This document shows, piece after piece, positions 1 to 43,540 of a stretch of DNA of 43,540 nucleotides. The notes below the pieces were generated by a model. It saw nothing but the letters and a program-made list of their open reading frames with translations. It had not been told where the DNA came from and did no database searches. The stretch lies in IMG/VR virus record IMGVR_UViG_3300009433_000003; one strand, written 5' to 3'. The stretch is from a virus. Each line of letters begins with the position of its first letter. Position 1 is the first letter of the stretch. The position numbers were made by a program, and so were the translations under genes.

Positions 1-123
1 GGGACGATGATGACAACGACCTGAAGGAAATGAGTGTGCTCGAGAAGGCGACGCGCATGGCGGCACTACTTCGGAAAGGACAACGAGAATTACCAGCGGA
101 GGTGAAAGGTGAGTAAAACAGAA
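1..123. repeat. Terminal direct repeat, copy 1 (3-prime end of terS plus start of next ORF)
   Basis: nt 1-123 (gggacgatgatgacaacgacc...gtgagtaaaacagaa) read identically at 43418-43540. Confidence 0.95.
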
Positions 124-354
124 ATCATTCTTAAGCAGCAAGATGAAATCAAACGACTGCGGGATGCACATCAAGAGATTGTTGGTTTAAACGAGGACGA
201 GTACATTTTGTATGAGGCAATATTAATATCTAGGAAAGCATTGGAGGTGGTGAGTGAGCCACTAATAATTTCAAAGAAAACAAAGAAAGAAGTTGCTGAC
301 TTTCAAAAGAATATACAACCTGTGGATTACTCAGGTGATTATGGAGGTGAATGA
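109..354 (+). CDS. Small hypothetical protein, QQDEIKRLR mini-gene family member 1
   Basis: 81-aa ORF. GTG start overlaps the terS stop (GTGAGTAA) just after SD GGAGGTGA (98-105). KQQDEIKRLR motif is shared with 557..748 and 745..969. Confidence 0.5.
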   Translation: MSKTEIILKQQDEIKRLRDAHQEIVGLNEDEYILYEAILISRKALEVVSEPLIISKKTKKEVADFQKNIQPVDYSGDYGGE

Positions 355-560
355 TGAGATTTAAACTATCAGCACCACGATTCTGGACAGAAACATATGA
401 TGAACAGTGGAAGCGCCTTAATCTCCGAGAGTATCAGCCTTGGTTTGCTTGGTATCCTGTCAAAGCAGAAGATGAATATTATTATTGGCTCACAACTGTT
501 GAACGAAAAAGCATAGGCAAGACTGACCCGTGGGTATATAGAGCATTGGAGGTGAAGTGA
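351..560 (+). CDS. Small hypothetical protein (Trp/Tyr-rich)
   Basis: 69-aa ORF. ATG overlaps the upstream stop (ATGATGA). SD GGAGGTGA at 343-350. Ends ...RALEVK, encoded by the conserved junction motif. Confidence 0.45.
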   Translation: MMRFKLSAPRFWTETYDEQWKRLNLREYQPWFAWYPVKAEDEYYYWLTTVERKSIGKTDPWVYRALEVK

Positions 561-748
561 TGAAACAGACCAATGAAGAAAGAAAACAATTATGTTTGAA
601 GCAACAAGATGAAATCAAACGACTGCGAGAGGTAATTGCCGTCAACTGCGACCCATCTGATGCAACGCTAGAGGATAAAGAAATAATAGCTGAGTGTCAC
701 AAACTTACTTTTCCTGATAACTATAAAAGCATTGGAGGGGAGGAATGA
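557..748 (+). CDS. Small hypothetical protein, QQDEIKRLR family member 2
   Basis: 63-aa ORF. GTG 557 or ATG 560 overlaps the upstream stop (GTGATGA). SD GGAGGTGA at 548-555. Contains KQQDEIKRLRE. Confidence 0.5.
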   Translation: MMKQTNEERKQLCLKQQDEIKRLREVIAVNCDPSDATLEDKEIIAECHKLTFPDNYKSIGGEE

Positions 749-969
749 GTGTTTATTATTGCCAAGAGCATAAGAGAGACTTTAAGCCTGATGAGTGTAT
801 TTCATGCGAAATATCCAAAGACTTGTTAGATAAAGATGATGAAATCAAACGACTGCGAGAGATAGAAAAGGCAGCGAGAGTTTTTGTTACTGAGTCATAC
901 CGACCAAGTTCTATAAGTGGAGATGCTGCGCGATTTGATAAGTTGATAAAAGCATTGGAGGTGAAGTGA
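745..969 (+). CDS. Small hypothetical protein, DEIKRLR family member 3 with N-terminal Cys cluster
   Basis: 74-aa ORF. ATGA overlap with the upstream stop. Contains C-x12-C-x2-C and DKDDEIKRLRE. Ends KALEVK. Confidence 0.5.
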   Translation: MSVYYCQEHKRDFKPDECISCEISKDLLDKDDEIKRLREIEKAARVFVTESYRPSSISGDAARFDKLIKALEVK

Positions 970-993
970 TGAGTGAGATTATAGAAAAGAACG

Positions 994-1167
994 ATGATTG
1001 AGCAGTTAGGATTGCTGAACGATGGACATGCGGATGGAGTTTATACAATTCAGTCCATGCCAGATCCAATTCCATACCCTGAATTTATTATGAAGTGGAT
1101 AGTGCCTAATTACTCGCCTGACAATATTCGGGAGTTTGTTGAGGATGAAGGTTTCAATGGATCTTAA
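994..1167 (+). CDS. Small hypothetical protein (57 aa), paralogue of 34861..35010
   Basis: Hand-translated ORF below the track cut-off: MIEQLGLLNDGHADGVYTIQSMPDPIPYPEFIMKWIVPNYSPDNIREFVEDEGFNGS. Its C-terminus aligns with FLFEWVVPTYGPEQTRELIELEGYNGC of the minus-strand ORF next to xis. Confidence 0.45.
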   Translation: MIEQLGLLNDGHADGVYTIQSMPDPIPYPEFIMKWIVPNYSPDNIREFVEDEGFNGS

Positions 1168-1265
1168 TTGGAGGTGAGTAATGGGCTACCCAGACAATAA
1201 TAATTACCAACTAATACTAATCAACCTGTCTTGGGGATTTAGCTTTGTTTGGGTGGAGGTGAGTG

Positions 1266-1436
1266 ATGCTTAAAATATTTAGATTGAGGGTGGCAATGAT
1301 AAACGGGTGGGCTGACGCGCCTCACGCATGGCGCCATCACCTGACCAAATTCCCAAGAATAGAAACACAGCCACGGCCCTACGGCGTGACCAGTCTGTAC
1401 TTGTTCGGCTTGGTCATTTATTGGTGGCTATCATGA
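1266..1436 (+). CDS. Small hypothetical protein (56 aa), hydrophobic C-terminus
   Basis: Hand-translated. SD GGAGGTGA at 1255-1262. Stop overlaps the next ATG (ATGA). Below the track cut-off. Confidence 0.3.
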   Translation: MLKIFRLRVAMINGWADAPHAWRHHLTKFPRIETQPRPYGVTSLYLFGLVIYWWLS

Positions 1437-1576
1437 AAACAATATGCGACGACTGTGGTTGTGAGTTCAATAGCCCAGATGAAGGGACCATATCAAGCCC
1501 AGACGAAGGATGTTCGTGGAACCTTATCTACCGATGTGATATCTGCACGATAGCAGCGGGGGACGAAATCCCGTGA
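1433..1576 (+). CDS. Small Cys-rich (zinc-ribbon-like) protein, 47 aa
   Basis: MKTICDDCGCEF...YRCDICTIA has CxxC..CxxC pairs. Internal ATG of track ORF 1328..1576, chosen because of the ATGA coupling to the upstream ORF. Confidence 0.4.
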   Translation: MKTICDDCGCEFNSPDEGTISSPDEGCSWNLIYRCDICTIAAGDEIP

Positions 1577-1634
1577 TGATCAACTGGAGATTATTCGGCT
1601 TTACATATTCGCCGCCACCACCATTGCCACCAGA

Positions 1635-1847
1635 ATGCTGAAGGTCACGACAAAAGAGTTCGCGGCCTTAACCGGGCGCTCCATGTCCGGGGCGCTGAGC
1701 TACTTGCAACAACACAACATCGGCAAGGCAACAAAGAAAATCACGGTCAAGACAGCGTACAACGATTTTGGCCACAGGAAGATAGACACTACAGTCTGGT
1801 CAATGCCAGAAGGGGAACATGATGGAAGGGACAGAGGTAAGCAATAG
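1635..1847 (+). CDS. Hypothetical protein (possible HTH)
   Basis: 70-aa ORF in the co-oriented gene string. The segment FAALTGRSMSGALSYLQQ resembles a helix-turn-helix. Confidence 0.4.
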   Translation: MLKVTTKEFAALTGRSMSGALSYLQQHNIGKATKKITVKTAYNDFGHRKIDTTVWSMPEGEHDGRDRGKQ

Positions 1848-2067
1848 AATAATTGAGGCGGTTATCGAGTCGATGGGGCTCAGCGCTAAGATGGTCAGCT
1901 TTGAAACTCAACATAAACACGCACTGGCAGCGCACCACGCCTCTCTGGTCTGCCTGCATGAGACATTGGTCGACGACGGGCTGCACGAAATGGCGCAATG
2001 GATTGAAGAGCAGATCGAAGGACTGGACGTGAAGGGCTTTGATTTTGACAACAGCTCAGACAGATGA
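1819..2067 (+). CDS. Hypothetical acidic protein
   Basis: 82-aa ORF. ATGA overlap with the terL start. Confidence 0.45.
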   Translation: MMEGTEVSNRIIEAVIESMGLSAKMVSFETQHKHALAAHHASLVCLHETLVDDGLHEMAQWIEEQIEGLDVKGFDFDNSSDR

Positions 2068-3584
2068 GCCTCGACGTCACGGCGCTCCGGGACCTGTATG
2101 AGTCGCTCGATAACACTGAGCAAGCCGAGCTTGATAAGCTAATCAATTCTGAAGAGGTGCCATGGGTGCCTCTCCCGGGACCACAGGAAAATGCGTATTA
2201 CTCAACGGCCGATATCATTGGCTACGGTGGTGCGGCGGGTGGCGGCAAGACCGACCTCGCGTGTGGCATGGCACTGACCAAGCACACGAAGTCAGCCATC
2301 TTCAGACGAGAAGCGACACAGCTCACAGGTATCCTCGACCGCTTTACTGAGATACTTGGCAACCGTGACGGTTACAACGGACAAGAAAAAGTCTGGCGCC
2401 TCAAGGGTGGCAAGCAGCTCGAGTTCGGCTCTACGCCTCACGCTGGCGACGAGGCCAAGCACCAAGGTAGGCCGAAGGACTTTCTCGTCCTCGATGAGAC
2501 GGCCAACTTCCTCGAGAGTCAAGCCCGGTTCTTGATGGGCTGGGCGCGGACCACCATCCCCGGGCAGAAGGTTACCGTCTTGATGACGTTCAACCCACCG
2601 ACCGGCGCTGATGGTGAATGGATTATAAACTTCTTCGGGCCATGGCTTGACGACAGGCACCCGAACCCAGCGCTCCCCGGTGAGCTTCGCTGGTTCACCA
2701 GCATTGATGGCAAGGACGTCGAGGTCGATGACCCCGAGGCTGGCATGAAGGACCCACGAACAGGCGAGGACTTGGTCATCCTGTCACGCACGTTCATCCC
2801 CTCAAGAATACGAGACAACCCATTCCTAACCGAGACCGGGTACACCGGCGTACTTCAATCGTTGCCTGAGCCTCTCAGGTCTCAAATGCTGTACGGAGAT
2901 TTTAAGGCGGGAATGGAAGACGATATATGGCAGGTCATTCCAACGGCGTGGGTACAGGCAGCTCAGGACCGCTGGGAACCAAGAGAGCAGAAAGGACCTA
3001 TGGAAGGCATGGGCGTCGACGTCGCTCGAGGTGGCCGGGACGAGACCACTATCGGCAGGCGTCATGGTAACTGGTTCGATGAAATCATTCGGTTCCCCGG
3101 GACATCAACGCCCGACGGTCCCAGTGTCGCAGGTCAGGTGGTCACAGCAAGACGAGACGATTGCCCTGCCCACATCGATATCATTGGGCCCGGCGCCAGT
3201 GTCTATGACTTCCTCAAGGACGGCGGCTGTCATGCTGTCGCTGTGAACAGTTCGGTCGGCACCCAAGAGGTCGACCAGTCCCACAAGATGAGGTTTTTTA
3301 ATTACCGCACTCAGATATGGTGGCGGCTTCGTGAAGAGCTGGACCCAGCCAACGACACCGGCATAGCCTTGCCCCCGGGCAGCAAGCTACGCGCTGACCT
3401 CTGCACTCCGCTCTGGTCGTATCGCTCTGGCGGCGTGCTCAAGGTGGAGCTCAAGGAAGAGACTAAGAAACGACTCGGCCGTTCACCTGATGAAGGCGAC
3501 TGCATTGTGTACACCAACATCCGAACCGCAAGGCGCAAAGGAGGCCGGGGCAGCAACGAGCCTTACTTCGTAACTCACCACTGA
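2064..3584 (+). CDS. terL: Terminase large subunit
   Basis: 506 aa. Walker A GYGGAAGGGKTD and Walker B-like FLVLDET. Its size and its position upstream of the portal fit. Confidence 0.9.
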   Translation: MSLDVTALRDLYESLDNTEQAELDKLINSEEVPWVPLPGPQENAYYSTADIIGYGGAAGGGKTDLACGMALTKHTKSAIFRREATQLTGILDRFTEILGNRDGYNGQEKVWRLKGGKQLEFGSTPHAGDEAKHQGRPKDFLVLDETANFLESQARFLMGWARTTIPGQKVTVLMTFNPPTGADGEWIINFFGPWLDDRHPNPALPGELRWFTSIDGKDVEVDDPEAGMKDPRTGEDLVILSRTFIPSRIRDNPFLTETGYTGVLQSLPEPLRSQMLYGDFKAGMEDDIWQVIPTAWVQAAQDRWEPREQKGPMEGMGVDVARGGRDETTIGRRHGNWFDEIIRFPGTSTPDGPSVAGQVVTARRDDCPAHIDIIGPGASVYDFLKDGGCHAVAVNSSVGTQEVDQSHKMRFFNYRTQIWWRLREELDPANDTGIALPPGSKLRADLCTPLWSYRSGGVLKVELKEETKKRLGRSPDEGDCIVYTNIRTARRKGGRGSNEPYFVTHH

Positions 3585-3587
3585 TAC

Positions 3588-3611
3588 AAGCGGCGAAGTC
3601 GCCGACCGGCC
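3588..3611 (+). promoter_or_regulatory. Conserved intergenic element, copy 1 (AGCGGCGAAGTCGCYGA..CGGCCA)
   Basis: 15-nt core AGCGGCGAAGTCGC(C/T) is also present at 24651-24678. Both copies start within 5 nt of the stop codon of a large gene. Confidence 0.5.
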
Positions 3612-3648
3612 AGCATAGTTGAGTTTTATAAACTCGAGGAAAAAATCT

Positions 3649-3879
3649 ATGTGCGGATTCGGCGGAAGCGCTCCAGCCATGCAGATGCCGGCGCCAGTCG
3701 CGGCATTAAGGGTCGAAGACCTTGCCCCACTACCATCCAAGGTAGACCCGGCAGTGACAAACAAAAAAGAAGCCCTACGCAAGAGAGCAATAGCAGCGAA
3801 AGGTATGAGCTCGACCATACTGACAGGCCCTCAAGGCTTGATGGAAGAGCAGAAAAAGAAAGGCACGTTGATCGCTTAA
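3649..3879 (+). CDS. Small virion-associated protein, T7 gp6.7-like (Met-Cys N-terminus)
   Basis: Internal ATG of track ORF 3619..3879 with GAGGA upstream. Begins MCGFGGSAP..., as T7 gp6.7 begins MCFSPK (from memory). Has C-terminal STILTGPQGL. Confidence 0.45.
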   Translation: MCGFGGSAPAMQMPAPVAALRVEDLAPLPSKVDPAVTNKKEALRKRAIAAKGMSSTILTGPQGLMEEQKKKGTLIA

Positions 3880-3880
3880 C

Positions 3881-4318
3881 GTGATAACCACCGAACAAAT
3901 ATTCTTAGACGCAGACAATGCAAGCGCAGAAACAGACTGGGCCCACATTGAGCCAATGCTCCACAAGGCCTGCACGCTTAAAGACTTCACTCAGACATGC
4001 ACAACCGATGATATTCGTAAGTCCATTGAGACTGAGCACTCGGAATGCTACCTGTTCACAGAGCACGATGGCGTCAAGGTTGCGGGTGAAATGGTGATGG
4101 TTGTGTGCGTTATGACGTACCCACAGACCACTATGATGGAGATAGGCTTCGCCGCTGGCAGCAACGCGACCAAGCTGTTCCAGCACGCCTTCAATAAAGC
4201 AAAAGAACGCGGCCGATATTACGGCTGTGACTATGTTCGCGTGTTTGGCCGCAAAGGCTGGCTCAAAGTAATTGAAGACAAGAAGGTATCAACCACAATT
4301 TGGGATGTAAAACTATGA
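3881..4318 (+). CDS. Hypothetical protein (possible GNAT-like fold)
   Basis: 145-aa ORF with a GTG start. Tight packing between neighbouring genes. No firm motif. Confidence 0.45.
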   Translation: MITTEQIFLDADNASAETDWAHIEPMLHKACTLKDFTQTCTTDDIRKSIETEHSECYLFTEHDGVKVAGEMVMVVCVMTYPQTTMMEIGFAAGSNATKLFQHAFNKAKERGRYYGCDYVRVFGRKGWLKVIEDKKVSTTIWDVKL

Positions 4319-5016
4319 ATTTTTCAGGTCAGAGCACACAGAAGCAGAACCCACACCGCAAGAAAAAACCTGCGGCAGGACCCAACGCGACCAAAGGCGG
4401 CGCTGACGCCGGCTCTATTGCTGACATGCAAAAAAAGATACAGGAGCTGACTTGGGACCGAGACAATAACGCTGGCCAAAGTGTTCACTTGGGCGGCCAA
4501 CAGGCTGACATGCTGAACCAACAAATCGCAGCGATGAACGACAAGATCAACAGTCGGCAAGTGAGCACCGAGGCGACTCGATTAATGAACCTGTACGGCG
4601 GCAGCATTAACAGCTGGATAACGCCCAGCCAAAGCCGACGCGGGAAACCGAATTACGCCCAAGGTATTTCACTAAACGACGCGGCTCGCTCTTACCAAGA
4701 GAATGAAAAGGTCACCGCCAAGAACAAACTGGTCGGTGAGCAGAATGCAAGGAACCGAGCAGGCAACGAAGCAACGACACAGAACCGAAACCGGCGCCAA
4801 GGCACAGGTCGCGGCGTAACCGGGAACTCAAGGTCTGACGTAAGCAGGCGCCAAGGTGGCAGCAACGGTCGCGGCGGAGACAGCAATGAGAGCAGCTCAG
4901 CCAGCAGCAATTCAGGCACACTGAACACGTCTAATAAAGGCATTTTACTGACAGGCCCGGGCGGACTATTAAAAGGCGGGGCCAAGCGTCGCGTTAAGAC
5001 TCTACTGGGGCAATAA
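4315..5016 (+). CDS. Basic, low-complexity (G/N/R/S-rich) protein, probable virion or injected protein
   Basis: ATG 4315 overlaps the upstream stop (ATGA). 233 aa and disordered-looking. Its C-terminal ILLTGPGGLL echoes STILTGPQGL of 3649..3879. Confidence 0.5.
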   Translation: MNFSGQSTQKQNPHRKKKPAAGPNATKGGADAGSIADMQKKIQELTWDRDNNAGQSVHLGGQQADMLNQQIAAMNDKINSRQVSTEATRLMNLYGGSINSWITPSQSRRGKPNYAQGISLNDAARSYQENEKVTAKNKLVGEQNARNRAGNEATTQNRNRRQGTGRGVTGNSRSDVSRRQGGSNGRGGDSNESSSASSNSGTLNTSNKGILLTGPGGLLKGGAKRRVKTLLGQ

Positions 5017-5019
5017 ACT

Positions 5020-6693
5020 ATGTCACTACGAACTCACTTAGACACACGAGCGGCTGGGATGGGCATCGAGTATGACCGCTATAAGCAACAGTATAGCGAG
5101 CTCTCCGAGTTCATCTTGCCTTGGCGCGGAAGGTTCACGCCTGATGACGTCAACCGAGGCGCTAAGAAAGGAAGCAAGATTATAAACAACCACGCCACAC
5201 TGGCAGCCAGAACACAGGCAGCTGGAATGATGTCGGGCATTACTTCCCCGGCTCGGCCATGGTTCCAGCTGATTACCCCAGACCCGGAGCTCAATGTTCA
5301 GAAGGAGGTTCGAGTCTGGCTCTCTGACGTCCAGACGATATTGCTGCAAATATTCGGACGCTCAAACATATACAACGCATTGCACAACACTTATGCCGAG
5401 ATAGGAACCTTCGGGACCTCGGCCATGATAGTGCTCGAAGACTGGGACTCAGTCATGCGAGCGCACTCATTCACCGTGGGCGAGTACCGACTGGCCACGA
5501 GCGACAAAAATATCGTCGACACCCTGTACCGGGAGCAACACATCACGGTTAAGCAGGCCGTCGACCAGTTCGGGAAGAAAGTCTCCAAGACAACTCAAGG
5601 CCTGTATGACAAAGGCCAATATGATTCTCGCATCACAATCTGTCACATGATTGAGCCGAACAGTGATGGTAAGTCGGCGCAATACGAAGAGATCAAACAG
5701 GACTTTGCTTTCCGCTCTATCTACTACGAGAAAGGCACCGACGCTGAGCAATATCTGAAAGTCTCTGGCTTTGAAGAGCAAGCGCTTATCGCCCCACGCT
5801 GGGAGTCAATCGGTGGCGACACCTACAGCTCGAAGTGTCCCGGGAAGGAATGCCTTGACGACATCAAAGAGCTTCAATTCATCGAGAAGCAAAAGAAGAA
5901 AGCAATTGAGAAAATGGTCGACCCACCAATGGTCGGGCCTGAGTCCTTAAAGAACAGCCCGAGCAACACACTGGCTGGAGGCGTGACCTTTGTCGACGCT
6001 GCCAATCAAGACGCAGGCTTTCGTCCCGCTTACCAAGTTCAATATCGTGTCGCGGAAGCGCTCGAGGACATCCGTAAGGTTGAGGACCGTATCAGTAAAA
6101 CGTACTACGAAGATTTATTCATGATGCTGGCCAACAGTGACCGGCGTCAAATTACCGCGAGAGAAGTGGAGGAGCGGCATGAAGAGAAATTGCTGGGCCT
6201 TGGTCCTGTGCTTGAGCGTCTTAATGATGAGTTACTCGACCCACTCATCGACCGTGCGTTCGGCATTGCTCAACGCGCTGAAATTCTACCCCCTCCCCCT
6301 GAGCAGCTCCAAGACATGGACTTGCGGGTTGAGTATATATCCATCATGGCACAGGCGCAGAAGGCTATCGGCGTCGCGGGGATTGAGGACACGATAAATT
6401 TTGCATCGATGGTCGCGCAAGTGGACCCCGAAGCATTGCGCCGGGTGAACCTCTCCAAAGCAATCGAAGTTTATGCAGGCATGAAGGGCATCGACCCGAA
6501 ACTGCTACGCGACGACAAGGAGCTCGAGAAGGAGGCTGCCGAAGCCAAGCAAGAGGCTGCAATGCAGAGCCTTATGGAGCAAGCACCGGCAATGGCTGGA
6601 GCAGCTCAAGACCTTGGTAACACACCTGTCGAGGGCGGCGGCTCTGCTTTGGACGCAATGCTACCCGGCGGACCACAGGCTGAAATGATATGA
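5020..6693 (+). CDS. Portal (head-to-tail connector) protein, T7 gp8-type
   Basis: 557 aa, located immediately before the scaffold and capsid genes. The N-terminal region resembles podovirus connector proteins. Confidence 0.8.
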   Translation: MSLRTHLDTRAAGMGIEYDRYKQQYSELSEFILPWRGRFTPDDVNRGAKKGSKIINNHATLAARTQAAGMMSGITSPARPWFQLITPDPELNVQKEVRVWLSDVQTILLQIFGRSNIYNALHNTYAEIGTFGTSAMIVLEDWDSVMRAHSFTVGEYRLATSDKNIVDTLYREQHITVKQAVDQFGKKVSKTTQGLYDKGQYDSRITICHMIEPNSDGKSAQYEEIKQDFAFRSIYYEKGTDAEQYLKVSGFEEQALIAPRWESIGGDTYSSKCPGKECLDDIKELQFIEKQKKKAIEKMVDPPMVGPESLKNSPSNTLAGGVTFVDAANQDAGFRPAYQVQYRVAEALEDIRKVEDRISKTYYEDLFMMLANSDRRQITAREVEERHEEKLLGLGPVLERLNDELLDPLIDRAFGIAQRAEILPPPPEQLQDMDLRVEYISIMAQAQKAIGVAGIEDTINFASMVAQVDPEALRRVNLSKAIEVYAGMKGIDPKLLRDDKELEKEAAEAKQEAAMQSLMEQAPAMAGAAQDLGNTPVEGGGSALDAMLPGGPQAEMI

Positions 6694-7007
6694 GCGCAAC
6701 AAACGAAGACGAACCCTATAACAGCGCAGACGAGGAGCACGTCAAGAAGGCGGAGCTCAAGGCTAAGCATGATATAAGCGGCGAAGTAAAGGACTTTAAA
6801 GAAATAATGGGCACAGCTTTAGGACGACGTTTTGTGTGGAGCTTATTGGGCAAGTGTGGAATTTACCATACGAGCTTTACGGGCAACAGCAAGACGTTCT
6901 TTAACGAAGGACAGCGAAACGTGGGTCTGACCTACATGAACATGGTCAATCGTTACTGCCTAAAAGAGTACCTATTAATGGTAAAAGAAAATCAACCCGA
7001 GGGGTAA
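6690..7007 (+). CDS. Hypothetical protein, Bbp19-like (BPP-1 group) by recollection
   Basis: 105 aa. ATGA overlap with the portal stop. The motif GRRFVWSLL...FNEGQRNVGL resembles the Bbp19 family found between portal and scaffold. Confidence 0.45.
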   Translation: MSATNEDEPYNSADEEHVKKAELKAKHDISGEVKDFKEIMGTALGRRFVWSLLGKCGIYHTSFTGNSKTFFNEGQRNVGLTYMNMVNRYCLKEYLLMVKENQPEG

Positions 7008-7013
7008 TTTGGA

Positions 7014-7703
7014 ATGGACGAAGCTGTAGCCACACAGACTGACACCGGCACAGGTGCAGATTCAGGTATTCCAGCCACTGATGTTGAGAACGTGGAGCAG
7101 ACCGCTGCCGCTGAAGGAACTGAGACCGAGACCGCACAAGCGGACACGACTGAAGGGACCGAAGCAACAGCAGAAGGCGAAGCAACTGAAAGCAAGGCAG
7201 AAGGAGAAGGGGACGCGGCAGGCTTTACGGCCGAAGCGCTCAACTTTCCAGAGTCTTTTAATGTCGACGAGGGGAATCTTAATCTGTTCACCGAAGTCGC
7301 CACGAAGCATGACCTCACACCCGAGGCAGCTCAGGACCTAGCGGATTTATTCGTCAGTGTCTCAGAGGGCCAGAGTCAAGGGGTCATGGACGCATATCAG
7401 GCTCAAGTACAAGGCTGGGCAGAAGCAACAGAGAAGGACGCAGAACTAGGCGGGAAGGGTGAGGTTTTTGACCAGAAACTCTCAACGGCTAAGAAGGCGC
7501 TGGATATGTTTGCCTCTGATGAACTCAAGAATATTTTAAATGCGTATGACGCTGAGACTAATCCCCAAGGTATGGGCTTAGGAAACAATCCAGAGGTTAT
7601 CCGTCTTTTTTATAGGCTTGGTAAAAATGTTGGAGAAGATGGGCTCGTCCTCGGGGATACCGTCAACTCTGAACAAGACCGAGAATCAATTTTATATAAT
7701 TAG
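7014..7703 (+). CDS. Scaffolding protein
   Basis: 229 aa. Strongly acidic E/T/A-rich N-terminus and a helical remainder. Sits between the portal and the major capsid gene. Confidence 0.65.
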   Translation: MDEAVATQTDTGTGADSGIPATDVENVEQTAAAEGTETETAQADTTEGTEATAEGEATESKAEGEGDAAGFTAEALNFPESFNVDEGNLNLFTEVATKHDLTPEAAQDLADLFVSVSEGQSQGVMDAYQAQVQGWAEATEKDAELGGKGEVFDQKLSTAKKALDMFASDELKNILNAYDAETNPQGMGLGNNPEVIRLFYRLGKNVGEDGLVLGDTVNSEQDRESILYN

Positions 7704-7721
7704 TCAACTGGAGGAATCACC

Positions 7722-8714
7722 ATGGCTACAGTAGGAAGCACATATCTGCAACTGGCAGACTATTACCGTCGACAAGACGGCAAGGGTCAGATTGCGGAAG
7801 TAGTGGAAATATTAGCGGAGATCAACCCTATCCTTGAGGATGGAATGGCTCTTGAATGTAACAATGGCGCAGCGCATCTGACGACAATACGCACCGGGTT
7901 GCCACAAGGCACTTGGCGTAAATTGTACGAAGGCGTACAGCCTAGTAAGTCAACGACCAAACAGGTTAGCGACACCACCGGCTGGCTCGAGGCATACTCT
8001 GAGCTTGACGAAAAACTCTATGCACTAGCGGCAGGCAACGGCAACGCACTACGATTGTCAGAAGCTGAGGCTTTCATTGAGGGCATGTCAAACCAGATGG
8101 CTTCAGCAATGTTCTACTCGAACACTGCGAACACGCCTGAGCAGTTCATGGGTCTGTCACCACGCTTCAACGCACTAACCGGCGCTGAGAACAGTGGTCA
8201 AATCGTGGACGGCGGCGGCGCTGGCTCTGATAACACTTCAATCTGGTTCGTGGTCTGGTCTCCTAAGACCTGTCACCTATTGTATCCGAAAGGCACAATG
8301 GCTGGCGTATCACGCAAAGACCTTGGCGAACAAACCAAGGAAAATTCTGACGGCTCTATGTACCAAGTTATGCGCGAGCATTTCAAATGGGACATCGGTA
8401 TGTCGGTCCGTGATTGGCGTTATATCAGCCGTATTGCAAACATTGACGTATCACTTGCAGCGGCCGGCTCTGTCGACCTGTCTGACTTGATGATTAGCGC
8501 TTATTACAAGCTACGTCAACGCAGAGTACGCGGCGGAACAGCGGTTATCTATTGCAACACTGAGATTAAAACAGCGTTGCATAAGAAAGCTCGCTCTGAC
8601 TCCACCAACACCCTGACCCTTCAGAACTTTGAAGGCAAGGAAATCGTTTCATTCTTGGGTGTACCTATCCGTGAATGCGATGCCATCGTAAACACAGAAG
8701 CCCTAGTCGCTTAA
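7722..8714 (+). CDS. Major capsid protein (HK97-fold, BPP-1/Bbp17-like)
   Basis: 330 aa. Strong SD (GGAGGA). Position after the scaffold gene. N-terminal pattern MAT..YLQLADYYRRQDGKG is typical of this capsid family. Confidence 0.85.
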   Translation: MATVGSTYLQLADYYRRQDGKGQIAEVVEILAEINPILEDGMALECNNGAAHLTTIRTGLPQGTWRKLYEGVQPSKSTTKQVSDTTGWLEAYSELDEKLYALAAGNGNALRLSEAEAFIEGMSNQMASAMFYSNTANTPEQFMGLSPRFNALTGAENSGQIVDGGGAGSDNTSIWFVVWSPKTCHLLYPKGTMAGVSRKDLGEQTKENSDGSMYQVMREHFKWDIGMSVRDWRYISRIANIDVSLAAAGSVDLSDLMISAYYKLRQRRVRGGTAVIYCNTEIKTALHKKARSDSTNTLTLQNFEGKEIVSFLGVPIRECDAIVNTEALVA

Positions 8715-8728
8715 TCAGGAGAGCAATT

Positions 8729-9127
8729 ATGATACTCGACAAACAAACTTTGTACTCTGACGACCAAGCGGTCACCGTAACAGCGGCGAGCACGAACCTC
8801 ATTGACCACAGTGTTGCAGCTGATCAAGGAAAGGGCGTGCCGATGGAAATCTTAATCCAAGTGACAGAAGACTTCGGGGCTTTAACCAGCCTTACCGTCT
8901 CTCTGGAGGTTGATGACAACGCCTCTTTCTCTTCGGTCAAAACGGTCGCTACCACGGGGGCTGTTGTATTGGCTGACCTAGTAGCTGGGAAGCAATTCTC
9001 ACTCAACCACATGCCTCTCGGTGCTGACGAGCGATACTCTCGCTTGAAATACACCGTCGCTGGCACCACTGCGAATGCTGGCACGATAGTAGCCGGCGTC
9101 ACGATGGGAGCCCAGACGAATGGCTGA
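8729..9127 (+). CDS. Head decoration / cement protein (Bbp16-like)
   Basis: 132 aa from ATG 8729 (SD AGGAGA). The track ORF start at 8675 overlaps the capsid gene. Lies directly after the capsid gene and looks beta-rich. Confidence 0.5.
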   Translation: MILDKQTLYSDDQAVTVTAASTNLIDHSVAADQGKGVPMEILIQVTEDFGALTSLTVSLEVDDNASFSSVKTVATTGAVVLADLVAGKQFSLNHMPLGADERYSRLKYTVAGTTANAGTIVAGVTMGAQTNG

Positions 9128-9299
9128 AGCTAAAAAAGTAGCACACGTCGACGGTCAAGTCGTTGCTATTGCATTAGGCTTCGACGGTCATAAACTTCGC
9201 GATGTTGGCGAAGTCTTTAGCTTCAAAGGCCCACAAGGTTCTTGGTTCGAGCTGTACAAGGCTCCGCCAAAACCGAAGGCCCCGAAGGCTGACGATTAA
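9120..9299 (+). CDS. Small hypothetical protein (59 aa)
   Basis: Hand-translated: MAEAKKVAHVDGQVVAIALGFDGHKLRDVGEVFSFKGPQGSWFELYKAPPKPKAPKADD. Overlaps the upstream stop and is followed by a terminator. Confidence 0.4.
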   Translation: MAEAKKVAHVDGQVVAIALGFDGHKLRDVGEVFSFKGPQGSWFELYKAPPKPKAPKADD

Positions 9300-9336
9300 A
9301 AAACCCTGTCAGGTGTAAACAGCCTGAATATCACCC

Positions 9337-9361
9337 GGGGGCCTTCGGGCCCCTTTTTTTA
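9337..9361 (+). terminator. Rho-independent terminator after the capsid genes
   Basis: GGGGCC-TTCG-GGCCCC stem-loop followed by a T9 run. Confidence 0.8.
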
Positions 9362-9376
9362 TAGAGGCGAGCCGTT

Positions 9377-10012
9377 ATGAGTACACAAGTCGAAGTCTGC
9401 AATCTTGCGCTGAGTCATATAGGTGACGCGAACACAATCTCTGATATTACGGAGAACAGCACTCAGGCTGGCCAATGTAATAGACATTGGACAAACGCTT
9501 TAAATACAGCGCTGAGGCTGCGAGACTGGTCCTTTGCACGGGTATCTGCCAACTTGGCTTTGAAAGGGACTGCGCCACAAGGCTGGACCTATCAATACGC
9601 GACGCCAGTCGATATGCTTATTCCGCGTATGCTGATAGCGAACGACGTGCCGCTGCCATTTCTTACTGAGAACAATGACGGCATAAGAGCGGTCAACGAC
9701 CCTTATCCTTACGAGCTAGGCCTGAACACAGCTGATCAATCTATTATCTTACTAACGAACCTGTCAGAAGCTATTCTGAGGTACACCGCCAAGAATGATA
9801 TCGTTTCTCTTTGGCCGGTCGATTTTCAAACAGCGATGAGCTATATATTAGCCGAGCGTATTGCTATGCCGCTGACACGAAACCCAGAAATCAAAGACGC
9901 TATGGGGCAGGCAGCACGGCTCGCCGTTTCTACCGCCAGCGTCAACAACCTCAACTCGGAGGAGCCTGCTCGACCAGCGGACTCAGGTGGTATACAAGCG
10001 AGGGGTCAATAA
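9377..10012 (+). CDS. Tail tubular protein A / adaptor (T7 gp11-type)
   Basis: 211 aa. The N-terminus MSTQVEVCNLALSHIGD...RDWSFAR is the characteristic gp11-family pattern. TAATG overlap with the next gene. Confidence 0.7.
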   Translation: MSTQVEVCNLALSHIGDANTISDITENSTQAGQCNRHWTNALNTALRLRDWSFARVSANLALKGTAPQGWTYQYATPVDMLIPRMLIANDVPLPFLTENNDGIRAVNDPYPYELGLNTADQSIILLTNLSEAILRYTAKNDIVSLWPVDFQTAMSYILAERIAMPLTRNPEIKDAMGQAARLAVSTASVNNLNSEEPARPADSGGIQARGQ

Positions 10013-12513
10013 TGCCTACCGCGAATCAGTCCTCGTTTGCCGCCGGTGAGCTCACTCCCTCCTTGCACAGTAGGCCTGACCTCGAGCGCTACCTTACGGG
10101 GCTCCGAACGTGTTATAACGCAATAATTCATCCTCACGGCGGCCTATCGAACCGAGCGGGGCTGGAGTTTATCGTTGAGGTCAAGAACAGTGAGCACGCT
10201 TGTCGATTAATCCCTTTCGCATTCAATGACAGCGACACCTATACGCTTGTTCTAGGAGATCAATATATCTGGTTCTTGCGTAATGGCGGAATCATAATTA
10301 ACACCGCGAACACAATAACCGCTGTCACCAAAGCGAACCCGGCAGTCGTTACTAGTACGGGGCACTCACTGCAAAACGGGGATACAATTTACATAAGCGA
10401 CGTTGCTGGCATGACCGAGCTCAATGGTCCGCGCTACACCGTGGCCAATGTAGCGGCCAACACGTTTGAGCTGGACGGTATTGATAGCACGGCTTATACC
10501 ACCTACACCTCCGGGGGCGAGGCCAGCAGCCTTTATGAGATAGCAACGCCTTACGCACACACAGAATTATTTGAAATCGGGTACACCCAGTCAGCCGACG
10601 TGCTGACCTTGGTTCATAGAGGCAACGCCCCGAGAACACTGGGACGGACCGGGCACACGTCATGGACCCTGTCAACAATCACCTTTGCGCCAGAAACACA
10701 GCCACCGACCGGCTTGAGCGGCACCGGCAGCGCGTACAGCTACGTCGTGACTTCGTTCTATGATGACACCGGCGAGGAGTCGGTTGCTTCCGCCGCGGCC
10801 AACATGGACGAAACCAGCACGCTCTCGTTCACCGCTCCAGCCAGTGGCCCAGTGCCTGATCGTTATTATGTCTATAAGATGAAGCCGGCGAACGGGCTCT
10901 ATGGGTTTATTGGTGAGGCGGTCGGGACCACCTTCACAGATTCGACGATTATCCCAGACCTTGAGGACACGCCTCCGCAAGCACGAAACCCGTTTGCAGC
11001 GACGGACGACTACCCTTCAACCGTGGCTTACTATCAACAGCGCCTCGCCTTTGGGGCAACAAACAATGACCCGGACAAGGTCTGGCTGACCCAAATAGGA
11101 CGCTTCAACAATATGAACGTCTCTGTCCCGCAAAAAGCAGATGACGCACTGACGCTCAGAATTTCCTCGAATGAAGTGAACCGGGTCCAAAACTTTGCGC
11201 CACTGGATAGCTTGATTGTGCTTACTTCAGGCGCCGAGCACTTGGTTACGAGCGGGGACTCGGCTTTCTCAGTGGATAACATTAAGATTAAACCACAGGA
11301 TTACCGGGGCTCGACCGCGCTGAAGCCGATTATTTTGGGCGGCGATATTCTGTTCGTGCAAGGACAAGGCAACGTGGTGCGCTCTATGAGCTACGCGCTA
11401 GAGTCTGACTCATACCGCGCTCAGGACCTCTCAATCCTCTCTAGGCATTTATTTGTGAATAACTCAATGGTTGATTGGTCATACGCTAATCAGCCGAATA
11501 ATGTCCTCTGGTGCGTCCGTGATGACGGCTCCATGCTGGGCTTCACCTTTGTCCGCGAGCATGAGGTGTTTGCATGGCATCGACACAAAACCGACGGGCT
11601 GTTCGAGTCTGTCGCAACCGTGGGTGAGAACAAAAAGGACGCTGTTTATGTCGCTGTAAAACGAACAATTGGCGGCGTCACAAAGCGCTACATTGAGCGA
11701 ATGCACGAGCGCGGGTTCGAGGGGACCCATGGCGTGACTGATATTGAGGATGCTTTTTTTGTTGACTCAGGCCTATCGCATGACGTGCCTTACATTATAA
11801 CGGGCGCCACACAAGCGGACCCGGTTGTCATTAGTGTCACAAGTCACCCCTATAGTAATGGTGACACAGTTCATATTAGTGATGTCGACTTTACACTGGA
11901 CGCCGACGGCGCCGCTGATACTGGCATGGCCGAGCTCAATGGCGGCCGCTACCTTGTTTCAAATAGCACGGTCAACGCCTTTGAAATTACCGACCTCGAT
12001 GGCAACGATATCGACGGGACGGCTTTCGCAGCGTACACCTCGGGCGGCATCGTAAGGGAGGCGGTTAATACTGTTGCAGGCCTCGACCACCTCGAAGGTG
12101 AGACCGTGGCAATACTGGCTGATGGTGACGTTCATCCTCAGCGAGTCGTCGCAAGCGGCAGCGTCACACTGGATTATCGTGCTAGTCGCATCCATGTCGG
12201 CTTACCGTACAACGCCGATGTCGAAACACTCGAGACCCCTGAAGGCTACGGCCGCAAGAAAACAGTCTCAAGGATTCAGCTCCGCTTCCTAAACACACGA
12301 GGCATAAAAGCTGGCCCCTCTCTTACTAGGCTCAATGAGCTGGTACAGAGAACGGACGAAGACTATGCAGCACCGACCCGGTTGTTTACTGGAGAGGCTG
12401 AGATTGTCATCGAGCCGACATGGCAGAACCGGGGCCGTTTGAGTTTTAGGCAGAGCGACCCGCTCCCTTTCACGTTGCTGGCCATCCTTCCTGATGTCGA
12501 AGCCGGAGGCTAG
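10012..12513 (+). CDS. Tail tubular protein B / nozzle (T7 gp12-type) with two inserted beta-barrel domains
   Basis: 833 aa from ATG 10012. The track ORF start at 9811 is in the same frame but overlaps the adaptor gene. N-terminus: MPTANQSSFAAGELTPSLHSRPDLERY. Size and position fit. Confidence 0.75.
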   Translation: MPTANQSSFAAGELTPSLHSRPDLERYLTGLRTCYNAIIHPHGGLSNRAGLEFIVEVKNSEHACRLIPFAFNDSDTYTLVLGDQYIWFLRNGGIIINTANTITAVTKANPAVVTSTGHSLQNGDTIYISDVAGMTELNGPRYTVANVAANTFELDGIDSTAYTTYTSGGEASSLYEIATPYAHTELFEIGYTQSADVLTLVHRGNAPRTLGRTGHTSWTLSTITFAPETQPPTGLSGTGSAYSYVVTSFYDDTGEESVASAAANMDETSTLSFTAPASGPVPDRYYVYKMKPANGLYGFIGEAVGTTFTDSTIIPDLEDTPPQARNPFAATDDYPSTVAYYQQRLAFGATNNDPDKVWLTQIGRFNNMNVSVPQKADDALTLRISSNEVNRVQNFAPLDSLIVLTSGAEHLVTSGDSAFSVDNIKIKPQDYRGSTALKPIILGGDILFVQGQGNVVRSMSYALESDSYRAQDLSILSRHLFVNNSMVDWSYANQPNNVLWCVRDDGSMLGFTFVREHEVFAWHRHKTDGLFESVATVGENKKDAVYVAVKRTIGGVTKRYIERMHERGFEGTHGVTDIEDAFFVDSGLSHDVPYIITGATQADPVVISVTSHPYSNGDTVHISDVDFTLDADGAADTGMAELNGGRYLVSNSTVNAFEITDLDGNDIDGTAFAAYTSGGIVREAVNTVAGLDHLEGETVAILADGDVHPQRVVASGSVTLDYRASRIHVGLPYNADVETLETPEGYGRKKTVSRIQLRFLNTRGIKAGPSLTRLNELVQRTDEDYAAPTRLFTGEAEIVIEPTWQNRGRLSFRQSDPLPFTLLAILPDVEAGG

Positions 12514-12961
12514 TGTAAGGCCTGCGACACTCGAAGACGTTGACGTCCTGTTCGATAATATCCGAGCAGGAGACCTCAACGAAATGGAGTACGCCAGCCG
12601 ACAGACCCCTTACAATTACCTCCTTAAAACCTATGAAATGACGCGCAGCCCACTCGCCGGGGTCATTGATGGGAAACTGGTCGCGCTCATGGGTATTGTC
12701 CCGGTCGGGCTACTGACTGGTGAAGGCTGTCCATGGATGCTGGGCACCGAGGAGCTCAAGAAGCACGGGAAGATATTCGTCGCTTTCAGCAAACCCACCA
12801 TGATAAGTGCGGCCAAGCCTTACACGACTCTGCGAAACTATGTGGATGTTAGGAACAAACAATCGATTAGATGGCTGAAATGGCTGGGCTTTACGATTAA
12901 AAGCCCAGTTATCTACGGACCCTATAGTAAACCTTTTTACCCGTTTGAAATGAGGAAGTAA
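12494..12961 (+). CDS. Internal virion protein A-like (T7 gp13 / DUF2833-like)
   Basis: 155 aa, positioned after the nozzle gene. C-terminal N-x-x-SIRWLKWLGF pattern. Confidence 0.5.
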   Translation: MSKPEASVRPATLEDVDVLFDNIRAGDLNEMEYASRQTPYNYLLKTYEMTRSPLAGVIDGKLVALMGIVPVGLLTGEGCPWMLGTEELKKHGKIFVAFSKPTMISAAKPYTTLRNYVDVRNKQSIRWLKWLGFTIKSPVIYGPYSKPFYPFEMRK

Positions 12962-12964
12962 ATT

Positions 12965-13492
12965 ATGTGCGGAATGGCAGAGGCAAGTCTTGCAATGATG
13001 GTTTTTGGAGGGATAAGCAGCTTCTCTCAGTCACGGCAGCAAGCAAAAGCTCAGAAACAGCAGGCAGCATTCGACTCCAGAGTCGCTGAGAACAACGCAA
13101 CCAACGCCGAAAACGAGGCGCTTCAGGTAGAACAGACGGCTCTAGCAGACGGCAAAATCAGAACGACGAAGGGCGAGCTCAGCAAGGGTCAGCTCCGGGC
13201 ACAGTTAGCAGCCAACGGCGTGGTCGTTGATGAAGATAACGCGCTCGGTTCATTGCTCGACGAGGAGGCCAGCACGGCGCTCGACGTCTTAACCATCAAG
13301 TACAACGCCGACAACCAAGCTGGAGGACTCCGGGCCGAGGCTAATAATTATCGCATAGGCGCGGCAAACACCCGGTCGAAAGGTGAGTTCGACGCAAGCC
13401 AAACCAAGTCCGCTGGCTGGGGCACTTTGCTCGGCAACGCTGGCAAAACCGCTGGACAATATGCCACCTTCAAGAAACTCGGAGCGATATAA
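12965..13492 (+). CDS. Internal virion protein B-like (T7 gp14-type)
   Basis: 175 aa. Starts MCGMAEASLAMMVFGGISSFSQSRQQAKAQ, similar to the T7 gp14 N-terminus MCWAAAIPIAISGAQAISGQNAQAK (from memory). Confidence 0.6.
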   Translation: MCGMAEASLAMMVFGGISSFSQSRQQAKAQKQQAAFDSRVAENNATNAENEALQVEQTALADGKIRTTKGELSKGQLRAQLAANGVVVDEDNALGSLLDEEASTALDVLTIKYNADNQAGGLRAEANNYRIGAANTRSKGEFDASQTKSAGWGTLLGNAGKTAGQYATFKKLGAI

Positions 13493-15397
13493 ATGGCGAA
13501 CCTCAGAGTCACTAGAGAACCAACTGTCGCAATCGATAGTCCCGTAAAGAATCGCTCATCACTAAGAGCGCCGACACTCCAGTTCAAGGACAGCGGCAGC
13601 CAGATATTCCAAGGCGGCCAACAGCTGGCAGCGCGTGCAGAGCAAATGCAGAAAGAGGAGAACGTCCTCACGGCCAAGGATATCGATAACCAGTACAGCG
13701 CTGAAATGCGCGAGATAATGGAAGCTGATGACGGCTACTATAACCAGAAGGGCAAGAGCGCTGTCGACCAGTTTGAGGCGGCACAAGAAAGACTGGACGC
13801 GCTTCAGGCAAAATATGCAGGGATGAGCGGGAATGACCACGTCTCATCATTGCTGGCCGGCACGTTGAACGCGAGAAAACAGAACGAGCTCAACAAGGTC
13901 TATACCCACAAAGCACAGCAACGCAATATCTGGGCTGACAACACTGATCAGTCCTCCATTGAGAACGCCACAAACGAAGCGGCCAACGCTTACAACGACC
14001 CTATCTATGTCGCCCAGAACGTCGCCAAGGGAATGGAGAGCGTGGACCGGGTCCTTAGTCGAGCAGGCATTCCACTTGTGGACGAGAACGGCAAAGAGAC
14101 CGAAGGGGCCAAGTCGGCGAGAACAAAATTTACCAGCGGATTGTATGAGCGCGTTATCGAACGAGAAGCCATCAACGACCCCATGGGCGCACAAAAGAAA
14201 TACGAAGCCATACTGAGCCAAGAGAAGGCAACGCCTGAAGGCCGCTTGCTGATAAGCCCAGACGCAAAGATGAGGATTGAGACATCCTTGAAGACGAAAG
14301 TCACCTCAGCCAAGGGCCGGGGCTTGCTGGTACAAATAAAGCAAGACAACCCGGGGCTCACTGATGAGCAGATGCTCCAGAAAATCTATGACCACGGTGA
14401 CACCACCGGCGATATCGATACCGCTGACGACGCGGCTCAACGCTTCCGTCAACGCATATCAGACAAGAAAGGCTTTAAGGCTGAGAACGAAAAGAGCGTC
14501 ATCAAGTCGGCGCATAAAAAGATTAACAGCACTGAATGGCAAGGGGCGGATCTGACCTTGAAAGACATATTATCTGAAGAGGAGTACAACCTACTTTCTC
14601 AGAGCCAGTACGGCATCGAGAACGCCGAGAAGCGTATCAAGCGAATGCGTGAAGGTATCAGCGTCGACACCACGCAAGGCAACATGTACAAGAAATGGGA
14701 TGGCGCCACTGCCGAGCAGCTCGTGGTCATGGTTGAGAAGGGCGAGCTCGACAACGACATCAATGGCGGGAGTATTTCAGACGGTGACGCACAGCGATAC
14801 TGGACCCTATACGGCAACGCAAAAGAACCGGGCAAGGTCACAGCCGAGAAGGCCGCTGCGAAACATATCTCGCCGAACGTGGGTGAGAAGCTAGCCGCTT
14901 ACCTGAAGAGAAATGAAATCAGCACCACCAAGAACCCAGATTCTGGGGAATTGACCAGCTACCTCGTCAAACACATACAAGACGTCAAGAACGCCTCGGG
15001 TGCTGCCGTGCTCGACGGCGCCACTGAGGACGAAATATTTGCGAAGGCAACCGCGCCCGTGAACATCCCGGGAGAATGGTTCGGCATAGATACTGTCCCG
15101 GCCTATAAGGCGTGGGCGAAAGAGGAAGCGAGCAAAGCTAAGGAACCGCATCAAGTCGACTTGGGCATCTATGAAGCGAGCGAGATTGCCATTGCAAAGG
15201 CAGCTTATGACAGTCAGCGCGAATCAATCACGGCCGACTTAAAGGCTGGCGGCAGACCATTCGAGAACGAAGACGAGGGCGGCTCATTTAATCTCAGCAC
15301 GAAGGGCGGCACAAAAACAAAAGAGCGCCACTACGACCGGGTGATACTAGATATGCTTATTCGGCAAATGAAACAACTAGACGAGGCTGAAAAATAA
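13493..15397 (+). CDS. Internal virion (core) protein C-like (gp15 position)
   Basis: 634 aa, helical and charged. Sits between the gp14-like and the giant gp16-position gene. Confidence 0.5.
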   Translation: MANLRVTREPTVAIDSPVKNRSSLRAPTLQFKDSGSQIFQGGQQLAARAEQMQKEENVLTAKDIDNQYSAEMREIMEADDGYYNQKGKSAVDQFEAAQERLDALQAKYAGMSGNDHVSSLLAGTLNARKQNELNKVYTHKAQQRNIWADNTDQSSIENATNEAANAYNDPIYVAQNVAKGMESVDRVLSRAGIPLVDENGKETEGAKSARTKFTSGLYERVIEREAINDPMGAQKKYEAILSQEKATPEGRLLISPDAKMRIETSLKTKVTSAKGRGLLVQIKQDNPGLTDEQMLQKIYDHGDTTGDIDTADDAAQRFRQRISDKKGFKAENEKSVIKSAHKKINSTEWQGADLTLKDILSEEEYNLLSQSQYGIENAEKRIKRMREGISVDTTQGNMYKKWDGATAEQLVVMVEKGELDNDINGGSISDGDAQRYWTLYGNAKEPGKVTAEKAAAKHISPNVGEKLAAYLKRNEISTTKNPDSGELTSYLVKHIQDVKNASGAAVLDGATEDEIFAKATAPVNIPGEWFGIDTVPAYKAWAKEEASKAKEPHQVDLGIYEASEIAIAKAAYDSQRESITADLKAGGRPFENEDEGGSFNLSTKGGTKTKERHYDRVILDMLIRQMKQLDEAEK

Positions 15398-15398
15398 C

Positions 15399-18300
15399 AT
15401 GCTAAATTTTGACGAAGCATTCGAGGAAGAGTATCGCGCTTACACCCAAGGCCCTAGCAATACGCCAGAGCCTCAGCAAGACCTCAAGCCACTCAGAAAA
15501 GCAACGCAAGAAGACGCCAATAAAATCGCTGCCGACATGTTCGGTCAGAAAGGAAAGGACGACGCTGCCTTTAACCAGATGGCGGAGACCTCTCTCAGCA
15601 TGGACCCCGAGCAAGAGGCCAGCGCGTACAACATATCTAACGAGATAGGCGTGCCGGTAGAGACCGTTCGGGGAGACCTTGGTATCTACCAGCAGCTGGT
15701 CGCAAAACAAAAAGCGCTTACGGACTTCAGCGCCATAAAAGAAAACACCGGCCTGTCTAATTTGTACACCCAAGACGGGCAGCTCGCGGCCATGAGTGTT
15801 GATGACGCTTATGAACAAGATCAACTCTGGGGCTGGGTGACTAGCGTCACTGAGACAGTCTTCGACGCAACCGCTAACGAAATGCGACTCAAGAATGAAG
15901 TCGGTGACGTAATGGATGACACCGGCGGATTATTGCTTCGGAAATACATGTTCGACAACCTGAGTGAGGAAGACAACACAGAGCTCGCCACATTGCTCGA
16001 AGCCACGGACAGGGCAAACAAAATATTCGCAGACCGCTCAGACATCGATGAGTCAATCGCTCTCAATGGGGCCGAGATATGGGGGCAGTTTACGTCTTCG
16101 CTTCCTGTCATGCTGGGTGGCGCAGCGGTAGGCGCTGGCACAGGCTACGCCATGGGCGCGGCTTCAGGTCCCGGCGGCGCAATCACAGCCGGCACAGGCG
16201 CTTTGGTCGGCTCATCACTCGCGTCAGGCGCTCATGCAGCTGTCATGGAGGCTGGTCATGCCGTCCACGAGTTCGCTGGCATAAAGGACCTTGATGGCAA
16301 TTTCATGGACCAAGACGTCGCACTCGGCGCTGGCATGATGGTCGGGCTTATTAATGGCACGATTGAAGCGGCAGGCTTCGGCGTGCTGGCTAAGTTCTCC
16401 GGGGCCAAGAAGGTGCTCGGGTACTTCAGCAGGGGCGCTATAAGAAAAGAATTAATCCAGAACGCAACACTCCGCAAAGCACTGAAGAACGCCGGGAAGG
16501 CTTGGGCGTTAGGTATTGCCGAACAAACCGTCGAGGAAGTATTGCAAGAGAGCGTTAATATGCTGACGGGTGAAATGGCAAAAATGTACGCGAGCGGCGA
16601 CTTCAAGACCATGACTAAAGATGAAGCCTACGAACGACTTGGGGCCATCATGTACAAGACCGCTACCGGCTCAGTCATGCTGTCAGGCGGCACAGCGACG
16701 CCCCAGTTCTTGGTCGACGTGCACGCTGCCAATAAAGCAGAATCAACAAAGAGCTATTTCCAAGGGCTGGCCGAGAAGGTCACCACAACCAAACTACACG
16801 AACGAGCGCCGAAGAAACTGGAGACACTGGTCAACGCGGCAGCTGACAAAGGTCCCAAGGATACCGTCTATGTTGACGCCTTGAAATTGGTCGAGACACT
16901 GGCCAACAAGGACGAGAGTGGGCAGACGCTGAACCAAGACAAAGCCATTGCCGCCATTGAGGAAGAGTTCCCTAGCCTTAAAGGAAAGGTCGGGCCAGCG
17001 CTTGCCTCGAACACGCCGCTACGCATTCCAATGGGTGAGTACGCTGCCAACATTGCGCCAACCGAATTGCACAAAGCGCTGATCGACGACATCAAGTTCG
17101 ACGAGACCGGGATGACGTTCTCTGAAGCAACCGACTGGCGAGCGAATGGGGAAAAAGAATTTACGAAGGAAATGGAGAAGGCCAACAAGAAGGCAGTGGG
17201 CAAGCGAGAAAAGGCGGCCCCAGCCGAGAAAGTCTTCGACGAGGTTGTTGCTAAGTTAATTGATAGCGGCCAGACCAAGGAAGTCGCGGGAACAAATGCC
17301 GCCACTTGGAAAGCATTCTTCAACACGATGGCACACCTGACAGGCGGCGACGCTTATGAGTTATACAGTGCTTTCGATATCGATGTCGATAACGCGGCGG
17401 GGGGAGGTGATTTTCAGTCTTTGCTTTCTTCAGCGCTAGAACGACGGCCAGCAGATGAGACTATCGTGGAAGGGTCTGGGAACTCCAGCCCAACTGCCTC
17501 GAAGTCTGAAGGTTCAGCCCAAGACGCCTTGCCGGGCATGAAGTCCACAATACCAGCGCCGCCTTCAACCCATTCGCCGACAGATTCATCGAACGTCTCT
17601 ATCTTTTCGCCACCGTCTTCGGTTGCGACGAGTCTGCCGAGCACTCTTCCCTCTAGCAATGAAGGTGGTTCGGTCAGTTTAATCTCAGGGGAATTTTTCA
17701 TAAACCCGAGTATACAAAAAAGTAGCGAAAATAACAAGGCTGTATGGCAACTTACTGACGAACTTATCACGAACATGGGGTTAGCTGAGCAGGGCATGAA
17801 GGGCTTCGAGAATGACCTCAAGGCGTTCGCTTCTCTGATAGACGGCGTTGAGCTTTATGGTGTCCGGGTTAAGGACGAGGCGGGGCTCCTTACTAAGAAG
17901 CTATCGCGGGGCAGCACATGGGAAACCATTAACGATTATTTAGGCGGTCGCTTGGTCATATCAAACGAGGCCGCTATGGCGGAAGCCATGCGTCGCCTTG
18001 AAGAGTCGGGCGTCGAGATACTCGAGAAAGACAACTTCCTTCATAAAAGCAAAAAAGGATATCGAGCGGTCCATTACACAATCAGGTTGCCGAATGGCTT
18101 GGCGGCTGAGCTTCAGCTCGTCCCGACAGAGATATCCAATATTCAGGACGAAATGCACAAAATCCATGACAAATGGAAAGCGGTCAGCGAGACACTGTTG
18201 ACCGATGAACAAAAAGCAGACCGCGAAACCGACCGGGACTTCATGCAGGGTGAGTTCGACCGGGAATACCAGAACTATCAACAAAAGCAGGTCGTCCTTT

Positions 18301-21300
18301 CGCAGTCAAACAACAAGGCAATCTCGGACGCGGACCTTGCGACAGGGGAGGGCTTCTTTATCACAGAGGGCCTCGATGTCGTCAGCGTCGCAGTCAACAG
18401 CTTGCGAACCGTGAAGGACGCGCCTGAGCGAGTGGACCGTGCAGAGAAAGGAATGCTGGGCGCTCTTAATGGCGGTCAAGGCAGGAAACCGATATCAGTC
18501 ATGCAAGAAGACGACGGCACCTATACCGTGCTGTCAGGACGCTCGACGGCCTCGGCACTGAAGCGACTAGGCGTTAAGAACATCCCGGTCCGAATACAAA
18601 CTATGGAAGAGGTTGAGCTGGAAGAGGCCGCCGGCAAGATAGGCAAAATGCAAATGATAGAGGCTGGCATGTCAGGCGAAGCGTTCGACGCGAGCCACAT
18701 CGATGAGTATATCGTGGGCAAATGGGTGGCCACCGGGAAGGCGCACAAGAACCCAGATGGCTCATATATCTTGACAGAAACAGGCCTTAAAATGGTGGAA
18801 AAGGAGCTCAATGAGCCGACTATTTCCAGTATTGACAAACTAAAAGCTGGCGCCGAGCTGTTCGAGCCCGGGATTAATCTCGAGTTTGCGCCCGACCCAC
18901 GCAACGAAACACTGACGGCGAAGTTCAAAGCGCTGTCACCCGAGGAAAGACTCGAGGCCACGAAAGCCATAGCTGACGCGGTTATCCCTGAGATTATGAA
19001 AGAAATGGGGATTGATAATTACAACATTGAAACGACCGAGGGCGGCTTCGAGGACGACGTCAATCCTAGCCTGATACTTCGAGCTCCCGAGTTAGCGTTT
19101 GACGAATTGATAGAACTTGCTAATGTAGCGGGCTTCGTCGGGTCTCAACAAGCAACAATTGTTTATGATGAGTCTGACCATTCTGGAACACAGACCGGCT
19201 TTATTAAGATAAAACCACTGGTCGAAATGGATGAGAATGAACGTGCTGAATTGTACCAGCACCTCCATGAAGTTATTCCACAGGTCGAAGGCTACACCTA
19301 CCGAGACGGGGCCATTGTTATTGGCAACTTTTCCGGGTGGAGCGACAACCCGATTGACGACGACACGATGTACCTTGTCATTGCTGAGGCATTGGAAGCA
19401 TACGACACAGAACATCATTTTGACTTGCAAGAGCCGGTGACTTTCCGCTCTGAGTATTTAGAAACTAATCTTGAGGATACACGATATGGCTACGGTGAAC
19501 AGAGTGAAAGCGGACGGGAAACCAGTGTTCGGGGGCAAGGGCGTCGTAATGCTAAAGGGATTAAAGCCATCAAGCGAGAAGCCAGTCAACTCCTCGAAAG
19601 CAGGCTTAACGGTGGAAAAACCAACCAAGAAGTAAATAACGAGAAATGGCAGAAGGGTACCACTGCCCTTCTCAAGAGCAGAGACACCAAGCTACAAGTA
19701 ACAACAGCAGCGCCCGACGTCTTCAGCGTCATCGACAGCGGCGTCAAATCACTTGCCCTGACCAACGGGGTCCTGAAAGAAATACAACGAAAACACCCAG
19801 ACGTCCCGGCCGAGGTCATTGCTAACTTGCGCGAGCTTGTCACCGACCCTGAGTTCGTCTATCGCAGAACCATCCCGGGCAAAGAGGACGAGGTCAATAT
19901 CGTTATCAAGGGCCGCACAGCAAAAGGCGAGACCATTGTCGTCGGCGTGCATCCAGCGACAGGTATGATCAAAACAGTAACGCCACGCCATGACCAAAAA
20001 GGTCCGGGCTCTGGCCGCGCTCATCTAGCGAAGGAAATTGGCAATGCCCTGAAGGGCGAAAAGAAAATGTACATTGAAAATAAGGCGGCCTTGAGCGAAC
20101 TCGAGGCCGCCCAGTCTCGTCCAATCGCAAGTGTCGCGGGGGGACCAAAAAGACTGAGCGCTAAAGTAGTGACAAAATCAAAACTTGTCAATAACTTAGG
20201 CAGGGAGCTCGAGCAGTCTGGCTTCAATAATTGGTTCGGGGACTCAAAAATCGTTGATGATAACGGTGAGCCGCTGGTGGCTTATCATAGCACCAAGCGC
20301 GATATCACTGAGTTCAAGCCTGCTTATGATGACGGCATGATGTTCTTTACGACGAACGCCAAGTTCGCCGGGGACTGGATTAGGGGAAGCGGGGGGCTCA
20401 GAGATATGTCTGATGTCGGCAAGGCTGAAGCGCTGGCAATGCGGTCGCTCGAACAAGAGCTATACCCTGTCCACATGAAGGACGCTGAAGAGTACGACTG
20501 GAAGACCCCAGAAGGCGTGGCAGAGTTCGACAAGGACCGAGACAACTTCAAGAAAGCTGTCCGGGAAAAGACTGGTTTTGATAGCGCCTCAGAGTTTGAA
20601 GCTGTTGGCGAATCGCAAATCATGCCTGTCTACCTAAAGGTCGAGAAGCTGTTTGACCCAAGAAAAGACTTCAAGGTCGTCGAAGAGTTATTGCTTTCGT
20701 TCCCTGAAGAGAACGGCATGGGTAAGCTCGTCGAGCAGGGCGCTCACAAGCAAGGAAGCTGGATAATATACGAACGGCCAGAGGTTACGGAGCTACTCCA
20801 AGGCCTTGGGTATGACGGCATCCTTCTAGCAGAGAACATTGGAGGACCACACGAAACAATCGCGGTCTGGGATAATACGCTAATCAAGTCAGCCAGCGGC
20901 AACAACGGCAACTTTGACGGCAGCGGCAATATATTAAACCAGACGCTCAACGACGACATGGGCGGCGACACCCGGGGGAATATTACGCTCCCTGATGACA
21001 TCCGGGACGGCACCACAATTATCCGAATGTTTGAGGGACAAGACCTGTCCACCTTCCAGCACGAGTCGGCTCATTTCTTTTTAGAAGTTATGCGCTCACT
21101 GGCAATGGACCCGATGGCCACGCCTGAAATGATTAAGCAATGGACCGCTGTCAGCATGATGCTTGACATGGACCCCGAGGGCACGACCACGGTCGAACAG
21201 CATGAGACATTCGCCAGAACCTTCGAGGCTTATTTGTTCGAGGGCAAGGCGCCCAACATGGAGCTGAGGAAAGTATTCAACAGCTTTTTATTCTGGCTGA

Positions 21301-24300
21301 AACGTGTCTATGAGGACGTTAAGAATTTGAACGTCGTCATCAATGATGATGTCCGCGCAGTCATGGACCGGGTCCTTGCGACCGAGAAAGAGATTGAAGC
21401 GGCCAAGGACAATATGCACTATCGCGCATTGTTTGACGCGGCAGCGGCAGCCGGCATGGATGAGGACCAATATAACAGTTACACCGAGGCGCTCGAGGAA
21501 GCCAATGAGGGCGCAATCCGCCGTATGGAAATGGAAATTCTCCGGGATGTTTCACGGGAAACCAAGCTCTGGTGGCGAGAAGAAAAGAAGAAAGTCGCTG
21601 TCGAAGCTGAAGACGAAATCAATCAACAGAAAGTGCACCAAGTTATTCACTACCTTATGCACGCCAAGAACCTCGTCACAGGCGAGAAAGTCGGCAAAGT
21701 TAAGATGAGCCGCGAGCTTGCTGAGGAAGTGCTCGAGGGCACCGGCTACACCACCAAGGACCTACCGGGCGGCGGCGCGACTGCGCTAGTTCGTAAGGGT
21801 GAAGGCGTCAGGCCTGAGCTGGTGGCCGAGCTCTATGGCTACAGTTCAGCGCAAGAAATGTTGCTCGCTATTATCAAGGCACCGAAACGAAAGGAAGAGA
21901 TCAAAGCGAGAACAAAGCAAATGATGATTGAGCGCCATGGAGACCTATTGAACGACGGCTTCATTGAAGAGAAAGCCATGGAAATTATTCACAGTGATGG
22001 TCAGGCCAAGGTGCTCGAGCTCGAGCTGATGGCATTGTCACGCCGGTCGAAGACGAAGTTCACACCAGCGGCCATTGCTAAAAACATCGCCAGAGAGATT
22101 CTAAGCGGCATGACGGGCCGTGATATCAAGCCCAACACTTATGCCATTGCAGAGCGTAAAGCAGCAAGGGCGGCAGAAAAGGCCTTGATTAAGTCCAACT
22201 ATGACGAGGCAGCTAGACAGAAGCGAATACAGCTAATCAATCACGAGCTTTATCGTGCGGCACTGGAAGCAAAAGAGGACGTCGACAAGGCGCGGAAATA
22301 CTTCAAGAGCTTCGAGAAGGGCAGCAAACGCAAACGTCTGGACCGGGATTATTTGACGCAAATCGACAGGATGCTGGAACGGTTCGAGCTGGGCAAGATA
22401 TCAGGCAAACAAAAGAAACGACGCGAGTCACTGGCGGAATGGATTAAGAGCGAAGAGGAGAAAGGCAATATTGTCGACCTTGATGAGCGCCTGCTTGATG
22501 AGACCTATCGCAACAACATTGAAGACATGCAGCTCGGTGAGATTATGGCATTGAAGGACGCCGTCACTAACATCGAAAAACTCGCCGTGCTCAAGAACAA
22601 ATTGCAGTCACTGAACGACCAGCGTGAGCTCGACGAGATTGTTGAGGATGTCGCCGGGGAGCTGGAGGCAGGGGCTAAGGGCACCGTCAAAGACAACCCA
22701 GAAATGCGACTCCCTCAAGACGAAGCGGGTCGCGCAATTACAGGCTTTTTAATTGGTCACAGAAAACTGTCGAGCATTGTCTTGCAGATGGTCGGCGGCA
22801 AACGGAACTCGACACTCTGGAAGTTATTAGTCAAGACCGCGAACAAGCGGGAAGAGCACGAGAACAACCAGAAGGAAGCGGCAACCATCACTTTAACCAA
22901 GCTGTTCCAAGGCCTGAGCGTCAGTAAAAAGTTATACATGAAGATATGGCGCCCAGAGATTGGTGAGTCACTGACTAAACAAGGCTTGCTGATGATTGCG
23001 CTGAACCAAGGCAATCAAGGCAACAAGACGAAACTGGTAGAAGGGCAGACCGTGAAAGGCTGGTCTCAAGATAAAATCCAGAAGCTACTCGACAACCACA
23101 TGACCAAGGAAGACTGGGAAATGGTTCAAGGGACGCTCGACTTCATTAATAGCTACTGGGAAGAGTCAGCCGCGAAACAGTACCGCCTCACCGGGATACG
23201 CCCGGAGAAGGTTGAGGCCATGCCTATCGTAACGCCATACGGCACCTTTGCTGGCGGATACTTCCCGCTGAAGTATGAGGACCGGGTGAGCGAGAGGGCG
23301 CTGGTCCACACGCAACAAGACATCGCCAAGCAGATGACGCAAGGCATGGTCGGGAAAGCAACCACGAAGCGCGGCCACTTGAAGGGGCGAGTCGATAATG
23401 TCCAGATGCAAATGCGCCTAGACTTTGGCGTCATCTTCGAGCACGTCGGTGAGGTCATACACGATCAGACCTATCACGAATGGCTCGTCGATATTAATAA
23501 ATTAATCAGTCATTCTGGCTTCCGTACCGCTGTCGTCAAGAACCACGGCGTCCAAGCCTACGGCACTATCAAGAACACAATCTCTGATATTGCAGCCGGG
23601 GACGTGCCAGCAGCGAACCATTTTGAGCAAGGCCTTAACTGGATACGAGCAGGCACCTCAATCGGGTACATGGGCTGGAGCGTCTGGACCTCTATGTTGC
23701 AGCCTATGGGCTTGACTCAGTCCATTGTCAGGATTGGACCCAAGTGGGTGGCGAAGGGGATAAGTCGCTGGCTCACCGGCCATGAAGGCATGGAGAGCAC
23801 AACCGAATGGATATTCTCTCAGTCGGACTTTATGCGTCAACGTACCAAGACCATGAACCGGGAAATTAATGAGATTAGAAACAAGCTCCAGAAGAGCGGC
23901 GTAATGACGGACATTGAGGATAGTTATTTCTGGCTTATCGGGAAGACCCAGCTCATCGCTGACATCCCCACATGGCTCGGCGAATACGAGAAGCAAAAAG
24001 AATTACATAACATGTCGGACGAAGACGCGGCGGCTCTAGCAGATCAAGCCGTCATCGACTCGCAAGGGTCAGGCGGACTGAAGGACATGGCGCAACTCCA
24101 GAGGGGTGGACCGCTCCAGAAATTATGGACCGCGTTCTATAGTTATTTCAATGTAACGTATAACCTGACAGCAGAGTCCTACGCGAGAACAGACTTCAAG
24201 AGCGTGCCTTCAGTCGGGCGCCTTGCTGTCGACTTCATGCTGTTGCATACGCTGCCCTCAGCCATGGCCACCATCATGTATCAGATAGTAAAAGGCGACT

Positions 24301-24650
24301 GCGAAGACCCAGAATGTCTGGCCAAGCAACTCGTCGGCGACCATATCGGGTATACGCTGGGCATGGTCCTTGGTCTCCGGGAGCTGGGCGGTATTGCTTC
24401 GGGCTTCGGTTACACAGGCCCGTCGGGTATCAACCTGTTCGGGGAGGTGGCTAAGGCTGTCAAGCAGTGGAAACAAGGCGAGGTCGATGAGTCTTGGTTG
24501 AAGAGCACTAATAAGGTCGCTGGCATCTTATTGCATTACCCGGCTTCACAGATTGAGCGGACTATCAGAGGCATGTATCACATGGCTAATGGCAACACTA
24601 CCAACCCGATGGCACCACTTGTTGGACCTGCTTACAAAGACACTAGATAG
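15399..24650 (+). CDS. Giant internal virion / ejection protein (gp16 position), polyvalent multi-enzyme protein, 3083 aa
   Basis: Single uninterrupted ORF of 9252 nt. Contains Gly-rich hydrophobic segments, an RSH synthetase-like domain, a ParB-like domain, an ART-like domain, an HExxH domain, a long helical region and a hydrophobic C-terminal third. Confidence 0.85.
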   Translation: MLNFDEAFEEEYRAYTQGPSNTPEPQQDLKPLRKATQEDANKIAADMFGQKGKDDAAFNQMAETSLSMDPEQEASAYNISNEIGVPVETVRGDLGIYQQLVAKQKALTDFSAIKENTGLSNLYTQDGQLAAMSVDDAYEQDQLWGWVTSVTETVFDATANEMRLKNEVGDVMDDTGGLLLRKYMFDNLSEEDNTELATLLEATDRANKIFADRSDIDESIALNGAEIWGQFTSSLPVMLGGAAVGAGTGYAMGAASGPGGAITAGTGALVGSSLASGAHAAVMEAGHAVHEFAGIKDLDGNFMDQDVALGAGMMVGLINGTIEAAGFGVLAKFSGAKKVLGYFSRGAIRKELIQNATLRKALKNAGKAWALGIAEQTVEEVLQESVNMLTGEMAKMYASGDFKTMTKDEAYERLGAIMYKTATGSVMLSGGTATPQFLVDVHAANKAESTKSYFQGLAEKVTTTKLHERAPKKLETLVNAAADKGPKDTVYVDALKLVETLANKDESGQTLNQDKAIAAIEEEFPSLKGKVGPALASNTPLRIPMGEYAANIAPTELHKALIDDIKFDETGMTFSEATDWRANGEKEFTKEMEKANKKAVGKREKAAPAEKVFDEVVAKLIDSGQTKEVAGTNAATWKAFFNTMAHLTGGDAYELYSAFDIDVDNAAGGGDFQSLLSSALERRPADETIVEGSGNSSPTASKSEGSAQDALPGMKSTIPAPPSTHSPTDSSNVSIFSPPSSVATSLPSTLPSSNEGGSVSLISGEFFINPSIQKSSENNKAVWQLTDELITNMGLAEQGMKGFENDLKAFASLIDGVELYGVRVKDEAGLLTKKLSRGSTWETINDYLGGRLVISNEAAMAEAMRRLEESGVEILEKDNFLHKSKKGYRAVHYTIRLPNGLAAELQLVPTEISNIQDEMHKIHDKWKAVSETLLTDEQKADRETDRDFMQGEFDREYQNYQQKQVVLSQSNNKAISDADLATGEGFFITEGLDVVSVAVNSLRTVKDAPERVDRAEKGMLGALNGGQGRKPISVMQEDDGTYTVLSGRSTASALKRLGVKNIPVRIQTMEEVELEEAAGKIGKMQMIEAGMSGEAFDASHIDEYIVGKWVATGKAHKNPDGSYILTETGLKMVEKELNEPTISSIDKLKAGAELFEPGINLEFAPDPRNETLTAKFKALSPEERLEATKAIADAVIPEIMKEMGIDNYNIETTEGGFEDDVNPSLILRAPELAFDELIELANVAGFVGSQQATIVYDESDHSGTQTGFIKIKPLVEMDENERAELYQHLHEVIPQVEGYTYRDGAIVIGNFSGWSDNPIDDDTMYLVIAEALEAYDTEHHFDLQEPVTFRSEYLETNLEDTRYGYGEQSESGRETSVRGQGRRNAKGIKAIKREASQLLESRLNGGKTNQEVNNEKWQKGTTALLKSRDTKLQVTTAAPDVFSVIDSGVKSLALTNGVLKEIQRKHPDVPAEVIANLRELVTDPEFVYRRTIPGKEDEVNIVIKGRTAKGETIVVGVHPATGMIKTVTPRHDQKGPGSGRAHLAKEIGNALKGEKKMYIENKAALSELEAAQSRPIASVAGGPKRLSAKVVTKSKLVNNLGRELEQSGFNNWFGDSKIVDDNGEPLVAYHSTKRDITEFKPAYDDGMMFFTTNAKFAGDWIRGSGGLRDMSDVGKAEALAMRSLEQELYPVHMKDAEEYDWKTPEGVAEFDKDRDNFKKAVREKTGFDSASEFEAVGESQIMPVYLKVEKLFDPRKDFKVVEELLLSFPEENGMGKLVEQGAHKQGSWIIYERPEVTELLQGLGYDGILLAENIGGPHETIAVWDNTLIKSASGNNGNFDGSGNILNQTLNDDMGGDTRGNITLPDDIRDGTTIIRMFEGQDLSTFQHESAHFFLEVMRSLAMDPMATPEMIKQWTAVSMMLDMDPEGTTTVEQHETFARTFEAYLFEGKAPNMELRKVFNSFLFWLKRVYEDVKNLNVVINDDVRAVMDRVLATEKEIEAAKDNMHYRALFDAAAAAGMDEDQYNSYTEALEEANEGAIRRMEMEILRDVSRETKLWWREEKKKVAVEAEDEINQQKVHQVIHYLMHAKNLVTGEKVGKVKMSRELAEEVLEGTGYTTKDLPGGGATALVRKGEGVRPELVAELYGYSSAQEMLLAIIKAPKRKEEIKARTKQMMIERHGDLLNDGFIEEKAMEIIHSDGQAKVLELELMALSRRSKTKFTPAAIAKNIAREILSGMTGRDIKPNTYAIAERKAARAAEKALIKSNYDEAARQKRIQLINHELYRAALEAKEDVDKARKYFKSFEKGSKRKRLDRDYLTQIDRMLERFELGKISGKQKKRRESLAEWIKSEEEKGNIVDLDERLLDETYRNNIEDMQLGEIMALKDAVTNIEKLAVLKNKLQSLNDQRELDEIVEDVAGELEAGAKGTVKDNPEMRLPQDEAGRAITGFLIGHRKLSSIVLQMVGGKRNSTLWKLLVKTANKREEHENNQKEAATITLTKLFQGLSVSKKLYMKIWRPEIGESLTKQGLLMIALNQGNQGNKTKLVEGQTVKGWSQDKIQKLLDNHMTKEDWEMVQGTLDFINSYWEESAAKQYRLTGIRPEKVEAMPIVTPYGTFAGGYFPLKYEDRVSERALVHTQQDIAKQMTQGMVGKATTKRGHLKGRVDNVQMQMRLDFGVIFEHVGEVIHDQTYHEWLVDINKLISHSGFRTAVVKNHGVQAYGTIKNTISDIAAGDVPAANHFEQGLNWIRAGTSIGYMGWSVWTSMLQPMGLTQSIVRIGPKWVAKGISRWLTGHEGMESTTEWIFSQSDFMRQRTKTMNREINEIRNKLQKSGVMTDIEDSYFWLIGKTQLIADIPTWLGEYEKQKELHNMSDEDAAALADQAVIDSQGSGGLKDMAQLQRGGPLQKLWTAFYSYFNVTYNLTAESYARTDFKSVPSVGRLAVDFMLLHTLPSAMATIMYQIVKGDCEDPECLAKQLVGDHIGYTLGMVLGLRELGGIASGFGYTGPSGINLFGEVAKAVKQWKQGEVDESWLKSTNKVAGILLHYPASQIERTIRGMYHMANGNTTNPMAPLVGPAYKDTR
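17832..18182 (+). other. Domain: RelA/SpoT-type nucleotide pyrophosphokinase (small alarmone synthetase / toxSAS-like), aa 812-928
   Basis: Aligned by eye to the B. subtilis RelQ motifs. VRVKDEAGLLTKKLSRG matches RVKSPESIIEKIKRKG. DYLGGRLVI matches DIAGVRVVC. KKGYRAVHYTI matches DSGYRSYHLIV. AELQLVPT...HKIHDKWK matches VEIQIRT...EHKLRYK. Confidence 0.8.
18411..18623 (+). other. Domain: ParB/Srx-like nuclease/NTPase fold, aa ~1005-1075
   Basis: RKPISVMQEDDGTYTVLSGRSTASALKRLGVKNIPV matches the ParB N-terminal pattern (PI.V....G.y.vl.G..R..A...lG...ipv). Confidence 0.6.
19752..19991 (+). other. Domain (tentative): PBECR-like (phage Barnase-EndoU-ColicinE5/D-RelE) nuclease, aa ~1452-1531
   Basis: LKEIQRKHPDVPAEVIANLRELVTDPEFVY...VNIVIKGRTAKGETIVVGVHPATGMIKTVTP resembles the K-H..d....i..l.e.i.dPd.v...vvv....i.T layout of these domains. 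Weak. Confidence 0.3.
20220..20894 (+). other. Domain: ADP-ribosyltransferase-like (ART-PolyVal type), aa ~1608-1832
   Basis: FNNWFGDSKIVDDNGEPLVAYHSTKRDITEF, then MMFFTTNAKFAGDW, then PVYLKVEKLFDP, then GYDGILLAENIGGPHETIAVWDNTLIKSA. This is the typical H / S-T / E layout of the phage polyvalent-protein ART family. Confidence 0.6.
21006..21278 (+). other. Domain: zincin-like metallopeptidase (HExxH), aa ~1870-1960
   Basis: FQHESAHFFLEV (HESAH at nt 21060-21074) followed by EQHETFARTFEAYLFEG as a possible third ligand region. Confidence 0.55.
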
Positions 24651-24678
24651 GAGCGGCGAAGTCGCTGAAACGACGGCC
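24651..24678 (+). promoter_or_regulatory. Conserved intergenic element, copy 2 (AGCGGCGAAGTCGCYGA..CGGCCA)
   Basis: Shares AGCGGCGAAGTCGC and a downstream CGGCCA with 3588-3611. Starts 1 nt after the giant-gene stop. Confidence 0.5.
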
Positions 24679-24711
24679 ATAATGCAACTTTTAAAATGAG
24701 GTTGCATTATG
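24679..24711 (+). promoter_or_regulatory. Perfect 10-bp hairpin covering the tail-fibre translation start
   Basis: ATAATGCAAC (24679-24688) and GTTGCATTAT (24701-24710) are exact reverse complements. The loop holds the SD-like TGAGG, and the 3-prime arm includes the A and T of ATG 24709. Confidence 0.6.
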
Positions 24712-26775
24712 ACTGTCGCCAGCAGCACCAACAAAACTGACCCGTTTTCGGGTAATGACGTCGCAACCGCGTTTGCGTTTACTTTCAAGTGCGATGACGC
24801 TGCCTCTTTAAGAGTAGTCTTGACTAGCACGCTATCCGTCGAGTCGACGCTTGTGCTCGACACCGACTACACGCTTGCACTGAACACGAACCAAAAGGCC
24901 AGCCCGGGCGGGAGCGTCACCTATCCTATATCAGGGACGCCACTGGCTACCGGCGAGAAGCTCACAATAATTCGGGACTTGGTCCCACAAACACAAGCGA
25001 CCGCCTTACCGAATCAGGGCGCATGGCAGCCCGAGGTCGTTGAACAGGCGCTCGACAAAGTCACTCAGCTGGTCCAGCAAGTGTCAGAAGCAGGCGGCCG
25101 AAGCATTAAGCTCCCGGTGAGCTCGACATTAACTGGCTTAGAAATACCAGAGCCTGAAGCTGGGAAAACATTATTCTGGAACGAAGACGCCACGGCGCTC
25201 AGCAATGGCGCGACCGGCTTAGACATCGCAGCCGCTAACAGTTACGCCATCGCAGCGGCAGCCTCAGCAGTCGCAGCCCTTGCTAGCGAAACCGCAGCGG
25301 GGAGCTCGGAGACAGCGGCGCAAACAGCACAGACAAGCGCCGAAACAGCGGAGACAAACGCCGAGACCGCACAGACAGCAGCGGAATTGGCCCTCGACAC
25401 ATTTACTGATTTATATCTGGGCGCGAAAGCAAGCGACCCAACACTAGACAACGACGGGGCCGCGCTCCAAGACGGCGCCCTGTATTTCAATACAACCGAC
25501 AACGAGACGAAAGTCTATGACCTTGGAGGCACAGCATGGCAGTCGGTAAGCGCGGCAATAACAGCGGCCCTAGCGGCGCAATCCGCAGCTGAGACGGCAG
25601 AGACTAATGCAGAAACAGCGGAGACAAACGCTGCCGCGAGCGCTGTCGCAGCTGCCGCCAGCGAAACTGCCGCCGGAATAAGCGAAACAAATGCAGGGAC
25701 AAGCGAGACGAACGCCGGGACGAGCGAGACCAATGCAGGGACAAGCGAGACGAACGCCGGGACGAGCGAGACCAATGCGGCGGCAAGTGCAGCAATAGCA
25801 ACGCTAGGAGCTGGTATTGACCTTACGTTTAATAGCTTAACAACCGACGTCGATAAGGCCGCTGGTGACGTTTGGCTGAACCACGCTACCCCGGCAAGCG
25901 CAACAGTATTGTATGTAGACAATGTTGATAATAATGCAGCAAGTATCACAAGTTTACTTGACTCGCTGGATGACCCTACCACCTCAATATCCGCGCACAT
26001 AAGAATCACAAAAGCTAGTAACCCGGCTGTCTTCGCTATTTACAACGTGACTGGTTTAGTGACTGACGGTACTGGCTACCGGAAGATTGCAGTTACTTAT
26101 GTGACTGGAGCTGGCTCATTTTTAGATAACGACAAAATCGCTTTCAACTATTCCCTGTCAGGGGATGATGGTGCAGCTGGTGCAACTGGTGCAACTGGCG
26201 CAGCTGGCGCTGGCTCTGGGGATATGCTTGTGGCAAATAATCTATCTGATGTTGCTGCTGCAGCCACAGCATTTGCAAATATTAAGCAAGCAGCAACGTC
26301 AAGCGCAACAGGCGTGTCTGAATTAGCCATTGCTAGTGAAGTAAATACAGGCACAGACGCAGCCAGAACAATAACCCCAGACGCATTAGCAGGCTCAATC
26401 CATGGCGTTAAAAAGTTAGGCGGCACCTTGGCTGAACGTGCGACTGCTGCCAGTGTTGCTACATTTTTAGACATCCCTGTTACTTCTGATATGGAGGGAA
26501 TGGAACTGTTTGACTGGATGGGCAATGTTGTGACAGCGGGGACCACAGGTACGCAGACACTAGACATCCTGAAAAACGGGGTAACAATGTTTGCCACCAA
26601 GCCTACTATCGATTCTGCTGAGACAACAACATTTACAGCGGCTGCTGCCGGGGTACTGAAGACTGACGGGACCGAGGATGTGACTGAAGGGGATATAATT
26701 TCTTTTGGCATCACGGCCTTGCATACAACCCCAGCCTTAGGTAGCGGGTTAGTTGGCTTATTCAGGAAACCATAA
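24709..26775 (+). CDS. Tail fibre protein
   Basis: 688 aa. N-terminal adaptor-like domain. A/E/T-rich coiled-coil repeats (AETAETNAETA, 5x G[I/T]SETNA). Short GxxGxx tract (GAAGATGATGAAGAG). Motif NNLSDV...ATSSATGVSELAIASEVNTGTDAARTITPDAL is typical of fibres. Confidence 0.8.
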   Translation: MTVASSTNKTDPFSGNDVATAFAFTFKCDDAASLRVVLTSTLSVESTLVLDTDYTLALNTNQKASPGGSVTYPISGTPLATGEKLTIIRDLVPQTQATALPNQGAWQPEVVEQALDKVTQLVQQVSEAGGRSIKLPVSSTLTGLEIPEPEAGKTLFWNEDATALSNGATGLDIAAANSYAIAAAASAVAALASETAAGSSETAAQTAQTSAETAETNAETAQTAAELALDTFTDLYLGAKASDPTLDNDGAALQDGALYFNTTDNETKVYDLGGTAWQSVSAAITAALAAQSAAETAETNAETAETNAAASAVAAAASETAAGISETNAGTSETNAGTSETNAGTSETNAGTSETNAAASAAIATLGAGIDLTFNSLTTDVDKAAGDVWLNHATPASATVLYVDNVDNNAASITSLLDSLDDPTTSISAHIRITKASNPAVFAIYNVTGLVTDGTGYRKIAVTYVTGAGSFLDNDKIAFNYSLSGDDGAAGATGATGAAGAGSGDMLVANNLSDVAAAATAFANIKQAATSSATGVSELAIASEVNTGTDAARTITPDALAGSIHGVKKLGGTLAERATAASVATFLDIPVTSDMEGMELFDWMGNVVTAGTTGTQTLDILKNGVTMFATKPTIDSAETTTFTAAAAGVLKTDGTEDVTEGDIISFGITALHTTPALGSGLVGLFRKP
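25675..25779 (+). repeat. Tandem 21-bp (heptad) repeat x5, including a 2 x 42-bp near-perfect duplication
   Basis: GGGACAAGCGAGACGAACGCCGGGACGAGCGAGACCAATGCA at 25696-25737 is repeated at 25738-25779 with 1 mismatch. A degenerate unit lies at 25675-25695. Confidence 0.85.
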
Positions 26776-27161
26776 TGGACCTATATATTCAATTCAGGCA
26801 CACAAGACCTGAGAACAGTACAGCGGATATAGGGGAGGTTACTCTTGTATACGAGACTTCTGAAATCGTAGAGCCACCTTCACCTACTAGTCACTTAGCT
26901 TTGGTAAAAATCACTGGGCTTCCTGCTTCGCAAAGTAAAGCAAAGTTGTACGAGCTGTTAGCCTCAGAGATTCAAGGTGAAGAAGATGTAGATGGGTATG
27001 ATGCCAGACGATGTGCTGTCTTTGATTTTGCATCATTACCTTCCCCATTTTTAAATGACTTCAATGTAAATAAAGAAGTGGATATTCCGTTTGGCATTGC
27101 TGTGTCATTACTACACAACAGAAAACTAAACCGTGGCATAACTCAGGGGGACTTTGACTAA
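26775..27161 (+). CDS. Hypothetical protein (tail-associated by position)
   Basis: 128-aa ORF. ATAATG overlap with the fibre stop. Visibly AT-richer than the upstream genes. Confidence 0.5.
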   Translation: MDLYIQFRHTRPENSTADIGEVTLVYETSEIVEPPSPTSHLALVKITGLPASQSKAKLYELLASEIQGEEDVDGYDARRCAVFDFASLPSPFLNDFNVNKEVDIPFGIAVSLLHNRKLNRGITQGDFD

Positions 27162-28174
27162 TGGCTGAAGTAGTACGCTACGTTAATACAGCATCCACTG
27201 CTGGAGGTGATGGGACTACTAATAACACTACTGGTGCTACAAGGGCATACGCCTCTAGTGCTGAGTGGAATACTGCGGAAATAACTAACCTAGTTTTAGA
27301 TACAGATAACCATGTCCTTAAGTGCTGTGGCACAGCTGCGGATACTGCTCAGCTTAATATGTCAGGATGGACTATGAGTGCTGTTTATAATTTCTTAATG
27401 GAAGGCAATCCTGATGAAGCTGATGGATGGAATAAAACCGGACTCTACAGTACAAGCCATTATCGAATAGAGACAGTTGATGCCTCTAACATTAAAGCTG
27501 CCAAAGACTCCTTTTCGACATTTAGAAACTTACAGGGGGCAACCTCAGGGACAGGGAATAATAATCCGAACGTATATCTTAAAAATACAGTGGATGTTCT
27601 CGAAGGATGTATCTTGCGTCAAGGGTGTACAGGCACTAAAGGAAAGGGAGTTATCGGTGATTATGCGCCTTTTGCAGGAAGTATAAGTAATAATATTATA
27701 TACTCTACCGACCCTTTACCTGAGCTTGATTCTTATGGGATATCTTTCAAAGGTGAGGTTAGTAGCACAGGCAGGATTTATAACAATACTGTATACGGAT
27801 TCCGCGAGGGAATTTACGCTCCTCTAGCTACTCAGGTAGGTAAGTGTAACAACAACACAGTCTTTGGCTGCACGGATGACTTTGATATGCATGCCAATTG
27901 GACGCTTGATTATAATGCTTCTGATGATGGTGATGGAACTAATGCACAAACATTATCGGGAACAAGGGCAGATGATTTTGTTGACGTAACAACTTATGAC
28001 TTTCACCCAGTAGAATCTGGTGTGTTACCTAGCAACGGCTTGGGCAGTGCCACCGATTCTAATGTACCTCTAGCAGATATTAAAGACGTTACACGTAGTA
28101 CGTCTGCACCATCAATAGGCGCTATTGAATATGGGGCAGTATCTTCATTCGTTCCAAAGATGGGAATTTATTAA
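27161..28174 (+). CDS. Putative second receptor-binding protein / tailspike with right-handed beta-helix-like repeats
   Basis: 337 aa. The N-terminus VRYVNTASTAGGDGTTNNTTGATRAYAS is typical of parallel beta-helix (pectate-lyase-fold) proteins. Contains N/G/T-rich repeats. Confidence 0.5.
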   Translation: MAEVVRYVNTASTAGGDGTTNNTTGATRAYASSAEWNTAEITNLVLDTDNHVLKCCGTAADTAQLNMSGWTMSAVYNFLMEGNPDEADGWNKTGLYSTSHYRIETVDASNIKAAKDSFSTFRNLQGATSGTGNNNPNVYLKNTVDVLEGCILRQGCTGTKGKGVIGDYAPFAGSISNNIIYSTDPLPELDSYGISFKGEVSSTGRIYNNTVYGFREGIYAPLATQVGKCNNNTVFGCTDDFDMHANWTLDYNASDDGDGTNAQTLSGTRADDFVDVTTYDFHPVESGVLPSNGLGSATDSNVPLADIKDVTRSTSAPSIGAIEYGAVSSFVPKMGIY

Positions 28175-28293
28175 TAGCGTCCCTGTGTGCCATCTTATGG
28201 ATGGTGCGCGGGGGCTTGTGGATGAAGACCAGTGCAGAAGACACATAGAGCATGACGAAGGTAAACAAGACTTACTAGCTTAAAGGATTATTA

Positions 28294-28584
28294 ATGCCAG
28301 ATTCAGATAGAAGAGACACCGACACGCTTATACTTTTAAAGCTGCATAACCTTGATGAAAAGTTTGATGCGAAGTTTGATGCGTTGAGCCAGAAGTTTAC
28401 TGACCATCTTATAGAAGACAAAGAATTGCATCTTCGAACCGATCACTTGATCCATGGTAACGGTAGCGTCGGCATGAAGGCCACCCTCGAGGTGGTCAAG
28501 AGCAGAGTCACTCTAATAAATGCTATTCTATTCGGGGCTTGGGGTGCGATTATTGGGGCCTATTTAAAACTCAGAGGCGTTTAG
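28294..28584 (+). CDS. Membrane protein upstream of endolysin (possible holin/antiholin)
   Basis: 96 aa. Single C-terminal TM segment (VTLINAILFGAWGAIIGAYL). Lies immediately before the endolysin gene. Confidence 0.4.
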   Translation: MPDSDRRDTDTLILLKLHNLDEKFDAKFDALSQKFTDHLIEDKELHLRTDHLIHGNGSVGMKATLEVVKSRVTLINAILFGAWGAIIGAYLKLRGV

Positions 28585-28992
28585 ATGCTACGCGCTAACA
28601 CTGAGCTCAAGGAACGCGGTATTGACGGCTATGGCTCCGGGTGCTTTGGCGCCAGCCGGGACGGCGGCCAAAGACTCCATAACGGAATAGATTATGAGTG
28701 CGCTGCCGGCAGCTTTATTTTTCCCGTCGAGCCCGGGCGGGTCACTAAGCTCGGCTATCCGTATGGCGACGATTTAACCTTCCGATACGTCGAGGTGACT
28801 GACGTCACTGGATATCACTGGCGCTATTTCTATGTGGACCCGGCCGTCGTGCTCGGGGACTACATCACCGAGAGCACAATGCTTGGAAGGCTTCAGGCGC
28901 TCGAGGGCAGGTATCCGGGAATCACTCCTCATTGTCATCTTGAGGTTAAAGACGGCGAGGGCAACTATATTGATCCGAGGGCGATTGTCTAG
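28585..28992 (+). CDS. Endolysin, M23 (LytM-type) metallo-endopeptidase
   Basis: 135 aa. HxxxD motif (HNGID) and HxH motif (HCH in PHCHLEV). Located in the lysis cassette. Confidence 0.8.
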   Translation: MLRANTELKERGIDGYGSGCFGASRDGGQRLHNGIDYECAAGSFIFPVEPGRVTKLGYPYGDDLTFRYVEVTDVTGYHWRYFYVDPAVVLGDYITESTMLGRLQALEGRYPGITPHCHLEVKDGEGNYIDPRAIV

Positions 28993-28996
28993 TCTC

Positions 28997-29209
28997 ATGG
29001 ACTGGATACTCACAGTGTTCATTGTTTTACCAAGCGGCCATTATGTTCAGCGGCCAGTCGCAACAGCAGAGCCTCAGCGTTCGCTCGTTGAATGCAATAA
29101 ACTCAGACTACAGTCAGACTATCGAGAAATTCCACTCGCCTACAATCAGCTGACAGGCGGCGAGGCGAGACTTGTGTGCGTCGGCAAGCCGGGGCGACAA
29201 AGTGCTTGA
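28997..29209 (+). CDS. Small protein with N-terminal hydrophobic segment
   Basis: 70 aa from the internal ATG of track ORF 28832..29209. Begins MDWILTVFIVLPSG. Confidence 0.35.
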   Translation: MDWILTVFIVLPSGHYVQRPVATAEPQRSLVECNKLRLQSDYREIPLAYNQLTGGEARLVCVGKPGRQSA

Positions 29210-29210
29210 T

Positions 29211-29414
29211 ATGATTTATATGTTTTTCAATGAGCACAAGGGGGTCAGGCGGCTCGGGCTCCTCGTCTGGTTCGCGCTGACCGCGTGGGCCACCTATCGA
29301 ATTTTTAGCAACATGACGGAAGTGTCGCCAGCTGTCGCCAGCTGTTATGCCACGCTCGTCGGCGCGGCCGCTGCATACGGCTGGCAATACATTACTCATA
29401 GGAGAGGAGAGTGA
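29211..29414 (+). CDS. Holin-like protein (two TM segments)
   Basis: 67 aa from ATG 29211. TM segments LGLLVWFALTAWATYRIF and AVASCYATLVGAAAAYGW. Charged C-terminus. Confidence 0.45.
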   Translation: MIYMFFNEHKGVRRLGLLVWFALTAWATYRIFSNMTEVSPAVASCYATLVGAAAAYGWQYITHRRGE

Positions 29415-29779
29415 CTAATATTTTAGGCATATCAATACTCGTCGGACTGTTGTCGAGCTTCGGAATGTACAAACAGATTCAAGCCAACGGCGAGATTAAG
29501 AATGAGCTCGAGACCAAGGACAAGATTATCGCTTCCCAGATATTGGAGAGGGCGAAGCTGGAGGAGACCTTGCTCGAGAACTCGAACAAGAAGAGGGTCA
29601 TCTATCGTGACAAAGAGAAAATCAAATATTTAATCAAGGAGGTTCAGACCAATGCGAGCCCTGAAGACTGTATTAATCAGCCTGTACCTGTTGAGCTTAA
29701 CTGCCTGTTTCGAGTCGATGGCTGTCAAGGAGTGCCCGGTGGTCCCGGTTCAGCTGACTCAGCCGACCCCGGTCCCTAA
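29411..29779 (+). CDS. i-spanin (Rz-like)
   Basis: 122 aa. N-terminal TM segment (ILGISILVGLLSSFGM), a charged coiled-coil region, and an embedded o-spanin gene. Confidence 0.7.
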   Translation: MTNILGISILVGLLSSFGMYKQIQANGEIKNELETKDKIIASQILERAKLEETLLENSNKKRVIYRDKEKIKYLIKEVQTNASPEDCINQPVPVELNCLFRVDGCQGVPGGPGSADSADPGP

Positions 29780-29900
29780 GTACACCGGCGAAACTTGGGC
29801 GGACGTGGCCGACTTTACTGTCGAGCTCGACGCCGCCCTCAAGGAATGCAATGCAGACAAGTCCTCTATTCTGGACTGGTCCAAACCATCACTTGACTAG
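29652..29900 (+). CDS. o-spanin (Rz1-like outer-membrane lipoprotein), overlapped architecture
   Basis: 82 aa. Signal peptide with lipobox LTAC. Pro-rich. Starts inside the i-spanin gene in another frame and extends beyond it. Confidence 0.75.
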   Translation: MRALKTVLISLYLLSLTACFESMAVKECPVVPVQLTQPTPVPKYTGETWADVADFTVELDAALKECNADKSSILDWSKPSLD

Positions 29901-30089
29901 CTTCTCGCAAGCGTATTGTATCGAGTAAGGTATCGGTCGGTCGCCTGCCAGATACTGGCGAAGAGTCCTGTCACCTATGCCCAGCCTTTCGGATATGGCT
30001 CGCTGCGATAGCGGTGGGTCGAGCGACTCAATAAGTTCTCTTAGATAGCCCGGGTCTGGGTTGTGATGCTTCTCTGCATTCGGCTTCAT
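29889..30089 (-). CDS. Small HTH DNA-binding protein
   Basis: 66 aa. LSQRAISERLGIGDRTLRQYLAG is a helix-turn-helix pattern. Last gene of the leftward accessory operon. Its 3-prime end overlaps the o-spanin end by 12 nt. Confidence 0.5.
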   Translation of the reverse strand: MKPNAEKHHNPDPGYLRELIESLDPPLSQRAISERLGIGDRTLRQYLAGDRPIPYSIQYACEKLVK

Positions 30090-30382
30090 TTTAATAGTCT
30101 CGCTAGTTGGTTGTGGAATTTTTGGGGGACCTTGGTCTTTTTGGCGTCACGCAAGTCCAAGAAGTATTCAGGGAGCTTGCGGTTTTCAACGTATGCCCAC
30201 GCTCTCGTGCTGTAGCCATCAAGGTAGTAAGCGTCGCAGACCAGCACTAAGCTCTCGCCCTCTCCGACGGGGAGCCGAGGCTCATCCATGTGGTCATGGT
30301 CGATGATGTCGCCGACATAATACTCGTCGGTCTCCTCGGTGGCGATGGTCTCAATGTCCCACTTGTATACATATTCAGCCAT
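30086..30382 (-). CDS. Hypothetical acidic protein
   Basis: 98 aa from the internal ATG (MAEYVYKWDIE...) with SD AAAGGAGAA. The track ORF extends further upstream with an implausible N-terminus. Confidence 0.5.
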   Translation of the reverse strand: MAEYVYKWDIETIATEETDEYYVGDIIDHDHMDEPRLPVGEGESLVLVCDAYYLDGYSTRAWAYVENRKLPEYFLDLRDAKKTKVPQKFHNQLARLLK

Positions 30383-30405
30383 ATTATATTCTCCTTTTTG
30401 ATGCT

Positions 30406-30687
30406 TCACTTCAGCGCCGCCTTTGGTTCGCTCATGATCCACCGGGCCACGTCCTTCTCGATTCTCGTGTCGCCTGCCGGGACCTCGAAGACTTTGTTCT
30501 CGTGTGGGACCTCGTGACTCGGCTCGCCATCGAATACATATAGGACACAAGTGTCCTTGATGCTGTCGACCTGACTTTCTCGCCAGTCTTGCTGGACACA
30601 ATACTTAGTTCGTCGGCCCTTTGCTTTATAGAGGACCCTGCAATTACCATTATCCACGGCGATTATTTTAAGCTCGACCTTGCTCAT
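30406..30687 (-). CDS. Hypothetical protein
   Basis: 93 aa from ATG 30687 (MSKVELKII...), which overlaps the upstream stop (ATGA). Confidence 0.5.
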   Translation of the reverse strand: MSKVELKIIAVDNGNCRVLYKAKGRRTKYCVQQDWRESQVDSIKDTCVLYVFDGEPSHEVPHENKVFEVPAGDTRIEKDVARWIMSEPKAALK

Positions 30688-30890
30688 TTCAACAGCTTCC
30701 AAGTGATGTCGACCACTTTCAGGATGGGCATGGCGATGAACTTTTCTTGATTGGCTGCACTGAGCTTGTCATAGACTCCGACGACCGCGCTGGCCGTGAA
30801 GCTGTCGACAGTGTGGCCATCGATTTTCTTGTACCCGTTCTCGAGCACGTCTCTGAAGTTCTCTATGCCTTTTATTCCTAGTGCTTTCAT
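30684..30890 (-). CDS. Hypothetical protein
   Basis: 68-aa ORF. Tightly coupled to the HD-hydrolase gene: its start codon shares 1 nt (30890) with the HD-hydrolase stop. Confidence 0.5.
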   Translation of the reverse strand: MKALGIKGIENFRDVLENGYKKIDGHTVDSFTASAVVGVYDKLSAANQEKFIAMPILKVVDITWKLLK

Positions 30891-31360
30891 TACGCGTCTC
30901 CTTTCTTGATTAGGGCCACGACTGCGACGTTCAACTGTATCAGCGCGTCTGCATACTTCTTGACCTTCTTGGTGGGTATCTCGTTGCCATTGTTTAAGTG
31001 GTCATACAAGTCGCCCAGCTTGACGGTCATGGCCAGCTTGTTATTGCCGGCAATCAGTCTCGCCATATAGGCTGTGTAATTGTCGCCATCATGCTTGGTC
31101 AGGAACTTAACCGCTTCGATGACAGGCTCAGGAACACCGGCAGCCTTGAGGCTTGTGGCGTCGTGCTCGGTGTCCTCGATAATATCGTGGAGGAAGCCGG
31201 TGAGGTAGACATCCTCGTTATCAAGGTCGAATGGGTTGACGTATGCAGCAAGCAGGGCCACTGCCTTCAGATGTCTTTCATACGGGTCACCGGCCTTGTC
31301 GACCTGACCTTTGTGAGCTTCAAGTGCAAGGTTCCTGATGATTTTATAGGTAGTGGTCAT
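30890..31360 (-). CDS. SpoT/RelA-type HD-domain pyrophosphohydrolase (small alarmone hydrolase, SAH)
   Basis: 156 aa from ATG 31360 (SD AAGGAGG). EAHKGQVDKAGDPYERHLKAV, then FLHDIIEDT, then VKLGDLYDHLN match the (p)ppGpp 3-prime-pyrophosphohydrolase HD domain motifs. Confidence 0.8.
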   Translation of the reverse strand: MTTTYKIIRNLALEAHKGQVDKAGDPYERHLKAVALLAAYVNPFDLDNEDVYLTGFLHDIIEDTEHDATSLKAAGVPEPVIEAVKFLTKHDGDNYTAYMARLIAGNNKLAMTVKLGDLYDHLNNGNEIPTKKVKKYADALIQLNVAVVALIKKGDA

Positions 31361-31385
31361 ATTTGACCTCCTTTGTGAATTGAGT

Positions 31386-31416
31386 GGGAAATATAGCACG
31401 GCTCGTTGAGCCGTGC
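31386..31416 (-). promoter_or_regulatory. Palindrome + TATA-like box element, copy A (upstream of the SAH gene)
   Basis: On the minus strand it reads GCACGGCTCAACGAGCCGTGC-TATATT-TCCCACT. It lies 26 nt upstream of ATG 31360. Confidence 0.5.
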
Positions 31417-31422
31417 AAGAGG

Positions 31423-31770
31423 TTAGTTATCTTTGTCGGTTTTGTAGCCGAGGCCCTCGAAGAGGTTGACGAGATAACCGCTGACAGCTTCGTCCTTCGC
31501 GCCTATTGAGACAGTGTTCACAGCGTTCCACCAGTAGTCATATAAGTTCGCCACGCCGAATGGAGTCTGCAAGTAATACTCGAAGGTGACTTTTTCCTCT
31601 GGGTCGTTGGTGCTGTAGTTCGGTTCACCGAAGAGCTCAGCCAACTCGTCACGGCTGATGATGACGCTGCCCTGACGGCAAGCGCCTGCGAGGTCAAGTT
31701 CGCCCTCAGTGATTTTGTAGCAGGCTGATGGGATAATGGTCAGTGCTGGGTTGCTGTTTAATGTGGTCAT
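31423..31770 (-). CDS. Hypothetical protein
   Basis: 115-aa ORF with SD GGAGG. No recognisable motif. Confidence 0.5.
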   Translation of the reverse strand: MTTLNSNPALTIIPSACYKITEGELDLAGACRQGSVIISRDELAELFGEPNYSTNDPEEKVTFEYYLQTPFGVANLYDYWWNAVNTVSIGAKDEAVSGYLVNLFEGLGYKTDKDN

Positions 31771-31792
31771 AAGGACCTCCGTAAGTTTATTT

Positions 31793-31814
31793 AAAAGGCC
31801 ACCGGGGTGGTGGC
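31793..31814 (-). terminator. Putative rho-independent terminator inside the accessory operon
   Basis: Minus strand reads GCCACC-ACCCC-GGTGGC followed by CTTTTAAAT. It lies directly after the stop of 31825..32085. Confidence 0.5.
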
Positions 31815-31824
31815 GTTGGCTGAG

Positions 31825-32085
31825 TTATATCACGCTGACGCGGCCCTTGAAGTCGTCGCCGAAGATTTCCAGCGGGACGTAGGCTTCGCCATCAACAGTG
31901 AATACTTTTTCCGCTGTGTGGTTAGTGCTGTCAACCAGCTTGAAGAAGGTGGCGCCGTTAAGAGTCTTGACTTCGGCGACGGTGCCCTCGAGCCAGCGTT
32001 CAGGGCGTCCCGGGCATGGTTTGAAGTGGTAAGCCTTGATTCTGTCGCCGACCTTTGCGAGGCCTTCATATTTTAATGTGCTCAT
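31825..32085 (-). CDS. Hypothetical protein
   Basis: 86-aa ORF. The plus-strand shadow ORFs here are less protein-like. Confidence 0.5.
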   Translation of the reverse strand: MSTLKYEGLAKVGDRIKAYHFKPCPGRPERWLEGTVAEVKTLNGATFFKLVDSTNHTAEKVFTVDGEAYVPLEIFGDDFKGRVSVI

Positions 32086-32244
32086 TTACACAGCCTCCAG
32101 TTCTTTTAAGTAGGTCAATGCGAGTTTGGTATAGAGGGTTTTGAGCTTGCTGGCCGCTCTGATTTTTCCTTTGGCCTCGGCTTCTTTCCATGCAATGTAG
32201 AGATTGTTTGCTTTGGTTTCGTACTTGTCGAATGGGTTGTTCAT
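32086..32244 (-). CDS. Small hypothetical protein (52 aa)
   Basis: Hand-translated: MNNPFDKYETKANNLYIAWKEAEAKGKIRAASKLKTLYTKLALTYLKELEAV. SD AAGGAGG. Its stop abuts the next start. Confidence 0.4.
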   Translation of the reverse strand: MNNPFDKYETKANNLYIAWKEAEAKGKIRAASKLKTLYTKLALTYLKELEAV

Positions 32245-32270
32245 GGTGCCTCCTTATTTGTGGCAGTAGT

Positions 32271-32302
32271 GGGAACAGGAACTACATTAGGCTCATTGAG
32301 CC
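32271..32302 (-). promoter_or_regulatory. Palindrome + TATA-like box element, copy B
   Basis: Minus strand reads GGCTCAATGAGCC-TAATGT-...TTCCCACT, upstream of ATG 32244. Confidence 0.45.
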
Positions 32303-32308
32303 GAGGAG

Positions 32309-32773
32309 TCAAGCGCTTTCGCTGTTTATTTTTTTAACCAGTTCGAACACAGCCTCGCCATTGCTGAAGACACCTATCTTGTTGATGGCTGATGATGGGT
32401 ATGAGTCATTAATTAATTTAACGATGTTGTCGGCGACTTTGTTTGCCCAGCCTTTTGCGATGTTTGCCATGCCAGACTCTTCCGAGTAGTAGCGATCGAA
32501 CTCATTGGTCACGAGCGCGACGCTGACGCAACCGCAATACTCGGAGACAACGACCTTCGCGAAGTTATTCTCAAGGAGGACTTTGCCTTCGCCTATCCAT
32601 TCGCCGTCAACACGCTCGAATGATTTATAGTTATTTTTAATGATGTTCTCGAGGTTGTCCTTGAACCATTCCCAGTTGTCGTTGTTTTCGTCATAGTCAT
32701 CGGTGAATCCAGCTGGGTCGTTTAGGTAAGCTACTGCGACCGCGTTGCTTGGCACGTTTACTGATCTACTCAT
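32309..32773 (-). CDS. Hypothetical acidic protein
   Basis: 154-aa ORF. D/E/N-rich N-terminal half (FTDDYDENNDNWEWF). Confidence 0.55.
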   Translation of the reverse strand: MSRSVNVPSNAVAVAYLNDPAGFTDDYDENNDNWEWFKDNLENIIKNNYKSFERVDGEWIGEGKVLLENNFAKVVVSEYCGCVSVALVTNEFDRYYSEESGMANIAKGWANKVADNIVKLINDSYPSSAINKIGVFSNGEAVFELVKKINSESA

Positions 32774-32925
32774 ATCTCATATCCCTCATAGTAATTAATT
32801 TCAGCATTCTCGTGGGCCTTCGCCATAATCTCCCAGCTAATGACCTCCTCGTGATATTCGTTAGCCTCTTCAAGTGTATCGAAGACGAGGCCCTCGTTGT
32901 AATACTTTAATGATTCGCGGTCCAT
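32770..32925 (-). CDS. Small hypothetical acidic protein (51 aa)
   Basis: Hand-translated: MDRESLKYYNEGLVFDTLEEANEYHEEVISWEIMAKAHENAEINYYEGYEI. SD GGAGAA. ATGA overlap with the next gene. Confidence 0.4.
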   Translation of the reverse strand: MDRESLKYYNEGLVFDTLEEANEYHEEVISWEIMAKAHENAEINYYEGYEI

Positions 32926-32927
32926 TA

Positions 32928-33083
32928 TTAATATTCTCCTCGAGCTGTTGCTTTTGCGCCCTCAATGCAGTCAGAGAGGTATTCTCTCCATGATTGGTAT
33001 TCATAACCACAGGCTTTGCTCTCTGATTTATGCCATTCGTATTCTTTGTAATATTCGTCATAGGCTTTTTTGTTTAGCTGCAT
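32928..33083 (-). CDS. Small hypothetical protein (51 aa)
   Basis: Hand-translated: MQLNKKAYDEYYKEYEWHKSESKACGYEYQSWREYLSDCIEGAKATARGEY. It fits head-to-tail packing better than track ORF 32870..33061. Confidence 0.4.
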   Translation of the reverse strand: MQLNKKAYDEYYKEYEWHKSESKACGYEYQSWREYLSDCIEGAKATARGEY

Positions 33084-33085
33084 TT

Positions 33086-33217
33086 TTAATAGCTCCCGTC
33101 GATTTGTTTTGGTATGTCGTGGTATTGAGCCACTTGGTTTTTTAATTCGTATCTCACTGCCGCTATCACTGGGACCGGGCCAAGGACTAGGACAAGAAGG
33201 GGAAGAAGAGTTTCCAT
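33086..33217 (-). CDS. Small membrane/secreted peptide (43 aa)
   Basis: Internal ATG of track ORF 33086..33292. METLLPLLVLVLGPVPVIAAV is a hydrophobic N-terminus. First gene after attP. Confidence 0.4.
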   Translation of the reverse strand: METLLPLLVLVLGPVPVIAAVRYELKNQVAQYHDIPKQIDGSY

Positions 33218-33243
33218 TTTTACCTCGCTGTTGCTGGTAGTTA

Positions 33244-33279
33244 GTCGGAAGAACAATTCGAATATAGGCTCATTGAGCC
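33244..33279 (-). promoter_or_regulatory. Palindrome + TATA-like box element, copy C
   Basis: Minus strand reads GGCTCAATGAGCC-TATATT-...TTCCGACT, upstream of ATG 33217. Confidence 0.45.
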
Positions 33280-33362
33280 AGCACGTCAACAACTTTCGTA
33301 ATTTATTTTCAGGTCCTTCTTTTCTTGCTGAAGGGCTCGAGGTCTTGGGCTGGAGTTTTATT

Positions 33363-33597
33363 CTGCCCCATTGGAACTCGCCGGGGCTAACAATAACAAG
33401 GACTTAGCTGAGGGTAACGGTAAAATCTATGGGGCAGATTGAAAAAGTAAGTGACTGTATTGATTAAGATAATTACAATAAAAGCGATTGTTTCGTAAAT
33501 AGTAGGTCGGAGGTTCGAATCCTCTTTCCGGCACCAACACCAACGCTTTCAGCTTTAGGGTCCACTAACATTGCCCCATAGAACGGGGTCTGCCCCA
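33363..33597. other. attP region: tRNA-derived core flanked by TGCCCCA arm-type repeats
   Basis: TGCCCCA at 33364-70, 33572-78 and 33591-97, and inverted (TGGGGCA) at 33430-36. Non-coding, and adjacent to int. Confidence 0.65.
33492..33536 (+). other. 3-prime half of a class-I tRNA, tRNA-Thr(CGU)-like (attP core, not a complete gene)
   Basis: TTCGTAA (anticodon loop, CGT) - ATAGT - AGGTC - GGAGG TTCGAAT CCTCT - TTCCGGC - A - CCA fits positions 32-76 exactly. No matching 5-prime acceptor strand (GCCGGAA) lies upstream. Confidence 0.7.
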
Positions 33598-33602
33598 AAG
33601 AA

Positions 33603-34652
33603 TCAGTCGGGTTGCTCTATTTTGGAGCGAGAGAACGGGGTCACGACCTTGCCTTTGCGACGGTAATGAGCCCGGGTGACGGCCGGTGTTGAGTGGTCAA
33701 GTTTATCGGTGGCCTCGGCCTCGGTCGCGTCGCTTGCTGCCTTGGCTCTGATGTCTGACTCAGTGAAGCGCTCGACGAGCTCGGTGTCCTCGAGTGCCTT
33801 GTCCATGCTCCGACGCCACACAGAATCAAAGCCACTGGCCTTCCGTTTTTCATCGAGGTAACACTTGCCGGCCCGGGTTGCGAACAGATACATCGACCCG
33901 ACTTTTCTCTTGATGGCGCGGACGTCGGCCACGGCTTCCCGGAGTTCGTCGTCCCATGTGAACATGATTTTCTTGCCGGTTTTATTCTGGACCACGAGGA
34001 GGCCCTCAGCTTTGATATCAGACAACTGGATGGTGAGCATGTCGCCCTTCCTAATGCCGAGCTTGAGCTTGAGCGTGACGTAGGTTTTTATCATCGGGTT
34101 AGCGACCTCAAGGAACTCAGCAAGCTCCCAGTCCTCAACGTATCGCGTGCGTGCCTTAGCGCCGAATTTCAGGACCTTGCCCTTGATTGGATGAAAGTCT
34201 ATGTATCCCCACTCAATCGCCTTGGTATACGCATGAGATAGGACGACGACGTGCTGATTGGCTAGGCTCTCGCTGCGACGGCCGACCTTGTCGCGCATCT
34301 TGTAGACATCCATGGGGCGAAGCGCACTGATATCCATTTCACCGAAGCCCTTGCGAAGCGCTGCGATAATTTTGATCTCAGTGTCGAAGGTGTTCGGGGA
34401 CTTTGTTGGGGAGACTTCTTTGATGTAACGGTCGAGCAGCTCGGCGATTGTCTTGGCGTCTTCATAGATATCTGCACGCTCGGCCCATGTCTTATATGCC
34501 TCGGGTAAGGTGCGGCCAAGGCGGAACTCTTTCTTGTTGTCCCAGTGCTGTCGAAGAGCCGGGGGAACTCGGTAAAAATATAGGCCACGACGGAAACGCC
34601 AGTTCGTTGGGAGGCCTTTGTTTTCAGGTGTTCGCGGCTTTGGCGGCGTCAT
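33603..34652 (-). CDS. int: Tyrosine integrase
   Basis: 349 aa. Arm-binding-type N-terminus. Catalytic-region motifs GIRKGDML and LDHSTPAVTRAHY (H-x-x-R...Y). Adjacent to attP. Confidence 0.9.
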   Translation of the reverse strand: MTPPKPRTPENKGLPTNWRFRRGLYFYRVPPALRQHWDNKKEFRLGRTLPEAYKTWAERADIYEDAKTIAELLDRYIKEVSPTKSPNTFDTEIKIIAALRKGFGEMDISALRPMDVYKMRDKVGRRSESLANQHVVVLSHAYTKAIEWGYIDFHPIKGKVLKFGAKARTRYVEDWELAEFLEVANPMIKTYVTLKLKLGIRKGDMLTIQLSDIKAEGLLVVQNKTGKKIMFTWDDELREAVADVRAIKRKVGSMYLFATRAGKCYLDEKRKASGFDSVWRRSMDKALEDTELVERFTESDIRAKAASDATEAEATDKLDHSTPAVTRAHYRRKGKVVTPFSRSKIEQPD

Positions 34653-34867
34653 TAGAATGCACTATAGTCGGGCTCGTTATTGGCTCGGTTTTTATTCTGA
34701 AACTTTTCAACGCCCATTGCAATGAGATAAGCGTCGCGTGAAACAATGACGACATTATCAGGCCGAAGTCGACCCGGGATGTTCATAGCGTTCAGCGCTC
34801 TCATCTGGGCACCCGGTCGTTGCTTCCCGGTAACCTCGAGCAGTTCAGCAGGCGTCAGGTTCAGCAT
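34652..34867 (-). CDS. xis: Excisionase-like protein (DUF4224-type)
   Basis: 71 aa. LTPAELLEVTGKQRPGAQMRALNAMNIP pattern. 1-nt overlap with the int start. Confidence 0.6.
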   Translation of the reverse strand: MLNLTPAELLEVTGKQRPGAQMRALNAMNIPGRLRPDNVVIVSRDAYLIAMGVEKFQNKNRANNEPDYSAF

Positions 34868-35010
34868 CCGTTATACCCTTCGAGCTCAATCAGCTCACGA
34901 GTTTGCTCGGGGCCATAGGTAGGCACAACCCACTCAAACAAAAAATTCCAGTGGTTCATACTGGTCTGCTTCAGTCCGTGCTCACGCTCATCAAAAATGT
35001 CTAATTGCAT
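34861..35010 (-). CDS. Small hypothetical protein (49 aa), paralogue of 994..1167
   Basis: Internal ATG (MQLDIFDEREHGLKQTSMNHWNFLFEWVVPTYGPEQTRELIELEGYNGC) with SD GAGGGA. The longer track ORF would span a terminator hairpin. Confidence 0.45.
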   Translation of the reverse strand: MQLDIFDEREHGLKQTSMNHWNFLFEWVVPTYGPEQTRELIELEGYNGC

Positions 35011-35023
35011 AATTCCCTCAGTT

Positions 35024-35055
35024 AATAAAAGACCCCGGGGTTGTCGCCCCGGGGC
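35024..35055 (-). terminator. Rho-independent terminator between ssb and the xis-int module
   Basis: Minus strand reads GCCCCGGGG-CGACAA-CCCCGGGGTC followed by TTTTATT. Confidence 0.65.
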
Positions 35056-35278
35056 AAACGGTTGCGCCGTTACTCGGCACATGCTCTCAGCTAATAAGGA
35101 GTCTGATACATGTGCTGCCGGTGTTATTGCCATCACCGCCGGCTGGATGGTTCCCGTCAGGGATATATAAAAGTCCCCGGCCTGCTCATAAAAGTTTTAC
35201 AGAACATTTATCGACTATAAAAATATATGAAAAATATTATAGTTAGCGAGCAGGCCGAGGGGTTCGTGGAGGTGCTTT

Positions 35279-35719
35279 TTAGAACGGGATGTCGTCATCG
35301 AAGTCGTCGGCGGCCTCGTGCGTGTTGCCCTTCGCTTCCGCTGGCTTGGGCGCTGGCGCCGCTTTCTCAGCGCTTCGCTGACCTTCCTCTTGACCTCTGC
35401 CGCCCAGCATCTGCATTTCATGCGCGACGACCTCGGTCGTGTATCGGTCCTTTCCCTCTTTGTCTTCCCACTTGCGTGTTTGCAATCGGCCTTCGATGTA
35501 GACCTGTGAGCCCTTGTGAAGGTACTCGGCCGCTATCTCTGCCACCTTGCCGAAGAAGACAACCCGGTGCCACTCGGTTTTTTCTTCCTTGTCAGCACCC
35601 GACTTGAACGATGTCGCCAGTGTTATGTTTGCGACAGCACTGCCGCTGCCGGTGTATCGGACGTCGGGGTCGTTGCCCAGATTGCCCACCAGTATTACTT
35701 TGTTTATTCCGCGTGCCAT
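35279..35719 (-). CDS. ssb: Single-stranded DNA-binding protein
   Basis: 146 aa. [20 protein letters not shown]-fold N-terminus and an acidic DDDIPF tail. Confidence 0.95.
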
Positions 35720-36618
35720 TATGATTTTACCTCGCTAATTTTATTTTGATATGTGCCTTTTTTTCTGAAGCCCTCGAGGTCGACGTCCGTCAACTGGGGG
35801 ACCTTTTTATAATCGACCGCGCCTTGCCTATAGAACCGAGTCACACGAAGACCGGCGCCGATAGTGTTGCGTTCACCTGATAGCTCGAGGACCTTGGCCT
35901 TAGCATCGTCCAGCGCTTTTTTCATTCTCGCTGCATTCTCAACGGCATTTAGATAGTCCGAGACGGCGAACTTCCATTCGTTTGTTTCGAGCTCGACGTA
36001 GTCACGAGGACCGGGCTCGGGCGCTGTCTTTGATATCACATGTGGCCAGAACTCCTCCCACGCTTCGACAATCCTTTTCTGAATTTCCTTGTCAGGCGTC
36101 ACCTCAACCCGGGCGAACCTGCTGTCGTCCTGATAGACGAAGAAGTGACAGACCGGGGCGTTGGTCACGAGGAGCTGATGGTTGACCTGAATGAGGTCGG
36201 TCTCACTGAGTTCACCCTTGAGCGCCATTTCTCCCCGGGCAGAAGTGAGCCCTTTGACGGGGCACTTAATCTCAGCAATTGAATTAATCACGTCGTCCCG
36301 GGTCAGCGACAAGTCCGCGCCATCCACTGACGCCGCGAAGTCGTCATCGCCCTCGATGACATAAGGCTCGAAGACGATACCTGTCTCGGCTTCACACTTG
36401 GCCCGAGCAGCTGGCTCGAGGTCATGGCCACGCTGCATGGCTCGCTGCAAGAACTCACTGAACTCTTGCTCTTCGCCGAGGACCTTCTTATTGAAGACGT
36501 CGAGCGCCGTGCTGTAATCAGACACGCCGATGATTGACGAAGACTCTGAAGCCATTTTTTTACCGGCCCGGAAGGCGTGCCACTCGGGTGTGTTTTGTTC
36601 TAAGGTCAATAACTGCAT
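35719..36618 (-). CDS. YqaJ / lambda-Exo-type recombination exonuclease
   Basis: 299 aa. [23 protein letters not shown], then RGHDLEP, then EIKCP motifs of the PD-(D/E)xK YqaJ family. Confidence 0.8.
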
Positions 36619-37442
36619 TAGACTTTCTCTTTTAATTTTTCGAGACCAGCGACGATGGATTCGTATCGACTGGCGGGTATTAGATGGAAGGCTGTAACTC
36701 TGTATTTTTTATATATACGGTCACGCAAGTTAGTGCGAGCCTCTTTGGTTTTGCGAACCTCTTTGATTAAGTCAGAGAGAACCGCGACACAGTCCAGAGA
36801 CATGAGCTCAACCTCTGGGGCCGCCTCTGCAATGGGAGCACTCTCGGGCTCGCTTTGCTTGGTATGCGTCTGCTCATCCATGTCCTGAGTGAAGACCTCG
36901 GAGAGGCCGGCACAGCGAAGAGTCGCATCGATGTGGGCTGACTTGCAGGCCATCTTGAGCGCCTTGTTAAGGTCGCCCCAGTCGTCCTTCTTTGCGTCCC
37001 GGGCACCAATACCCTCGGCGACAATGTTGCCGCTGCCGTCGAGCAAGTGACAGCGCAAGACAATTGAATTGATATCAACACCACTGACGGCCGCCTGTTC
37101 ATAGTCGCCGATATTTGGATAATGAACTATCAGGCCCAGCATCCCGCTGATTTTCTCGGCCCCGGGTTTCCAGAGTGAGTCCTTCGCGTAATGACTGGCG
37201 TCGTTGCACTCTTCTTTCCGGGCTGTCGCCTGACATTTACCCTTACTGACCACATGAATGCGACCGTAGTCGACGTCAGGCTTGAGCGCATCCTTCACCC
37301 ATTCGACCAGCGCCTGCCGGTTTTGCTTGCGCCGGTCCAGACTGGCGACGAAGACCTCAACCGGGAGGTCGAGCGGGTTGGTGGCTGTTGAGGGCAGTTC
37401 GGTGACGAAGGTCTCCTCGTGCTCCATGAGTTCTTGTTCCAT
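36618..37442 (-). CDS. Putative single-strand annealing protein (family not resolved; Rad52/Sak-like motif)
   Basis: 274 aa. Directly upstream of and overlapping the exonuclease gene. NKALKMACKSAHIDATLRCAGLSEVF resembles the Rad52-type K.A.tDalKRa...fG motif. Confidence 0.5.
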   Translation of the reverse strand: MEQELMEHEETFVTELPSTATNPLDLPVEVFVASLDRRKQNRQALVEWVKDALKPDVDYGRIHVVSKGKCQATARKEECNDASHYAKDSLWKPGAEKISGMLGLIVHYPNIGDYEQAAVSGVDINSIVLRCHLLDGSGNIVAEGIGARDAKKDDWGDLNKALKMACKSAHIDATLRCAGLSEVFTQDMDEQTHTKQSEPESAPIAEAAPEVELMSLDCVAVLSDLIKEVRKTKEARTNLRDRIYKKYRVTAFHLIPASRYESIVAGLEKLKEKV

Positions 37443-37453
37443 AATATTTTCTC

Positions 37454-37675
37454 CTATTGACGGACCGGGCAGTCGCAGCGGTCGAATCGATTGTCGCAGT
37501 CATCGCAGTACGCATTTTTAATGACGACGTATTTAATTTGTTTGCCTTCGGGGACCCGCTTCGCAACTTCGGCGAGCTTGAGTTCGTCCCGGGTCAGGCT
37601 TTCTGTGTCATTGAGCTCGCTCGTTAGTTGAGCGCCCAAGTCGGCGTTGTAGGCCTCGGCTGATAGTTCGCTCAT
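37454..37675 (-). CDS. Hypothetical protein with C-terminal Cys cluster
   Basis: 73-aa ORF containing CDDCDNRFDRCDC. Confidence 0.45.
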   Translation of the reverse strand: MSELSAEAYNADLGAQLTSELNDTESLTRDELKLAEVAKRVPEGKQIKYVVIKNAYCDDCDNRFDRCDCPVRQ

Positions 37676-37723
37676 AGGCCGAGCTCCTTGAATACTTTTG
37701 TCATAATTTTTCTCCAGTAGATT

Positions 37724-37748
37724 AAAAGGGGAGGGCCCGAAGGCCCCC
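37724..37748 (-). terminator. Rho-independent terminator after the DUF932 gene
   Basis: Minus strand reads GGGGGCC-TTCG-GGCCCTCCCC followed by TTTTAAT. Confidence 0.6.
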
Positions 37749-37753
37749 AGCAG

Positions 37754-38536
37754 TTACGCTGCCAGCGCTAGAGATTCGCCGAGTGTATCGACGATGATTT
37801 CGGACCTTGCTCGGACTACTTCAGTCGACTGTAGTCTGCTACCCGTAGGCTTGAGAGCCTCAGTACAGGCGTTGTACAACTGCCATGCGCTTCGGTCGTA
37901 GCTCGTGTTGTCGTTGTAGGCAGCGTGAGCGTCGTATGATGGACGGTCCCATTCTTTAACCGCGACACCTAACTGAGTAGCTGATAGGCCACCGCGTCTG
38001 TGAAGTTCGATAAGGAACTGGTCACCTTGGGTTGGGTTAAGGAGGGTTGACTTGTACTCAGTGAGACGCTTCTCGGTCTCAGCGGCACGGTCAGGGATTT
38101 TATTAACCGCGTCGGCTACCAGTGCAGGGATTCGGTCCCAGATATTGGTGGTCTGTTTGGTCTTGAAGGTGCCCAGTGAACCACTGAAGCACATGTTTGA
38201 GCAGACCATGACTTGCTCACCGATACAGAGGCCACGTTGAATGCTTTGATTATGTGAGCCACGAAGGCCAACAATGACCCGGAAGTCGTCCGCTTCGACA
38301 AGGTACTTATTGTCGAGAGCAACCTCGAAGGCGCCGAAGAATAATGACCCGGCATTTGTCACCTCGAACTCCTCATCGAGAACCTGTAGGCCACATTTAT
38401 CCAGCTCGTTTTCAACGAGGTCTGCATAATCTGAGAAGGGCATTGGTTCATGGAACCGGCCTTGAGGCTTAGGGGTTGCTAGATTCTTGAGGTCCGCACG
38501 GCTGTGAGTAGCTGGGGAATAAAGTAAGTTTGACAT
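37754..38536 (-). CDS. DUF932-family protein (first early-left gene)
   Basis: 260 aa. VIVGLRGSHNQSI...CIGEQVMVCSNMCFSG...KTKQT matches the DUF932 core pattern (NShDgs..., vCsNg, r.kHT). Confidence 0.65.
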   Translation of the reverse strand: MSNLLYSPATHSRADLKNLATPKPQGRFHEPMPFSDYADLVENELDKCGLQVLDEEFEVTNAGSLFFGAFEVALDNKYLVEADDFRVIVGLRGSHNQSIQRGLCIGEQVMVCSNMCFSGSLGTFKTKQTTNIWDRIPALVADAVNKIPDRAAETEKRLTEYKSTLLNPTQGDQFLIELHRRGGLSATQLGVAVKEWDRPSYDAHAAYNDNTSYDRSAWQLYNACTEALKPTGSRLQSTEVVRARSEIIVDTLGESLALAA

Positions 38537-38600
38537 ATATATTTCACCTTTTTAGTTGGGGCCCCTTTATGGCGGGGCCTGAATAAGAAAGTGAATACTG

Positions 38601-38678
38601 CTACAGCTTGTAGCTAATGTCAAACGATTTGTATGCTTTTCTACATAAAAGTAGATATTATTTTTTTCTACTCTGTAG
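38601..38678. promoter_or_regulatory. Putative left operator/promoter region: three CTAC-N(3-6)-GTAG palindromes
   Basis: CTACAGCTTGTAG at 38601-13, CTACATAAAAGTAG at 38641-54 and CTACTCTGTAG at 38668-78, between the repressor gene end and the DUF932 start. Confidence 0.5.
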
Positions 38679-38988
38679 TTTTATTTCCTCCAAGGCCTTC
38701 GGCCATGTTGATCAGGATGGCTTTGTGCTCATCCGACAGCCCTCTAAATACTTCAACGAGACTCACTTCTTGGTCCTTGCTCAATATAATCGCATCGTCT
38801 CCAATTAAGTCTTTCAATGTAACTCCTAGCGTTATGGCAATTTGTTTAATGTATTTAATTTTCGGGTCTCTACGACCCGTCAGCCAATGACCTACCAGTG
38901 AACGACTCACCCCCATGGCGTCGCCTATATCACTGTAAGTCAGCCCACGCTTTCGCATGAACGCTCGTGCTCTATCATACCATCTCAT
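38668..38988 (-). CDS. CI-like repressor (XRE-family HTH, short form without a peptidase domain)
   Basis: 106 aa. GLTYSDIGDAMGVSRSLVGHWLTGRRDP is an HTH pattern. Divergent from the cro-like gene. Confidence 0.7.
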   Translation of the reverse strand: MRWYDRARAFMRKRGLTYSDIGDAMGVSRSLVGHWLTGRRDPKIKYIKQIAITLGVTLKDLIGDDAIILSKDQEVSLVEVFRGLSDEHKAILINMAEGLGGNKTTE

Positions 38989-39087
38989 GGTGTTCAGCTT
39001 ACTACCCTCCTATGTTCTTTTGTTTAACCGGTCGCATCATAGGCGAACTCGGCTCAATTACCAAAACGTAGAGGGACCTTACGCTCG

Positions 39088-39188
39088 CTACTTTTTGTAG
39101 TCAAGTAGAAATAGCTCCAGCAAAAGACCAAGCGATAATAACTTGTATTTTGTTATACAAATCTGTATCATCCGCTACATGAAAGTAG
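39088..39188. promoter_or_regulatory. Putative right operator/promoter region: CTAC-N(5-6)-GTAG palindromes in the divergent intergenic region
   Basis: CTACTTTTTGTAG at 39088-100. CTACATGAAAGTAG at 39175-88 overlaps the cro-like ATG and differs at one base from the 38641 copy. Confidence 0.5.
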
Positions 39189-39496
39189 ACGACCTAAAGC
39201 ACTGTATCTCATCCGAGTTTTTACGATATCTGCAAGTAGTCGGTGGCTATAAAGAAGCCGCACGACGACTCAATGTTTCGTATCAACAAATCGGCCATTT
39301 AAAAAACGGACGCCGTCGCGTGACGCCAGATTTAGCTCGGGCTATCTCGGCAGACAGCAACGGCTTTATAAATAAGAACGAGTTAATTTTCCCGGAGGAC
39401 TACACCAATGAAAAAAGTATCCCAGCTCGAAAAAGTAAAAACGCACCTCTTAACAGGAGCGGCGCTGACGCCCCTCGAAGCGCTCGACCAGTATAA
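39179..39496 (+). CDS. Cro-like / YdaS-type HTH regulator
   Basis: 105 aa from ATG 39179. GGYKEAARRLNVSYQQIGHLKNGRRRVTPDLA is an HTH pattern. Its C-terminal 29 codons overlap the next gene. Confidence 0.6.
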   Translation: MKVDDLKHCISSEFLRYLQVVGGYKEAARRLNVSYQQIGHLKNGRRRVTPDLARAISADSNGFINKNELIFPEDYTNEKSIPARKSKNAPLNRSGADAPRSARPV

Positions 39497-39635
39497 CTCA
39501 CTGAGGCTTGGCTCCATTATTCATCGACTCAAGCGCGACCCGCACAATATGACAATCGAAAGTCACATGGTCAAAGTCGCCAGCGGAAAACGGGTGGCTC
39601 GTTACAGTGTTCCAAACTGGGCGGCGCAACCTTAA
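39408..39635 (+). CDS. Winged-helix DNA-binding protein (HTH_39-like)
   Basis: 75 aa. SD GGAGG. LTPLEALDQYNSLRLGSIIHRLKRDPHNM pattern. Confidence 0.6.
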   Translation: MKKVSQLEKVKTHLLTGAALTPLEALDQYNSLRLGSIIHRLKRDPHNMTIESHMVKVASGKRVARYSVPNWAAQP

Positions 39636-40468
39636 TGTACGGGAAAATATTCGAGTCCATGTACGACGGAACAATATCTTCGAACTGGAAAGCGCTTATT
39701 ACGTTCCAGCAAATGATCGTCTTGAGTGACTCTCAAGGCGTTATCGATATCCACCCACCAGCATTATCAAAACGCACAGGCATCCCGCTAGACATTATCG
39801 AGGACGGCATCGAATACCTCGAGCAACCCGATAAGTATTCCCGAAGTCAGGACCATGAGGGTCGCCGTATCTTGCGACTTAATGAGCACCGACCTTGGGG
39901 ATGGTCGATTGTAAACCACCAGCATTATAGAGACCTATCATCGACCGAAGACCGACGCGAAAAGGACCGACTCAGAAAGCAGAAACAACGGTCGGCCGCT
40001 AAGTGTCCCACGGAAGATGATGAGGCAAAACAGGAACTTACTGGAGACCAAGAAGATTGTCCCACTTTGTCCGCAAAGTCACGCCATACAATTGCATCTG
40101 TATCTGTATCTGTATCTTTAGAGTTCTTTAATATCTTTTATGAGTGCCATCCAAAAAAGAAAGCTCGAAAGGTCGCATGGGATTCGTGGCAAAAATTAAT
40201 ACCCGGACTGCATGACTCACTCGAGTCGCTCTATCAAACCATTATTGACGACGTGAAACATAAGGCCGCCAACGATACCGACTGGCTTCGTGGGTTCGCG
40301 CCTTATCCCGCTACCTATCTGAACCAAGAAAGGTGGACCGACGAAGTAACACTGGAGAACAGACATGACAACAATCGAGCAAATAATCGCAAACAAAGCA
40401 CAGGCGAACGGGCAGCCGAAATATTCGCAAAGAAATCAGAACCAGCAGAGCTCACCATTAATCACTGA
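39635..40468 (+). CDS. Replication initiator / replisome organiser (lambda O-position)
   Basis: 277 aa. N-terminal winged-helix-like domain. Internal hexamer repeats plus an AT-rich tract. Followed by a lambda-P-like gene. Confidence 0.55.
   Translation: MYGKIFESMYDGTISSNWKALITFQQMIVLSDSQGVIDIHPPALSKRTGIPLDIIEDGIEYLEQPDKYSRSQDHEGRRILRLNEHRPWGWSIVNHQHYRDLSSTEDRREKDRLRKQKQRSAAKCPTEDDEAKQELTGDQEDCPTLSAKSRHTIASVSVSVSLEFFNIFYECHPKKKARKVAWDSWQKLIPGLHDSLESLYQTIIDDVKHKAANDTDWLRGFAPYPATYLNQERWTDEVTLENRHDNNRANNRKQSTGERAAEIFAKKSEPAELTINH
40096..40117. repeat. Tandem hexamer ATCTGT x3.7 inside the O-like gene (candidate origin iterons)
   Basis: ATCTGTATCTGTATCTGTATCT followed by AT-rich TTAGAGTTCTTTAATATCTTTTATGAG. 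Confidence 0.7.
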
Positions 40469-40898
40469 AAAACACATGGTCGCACTCTGGGAACGGTTCG
40501 GGGAAATCTACGGCAACACGTTCGACATTAAAAAATTGGACGGCGTCGAGTTCTGGATGACCACGCTTAACCGCAAAGGCATCACGCCAAAGAAAATGGC
40601 CCGAGGCATTGACCAGCTTCTCGAAGAGGGCGGGAGTTTCGCCCCGAGTCTGGGCGAGTTCCTGAAGGCGTGCCGAACAACAACGCCGCTGTATCACAGG
40701 TCATTCGAAGAGCAAGGAATGATTGAGCACACACCGGTCCAAAGCAAAGAAGTCGCACAGGCCGCCATGGCCAAGATGATGGCGGGGCTCGCAGCGCACA
40801 GCAGCAAGAAGCCAGTGCCCACGACAAACCCAGAGGCGCAAGCCGAAGAGGACGCGCTTATACAAGACCTCGAGGGTCGCTATGAGCAGAACGATTAG
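40365..40898 (+). CDS. Lambda P-like replication protein (helicase loader)
   Basis: 177 aa. FWMTTLNRKGITPKKMARGIDQLL...FAPSLGEFLKACR parallels lambda P WVLAFRENGITTMEQVNAGMRVAR...FLPSPGQFVAWCR (from memory). The start is uncertain (40365 or 40476). Confidence 0.6.
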   Translation: MTTIEQIIANKAQANGQPKYSQRNQNQQSSPLITEKHMVALWERFGEIYGNTFDIKKLDGVEFWMTTLNRKGITPKKMARGIDQLLEEGGSFAPSLGEFLKACRTTTPLYHRSFEEQGMIEHTPVQSKEVAQAAMAKMMAGLAAHSSKKPVPTTNPEAQAEEDALIQDLEGRYEQND

Positions 40899-41175
40899 TG
40901 TCGCAGCTGACATCAACAGTCGAATCAAGTGGGGCATCGCGGCTAATCTCAGCGCGACGCTCGAGTCCGACTGCAAGCGGTTCCGAATTACCAACTCGGG
41001 CCGCAAGGGTGGAGATCAATATTGCCTCTGGGAGAAAATTGAACACGCCTTTCGCTCTGACTACACCGGCGAAATGCACAGCTGTTACAACTCAATGCGT
41101 TCCATGGGGACATCGGCCCACGTTAAAAAAAGAGCGGAGACATTGAGAAATGAGCAAGTACGCGAGGAAGGTTGA
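40882..41175 (+). CDS. Hypothetical protein
   Basis: 97-aa ORF, preferred over the overlapping 40898..41146 frame, whose product is S/T/R/A-rich. Confidence 0.35.
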   Translation: MSRTISVAADINSRIKWGIAANLSATLESDCKRFRITNSGRKGGDQYCLWEKIEHAFRSDYTGEMHSCYNSMRSMGTSAHVKKRAETLRNEQVREEG

Positions 41176-41428
41176 TGGCAATCAAACATTCGTGGTCAGC
41201 GCATTGCTCCAAGTCGGCTGCGAGGTCGAGGACTTGTCAGCAGCGGGACGAGGCTTTCCCGACTTGGTGGTCCAGCTTGGTGGCCGCGTTTATCTTATGG
41301 AAATTAAAAACCCAGCCGGGAAGAACCGCCTCACTGAGGCTCAAATTAAATTTAACAAACGCTTCCCCGTTCATGTCGTCAGGTCGGCAGAGGAAGCCAT
41401 AAGGGTGGTAACTAAAAATGAAAAATAA
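41150..41428 (+). CDS. PD-(D/E)xK nuclease (VRR-NUC / Holliday-junction-resolvase-like)
   Basis: 92 aa. GFPDLVV...VYLMEIK has the PD...ExK spacing. Confidence 0.55.
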   Translation: MSKYARKVDGNQTFVVSALLQVGCEVEDLSAAGRGFPDLVVQLGGRVYLMEIKNPAGKNRLTEAQIKFNKRFPVHVVRSAEEAIRVVTKNEK

Positions 41429-41720
41429 AAATTATGTAGACATGCGGCTCCTTGCTGTCAGGTCGCCCGAGCAAATTGAGGCGGACAGGAAAAAGAAGCA
41501 AGACGCCCTTATCGAAAAGAATAACGCGGCGCGTAAAATTGCCCGGGCAAAAACCCGACACAGCAACACCGAAGGCTCCCGGCCCGATGGCGCGAAGATT
41601 ATGTTCCAGCAACAATTCTACAAGCTAGACCGATGGGGCAAATACATGGTCTGGCGCGGCGGCGAATGGGTCCGCTCATCGGTTGACCTGCTTGAGATAG
41701 GCAAGGGGATGAGATTATGA
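41418..41720 (+). CDS. Hypothetical basic protein
   Basis: 100-aa ORF. Overlaps both neighbouring genes by a few nt. Confidence 0.45.
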   Translation: MKNKNYVDMRLLAVRSPEQIEADRKKKQDALIEKNNAARKIARAKTRHSNTEGSRPDGAKIMFQQQFYKLDRWGKYMVWRGGEWVRSSVDLLEIGKGMRL

Positions 41721-42391
41721 GCGACGAAGCGGCAGCAATATCAGGCGTGACGCACGGCCTCAAGACATTGGTCGACGACAGCGTCAACCTGACAATCAAC
41801 ATCCCGCCACGGTACGCGACCGAGTGTATGAAATTATTCGGCAAGCGCGGCATTGATATCGCACTGGCAGCGCTGACCATTGACGCCGGTCTCGCTATTG
41901 CGAGAGCAGAGATATCAGGCGGAGTGACCGAGAAGCAATTCGGAGACCAAGCAAGAAAGCTAAAACAGTCTGGCTTCTTTAGGTCCCCGGACGTGTGGTG
42001 TTACGTCGGCAAAGATGACGAGTTCCTGACATGGTTGCGAGGTGAGAAATGCGCCTCAGAAAATCACGATTGTCTCGGCGACATTGTCCCGGCTCACGTT
42101 CGTCGCGTGGCCAATGGCTCGGGCACCGGGATAAAACCCATGTACTCAGCAATTGCCTTATGCGATGCACACCACAAGAAACAACACCAGCTGGGCGAAA
42201 GCGCAATCGGGCCCGAAGCGTGGTGGTCAACAAAACGGATACAGGCCATTGAGAACTGGTGCTGGTTCAAACTAAAAACCGACCTCGGGTATGGCAGCTG
42301 GGCAGAAGTCCCACCGGCAGCGCTTGCACAATGGGCGGAGCAAAGAGAATTAGAAACCTATCTCCCCACTTGCTACAAGGAGGCTGTATGA
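41717..42391 (+). CDS. DUF968-like / HNH-fold protein
   Basis: 224 aa. C-x5-C..AHVRRVANGSGTGIKPMYSAIALCDAHHKKQH pattern. Confidence 0.5.
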   Translation: MSDEAAAISGVTHGLKTLVDDSVNLTINIPPRYATECMKLFGKRGIDIALAALTIDAGLAIARAEISGGVTEKQFGDQARKLKQSGFFRSPDVWCYVGKDDEFLTWLRGEKCASENHDCLGDIVPAHVRRVANGSGTGIKPMYSAIALCDAHHKKQHQLGESAIGPEAWWSTKRIQAIENWCWFKLKTDLGYGSWAEVPPAALAQWAEQRELETYLPTCYKEAV

Positions 42392-42768
42392 CAGACCCAG
42401 CATGGACCCCGACCGAGGACCAATTGCTCCAGCGCGTCTACCCGAGCGCCCCGATGAGAATGCTGCAATGTTTGTTCGGCTTCAGAACCCGGGCAGCAAT
42501 CACCATTCGCGCCAGCCGGCTCCACGTCCGTCGTAATTGGAAATGGACCCGGGAGCAAGACCGAGTGATTGAATGTTGCTATGCCCGATATGGCGCCAGC
42601 TATTGTCAACAATATCTCGAAGGCAAGACGCTCCACTCAATTCACCACCGGGCCAGACGCTTGAACGTCGGCTATCGATTTGAAAAGAAAAAGGAGCTAC
42701 CTGAAGGTCATGACGAAATGGCAATGGTGGAACTACGAAAAAAAATTATATGCGGGAGCTGGAACTGA
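42388..42768 (+). CDS. Tandem Myb/SANT-like repeat protein (candidate late regulator)
   Basis: 126 aa from ATG 42388 (ATGA overlap). Two repeats: WTPTEDQLLQRVYPS...AAITIRASRLHV and WTREQDRVIECCYAR...HSIHHRARRLNV. Confidence 0.5.
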   Translation: MTDPAWTPTEDQLLQRVYPSAPMRMLQCLFGFRTRAAITIRASRLHVRRNWKWTREQDRVIECCYARYGASYCQQYLEGKTLHSIHHRARRLNVGYRFEKKKELPEGHDEMAMVELRKKIICGSWN

Positions 42769-42992
42769 TGCTGACTCATCCAATGATTAACATCCAACAC
42801 GACCAAGGCTTGCACTTCAGAGCTTACCGAGTGGCTTACTCTGTTGTCACCAATGACCAAGCTGTCACATGCCTCAATTACTTGCGTCTCATACTGAAGA
42901 AAATGAAGACCGTCCCGGGGCGGGAAGACATTCGAGACTTGATAGGCACTATGCACAGAAATTTTGACACACTGGGGCGCCGTCGTGGCTAA
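42768..42992 (+). CDS. Hypothetical protein
   Basis: 74 aa from ATG 42768 (TGATG overlap). Its stop overlaps the terS GTG. Confidence 0.4.
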   Translation: MLTHPMINIQHDQGLHFRAYRVAYSVVTNDQAVTCLNYLRLILKKMKTVPGREDIRDLIGTMHRNFDTLGRRRG

Positions 42993-43533
42993 GAAGAAAG
43001 TCAGCAAGAAGAAAGCCAAGAAGAAGGCTTCGAAGAAGAAGGCCACGAGGAGACGAGCGCCTACCCAAGCGCTTGAGGTCCTTCCGAGGAGTGTAGGAAG
43101 ACCAAGAAGCATTGAGTCGCCCGAGGAGTTCGAATACAAATGCCAAGAATACTTCGACCTCAAGATGAAAGAAATGAAAGAGAACCCGCTGACGTCTTTG
43201 ATGTACAGGCCGACCCTGACAGGGCTCATCCTAGCGATAGGCTTGAACTCCCGGGAGAGCCTTGCAGAGTACGGGCGGCGACCTGAATATTCTGACCCGG
43301 TGGCAAAAGCCAAGACAACCATCGAGTCCATTTATGAATTGATGCTCGGGACCAGTACAGCGAGCGGCGCTGCCTTTGCGCTCAGGAACTTCGGCTGGAA
43401 GGACAAGGCTGAGCCCGGGGACGATGATGACAACGACCTGAAGGAAATGAGTGTGCTCGAGAAGGCGACGCGCATGGCGGCACTACTTCGGAAAGGACAA
43501 CGAGAATTACCAGCGGAGGTGAAAGGTGAGTAA
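42985..43533 (+). CDS. terS: Terminase small subunit (gp3-type)
   Basis: 182 aa from GTG 42985 (the track starts at TTG 42964). Lys-rich N-terminus. GRPRSI..., then PTLTGLILAIGLNSRESLAEY, then GAAFALRNFGWKD is the typical small-terminase pattern. Confidence 0.75.
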   Translation: MAKKKVSKKKAKKKASKKKATRRRAPTQALEVLPRSVGRPRSIESPEEFEYKCQEYFDLKMKEMKENPLTSLMYRPTLTGLILAIGLNSRESLAEYGRRPEYSDPVAKAKTTIESIYELMLGTSTASGAAFALRNFGWKDKAEPGDDDDNDLKEMSVLEKATRMAALLRKGQRELPAEVKGE

Positions 43534-43540
43534 AACAGAA
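43418..43540. repeat. Terminal direct repeat, copy 2
   Basis: Identical to nt 1-123. Consistent with circular closure or terminal redundancy of a headful-type genome. Confidence 0.95.

Follow-up and report, generated by a model that had tools for sequence, protein, structure and literature searches.

Whether a bacteriophage may carry a ready-made alarmone synthetase within its virion and release it into the host upon infection is the question raised by a viral DNA of 43,540 nucleotides (IMG/VR virus record IMGVR_UViG_3300009433_000003), the whole of which is referred to here as the window. To our knowledge, nobody has yet demonstrated a virion-carried RelA/SpoT-homologue (RSH) enzyme acting on injection, and no paper dealing with alarmones or RelA_SpoT together with an internal virion protein was found in the literature. 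An earlier note on this DNA had presented a RelA/SpoT-type domain built into an ejection protein as a case without a known characterised example, an impression of novelty which was overstated: Iyer, Burroughs, Anand, de Souza and Aravind (2017, J Bacteriol, PMC5512222) had already described phage polyvalent proteins that contain RelA/SpoT domains and for which injection is predicted, and the MuF-Apk2 toxins have been characterised. The concept is already known as a prediction (2017) and through the biochemistry of Apk2 (2023-2025), and what is new here is the Aph1-like hydrolase encoded by the very phage whose giant protein carries the RSH domain.

The first step consists of establishing what the flagged stretch encodes. 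A single RSH synthetase domain occurs in a protein of 3083 amino acids, encoded by an uninterrupted open reading frame of the forward strand (15399..24650). In the frame of this ORF, the interval 17832-18182 (aa 812-928, forward strand) is translated as ...GVRVKDEAGLLTKKL...NDYLGGRLVI...KGYRAVHYTI...AAELQLVPTEI...EMHKIHDKWKA, in exact agreement with the RSH blocks previously claimed and with their order, which lies well past chance. This interval corresponds to the catalytic core of the domain; the full structural domain is wider than the extent claimed, and covers aa 779-964 (17733..18290, forward strand), with an additional helix at both the N- and C-terminal ends. As expected from the family assignment made in the note, the Pfam profile RelA_SpoT (PF04607) matches the isolated segment aa 762-978 with 30.5 bits (E 4.7e-7), above the gathering cut-off of 27, and scores slightly below it, with 24.9 bits, in the context of the full 3083-aa protein. 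Among the PDB sequences, RelP from Staphylococcus aureus is matched by the domain with an E-value of 7.6e-5 (phmmer). Depending on the search, the recovery of homologues differs widely: an exhaustive HMMER search with the RSH domain yielded 370 representatives of clusters at 50% identity at E<=1e-3, 107 of them at E<=1e-10, while a word-indexed protein search returned nothing with the domain and only two proteins with the family profile, and neither the giant gene (megablast) nor the domain (tblastn) found a match among 50,697 GenBank phage records. The flagged stretch is the core of a genuine RSH synthetase domain.

The three-dimensional model agrees with this identification. AlphaFold2 modelled the RSH domain with a pLDDT of 95.8 and a pTM of 0.90, and the comparison of this confident model with the PDB by Foldseek gave 66 matches at E<=1e-3, of which the best 50 are all RSH synthetases with a probability of 1.00. 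The domain has the nucleotidyltransferase-type fold of these enzymes. The key residues of the domain comprise R823, K825, K834, R837, D846, R851, Y888, H892, E904, Q906, P909 and H920. The ATP/Mg-binding residues and the G-loop tyrosine of the S. aureus enzyme SaRelP were named by Steinchen et al. 2018 (PMC5794853), and their R78, K80, K88, R91 and D107 correspond to R823, K825, K834, R837 and D846, while R112, Y151, E174 and H190 correspond to R851, Y888, E904 and H920. Accordingly, the ATP-binding set (R823, K825, K834, R837, R851, H920) is present in full, with H920 as the ribose-contacting His, both Mg ligands (D846 and E904) are kept, and so is the acceptor-stacking G-loop tyrosine Y888. 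Departures from the canonical motifs are few: the Ser residue of the first motif RxKxxxSxxxK has no counterpart, and the G-loop GYxSxH reads G887-Y888-R889-A890-V891-H892, with the Ala-for-Ser replacement shared by 124 of 153 family members. All nine checked residues are kept in 104 of the 153 family domains, D846 and E904 being essentially invariant.

The most conspicuous departure concerns the catalytic loop, in which the full canonical EIQIRT is absent and replaced by ELQLVP, with E and Q retained and V-P for RT. The earlier reading of this loop proved correct, and the Pro residue extends to the whole subfamily, occurring at the position of the T of EIQIRT in 136 of 153 members. A profile built from 57 subfamily domains aligns ELQLVP onto EIQIRT, and P909 marks in the AlphaFold2 model the end of a strand directly followed by a helix. 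The domain belongs to a large conserved ExQxxP subfamily. Taking the V-P replacement as a sign of decay was ruled out, ExQxxP being a hallmark of the whole subfamily, and its conservation suggests that a functional site has been under selection. It could still be argued that the domain is a dead relic which serves only as a structural element or spacer of the ejection protein, in view of the missing RT, of the full-length Pfam score below the cut-off, and of two deviations from the family consensus, H at position 923 (consensus Y) and T at position 894 (consensus Q). This reading is, nevertheless, very improbable with all of the named ATP-, Mg- and acceptor-binding residues intact, a subfamily-wide ExQxxP motif and a model that is confident throughout. 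From the catalytic residues that are kept, the RSH domain is probably active as a pyrophosphokinase.

With respect to their relatedness, the synthetases closest to the domain by profile are RelP, RelQ and the synthetase domain of the long Rel/RelA enzymes, which have the same fold and the same residues for ATP, Mg and the G-loop; structures of Rel, RelP and RelQ are reached by the 57-domain family profile at E-values of 1.5e-11 to 4e-10. They differ from it by a low identity (about 15-20% in the Foldseek alignments), by the RT of EIQIRT which is xP here, and by their function as cytoplasmic housekeeping enzymes, whereas the present domain forms part of a virion protein and is devoid of attached hydrolase or regulatory domains. 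Membership of the Apk/Tas1 clade was rejected on both motifs and E-values: the Apk enzymes exhibit RYT, GxN and YH where syn2, syn3 and syn4 of the RSH domain read GGR, AxH and LV-P, Tas1 is matched by the family profile at only 3e-5 versus about 1e-11 for Rel, RelP and RelQ, and BLASTP against Apk2 of Javan146 (Apk2tox) detected no pairwise similarity.

The toxSAS enzymes FaRel, FaRel2, PhRel and CapRel, together with the T6SS effector Tas1/Apk1, illustrate the use of the RSH fold as a growth-arresting weapon, and a corresponding possibility is that the injected domain acts as a tRNA 3'-CCA pyrophosphokinase similar to CapRel, FaRel2 or PhRel2, which would block translation without producing any free alarmone. 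The TMq values of the Foldseek matches, which reach 0.71 (0.63-0.71 for toxSAS/Tas1-type structures), give the top TM-score superpositions to Salmonella CapRel (TMq 0.70-0.71), and the G-loop tyrosine is retained. The family profile points the other way, however, with negligible similarity to FaRel2 (E 0.24) and no match to CapRel among the PDB sequences, and the hydrolase encoded by the same phage has a (p)ppApp-specific enzyme as its nearest match. In addition, the domain is acidic, with a pI of 5.1 versus a family median of 6.4, which is weak evidence against direct tRNA binding, assuming that such binding favours a basic surface. A tRNA-modifying enzyme of this kind appears quite unlikely. 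The locus also departs from the toxSAS and Tas1 systems in its organization, since the domain is no small stand-alone protein, has no adjacent antitoxin and no PAAR, and shows weak sequence similarity to them; the genes flanking the RSH-bearing ORF are virion genes, unlike the layout of a toxSAS module.

During infection, T7-like phages build a transient tail, and T7 gp16 is one of the internal virion proteins belonging to it. [quoted passage not shown] The scaffold is homologous to Bbp10 of phage BPP-1, with which the last 1242 aa of the giant protein share 33% identity over 99% of their length, and, more generally, to Bbp10 and gp39 of Caulobacter phage Jess A with 33-38% identity and 97-99% query coverage (all by tblastn). 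Bbp10 has been listed as a homologue of T7 IVP-D (gp16) by Hardies et al. (2016, Table 2, PMC4819975). Two genes for internal virion proteins (12494..12961 and 12965..13492) and the gene for a 634-aa protein with a lytic domain (13493..15397), all of the forward strand, precede the giant ORF as upstream ejection genes, with PHROG 308/418/1044 in the set, and a tail fibre gene follows it, an order that matches bbp12-bbp11-bbp10-bbp9 of BPP-1. The gp16 position attributed to the protein is therefore borne out both by synteny with the internal virion genes of T7 and BPP-1 and by the homology to Bbp10. The C-terminal scaffold had no match among the PDB sequences, so that its assignment to IVP-D draws on remote homology from the literature and on synteny; the 634-aa protein gave nothing useful in the same collection, and no virion proteomics on Bbp10-type proteins was found in the literature. 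By analogy, we infer that the giant protein resides in the capsid core of the virion and leaves it via the tail, either preceding the DNA or accompanying it.

The phage is a temperate BPP-1-like (Rauchvirus-type) podophage, equipped with an integrase, an HTH_3 repressor-like gene and a YqaJ/SSB module. This lifestyle would also suit an active domain whose role lies within the producing cell or in the choice between lysis and lysogeny, instead of that of an injected weapon, for example through a late rise in alarmone or through a mimicry of starvation that biases the temperate phage to lysogeny, and a late structural protein would be made in hundreds of copies per cell, as inferred from T7 copy numbers. 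Fusion to an ejection protein would, however, be costly unless delivery counts, and members of the subfamily repeatedly occur in giant virion or polyvalent proteins beside other effector domains, a pattern interpreted as co-injection (Iyer et al. 2017, PMC5512222). A function restricted to the producing cell is accordingly regarded as highly unlikely.

The N-terminal and central parts of the giant protein contain further domains. LPD22, a marker of polyvalent proteins, occurs at aa 60-137 (15576..15809, forward strand; Pfam PF18834, E 8.2e-7, 29.6 bits versus a cut-off of 28.6), and an ADP-ribosyltransferase domain, ART-PolyVal, at aa 1620-1839 (20256..20915, forward strand; Pfam PF18760, E 6.9e-14, 53.2 bits versus a cut-off of 31.2), which represents a second predicted effector. 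The presence of LPD22, RelA_SpoT and ART-PolyVal in one phage ORF identifies, at the level of its domains, the carrier as a polyvalent protein. The RSH domain is preceded by a Ser/Pro/Thr-rich low-complexity linker (about aa 690-765; 17466..17693, forward strand), recognized in the translation within a segment without counterpart in Jess A gp39, and directly followed by a weak ParB-N-like segment (aa 1030-1076; 18486..18626, forward strand) for which the Pfam ParB_N match remains below the cut-off (E 0.018-0.043) and PHROG 3951 gives E 8.6e-4; ddrB-ParB domains are present in two homologues of the RSH family (P0001 and P0003). A sub-threshold MuF_C match lies downstream of the RSH domain (aa 1460-1520, E 0.003-0.05), while no N-terminal MuF or PAAR delivery domain was detected by Pfam in the giant protein. 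Pfam and NCBIfam gave only sub-threshold matches for aa 140-700, 965-1620 and 1840-2040. In the last of these segments, an HExxH motif, HESAH (aa 1888-1892; 21060..21074, forward strand), occurs inside DLSTFQHESAHFFLE and is conserved together with its flanks in Jess A gp39, BPP-1 Bbp10, OANV1 gp16 and the giant ORFs of two other viral loci (L005 and L007). Because no Pfam family matched this region, the block is considered only as a candidate zincin-like processing peptidase.

The IVP-D scaffold is interrupted by an insertion (aa ~667-1604, about 940 aa) which houses the RSH domain and is bordered by aa 464-666, which match residues 380-578 of Jess A gp39, and by aa 1605-3080, which match residues 597-2037 of the same protein. 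This cargo insertion is absent from the related phages, and the RSH domain occurs in none of Jess A, BPP-1 and OANV1. Elsewhere, the domain was found in 28 IMG/VR loci, some of them with giant ORFs between 3000 and 4700 aa long, and one of these loci (L007) again displays a tail tube B gene, a lytic protein and a giant RSH-bearing ORF in the same order. Most members of the ExQxxP subfamily are embedded in phage proteins of 500 to 4500 aa, and homologues of the RSH family carry ddrB-ParB and LPD38.

Small alarmone hydrolases (SAHs) serve as antidotes in some toxSAS/Tas1-type systems. A gene of the reverse strand (30890..31360), located within an integrase/recombination operon on the strand opposite to the giant gene and 6 kb past its end, encodes a stand-alone HD-domain protein of 156 aa which resembles the SAH Aph1. 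Its Pfam HD match has an E-value of 3.3e-7, its best PDB sequence match is 7smg, a "(p)ppApp hydrolase" (E 8.1e-12, the next SAH following at 1.2e-6), and its closest phage relatives are the Aph1 genes which come after MuF-Apk2 in Streptococcus prophages. The signature residues of Aph1 are D24, R96, D116, R119, K133 and Y134 (Ahmad 2023, PMC10083569). In the present protein, D21-K22-A23 correspond to D24-K25-A26 of Aph1, so that the guanine-excluding D-K-A motif is kept, and the signature Arg and K135-Y136 are present; the ribose Asn is replaced by His, and two of the six signature positions are missing through deletion of the D116/R119 stretch. This HD protein is a candidate antidote or immunity enzyme, and its encoding by the phage suggests an injected synthetase accompanied by its antidote.

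For the antidote part only, a serious alternative, assessed at somewhat below an even chance, is that the hydrolase is unrelated to the virion RSH domain and acts as a stand-alone gene of counter-defence or physiology, for instance in degrading host alarmones or undoing host toxSAS. The HD gene belongs to another operon and is not beside the giant gene, in none of the 28 other IMG/VR loci with an RSH domain of this family does an Aph-like HD gene occur at 10 kb or less from it, related HD genes occur in 407 GenBank phage records, and most bacterial Aph1 homologues are not adjacent to toxins (Ahmad et al. 2023, PMC10083569). Conversely, when the 80 best Aph1-like genes of viral contigs are considered, an RSH synthetase domain is located within 10 kb of about 36 (about 45%), and the closest viral relative of the HD protein (L042, 41% identity) has a related RSH domain 6 kb away. 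No Aph-like HD gene was found in Jess A, BPP-1 or OANV1. A 68-aa ORF beside the HD gene has no similarity to the small ORF of Javan146 presumed to be IapK, and no Tis1/IapK-like gene was recognised in the phage genome. A terminator-like hairpin upstream of the HD gene was discarded as uninformative, such sites being no commoner than in shuffled sequence.

Taken as a whole, a probably active RSH cargo carried by an ejected internal virion protein, with a phage hydrolase that clears its product, is the interpretation we favour, with somewhat better than even confidence. The giant protein would leave the capsid core through the tail, before the DNA or together with it, and its cargo end would enter the cytoplasm, perhaps once cut by the conserved HExxH module. 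With ATP as the donor, the RSH domain would then pyrophosphorylate an adenosine or guanosine nucleotide at its 3'-OH, and the resulting burst of (p)ppApp and/or (p)ppGpp would halt host metabolism before phage gene expression; the Aph1-like hydrolase would subsequently clear the product, either resetting the cell for phage development or rendering lysogens immune. The hints as to the product conflict, since syn2 and syn3 look like those of a guanosine-type RSH and not of Apk, and the sequence is much closer to Rel, RelP and RelQ than to Tas1, while the hydrolase looks like a (p)ppApp-type enzyme. The predicted product may be (p)ppApp, a choice put forward at rather less than an even chance; (p)ppGpp, or both nucleotides, is possible but less probable, while tRNA 3'-CCA as the target, and an inactive domain or another product, each appear unlikely.

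A stricter version, in which toxin is injected and antidote expressed thereafter, is offered only tentatively, as possible rather than probable: a flood of (p)ppApp/(p)ppGpp within seconds would freeze host metabolism and the expression of defences, and the hydrolase, made from the first transcripts or pre-existing in lysogens, would remove the nucleotide, so that lysogens would be immune and recovery limited to cells committed to the phage. If true, such a pulse would represent the first virion-delivered alarmone synthetase and would settle the question raised for the MuF-Apk2 toxins.

Several known systems provide terms of comparison. The polyvalent proteins of Iyer et al. (2017, PMC5512222) are, as here, giant multidomain phage proteins that associate unrelated enzymes with LPD domains and are predicted to enter the cell along with the DNA. 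RelA/SpoT, ART-PolyVal and LPD22 domains are common to that set and to the present protein; the ParB-like domain of the set has a weak counterpart here, and the zincin-like peptidase predicted to process such proteins a candidate one. Their examples come, however, from prophages of Spirochaetes and epsilon-Proteobacteria and from MuF fusions, whereas the scaffold is here the IVP-D of a BPP-1-like podophage, with an RSH domain of the ExQxxP subfamily and a separate Aph1-like hydrolase elsewhere in the genome. The Apk2-IapK/Tis1-Aph1 modules of temperate phages, whose MuF-fused (p)ppApp synthetases, adenosine 3'-pyrophosphokinases, have been enzymatically characterised (PMC10083569, PMC12226406), similarly combine an RSH-type toxin domain on a phage-head-internal protein with a small Aph1-type HD hydrolase that the phage itself encodes, but the carrier of Apk2 is MuF instead of IVP-D, and the hydrolase of the present phage is not adjacent and comes without a recognised Tis1/IapK-like partner. 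Virion carriage and injection of the MuF-Apk2 toxin were explicitly left open by Ahmad 2023 (PMC10083569) and Paulet 2025 (PMC12226406). In this respect, with a carrier homologous to a listed T7 gp16 homologue, the present phage allows a cleaner test than the MuF fusions do, and its genome supplies a candidate antidote alongside the candidate injected toxin. Fusions of IVP-D to intracellular enzymes are also on record, such as the virion RNA polymerase N4 gp50 and the methylase-like gp60 of Pseudomonas phage H66 (PMC4819975), which equally join a gp16-homologous ejection scaffold to a domain acting inside the cell; the cargo is a polymerase or a methylase in these phages, and an RSH pyrophosphokinase with an ART domain here. 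Owing to the large size of the ExQxxP subfamily (the 370 representatives mentioned above), mostly found in giant phage proteins, a result obtained with one member would annotate many.

The phage is known from metagenomes only, and the same 3083-aa gene was called on independent metagenome contigs.

The RelA/SpoT-homologue (RSH) domain of this phage belongs to a giant protein of 3083 codons, encoded without interruption at 15399..24650 (+) and called as the same 3083-aa gene in independent metagenome assemblies. The surrounding genes form a T7-like structural module comprising a portal (5020..6693), a major capsid protein (7722..8714), the tail tube B (9811..12513), two internal virion proteins (12494..12961 and 12965..13492), a 634-aa protein with a lytic domain (13493..15397) and a tail fibre (24709..26775). 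The C-terminal 1242 aa of the giant protein match PHROG 9880 and share 33-38% identity, over 97-99% of the length, with Bbp10 from BPP-1, gp39 from Caulobacter phage Jess A and their relatives, and the BPP-1 order bbp12-bbp11-bbp10-bbp9 is also the gene order in the window. Bbp10 has been given as a homologue of IVP-D, the T7 gp16-type internal virion protein, by Hardies et al. (PMC4819975), who also list N4 gp50 and H66 gp60 as IVP-D fusions with intracellular enzymes. Both the T7-like module order and the homology to Bbp10 support the putative gp16 position assigned to the carrier in the earlier note. In addition, the giant protein corresponds to the polyvalent proteins described by Iyer et al. 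2017 (PMC5512222).

Translation of 17832-18182 (aa 812-928) confirmed all of the RSH motif blocks claimed for this region, RVK...KKL, DYLGGRLVI, GYRAVHYTI, ELQLVPT and H..H.KWK. The isolated region matches Pfam RelA_SpoT with an E-value of 4.7e-7 and 30.5 bits (cut-off 27), the score being 24.9 bits when the whole giant protein is used as the query. S. aureus RelP was found at 7.6e-5 by phmmer among PDB sequences, and a word-indexed protein search with the RSH domain returned no matches. When 1.84 billion cluster representatives were searched exhaustively with HMMER, 370 relatives passed E<=1e-3, and 107 passed E<=1e-10. They share 26-42% identity with the window's domain, and almost all lie inside longer proteins (500 to 4500 aa). 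A profile built from 57 of these domains (A1) and run against solved structures recognized mycobacterial RelA (8fr8, E 1.5e-11), B. subtilis RelP (6fgk, 3.1e-11), mycobacterial Rel (5xnx, 1.4e-10), RelQ (4e-10), Tas1 (3e-5) and FaRel2 (0.24), and its alignments pair ELQLVP with EIQIRT, as had been proposed. The AlphaFold2 model obtained from the family alignment (pLDDT 95.8, pTM 0.90) sets the domain limits at aa 779-964, and all 50 Foldseek PDB matches listed are RSH synthetases (RelP, RelQ, CapRel, Tas1 and Rel; TMq <=0.71), so that the profile-HMM and fold checks suggested beforehand both gave matches. In a viral structure library, large proteins from uncultured phages rank highest, and several of them bear the names RelA/SpoT, DdrB-like or ART-PolyVal-like. 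The RSH region (17676..18368, +) also shows a weak NCBIfam similarity (E 0.0025) to the C-terminus of XopAD/skwp type III effectors, which fits the Rel-like domains carried by some XopAD proteins (PMC12691689).

For SaRelP, Steinchen et al. 2018 (PMC5794853) name two arginines stacked on the adenine (R78, R112), four phosphate-contacting residues (K80, S84, K88, R91), two Mg ligands (D107, E174), a ribose contact (H190) and the G-loop tyrosine (Y151). According to the phmmer and A1 alignments, the stacking arginines correspond to R823 and R851 of the giant protein, the phosphate-contacting K80, K88 and R91 to K825, K834 and R837, and D107, E174, H190 and Y151 to D846, E904, H920 and Y888, the serine S84 being the sole named residue devoid of a counterpart. 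Among 153 family domains, R823, K825, K834, D846, E904 and Q906 are invariant or almost so, and all nine residues checked are retained in 104. Because these SaRelP-equivalent residues are kept and conserved across the family, the active site is predicted to be under selection and probably functional. A proline replaces the T of EIQIRT in 136 of the 153 domains and thus represents a hallmark of the subfamily, designated ExQxxP; in the AlphaFold2 model it ends a strand, and the following helix begins directly behind it.

The segment of the giant protein extending over aa ~667-1604, which contains an S/P-rich linker followed by the RSH domain and then a weak ParB-like segment, has no counterpart in Jess A gp39, and no RSH domain was found in BPP-1, Jess A or gp16 of Octadecabacter phage OANV1. 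These comparisons identify the RSH domain as exchangeable cargo on a conserved ejection scaffold. OANV1 gp16 (L031:2943-11903), a Bbp10-type protein of ~3000 aa, carries in its N-terminal half no RSH domain but inserts that differ from those of the giant protein, indicating that the cargo region of the scaffold varies from phage to phage. The weak ParB-N-like segment (18486..18626, +; aa 1030-1076) comes right after the RSH domain; since clear ddrB-ParB domains occur in the RSH-family homologues P0001 and P0003, the RSH-ParB pairing may be recurrent. Elsewhere in the giant protein, Pfam recognizes LPD22 (aa 60-137), and an ART-PolyVal ADP-ribosyltransferase domain (20256..20915, +; aa 1620-1839; E 6.9e-14) is predicted to be a second injected effector. 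The ART-PolyVal region can be aligned to Jess A gp39, and the Bbp10 alignment starts only downstream of it. Just after the ART domain, a DLSTF-HExxH block, with HExxH (21060..21074, +; aa 1888-1892) within DLSTFQHESAHFFLE, is common to Bbp10, Jess A gp39, OANV1 gp16 and two unrelated giant ORFs (L005, L007). No Pfam model matched this region, which may correspond to the self-processing peptidase postulated for polyvalent proteins.

The RSH subfamily is encoded at 28 IMG/VR loci, including ORFs of 3001, 3025, 3819, 3888 and 4684 aa. At L007, a divergent podophage with synteny matching the window, tail tube B is followed by a lytic 1033-aa protein and by the 3819-aa ORF with its RSH domain. The RSH-family homologues also contain ddrB-ParB and LPD38, and some polyvalent proteins possess a tandem RSH pair (P0001, aa 915-1112 and 1168-1358; P0003, aa 1281-1466 and 1487-1672), the arginine equivalent to R851 being lost from both P0001 copies. 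A stand-alone 303-aa member (P0158, L040:4150-5061), possibly a cellular form from a defence island, lies ~4 kb from a type I CRISPR-Cas locus (cas1/2/4, cas3) on a contig where phage genes were not recognised.

An integrase gene (33603..34652), SSB and YqaJ recombination genes (35279..36618) and an HTH_3 repressor-like gene (38668..38988), all on the minus strand, indicate a temperate phage; the window contains no tRNA genes. The phage is known from metagenome contigs only, and since none of its 22 contigs exceeds ~43.5 kb, the window probably represents nearly the entire genome.

A scan of the window's other ORFs revealed a stand-alone 156-aa HD protein with RSH-hydrolase motifs (30890..31360, -). 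Its top solved-structure match is Aph1, a (p)ppApp-specific hydrolase (7smg, 8.1e-12), with 1.2e-6 for the second-ranked small alarmone hydrolase. Compared with the six signature positions of Aph1, the HD protein retains the D-K-A motif, the Arg and the K-Y pair, and the D116/R119 stretch is deleted. The nearest genes of isolated phages are HD genes of Streptococcus prophages that are located behind a MuF-Apk2 toxin gene and a small ORF, an arrangement known as the Apk2-IapK-Aph1 modules, in which Apk2 and Aph1 have been biochemically characterised (Ahmad 2023, PMC10083569; Paulet 2025, PMC12226406). Among the best 80 Aph1-like genes of viral contigs, at least 31 have an Apk2-like gene directly upstream, and four or five others have an A1-matching RSH domain within 10 kb. 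The latter include L042 (IMG/VR UViG_3300043579_000184), whose HD gene is the closest viral relative of the window's (41% identity) and lies 6 kb from a 359-aa ORF (16471-17547) with an RSH domain matching A1 at 3.7e-16 and mixed motifs, DILRGT (Apk-like syn2) and EMLILP. Conversely, the 28 RSH loci proved devoid of Aph-like genes within 10 kb of the domain, and the link is therefore suggestive but not obligatory. The HD protein may be an antidote to the RSH domain of the giant protein. Its gene sits 6 kb beyond the end of the giant gene and belongs to the minus-strand operon that also comprises the integrase, SSB and YqaJ genes, a position compatible with early or lysogenic expression. A 9-bp GC-rich hairpin (31396..31416, -) lies directly upstream; terminator-like sites around the HD gene are not commoner than in shuffled sequence.

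The ejection-protein interpretation of the RSH domain is supported at the computational level. Its novelty had been overstated, since RelA/SpoT domains in phage polyvalent proteins, and an alarmone-like response triggered by the phage on entry, were already described and proposed, respectively, by Iyer et al. 2017 (PMC5512222); a literature search found no paper that connects RSH domains with internal virion proteins. Three features deserve mention, namely the carrier of the IVP-D type, the large size of the ExQxxP subfamily and the location of the Aph1-like gene away from the giant gene.

With respect to the product, Apk enzymes display RYT, GxN and YH at syn2, syn3 and syn4, and guanosine-type RSH enzymes AVR, SxH and IR. 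The window's domain possesses GGR, AxH and LV-P which, together with its nearer sequence to Rel, RelP and RelQ, points to a guanosine-type enzyme, whereas the putative partner hydrolase points to (p)ppApp. These clues are in conflict and sequence alone is insufficient to choose between them, because motif swaps leave the specificity of Apk2 unaltered and promiscuous synthetases exist. The acidic pI of the RSH domain (5.1) counts weakly against direct tRNA binding.

Follow-up and report, generated by a model that had tools for sequence, protein, structure and literature searches.

The giant ORF and its place in the phage genome

The window analysed here is the whole of IMG/VR virus record IMGVR_UViG_3300009433_000003, 43,540 nucleotides in length. 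Its first 123 nt are repeated as its last 123 nt; given this terminal repeat, the genome is complete, and its unique sequence amounts to 43,417 bp (43.4 kb). The largest feature in it is a single ORF of 9252 nt which occupies 21% of the genome, as an earlier note on this DNA had stated; the frame begins with ATG, encodes 3083 aa and ends in its only stop codon. The giant ORF is real. The alternative, that assembly or frameshift errors fused several genes, draws its sole support from the unusual length, and we regard it as extremely improbable: the chance of 3083 stop-free codons, computed from the base composition of the ORF itself, is about 1e-63, relatives that share both terminal modules and range from 1860 to 3881 aa come from dozens of independent contigs as well as from phage isolates, and a public 142-aa fragment is 93% identical to aa 1502-1573. 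Those relatives comprise 61 metagenomic proteins, mostly from contigs of about 20-47 kb, the longest being near whole-genome size; the counterparts in named phages measure 2052 aa (BPP-1 Bbp10), 2854 aa (Carin1 gp32) and 2986 aa (OANV1 gp16). With a family range of 1860-3881 aa a length of 3083 aa is therefore normal, and the idea that more than twice the size of T7 gp16 is exceptional was not borne out.

The features of the locus are collected in Table 1. Genes for a portal, a GP7/BPP-1-type major capsid protein, tail tube A and nozzle lie near the giant ORF, and the families of its immediate neighbours agree with the earlier placement of the ORF after gp13/14/15-like genes. PHROG families annotated as endolysin matched aa 32-272 of the gp15-position protein (4e-10 and 2e-8), while Pfam and PDB sequence searches with this protein returned no match; the equivalent genes of relatives (Bbp11, L011 and PhiXacm4-11 gp34) carry an SLT domain. 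Judged by these similarities, the gp15-position gene would supply the muralytic function that is absent from the giant ORF. Pfam scans of the giant ORF gave no transglycosylase, SLT or lysozyme match, confirming the reported absence of a lytic-transglycosylase motif, and the endolysin-like region in the preceding gene, together with the SLT domain found there in relatives, accounts for this absence. The same order of gp14-like, muralytic, giant and tail fibre genes was observed in BPP-1, Carin1, L010 and L011.

Table 1. Positions in the window of the giant ORF, its parts and the other genes discussed (aa, residues of the giant protein unless a protein length is given)
Feature	Position	Strand	Basis or remark
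Internal virion protein	12494-12961		phrog_308
T7 gp14-family internal virion protein	12965..13492	+	Pfam T7_gp14 34.3 bits; phrog_418
gp15-position protein, 634 aa	13493..15397	+	Endolysin/transglycosylase-like N-terminus
Giant ORF	15399..24650	+	Putative polyvalent ejection protein, IVP-D/gp16 position; counterpart of BPP-1 Bbp10
LPD22 domain, aa 60-137	15576..15809	+	Pfam PF18834 28.7-32.1 bits, cut-off 28.6
Rest of conserved N module, aa ~215-680	16041..17438	+	BLASTP and phmmer
S/P/T-rich linker, aa ~690-770	17466..17708	+	Start of variable cargo cassette
RelA/SpoT-homologue (RSH), small-alarmone-synthetase-like nucleotide pyrophosphokinase domain, aa ~785-975	17751..18323	+	RelA_SpoT; PDB matches
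ParB/sulfiredoxin-fold domain, aa ~1017-1085	18447..18653	+	Three-sequence profile
Uncharacterised domain, aa ~1156-1400	18864..19598	+	Tandem ferredoxin-like alpha/beta fold (AlphaFold2)
Possible PBECR / MuF-C-like RNase domain, aa ~1440-1535	19716..20003	+	Pfam MuF_C; homology to P0159
ART-PolyVal ADP-ribosyltransferase domain, aa ~1601-1856	20199..20966	+	Pfam PF18760 53-65 bits, cut-off 31.2
HExxH domain, putative zincin-type metallopeptidase	20976..21428	+	H1888-E-S-A-H1892, E1936, E1943; opens C module
Charged helical region, ~470 aa	21429..22838	+	D/E/K/R content; conserved with relatives
C-terminal conserved region, aa 2481-3083	22839..24647	+	28-41% identity to relatives; invariant residues
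Tail fibre	starts 24709		After giant ORF
Aph1-like HD-domain alarmone 3'-pyrophosphohydrolase	30890..31399	-	PDB 7smg, Pfam HD, phrog_990
Tyrosine integrase	33603..34652	-	Pfam Phage_integrase 27.9 bits, Phage_int_SAM_3 24.1 bits

The integrase gene agrees with the view that this is a temperate podovirus, and because of it we consider the phage probably temperate; an ORF-poor stretch beside it is the probable attP region. Published work on related phages bears on the position of the giant ORF. Hardies et al. 2016 listed Bbp10 as a homologue of T7 IVP-D (gp16) and described internal virion proteins as hosts of domains destined for the cytoplasm (PMC4819975). In the PhiXacm4-11 study, the 2300-aa homologue gp35 is named a candidate core protein from gene order, density above the portal is taken as core proteins, and purified virions yielded peptides from 15 of the 18 genes of the block, a figure that applies to the block and not to individual genes.

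Conserved ends and a hypervariable middle

The giant protein consists of three parts: a conserved N module (aa ~1-680) and a conserved C module of about 1230 aa (aa ~1850-3083), both of which every family member shares, and between them a hypervariable cargo cassette (aa ~680-1850, some 1170 aa) whose content varies from one phage to another. On the BLASTP map aa ~215-680 and aa ~1850-3077 were conserved, and the middle was without a match except for its ADP-ribosyltransferase (ART) domain. Comparison with relatives in the gp16 position gave the same picture, with the ends retained and the cargo domains of the middle swapped: among the relatives these domains include PBECR1, PBECR5, ART, LPD3, zeta toxin, GNAT, Pol-beta NTase and SLT, and in some members (BPP-1, P0007, P0012 and P0018) the cargo is very short. 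The C module places the protein in PHROG 9880, which scored 1104.8 bits and covered aa 1842-3070. Over 99% of the C-terminal 1240 aa the identity to BPP-1 Bbp10 is 33%; P0001, another relative, is 41% identical. By tblastn, 49 phage records contained the module at 28-38% identity over 92-99% of its length, among them those of BPP-1, CP2, AF, Carin1 and Caulobacter phages. Members of PHROG 9880 are often annotated as 'crystallin beta/gamma motif-containing protein' or 'lysin'.

Both the syntenic gp16/IVP-D position and a large helical character are present in the giant protein. A profile of nine C-module sequences, run against the PDB with an E-value limit of 10, matched no chain of T7 gp16, so the homology to gp16 rests on gene order and on the published HMM-HMM work for Bbp10. 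The N and C modules presumably do the structural work. At the N-terminus, LPD22 is also present in Bbp10 (88.5 bits) and Carin1 gp32 (55 bits), and the remainder of the N module was matched by 13 relatives as well as by Carin1 and BPP-1 in BLASTP and phmmer searches. Of the glycine-rich hydrophobic segments described in this module, the composition stood (aa 221-335 are rich in Gly and Ala, with 13-18% glycine, and moderately hydrophobic) and the hydrophobicity did so in part, a hydropathy of about 1.4 being reached only at aa 307-331. The predicted S/P/T-rich linker was found (S, T and P make up 39% of aa 701-800), and no homologue aligned over it on the BLASTP map.

The C module opens with the HExxH domain. 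Residues H1888, E1889, H1892, E1936 and E1943 were invariant in alignments of 9 and of 21 family members including BPP-1. An AlphaFold2 model of aa 1841-2060 (pLDDT 78) was mostly helical, with two strands followed by the motif helices. No Pfam family matched the region; Foldseek against the PDB returned neither a protease nor a solved zincin (best E 0.11), and against a viral library it returned only homologous uncharacterised giant proteins. Thus, for the HExxH peptidase noticed earlier, the motif is present and invariant in the family, and the zincin fold is putative. The HExxH...E domain lies exactly at the junction of cargo and scaffold and is the leading candidate for a cargo-releasing metallopeptidase; autoprocessing by metallopeptidases has been proposed for polyvalent proteins (PMC5512222). 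The stretch of some 500 aa of charged helices was recovered as described (D/E/K/R 31-43% in aa 2001-2500), while a hydrophobic C-terminal third was an overstatement: moderately hydrophobic segments lie at aa ~2745-2790 and 2942-2964, and aa ~2942-2964 alone stands out.

Domains of the cargo cassette

Domain-by-domain annotation of the protein found enzyme domains, ART and RSH, and not just structural or helical content. When segments were scanned separately, three families scored above their curated Pfam cut-offs, namely ART-PolyVal (65 bits), LPD22 (32.1 bits) and RelA_SpoT (29.0 bits). The ART-like domain is a strong assignment. It is of the H-Y-[D/E] type. An alignment of 45 sequences has 27 columns with a conservation of 85% or more; the domain agrees with 26 of these, His1630 included, the exception being S1631 where the consensus is G.

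The RSH synthetase-like domain also held up. PF04607 scored 29.0 bits with the isolated segment and 24.9 bits in the whole-protein scan (cut-off 27); against the PDB the domain alone matched RelP (E=4.7e-5), and a profile of its sub-clade matched YwaC and YjbM at 6-9e-8. Residues R822, K824, K833, D845, Y887, A889, H891, G899, E903, Q905 and H919 were invariant in the sub-clade alignment (A6). Following the syn motifs of alarmone synthetases as laid out in PMC12226406, the domain reads RVK...K (syn1), DYLGGR (syn2), GYRAVH (syn3), ELQ (syn4) and HKIHDKW (syn5); its syn4, ELQLVP, has no counterpart of the Arg in EIQIRT, the canonical form in (p)ppGpp synthetases. An early top match to Tas1 was lost once the outliers P0192 and P0118 were dropped, and Tas1 was rejected as the closest relative. 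Membership of the Apk/Tas1 type of (p)ppApp synthetases was likewise not supported, since the signatures are absent: syn2 is GGR and not R-Y/N-T, syn3 is AVH and not GxN (PMC10083569, PMC12226406), and syn4 has LV where Apk has YH/VN (PMC12226406); both the domain and its sub-clade profile match small alarmone synthetases. None of the 61 metagenomic relatives carries an RSH domain, and tblastn with this domain found no homologue in any of 50,697 phage genomes. As far as these searches reach, the RSH domain is unusual within the Bbp10/PHROG 9880 family.

The remaining three cargo domains were resolved to different depths. For the ParB-like domain the superfamily stood and nothing closer did: a shallow three-sequence profile matched SbnI (3.8e-6), ParB (5.5e-4) and Noc (1e-3), phrog_3951 matched at 8.6e-4, Pfam ParB_N reached E=0.07 at best, and the Gly-x-x-Arg region of the ParB/sulfiredoxin superfamily is present as VLSGRST. 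DdrB-like ParB (PF18763), which occurs in other RSH-bearing polyvalent proteins, had no match in the giant protein at E<=5. The unassigned domain of about 200 aa proved to be real and a widespread module of polyvalent proteins; it was found in 59 of the 211 proteins compared, down to E=3e-54, and matched no Pfam family and no PDB sequence. Its AlphaFold2 model (pLDDT 84.5) had no significant Foldseek match in the PDB, with weak matches to T3 SAM lyase. A domain this common in giant phage proteins and not in Pfam merits definition as a family. The possible PBECR nuclease is a weak call, Pfam MuF_C scoring 18.4 bits (E=0.0024) under a cut-off of 27.6; P0159 is homologous to the domain (1.7e-25), His1467 (in RKHPDV) stands in the place of the helix histidine described for the PBECR family in PMC5512222, and TVTP is present too.

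The concept of polyvalent proteins was published by Iyer, Burroughs, Anand, de Souza and Aravind in 2017 (PMC5512222). Such proteins combine at least two unrelated enzymatic or effector domains, hallmark families among them, and are encoded among virion or late genes; we found both features in the giant protein, in which LPD22 and ART-PolyVal occur in a product encoded downstream of the gp14/gp15-position genes and upstream of the tail fibre. These observations support its identification, by domain content and gene position, as a polyvalent protein of the gp16-position internal-virion type, in line with what had been proposed. Like the proteins of Iyer et al., it is a late-gene product that unites numerous unrelated enzymatic domains, and it shares with them ART-PolyVal, LPD22, RelA/SpoT, ParB, the HExxH hub and possibly PBECR/MuF-C. 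It differs in the setting of RelA/SpoT, which was reported there from MuF fusions and from the polyvalent proteins of (pro)phages of spirochaetes and epsilonproteobacteria, whereas in this phage it belongs to a BPP-1-like ejection protein of marine gammaproteobacterial type; moreover the ParB domain has no Pfam ddrB-ParB match, one cargo domain lies outside Pfam, and a linked hydrolase is not described in PMC5512222. With the Bbp10 family it shares gene position, the N-terminal LPD22, the N module, the C-terminal ~1240 aa and HExxH...E, but Bbp10 has PBECR1 as its sole recognisable cargo, against about 1170 aa of cargo with five domains including RSH. Like T7 gp16 and the IVP-D fusions of Hardies et al. 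2016 (N4 gp50 virion RNA polymerase and the gp60 methylase of Pseudomonas phage H66; PMC4819975), it is a large helical internal virion protein between nozzle and fibre with domains that would act in the cytoplasm; unlike T7 gp16 it has its transglycosylase-like region in the neighbouring gene and shows no sequence similarity to gp16 detectable with the C-module profile in the PDB, and unlike the IVP-D fusions it carries conflict effectors and not a polymerase. The domain combination on an ejectosome scaffold, which had been thought unusual, is thus not new in principle, as fusion of cytoplasm-destined enzymes to an ejection scaffold has been described (PMC4819975) and the joint presence of RelA/SpoT, DdrB-ParB and PBECR in phage polyvalent proteins is published (PMC5512222). 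What is new here is the RSH domain in this family and an Aph1-like hydrolase in the same genome.

It may be argued that the protein is essentially structural and that its enzyme-like domains are non-catalytic, either decayed relics or spacers that fill the core or lengthen the conduit. The weak calls for PBECR and ParB, the LPD22 score at threshold and the RSH syn4 without its canonical Arg fit this argument, and the short-cargo members (BPP-1, P0007, P0012 and P0018) imply that cargo is dispensable for the structural role. Against it, the ART consensus residues and the RSH motifs are kept, and the 3624 matches of the cargo domains to homologues in other giant phage proteins, at 30-50% identity, argue for purifying selection on function; we therefore hold a purely structural role to be very unlikely.

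The Aph1-like hydrolase and the proposed role of the cargo

A further gene, not picked up in the earlier note, encodes the Aph1-like HD hydrolase. Translation probably begins at the ATG at 31360, and the protein would then have 156 aa. The best PDB match was 7smg, a (p)ppApp hydrolase (E=4.6e-12), followed by a small alarmone hydrolase (1e-6); Pfam HD scored 30.8 bits and phrog_990 matched at 2.8e-34. Compared with the Aph1 signature D24, R96, D116, R119, K133 and Y134 (PMC10083569), D-K-A, R96 and a probable K-Y are kept, while D116 and R119 both align to Asn beside a gap. The gene lies 6.2 kb from the giant ORF on the opposite strand, near the integrase, in an opposite-strand block between the lysis/tail genes and the integrase. 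A 115-aa ORF upstream of it had no match in the PDB, which includes the Tas1 complex 6ox6; no IapK/Tis1-like gene was recognised in the window, and no small immunity-like gene adjoins the giant ORF.

We asked how often RSH and hydrolase occur together. Among seven RSH-bearing loci examined, three have an HD hydrolase: besides the present genome, L005 has an HD homologue 0.7 kb from its RSH-bearing polyvalent gene, and L008 has an HD_4 gene after a stand-alone RSH homologue. Against a background of 407 of 50,697 phage records (0.8%), the chance of at least three in seven is 1.8e-5. The DNA examined of five relatives without RSH had no HD gene, and the comparison of RSH-bearing loci with RSH-lacking relatives was not significant (Fisher p=0.20). 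The link thus consists of three loci in all. The hydrolase may instead be unrelated to the giant ORF, a general phage counter-measure against host alarmones or defence nucleotides whose co-occurrence is a coincidence. Hundreds of phage genomes encode HD hydrolases of this family and yet gave no tblastn match to the RSH domain, Ahmad et al. found Aph homologues mostly outside toxin contexts, and the gene does not adjoin the giant ORF; on the other hand, the rate at RSH-bearing loci exceeds the background, and there is established precedent for hydrolases that act as antidotes to toxic RSH enzymes (PMC10083569, PMC7229694). We regard such a coincidence as a serious possibility, short of probable.

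Taken together, the RSH domain and the Aph1-like hydrolase suggest an injected-toxin/antidote pair. A known parallel is Apk2, a MuF-fused (p)ppApp synthetase, with IapK/Aph1: there, too, a temperate phage has RSH on a virion carrier and an Aph1-like HD hydrolase. In the present phage, however, the carrier is an ejection protein and not MuF, the hydrolase gene is 6 kb off on the other strand, and nothing like the IapK/Tis1 gene of the Apk2/Tas1 systems was recognised. In a more specific form, the pair would be split between virion and genome: an ejected nucleotide or tRNA 3'-pyrophosphokinase would arrest host metabolism in seconds, and the unlinked hydrolase, made from the incoming genome or a resident prophage, would lift the arrest or immunise lysogens. 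This we put forward tentatively, as a doubtful but testable proposal.

For the protein as a whole, the reading that we consider likely is that it is the large ejection protein of an epsilon15/BPP-1-type temperate podophage, polyvalent and delivering its cargo, with release by the HExxH domain and the HD hydrolase as antidote. A few copies would be packed in the capsid core. On infection the protein would leave unfolded through the tail, before or along with the DNA, and the conserved modules would help to form a conduit across the envelope, while the cargo would enter the cytoplasm and refold. The invariant HExxH...E domain may then cut the cargo loose at its junction with the scaffold, and the refolded domains would immediately act on host nucleotide pools or tRNA, and on DNA, RNA and proteins, stalling the host and blunting its defences. 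The HD hydrolase would most likely degrade the product of the RSH domain, and so shield the cell, whether producing phage or lysogenic, or lift the arrest after phage gene expression.

A different purpose for the cargo would be that of a benefit to the lysogen or an interbacterial weapon, resembling polymorphic toxins and aimed at competitors or superinfecting phages, with the HD hydrolase as the immunity gene of the prophage. A reading of this kind has been considered for the (p)ppApp synthetases that temperate phages carry fused to MuF, which are accompanied by the immunity genes IapK and Aph1 (PMC10083569, PMC12226406), and the integrase and the position of the HD gene, which is typical of lysogen-expressed genes, would suit it. 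Here the toxin domains are part of an essential-looking structural gene of the late operon with no separate toxin-immunity cassette, and the findings above, the lack of a small immunity-like gene beside the giant ORF and of a PDB match (6ox6 included) for the ORF upstream of the HD gene, also argue against it; we judge it improbable as the main purpose. The weapon and infection-aid readings are mutually compatible.

If the delivery reading holds, the gp16-position ejection protein of BPP-1/epsilon15-type phages would be a modular delivery vehicle with fixed ends and a swappable cassette bounded by the HExxH domain, and this layout would offer a practical system for examining the packing of folded enzymes, their ejection through a short tail, their release and their timing. 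An RSH domain and an Aph1-like hydrolase in one small genome also allow a concrete test of whether alarmone-synthetase toxins are injected, which was left open for those borne by phages by Ahmad et al. 2023, and of what the immunity genes are for. Should the pair indeed be split between virion and genome, it would provide direct evidence that phage-borne alarmone-synthetase toxins enter by injection, and the ejection protein would be a third type of carrier beside PAAR (Apk1) and MuF (Apk2).

Genome context and family of the giant gene

The first 123 nt of the window recur as its last 123 nt, which establishes it as a complete genome with 43,417 unique bp, whether the repetition reflects a circular assembly with overlap or a direct terminal repeat. 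The giant ORF takes up 21% of this genome, and a stop-free run of its length has a chance probability of ~1e-63 calculated from its own base composition. The earlier note had placed it in the gp16 position of a T7-like gene order, and this was found to be correct, as the gp14-like and gp15-position genes lie upstream and the tail fibre downstream (see table). The muralytic domain suggested for the gp15-position protein has the PHROG matches as its sole support, with no confirmation from Pfam or PDB sequence searches, and the 135-aa protein encoded further downstream is probably the lysis enzyme, distinct from it. From its listed TTG start the nozzle gene would share 200 nt with the tail-tube A gene before it, so its true start is probably further downstream. 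Two stretches of the genome have a GC content of 0.41 vs a genome value of ~0.52; one of them holds a 337-aa ORF without any match in Pfam or PHROGs, possibly a recent acquisition with a host-recognition or accessory role. No tRNA genes were found in the window.

Features of the window and of contigs of relatives
Feature	Coordinates (strand)	Remarks
Identical ends	1-123 and 43418-43540	
Low-GC stretch	1-1000	
Large terminase, portal, protease/scaffold-like gene, GP7/BPP-1-type major capsid protein		upstream of giant ORF
Tail-tube A and nozzle		upstream of giant ORF
Nozzle / tail-tube B protein	9811-12513 (+)	insert at aa 180-238 matches Pfam E1_FCCH, a ubiquitin-activating-enzyme domain (69.6 bits)
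'Internal virion protein'		upstream of giant ORF; PHROG phrog_308
T7_gp14 protein		upstream of giant ORF; Pfam
634-aa protein, gp15 position		upstream of giant ORF; N-terminus matches PHROG 'endolysin' families
Giant ORF	15399-24650 (+)	ATG start, 3083 codons, one terminal stop
Domain aa ~1156-1400 of giant ORF	18864-19598	
Tail fibre		downstream of giant ORF
337-aa ORF	27161-28174 (+)	directly after tail fibre; low GC
135-aa protein	28585-28992 (+)	matches phage metallo-endopeptidase and endolysin families
HD-hydrolase block	30086-32773 (-)	
HD-domain protein	30890-31399 (-)	likely true start ATG at 31360
ORF-poor stretch, ~830 nt	32773-33603	adjoins integrase gene
HD homologue, 146 aa	L005:15565-16005 (-)	0.7 kb downstream of giant gene, opposite strand
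RSH homologue (207 aa), 76-aa gene, HD_4 hydrolase gene	L008:115-1507	in this order
Peptide deformylase and Acb2/Tad1-hairpin anti-defence protein	L009:19593-20318 and 22748-23128	downstream of giant gene

Among 50,697 phage records, megablast found no close DNA relative of the ORF, and peptide-pattern scans of genome contigs and of viral contigs with the whole protein gave none either. At the protein level its family is clear. PHROG 9880 matches aa 1842-3070 with 1104.8 bits, and in a tblastn search the last 1242 aa align with 49 phage records (28-38% identity, 92-99% query coverage), among them Bordetella BPP-1/BMP-1/BIP-1, Xanthomonas CP2 and relatives, Pseudomonas AF, Caulobacter SR18/BL94, Cobetia Carin1 and Octadecabacter OANV1. 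BPP-1 has bbp10 (2052 aa) as its counterpart, located after the transglycosylase-containing bbp11; Carin1 has gp32 (2854 aa), which follows a 'putative lysozyme', and OANV1 gp16 has 2986 aa. Together with 61 relatives of 1860-3881 aa from a large protein database, whose contigs are mostly ~20-47 kb, these lengths make 3083 aa ordinary for the family. Thus the exceptional size claimed earlier is not supported, T7 gp16 (~1300 aa) being the wrong yardstick. The major capsid protein has its nearest relatives in Vibrio phages and in Carin1 (53.5% identity). A near-identical phage exists in public sequencing data, since P0124, a 142-aa fragment from a public read assembly, is 93% identical to aa 1502-1573 and divergent beyond; the phage behind it escaped exact-match look-ups and pattern scans. 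L009 is the contig of the closest relative, P0001, whose C module is 41% identical; it carries genes for a deformylase and an anti-defence protein (see table), and no HD hydrolase was found on it.

Conserved modules and exchanged cargo

Mapping the product by BLASTP against the 61 relatives and by phmmer segment by segment, we observed a three-part architecture. The N module (aa ~1-680) consists of LPD22 (aa 60-137; 28.7-32.1 bits, cut-off 28.6) and of conserved sequence over aa ~215-680, and is common to many relatives, Carin1 and BPP-1, while the C module (aa ~1850-3077) is common to nearly all relatives. Between them, at aa ~680-1850, ART is the only domain that recurs among the relatives, whose cargo differs: they carry PBECR1 (Bbp10), PBECR5 (Carin1), ART, LPD3, zeta toxin with AAA_33, GNAT, Pol-beta NTase, SLT and others, in cargo of ~150 aa to >1500 aa by the coordinates of the BLASTP map. 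The comparison with related phages that had been proposed as a check on domain swapping thus found an answer, the whole middle cassette being what is exchanged. In composition, glycine reaches 13-18% in aa 221-335, a segment of modest hydropathy in which ~1.4 is reached at aa 307-331 only; in the linker, 39% of aa 701-800 are S/T/P, and D/E/K/R account for 31-43% of aa 2001-2500. The last 600 aa are not generally hydrophobic and the main hydrophobic segment is at aa ~2942-2964, so that the hydrophobic C-terminal third described before was overstated.

Polyvalent proteins were defined by Iyer et al. 2017 (PMC5512222), who list RelA/SpoT, DdrB-ParB, PBECR/MuF-C, ART and LPDs among the phage-type components, describe Helicobacter prophage proteins combining PBECR, DdrB-ParB and RelA-SpoT, and regard the metallopeptidase as the hub domain, proposed to process the polyvalent protein. 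For the epsilon15 subgroup, Hardies et al. 2016 (PMC4819975) list Bbp10 as homologous to IVP-D (T7 gp16), and they note that internal virion proteins host cytoplasm-destined domains. In PhiXacm4-11, a Xanthomonas phage related to CP2 (2026 preprint), gp33, gp34 and the 2300-aa gp35 are candidate core proteins by gene order; a transglycosylase fold was found in gp34 and no PDB similarity was found for gp35, and density above the portal is taken as the core proteins. A profile search of the PDB with the C module reached no T7 gp16, hence homology to gp16 stands here as a claim of the literature and of gene order. Our results confirm the ORF and support its interpretation as a polyvalent ejection protein, but the concept is already published, and so is most of the domain combination that the earlier note had thought unusual.

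The cargo domains other than RSH are supported to different degrees. A three-sequence profile of the ParB/Srx domain matches SbnI (3.8e-6), ParB (5.5e-4) and Noc (1e-3), and Pfam ddrB-ParB is not matched. The possible PBECR/MuF-C region scores 18.4 bits, under the cut-off, and has one good homologue, P0159. The domain at aa ~1156-1400 is common in giant phage proteins (59 of 211 proteins examined, E down to 3e-54), with the conserved motifs E-x-A-P-x-P, NPS, YDE, RDG..GNFS and LEGTRYG, and has no match in Pfam or in PDB sequences. AlphaFold2 confidently predicts for it tandem beta-alpha-beta-beta, ferredoxin-like units (pLDDT 84.5), for which Foldseek finds nothing significant in the PDB. A T3 SAM lyase was considered for this domain, as one of 16 homologues matches Pfam S-AdoMet_lyase (3.7e-4), and was rejected as too weak; Foldseek gave probabilities of 0.54-0.89 with E>=0.07 and a target-normalised TM-score of ~0.5.

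Catalytic motifs are retained in ART-PolyVal (65 bits), which keeps the family consensus residues including His1630, and in the HExxH region, where H1888, E1889, H1892, E1936 and E1943 show no variation in sets of 9 and of 21 family members. In the predicted model the HExxH residues lie on consecutive helices following two short strands, a layout that fits the minimal zincin arrangement of Iyer et al.; Foldseek did not confirm a zincin fold, no solved protease being among its matches. We propose that the giant protein would be packed in the capsid core and then ejected, that the cargo would refold in the cytoplasm, and that the HExxH domain, which lies exactly at the junction of cargo and scaffold, may release it.

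The RSH domain and an Aph1-like hydrolase

The RSH domain (aa ~785-975) matches RelA_SpoT with 29.0 bits as an isolated segment (cut-off 27) vs 24.9 bits in the whole-protein scan. Related domains are present in other giant proteins, namely P0181 (43% identity), P0144, P0206 and P0126, and the invariant residues of this sub-clade fall in the motifs RVK...K, D(Y)LGG, GYRAVH, ELQ and H..Y/H. A word-indexed protein search with aa 770-1150 gave no match, and one with the RSH alignment gave three small proteins only. The domain was found in none of the 61 relatives, nor by tblastn in the 50,697 phage genomes, and by these searches it appears to be new for the BPP-1/Bbp10-type phage family.

This domain was first read as a (p)ppApp synthetase, because the best PDB match of profile A1 is Tas1. 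However, the domain alone matches RelP (4.7e-5) and nothing else in the PDB; the sub-clade profile without P0192 and P0118 matches the small alarmone synthetases YwaC and YjbM and no Tas1 at E<=0.01; and the published Apk signatures (syn2 R-Y/N-T, syn3 GxN, syn4 YH) are absent, the window having GGR, AVH and LV. We therefore withdrew the Tas1-like reading. Candidates for the product are (p)ppGpp, (p)ppApp and a tRNA with a pyrophosphorylated 3' end, the last being made by other toxic RSH enzymes according to PMC11782079 and 10.1101/2021.04.30.441581.

The same genome encodes a protein with an HD domain. Among PDB entries it matches the (p)ppApp hydrolase Aph1 best (7smg, E=4.6e-12), and a small alarmone hydrolase comes next (1e-6). 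Compared with the Aph1 signature (residue list in PMC10083569), the HMMER alignment shows D24-K25-A26 and R96 identical and a K-Y pair following, while Aph1 D116 and R119 each align to Asn beside a gap. From this adenosine-type signature we infer that (p)ppApp or the tRNA 3' end would be favoured over (p)ppGpp. Aph1 was first found as an enzyme giving immunity to Apk2, a (p)ppApp synthetase that temperate phages encode as a MuF fusion, and that literature states the injection of such toxins as unknown. An IapK/Tis1-like immunity gene beside the hydrolase was also considered and rejected, the 115-aa upstream ORF having no PDB match.

Similar neighbours were noticed at two other RSH-bearing loci. 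L005 encodes a 3933-aa polyvalent protein with RSH, ddrB-ParB, ART and LPD38 and an HD homologue (27% identity, E=8e-16); the phage to which this contig belongs is temperate and encodes integrase and RecT. On L008 the row of three genes, with a stand-alone RSH homologue and a hydrolase, resembles the apk-iapK-aph1 module, and a 1910-aa SNF2-helicase protein is encoded a few kb downstream. No HD gene was found at four other RSH-bearing loci, all partial contigs, nor in the DNA examined for five relatives without RSH. Against a background of HD homologues in 407 of 50,697 phage records, at least three of seven has a probability of 1.8e-5; the comparison of three of seven RSH-bearing with none of five RSH-lacking loci is not significant (p=0.20).

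The ORF-poor stretch beside the integrase gene is a probable attP region and, if so, the hydrolase block would be terminal in the prophage, where genes expressed in lysogens are typically found. The hydrolase may act as an antidote against the RSH domain in the giant protein, and the two together are a candidate for a new pairing of an RSH domain with an Aph1-like hydrolase.

Follow-up and report, generated by a model that had tools for sequence, protein, structure and literature searches.

The hydrolase gene and its accessory island

The window, the whole stretch of 43,540 nt that was analysed, carries on its minus strand (30890-31360) a gene for a 156-aa Aph1-like HD enzyme, an assignment drawn from the open reading frame with its ribosome-binding site, the Pfam HD domain, PHROG 990, the PDB entry 7SMG and a structure model. 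The reading frame extends from an ATG at 31360 to a TAA stop at 30892-30890. The Shine-Dalgarno sequence AAAGGAGG (31367-31374, minus strand), read from the letters, precedes it with a gap of 6 nt between its AGGAGG core and the ATG. The ribosome-binding site is good and this is a real gene. Pfam reported only HD and HD_4 (PF01966 HD, 3.3e-7), which confirms an earlier statement that the protein has no synthetase domain. Moreover, the NCBIfam match was confined to the N-terminal hydrolase part of SpoT/RelA models, and PHROG 990 'metal-dependent phosphohydrolase' was matched at 6e-33; this domain content far exceeds what chance would give. The first-pass annotation had listed three hydrolase motifs, and two were found as described: H.GQ.DK.G.PY..H as HKGQVDKAGDPYERH at residues 16-30 and LHD..EDT as LHDIIEDT at residues 57-64. 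The third reads KL.D...H (KLGDLYDH) and not KL.D...N; histidine at this last position is a common family variant, present in 46 of 114 aligned homologues. The catalytic and metal-binding set is complete (H16, H30, H58-D59, E62-D63, K114 and D117), and the catalytic positions are invariant or nearly so among the 65-114 homologues aligned there. In the AlphaFold model (pLDDT 95.9) the protein adopts an all-helical HD fold that is predicted to superpose on Rel-HD, Mesh1 and SAH structures. All 24 PDB matches of this model at E <= 1e-3 are alarmone hydrolases. From sequence and model, the 156-aa protein is predicted to be a stand-alone, single-domain small alarmone hydrolase (SAH).

The stop codon of the SAH gene overlaps the start codon of ORF68 (30684-30890, minus strand) in the sequence TAATG, which suggests translational coupling of both. 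ORF68 is an ORFan whose sole match among 5.8 billion proteins searched was itself. The SAH operon ends with ORF66 (29889-30089, minus strand), which encodes a candidate helix-turn-helix protein (phrog_3865, 3e-13) that might regulate the palindromes of the island described below. Upstream of the SAH gene lies ORF115 (31423-31770, minus strand), for which Pfam, PHROGs, NCBIfam and PADLOC gave nothing significant and a homologue was absent from every fetched locus. The island had been placed between attP and the lysis genes. This held for its neighbours, as a tyrosine integrase (33603-34652, minus strand; phrog_1 9.7e-33, Pfam Phage_integrase) bounds it and the lysis genes Peptidase_M23 and LysC adjoin it on the plus strand, while attP was not located. 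The integrase marks the phage as temperate, and it is a temperate phage of marine type. PADLOC returned no significant defence-system match for the island genes. The GC content (0.51-0.53) is the same as elsewhere in the phage; a signal of recent acquisition of the SAH gene is thus absent, and we ruled against such an event. Neither the island nor the structural half had a near-identical DNA match among 50,697 phage records.

Directly upstream of the SAH gene we identified a promoter/operator-like element (31390-31418, minus strand) with TTGCAC, a 17-nt spacer holding a palindrome (31416-31396) and TATATT (31395-31390), so that the palindrome and TATATT reported earlier are both in place. The palindrome can form a hairpin with a 9-bp stem (-15.7 kcal/mol, z = -6.1). 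A consensus scan flagged this element as terminator-like and called no sigma-70 site, since 8 of 12 positions fit. Its core palindrome GGCTCAACGAGCC is present in three exact copies in the island, and likewise GGCTCAAYGAGCC occurs in three exact island copies, each within a 17-nt spacer flanked by two paired sigma-70-like hexamers. The second such element (repeat D2; 32284-32312, minus strand) consists of TTGACT, 17 nt and TAATGT. The third (33261-33289, minus strand; TTGACG, 17 nt, TATATT) fits at 10 of 12 positions and stands first in the island, downstream of int. A role as mere terminator is less likely for the palindrome, given that the two further promoter-like elements contain exact repeats of its 13-nt core. 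It is a putative island-specific, operator-like motif, and with its copies in three promoter-like pairs the SAH gene is probably under its own control, as had been proposed. An intrinsic-terminator-like hairpin further upstream was also borne out: it lies between ORF86 and ORF115 (31814-31798, minus strand), is followed by CUUUUAAAU and has a folding energy of -11.2 kcal/mol (z = -3.3).

Relationship to Aph1 and predicted substrate

The enzyme had been labelled SpoT-type. PDB search and fold match instead both place it nearest to Aph1, a (p)ppApp hydrolase, and part of the Aph1 signature is kept. The phmmer search of the PDB gave Aph1 of Bacteroides caccae (7SMG; PMC10083569) at 8e-12 and 48.6 bits and all others at <= 31.9 bits; the runner-up was RelH (7qoc, 1.2e-6), and Rel hydrolase domains were weaker still. 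Aph1 was also the best fold match of the model (Foldseek rank 1, TM 0.77/0.85). In BLASTP the SAH shares 35% identity with Aph1 of S. pneumoniae over residues 11-144 (E = 4e-21), so that the closeness to Aph1 extends into the C-terminal region by which the family is defined. Ahmad et al. described a specificity signature of Aph1 comprising D24, R96, D116, R119, K133 and Y134 (2023; PMC10083569). Four of these six residues are retained in the SAH (D21, R101, K135 and Y136), which matches Aph1 at the equivalents of D24-K25-A26, R96 and K133-Y134. The position of D116 is occupied by N123 and that of R119 by N126 or a gap, two columns that vary among 114 homologues (D in 36, R in 55). By sequence, the retained D21 argues for adenine preference, and without an R119 equivalent the specificity could be broader. 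Sequence and model together predict a metal-dependent 3'-pyrophosphohydrolase of the Aph1 branch, whose substrate is most likely (p)ppApp and possibly (p)ppGpp. The predicted products are most likely ATP/ADP, or possibly GTP/GDP. Twelve purified Aph1 homologues, taken from 12 sequence clusters, all hydrolysed ppApp (PMC10083569).

A synthetase domain in the giant virion protein

On the plus strand (15399-24650) the phage encodes a 3083-aa polyvalent virion protein, homologous to Bbp10 of BPP-1 and gp32 of Carin1. It consists of a phrog_9880 scaffold into which about 1150 aa of cargo are inserted, and its domains are LPD22, RelA_SpoT, a weak ParB_N match and ART-PolyVal; the MuF signal is a lone MuF_C match with E = 0.05. 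Orthologous scaffolds bear differing cargo. The proposed RSH domain inside this protein was recovered by Pfam at 28.4 bits against a cut-off of 27 when the segment was scored alone. Its synthetase core comprises residues 823-911 (17865-18131, plus strand). The catalytic motifs R-x-K, D-x-x-G-x-R, G-Y-R-x-x-H and E-x-Q are intact, and read R-V-K, D-Y-L-G-G-R, G-Y-R-A-V-H and E-L-Q (E-L-Q-L-V). The closest PDB match is RelP (1.8e-4), a (p)ppGpp synthetase. Besides, a weak match (24.5 bits) to the Apk2 toxin domain of two phage loci (L017/L018) spans Syn3-Syn4. The Apk signatures RYT, GxN and YH are all absent from it: Syn2 and Syn3 show residues of the canonical type, and LV in Syn4 is neither the canonical IR nor the YH of Apk. 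As the domain is nearest to RelP and lacks the Apk signatures, it may make something other than (p)ppApp, and an Aph1-like SAH may not fit its product. Searches for relatives of the segment by tblastn against phages and in IMG/VR were negative. A word-indexed protein search also returned nothing for the segment, and missed the giant protein itself as well. Folded as a single sequence, the segment reached a pLDDT of 37.9 in AlphaFold. By inference, the giant protein would be injected with the DNA and the RSH domain would be toxic.

The first-pass annotation had synthetase and hydrolase split between a late structural gene and an accessory gene 13 kb away. The split stood, with the RSH domain in the giant protein and the SAH gene elsewhere; the distance is 12.8 kb and the genes are on opposite strands. 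A survey of related phages for co-occurrence, which had been suggested, covered 4 cultured and 160 uncultured BPP-1-like relatives, 57 of whose loci span both genome regions. The locus search was seeded by a two-sequence alignment of the giant-protein C-terminus, as a five-sequence alignment was too divergent. None of the 164 relatives has an SAH or RSH cargo, so both traits are private to the phage studied here. This exclusive co-occurrence, with a single positive genome, is suggestive. A SAH-like fragment in one locus (L093, E = 0.14) turned out to lie out of frame where the giant gene ends and was rejected. In one prophage relative (L159) we found a stand-alone RSH gene; an SAH gene was absent within 10 kb.

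In other phages SAHs mostly occur without a synthetase partner. An SAH is present in 236 GenBank phage records, 130 of them from Pseudomonas phages, and the one Pseudomonas context examined had no adjacent synthetase. Around two SAHs of moderate similarity (P0003, P0005) a synthetase was likewise absent and the neighbours were uninformative, and among 25 SAH-bearing IMG/VR loci just two had one nearby. The closest homologue from a cultured phage, with 41.7% identity, is that of Streptococcus phage Javan146. The module order there is portal, a 517-aa 'capsid and scaffold protein', a 68-aa ORF of phrog_3514, the IapK family, and the SAH. The 517-aa protein sits where IPP34 has MuF-Apk2, a likeness of position. 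The protein-type immunity gene IapK was found in every MuF-Apk2 cluster examined in a previous study (PMC10083569). In our phage it was not detected by BLASTP of ORF68 against S. pneumoniae IapK, by PHROG scans of all island ORFs for phrog_3514 or by a local HMM run against every ORF of the window. Since IapK diverges fast, a fold-level relative in the phage may have escaped these searches.

Possible roles and comparison with known systems

We tentatively favour the reading that the SAH is an enzymatic, product-degrading immunity partner of the RSH domain in the giant protein, to which we assign a probability of about 40%. The RSH domain would enter together with the phage DNA, and the toxic alarmone it makes would flood the host. 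A promoter of its own within the accessory island, under operator control, would drive the SAH gene. Its product would remove the alarmone either where the giant protein is being made, or once injection has taken place, or in lysogens that related phages attack. This pairing is favoured because both traits are exclusive to one phage among its relatives and because MuF-Apk2/Aph1 provides a precedent; the Aph1-like fold and residues of the SAH, the Javan146 module and the intact RSH motifs also suit it. The gap of 12.8 kb, the opposite strands and the failure to detect IapK speak against it, as do the single positive genome, the nearness of the RSH domain to RelP, the lacking D116 and R119 equivalents, the frequency of orphan SAHs and the RSH gene of L159. 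Moreover, a lysing cell may need no immunity. The partnership is plausible but unproven, and we infer which substrate is cleaved, that the RSH domain is toxic and injected, when the SAH is expressed and that it rescues the cell. A more elaborate form, which we consider improbable, is that the podovirus injects an alarmone synthetase within a giant ejection protein and shuts down the host at entry, with the SAH, under separate regulation by an operator, as a timed off-switch that also guards lysogens from relatives. This would be a programmed alarmone pulse with a trans-encoded antidote and without a protein-type immunity gene.

Orphan phage SAHs are common, and a role in counter-defence or host takeover that does not involve the giant protein is therefore a serious rival, although we judge it somewhat less likely than the pairing. 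The SAH would then degrade host alarmones, or reverse tRNA 3'-pyrophosphorylation caused by toxSAS abortive-infection systems of the host (CapRel, FaRel, PhRel type) or by the stringent response, and the infected cell would stay productive. Every toxSAS toxin tested is neutralised by the stand-alone SAHs of PVP-SE1 and SSU5, two phages of Salmonella, and phage SAHs were proposed to bypass alarmone-based defence (PMC7229694). The frequency of orphan SAHs in phage records, many of them from Pseudomonas phages, and the rarity of a nearby synthetase at IMG/VR loci also suit this role. The same holds for the highly diverse genomic contexts of Aph1 homologues, both as published (PMC10083569) and as inspected here. 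Counter-defence leaves unexplained, however, why the sole SAH resides in the sole genome with RSH cargo among 164 relatives, and the Aph1-type residues D21 and K135-Y136 suggest a main substrate other than (p)ppGpp.

Accessory genes of prophages typically sit next to int/attP. The SAH gene lies in such an island by int and a putative attP, and the promoter/operator-like elements of the island are apart from the main immunity region. The SAH could serve lysogenic conversion or exclusion, being expressed from the prophage to shield the lysogen from incoming (p)ppApp synthetases, either competitors' T6SS toxins of the Tas1/Apk1 type or RSH effectors of superinfecting phages. Since it is the product that Aph1-type immunity targets, it is effective across systems (PMC12226406). 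As cited in PMC12691689, Mesh1 reduces the bactericidal effect of Apk1, and comparable findings are cited there for PaSAH. We regard this role as clearly unlikely, and the island holds no other recognisable defence or conversion gene. Least probable is an action on another phosphorylated metabolite (NADPH or PAPS, cf. Mesh1) or signalling nucleotide with no involvement of alarmones: Mesh1-NADPH and Mesh1-PAPS structures are among the fold matches and an orphan bacterial SAH is called metabolically promiscuous in PMC9765508, but the Mesh1 matches are clearly weaker than Aph1 (E of about 1e-4 vs 1e-7, 18-20% vs 30% identity) and 12 of 12 purified Aph1 homologues hydrolysed ppApp (PMC10083569).

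Polyvalent ejection proteins are large, carry several effectors and are thought to be injected by many phages. If the pairing of SAH and RSH domain is true, the logic of product-degrading immunity reaches beyond MuF-Apk2 cassettes to these proteins. The antidote may then be unlinked and separately regulated, and genome-neighbourhood searches would miss such partners. One phage with one synthetase domain and one hydrolase, among relatives without both, offers a simple test case for the action of injected RelA/SpoT domains and for the time at which it is undone. If the pairing is false, the SAH is another orphan phage alarmone hydrolase, a common class with a proposed role in infection.

Among known systems, the FaRel/ATfaRel toxSAS pair and the phage SAHs PbcSpo (PVP-SE1) and PaSpo (SSU5) resemble the proposed one in that an SAH neutralises an RSH toxin through degradation of the toxin's product and not through binding of the toxin, and PbcSpo and PaSpo are likewise phage-encoded stand-alone genes (PMC7229694). 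In contrast to FaRel/ATfaRel, there is no bicistronic or tricistronic operon here; the SAH gene is flanked by ORFans, with no stand-alone SAS gene, and the candidate toxin is a domain of a structural protein. The SAH is nearest to Aph1. RelA/SpoT domains in phage polyvalent proteins are described by Iyer et al. (2017, PMC5512222). As in our phage, LPD22, ART-PolyVal, a ParB-like segment and RelA/SpoT are combined there in one large protein, and packaging and delivery with the DNA are predicted. The proteins published there belong to (pro)phages of Spirochaetes and Epsilonproteobacteria, whereas ours has a BPP-1-like podovirus scaffold; a search of that paper's text on RelA/SpoT and alarmones turned up no hydrolase partner.

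The closest likeness of the enzyme itself is to Aph1 of B. caccae and of Streptococcus, Mannheimia and Pasteurella prophages (PMC10083569, PMC12226406). Both are single all-helical HD domains of about 140-156 aa with 30-35% identity and TM 0.77/0.85. They share the catalytic residues as well as the D-K-A, R96 and K-Y positions, and in both cases the temperate phage has, besides the hydrolase, an RSH synthetase as part of a virion-associated protein. The SAH differs from Aph1 by the lack of D116 and R119 equivalents, an 8-residue insertion past helix 2 and a longer C-terminal helix. Its gene is also away from the synthetase, IapK/Tis1 was not detected, and it has its own promoter/operator-like element. 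A toxin/hydrolase pairing had been regarded as a new arrangement, which has to be revised, since one of this kind is already published: in temperate phages, MuF-Apk2 toxins are followed by the immunity genes IapK and Aph1. Aph1 neutralises these (p)ppApp synthetases, and Aph1 proteins can be swapped across systems (PMC10083569, PMC12226406). In both cases an RSH-type pyrophosphokinase on a virion protein occurs with an Aph1-type hydrolase in the same phage. The carrier in our phage, however, is a 3083-aa BPP-1-type polyvalent protein (phrog_9880) and not MuF (SPP1 gp7). Its RSH domain is internal (823-911 of 3083) whereas theirs is C-terminal, and Syn2, Syn3 and Syn4 are all of non-Apk type. 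There the IapK/Tis1 gene and the hydrolase gene lie immediately downstream of the toxin gene, and here the hydrolase gene is 12.8 kb away on the opposite strand. What is new in our phage is thus only the missing IapK/Tis1, which was not detected, the different carrier and the trans arrangement.

The hydrolase gene and its product

The hydrolase gene runs on the minus strand from the ATG at 31360 to the stop codon at 30892-30890, is preceded by the ribosome-binding site AAAGGAGG (31374-31367, minus strand) and encodes 156 aa. A longer GTG-started version of 169 aa is unlikely, as its start would fall within the upstream hairpin. In Pfam the protein matched HD only (PF01966, 3.3e-7) plus a sub-threshold HD_4, PHROGs assigned it to family 990 'metal-dependent phosphohydrolase' (6e-33), and NCBIfam SpoT/RelA models were matched solely at the hydrolase end. 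It is a real single-domain HD hydrolase without a synthetase part, in agreement with the first-pass annotation. Two of the HD motifs described there, HKGQVDKAGDPYERH and LHDIIEDT, were recovered exactly, but the third reads KLGDLYDH and ends in H instead of N, a residue common to 46 of 114 aligned homologues. The catalytic residues are complete (H16, H30, H58-D59, E62-D63, K114, D117).

The protein had been described as SpoT-type. It is indeed an alarmone hydrolase, but its best solved relative by sequence is the (p)ppApp hydrolase Aph1 of Bacteroides caccae (7SMG; 8e-12, 48.6 bits), with RelH, Rel hydrolase domains and Mesh1 all scoring well behind. Similar results were obtained with an AlphaFold model built from a 65-sequence alignment (mean pLDDT 95.9): Foldseek placed four 7SMG chains on top (E = 1e-7, TM 0.77/0.85, 30% identity), followed by T. 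thermophilus Rel, Mesh1, RelH and PaSAH, all with E of at least 5.7e-5. The enzyme is firmly an Aph1-like small alarmone hydrolase (SAH). Ahmad et al. defined the Aph1 family by D24, R96, D116, R119, K133 and Y134 (PMC10083569). The SAH keeps D21, R101, K135 and Y136, its D21-K22-A23 corresponding to D24-K25-A26 of Aph1, whereas D116 is replaced by N123 and the R119 position carries no arginine; both columns vary across the alignment of 114 family members. Since D21 is retained, the enzyme probably prefers adenine alarmones. The family comprises 9,347 representatives at E <= 1e-3. Among about 15 billion proteins none was 50%-99% identical to the SAH; an identical copy is encoded by 22 metagenomic contigs that represent the same ~43-kb phage.

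Regulation of the accessory island

The SAH gene lies in a block of accessory genes near the integrase gene, and the base composition of this island is that of the remaining phage. The upstream terminator proposed earlier was confirmed as a hairpin at 31814-31798. The proposed promoter-like element held in part: its palindrome and TATATT are real, and the palindrome core recurs in promoter-like settings, but the consensus scan called no sigma-70 site there (TTGCAC, 17 nt, TATATT; 8/12 positions). The 13-nt core GGCTCAAYGAGCC has exactly three copies in the window (31400-31412, 32290-32302 and 33267-33279; exact matches), all on the minus strand and inside the island, the latter two within a 45-nt repeat. 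At every copy a TTGAC-like and a TA-rich hexamer, a sigma-70-like pair, stand 17 nt apart with the palindrome occupying the spacer, and the element at 33289-33261 reached 10/12 positions in the consensus scan. GGCTCAAYGAGCC looks like one operator for three candidate island promoters, and these elements support the prediction that an SAH operon (SAH, ORF68, ORF93, ORF97, ORF66) is separately transcribed and regulated. The helix-turn-helix-like ORF66 (29889-30089) would be a candidate regulator of the palindrome. At the SAH copy the minus strand also forms a hairpin with a 9-bp stem (31416-31396; -15.7 kcal/mol, z = -6.1) that starts 6 nt past the ORF115 stop, is followed by UAUAUUUCCC and was terminator-like in the consensus scan; it may additionally attenuate read-through from ORF115. 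Elsewhere, the SSB/recombination genes are separated from the excisionase-like and integrase genes by a strong intrinsic-terminator-like hairpin (35032-35055, minus strand), whose 9-bp stem contains 8 G-C pairs and is followed by CTTTTATT.

The giant protein and its synthetase domain

The window represents a BPP-1-type temperate podovirus with genes for an integrase, a YqaJ-type exonuclease, an SSB and an HTH regulator, and the best tblastn matches of its structural module, obtained via the giant protein, were Cobetia phage Carin1 and Bordetella phage BPP-1. The giant protein (3083 aa, 15399-24650) matched the phrog_9880 scaffold at both ends, with about 1150 aa inserted in between. Pfam detected LPD22, RelA_SpoT, a weak ParB_N and ART-PolyVal, a domain set that makes it, as judged from sequence, a polyvalent protein as defined by Iyer et al. 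(PMC5512222). Its gene is flanked by those of a lysozyme-domain protein and a tail fibre, a position consistent with an internal ejection protein that we infer to be packaged and injected.

Orthologues measure 1328-3869 aa across 80 IMG/VR relatives, with common N- and C-terminal scaffolds and swapped middle cargo; orthologous genes lie in L033 (16901-25465), L035 (14485-23445) and L036 (22242-31619). Three relatives hold other cargo, namely a PBECR5 nuclease in Carin1 and ART-PolyVal alone in Octadecabacter BD1 and Limnohabitans DC33, while the window protein combines ART with the RelA/SpoT synthetase (RSH) domain and a segment resembling ParB. Polyvalent proteins typically contain ParB-like nuclease/NTPase modules; the match here (18486-18626, residues ~1030-1076, after the RSH domain) is weak (E = 0.05). 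Immediately N-terminal to the RSH domain lies a Ser/Pro/Thr-rich low-complexity linker (17496-17730, residues ~700-778), a possible junction between cargo modules that would be flexible or open to proteases.

The RSH domain noticed in the first pass is borne out. RelA_SpoT scored 24.9 bits in the whole protein, below the cut-off of 27, and 28.4 bits for the segment alone, and the motifs R-V-K, D-Y-L-G-G-R, G-Y-R-A-V-H and E-L-Q are intact, the last with Rel/Apk-type spacing. Its nearest solved relative is RelP, a (p)ppGpp synthetase (1.8e-4), and a weak local match (24.5 bits) links it to the MuF-Apk2 (p)ppApp-synthetase domain of two IMG/VR contigs. Apk enzymes carry RYT, GxN and YH at Syn2-4, canonical enzymes AVR, SxH and IR (PMC12226406). 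At Syn2 and Syn3 the window domain resembles the canonical enzymes, at Syn4 neither group; sequence alone does not identify its product. Single-sequence structure prediction of the segment gave no usable model (pLDDT 38). A word-indexed protein search with the segment (17676-18428) did not return even the source protein, which is in the contig collection. As very long proteins may be out of reach of the word index, this negative says little on other giant proteins.

Role of the hydrolase and comparison with known modules

We favour, at a probability of roughly 40%, the reading that the SAH would provide self-immunity to the RSH cargo of its own phage or act as the off-switch of that cargo. A survey of related phages, recruited by similarity to the conserved C-terminal part of the giant protein (1233 aa), comprised 164 loci (4 cultured phages, 80 IMG/VR and 80 metagenome loci), each taken as the match plus up to 10 kb per side. 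The SAH profile HMM found no match in them, and RSH cargo was absent by motif searches and by phmmer with the window RSH domain, the Apk2 toxin domain and a RelP fragment; the cargo region was covered in 120 loci, the island position in 74 and both in 57. Both traits, each missing in every sampled relative, coincide in the window genome as a functional link predicts, with a single positive genome and nearest relatives only 30-46% identical. In L159, a BPP-1-like prophage within a 564-kb bacterial contig (JAESGR010000040.1), a stand-alone 447-aa RelA_SpoT protein (14480-15823, minus strand of the locus; Pfam 7e-20) is encoded on the opposite strand just past the giant gene, with no alarmone hydrolase within 10 kb. 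The BPP-1-like group thus contains RSH synthetases in more than one form, and we counted L159, with no SAH nearby, against the link. The same applies to the distance: the separation of 13 kb stated earlier was measured as 12.8 kb, on opposite strands.

A synthetase-independent function in counter-defence or host-alarmone control ranks second and is possible. SAHs that phages encode as stand-alone genes neutralise toxSAS toxins of the host and have been proposed to serve counter-defence (PMC7229694), a reason for carrying the gene that owes nothing to the RSH domain. Moreover, orphan SAHs are widespread, with 236 GenBank phage records (130 from Pseudomonas phages), and a detectable synthetase lay near only 2 of 25 SAHs in IMG/VR loci, both MuF-Apk2. 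Also against the link, BLAST, PHROG and local HMM found no IapK-like ORF in the window, in a family diverging so quickly that a known IapK-like protein of the MuF-Apk2-bearing contig L018 reaches only E = 0.05 against its own PHROG. Apart from SAH and ORF66 (phrog_3865), the island genes (29889-33083, minus strand) gave nothing significant in Pfam, PHROGs, NCBIfam and PADLOC where scanned, and island ORFs lacked homologues in any of about 190 fetched phage loci, to which comparison of the three smallest (51-52 aa) was limited. ORF68, whose start overlaps the SAH stop codon (TAATG), is an ORFan matching only itself among 5.8 billion proteins. Protection of lysogens ranks third and is unlikely, yet all three readings are compatible, because product-degrading immunity hits the molecule of any source. 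Action on another substrate is very improbable.

Self-immunity or an off-switch has a precedent in the MuF-Apk2/IapK/Aph1 module of temperate phages. S. pneumoniae phage IPP34 encodes, in this order, a portal protein, MuF-Apk2 (527 aa, Pfam Phage_Mu_F), a 69-aa IapK and Aph1. The arrangement apk2-iapK-aph1 is also described for prophages of B. caccae, Mannheimia and Pasteurella, and Apk2 toxicity is rescued in part by Aph1, which is interchangeable between systems (PMC10083569, PMC12226406). The best cultured-phage match of the window SAH, in Streptococcus phage Javan146 (41.7% identity), follows a portal gene, a 517-aa 'capsid and scaffold protein' and a 68-aa ORF of the IapK family phrog_3514. 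This resembles the IPP34 layout by position, with the 517-aa protein, a putative counterpart of MuF-Apk2, taken at its annotation. The window differs in its carrier protein, in the internal placement of the synthetase domain, in a hydrolase that is unlinked and, as predicted, separately controlled, and in having no recognisable immunity gene of the protein type. The arrangement had been called new; these features are, but with the module already published it is a variant of a known system, not new in kind.
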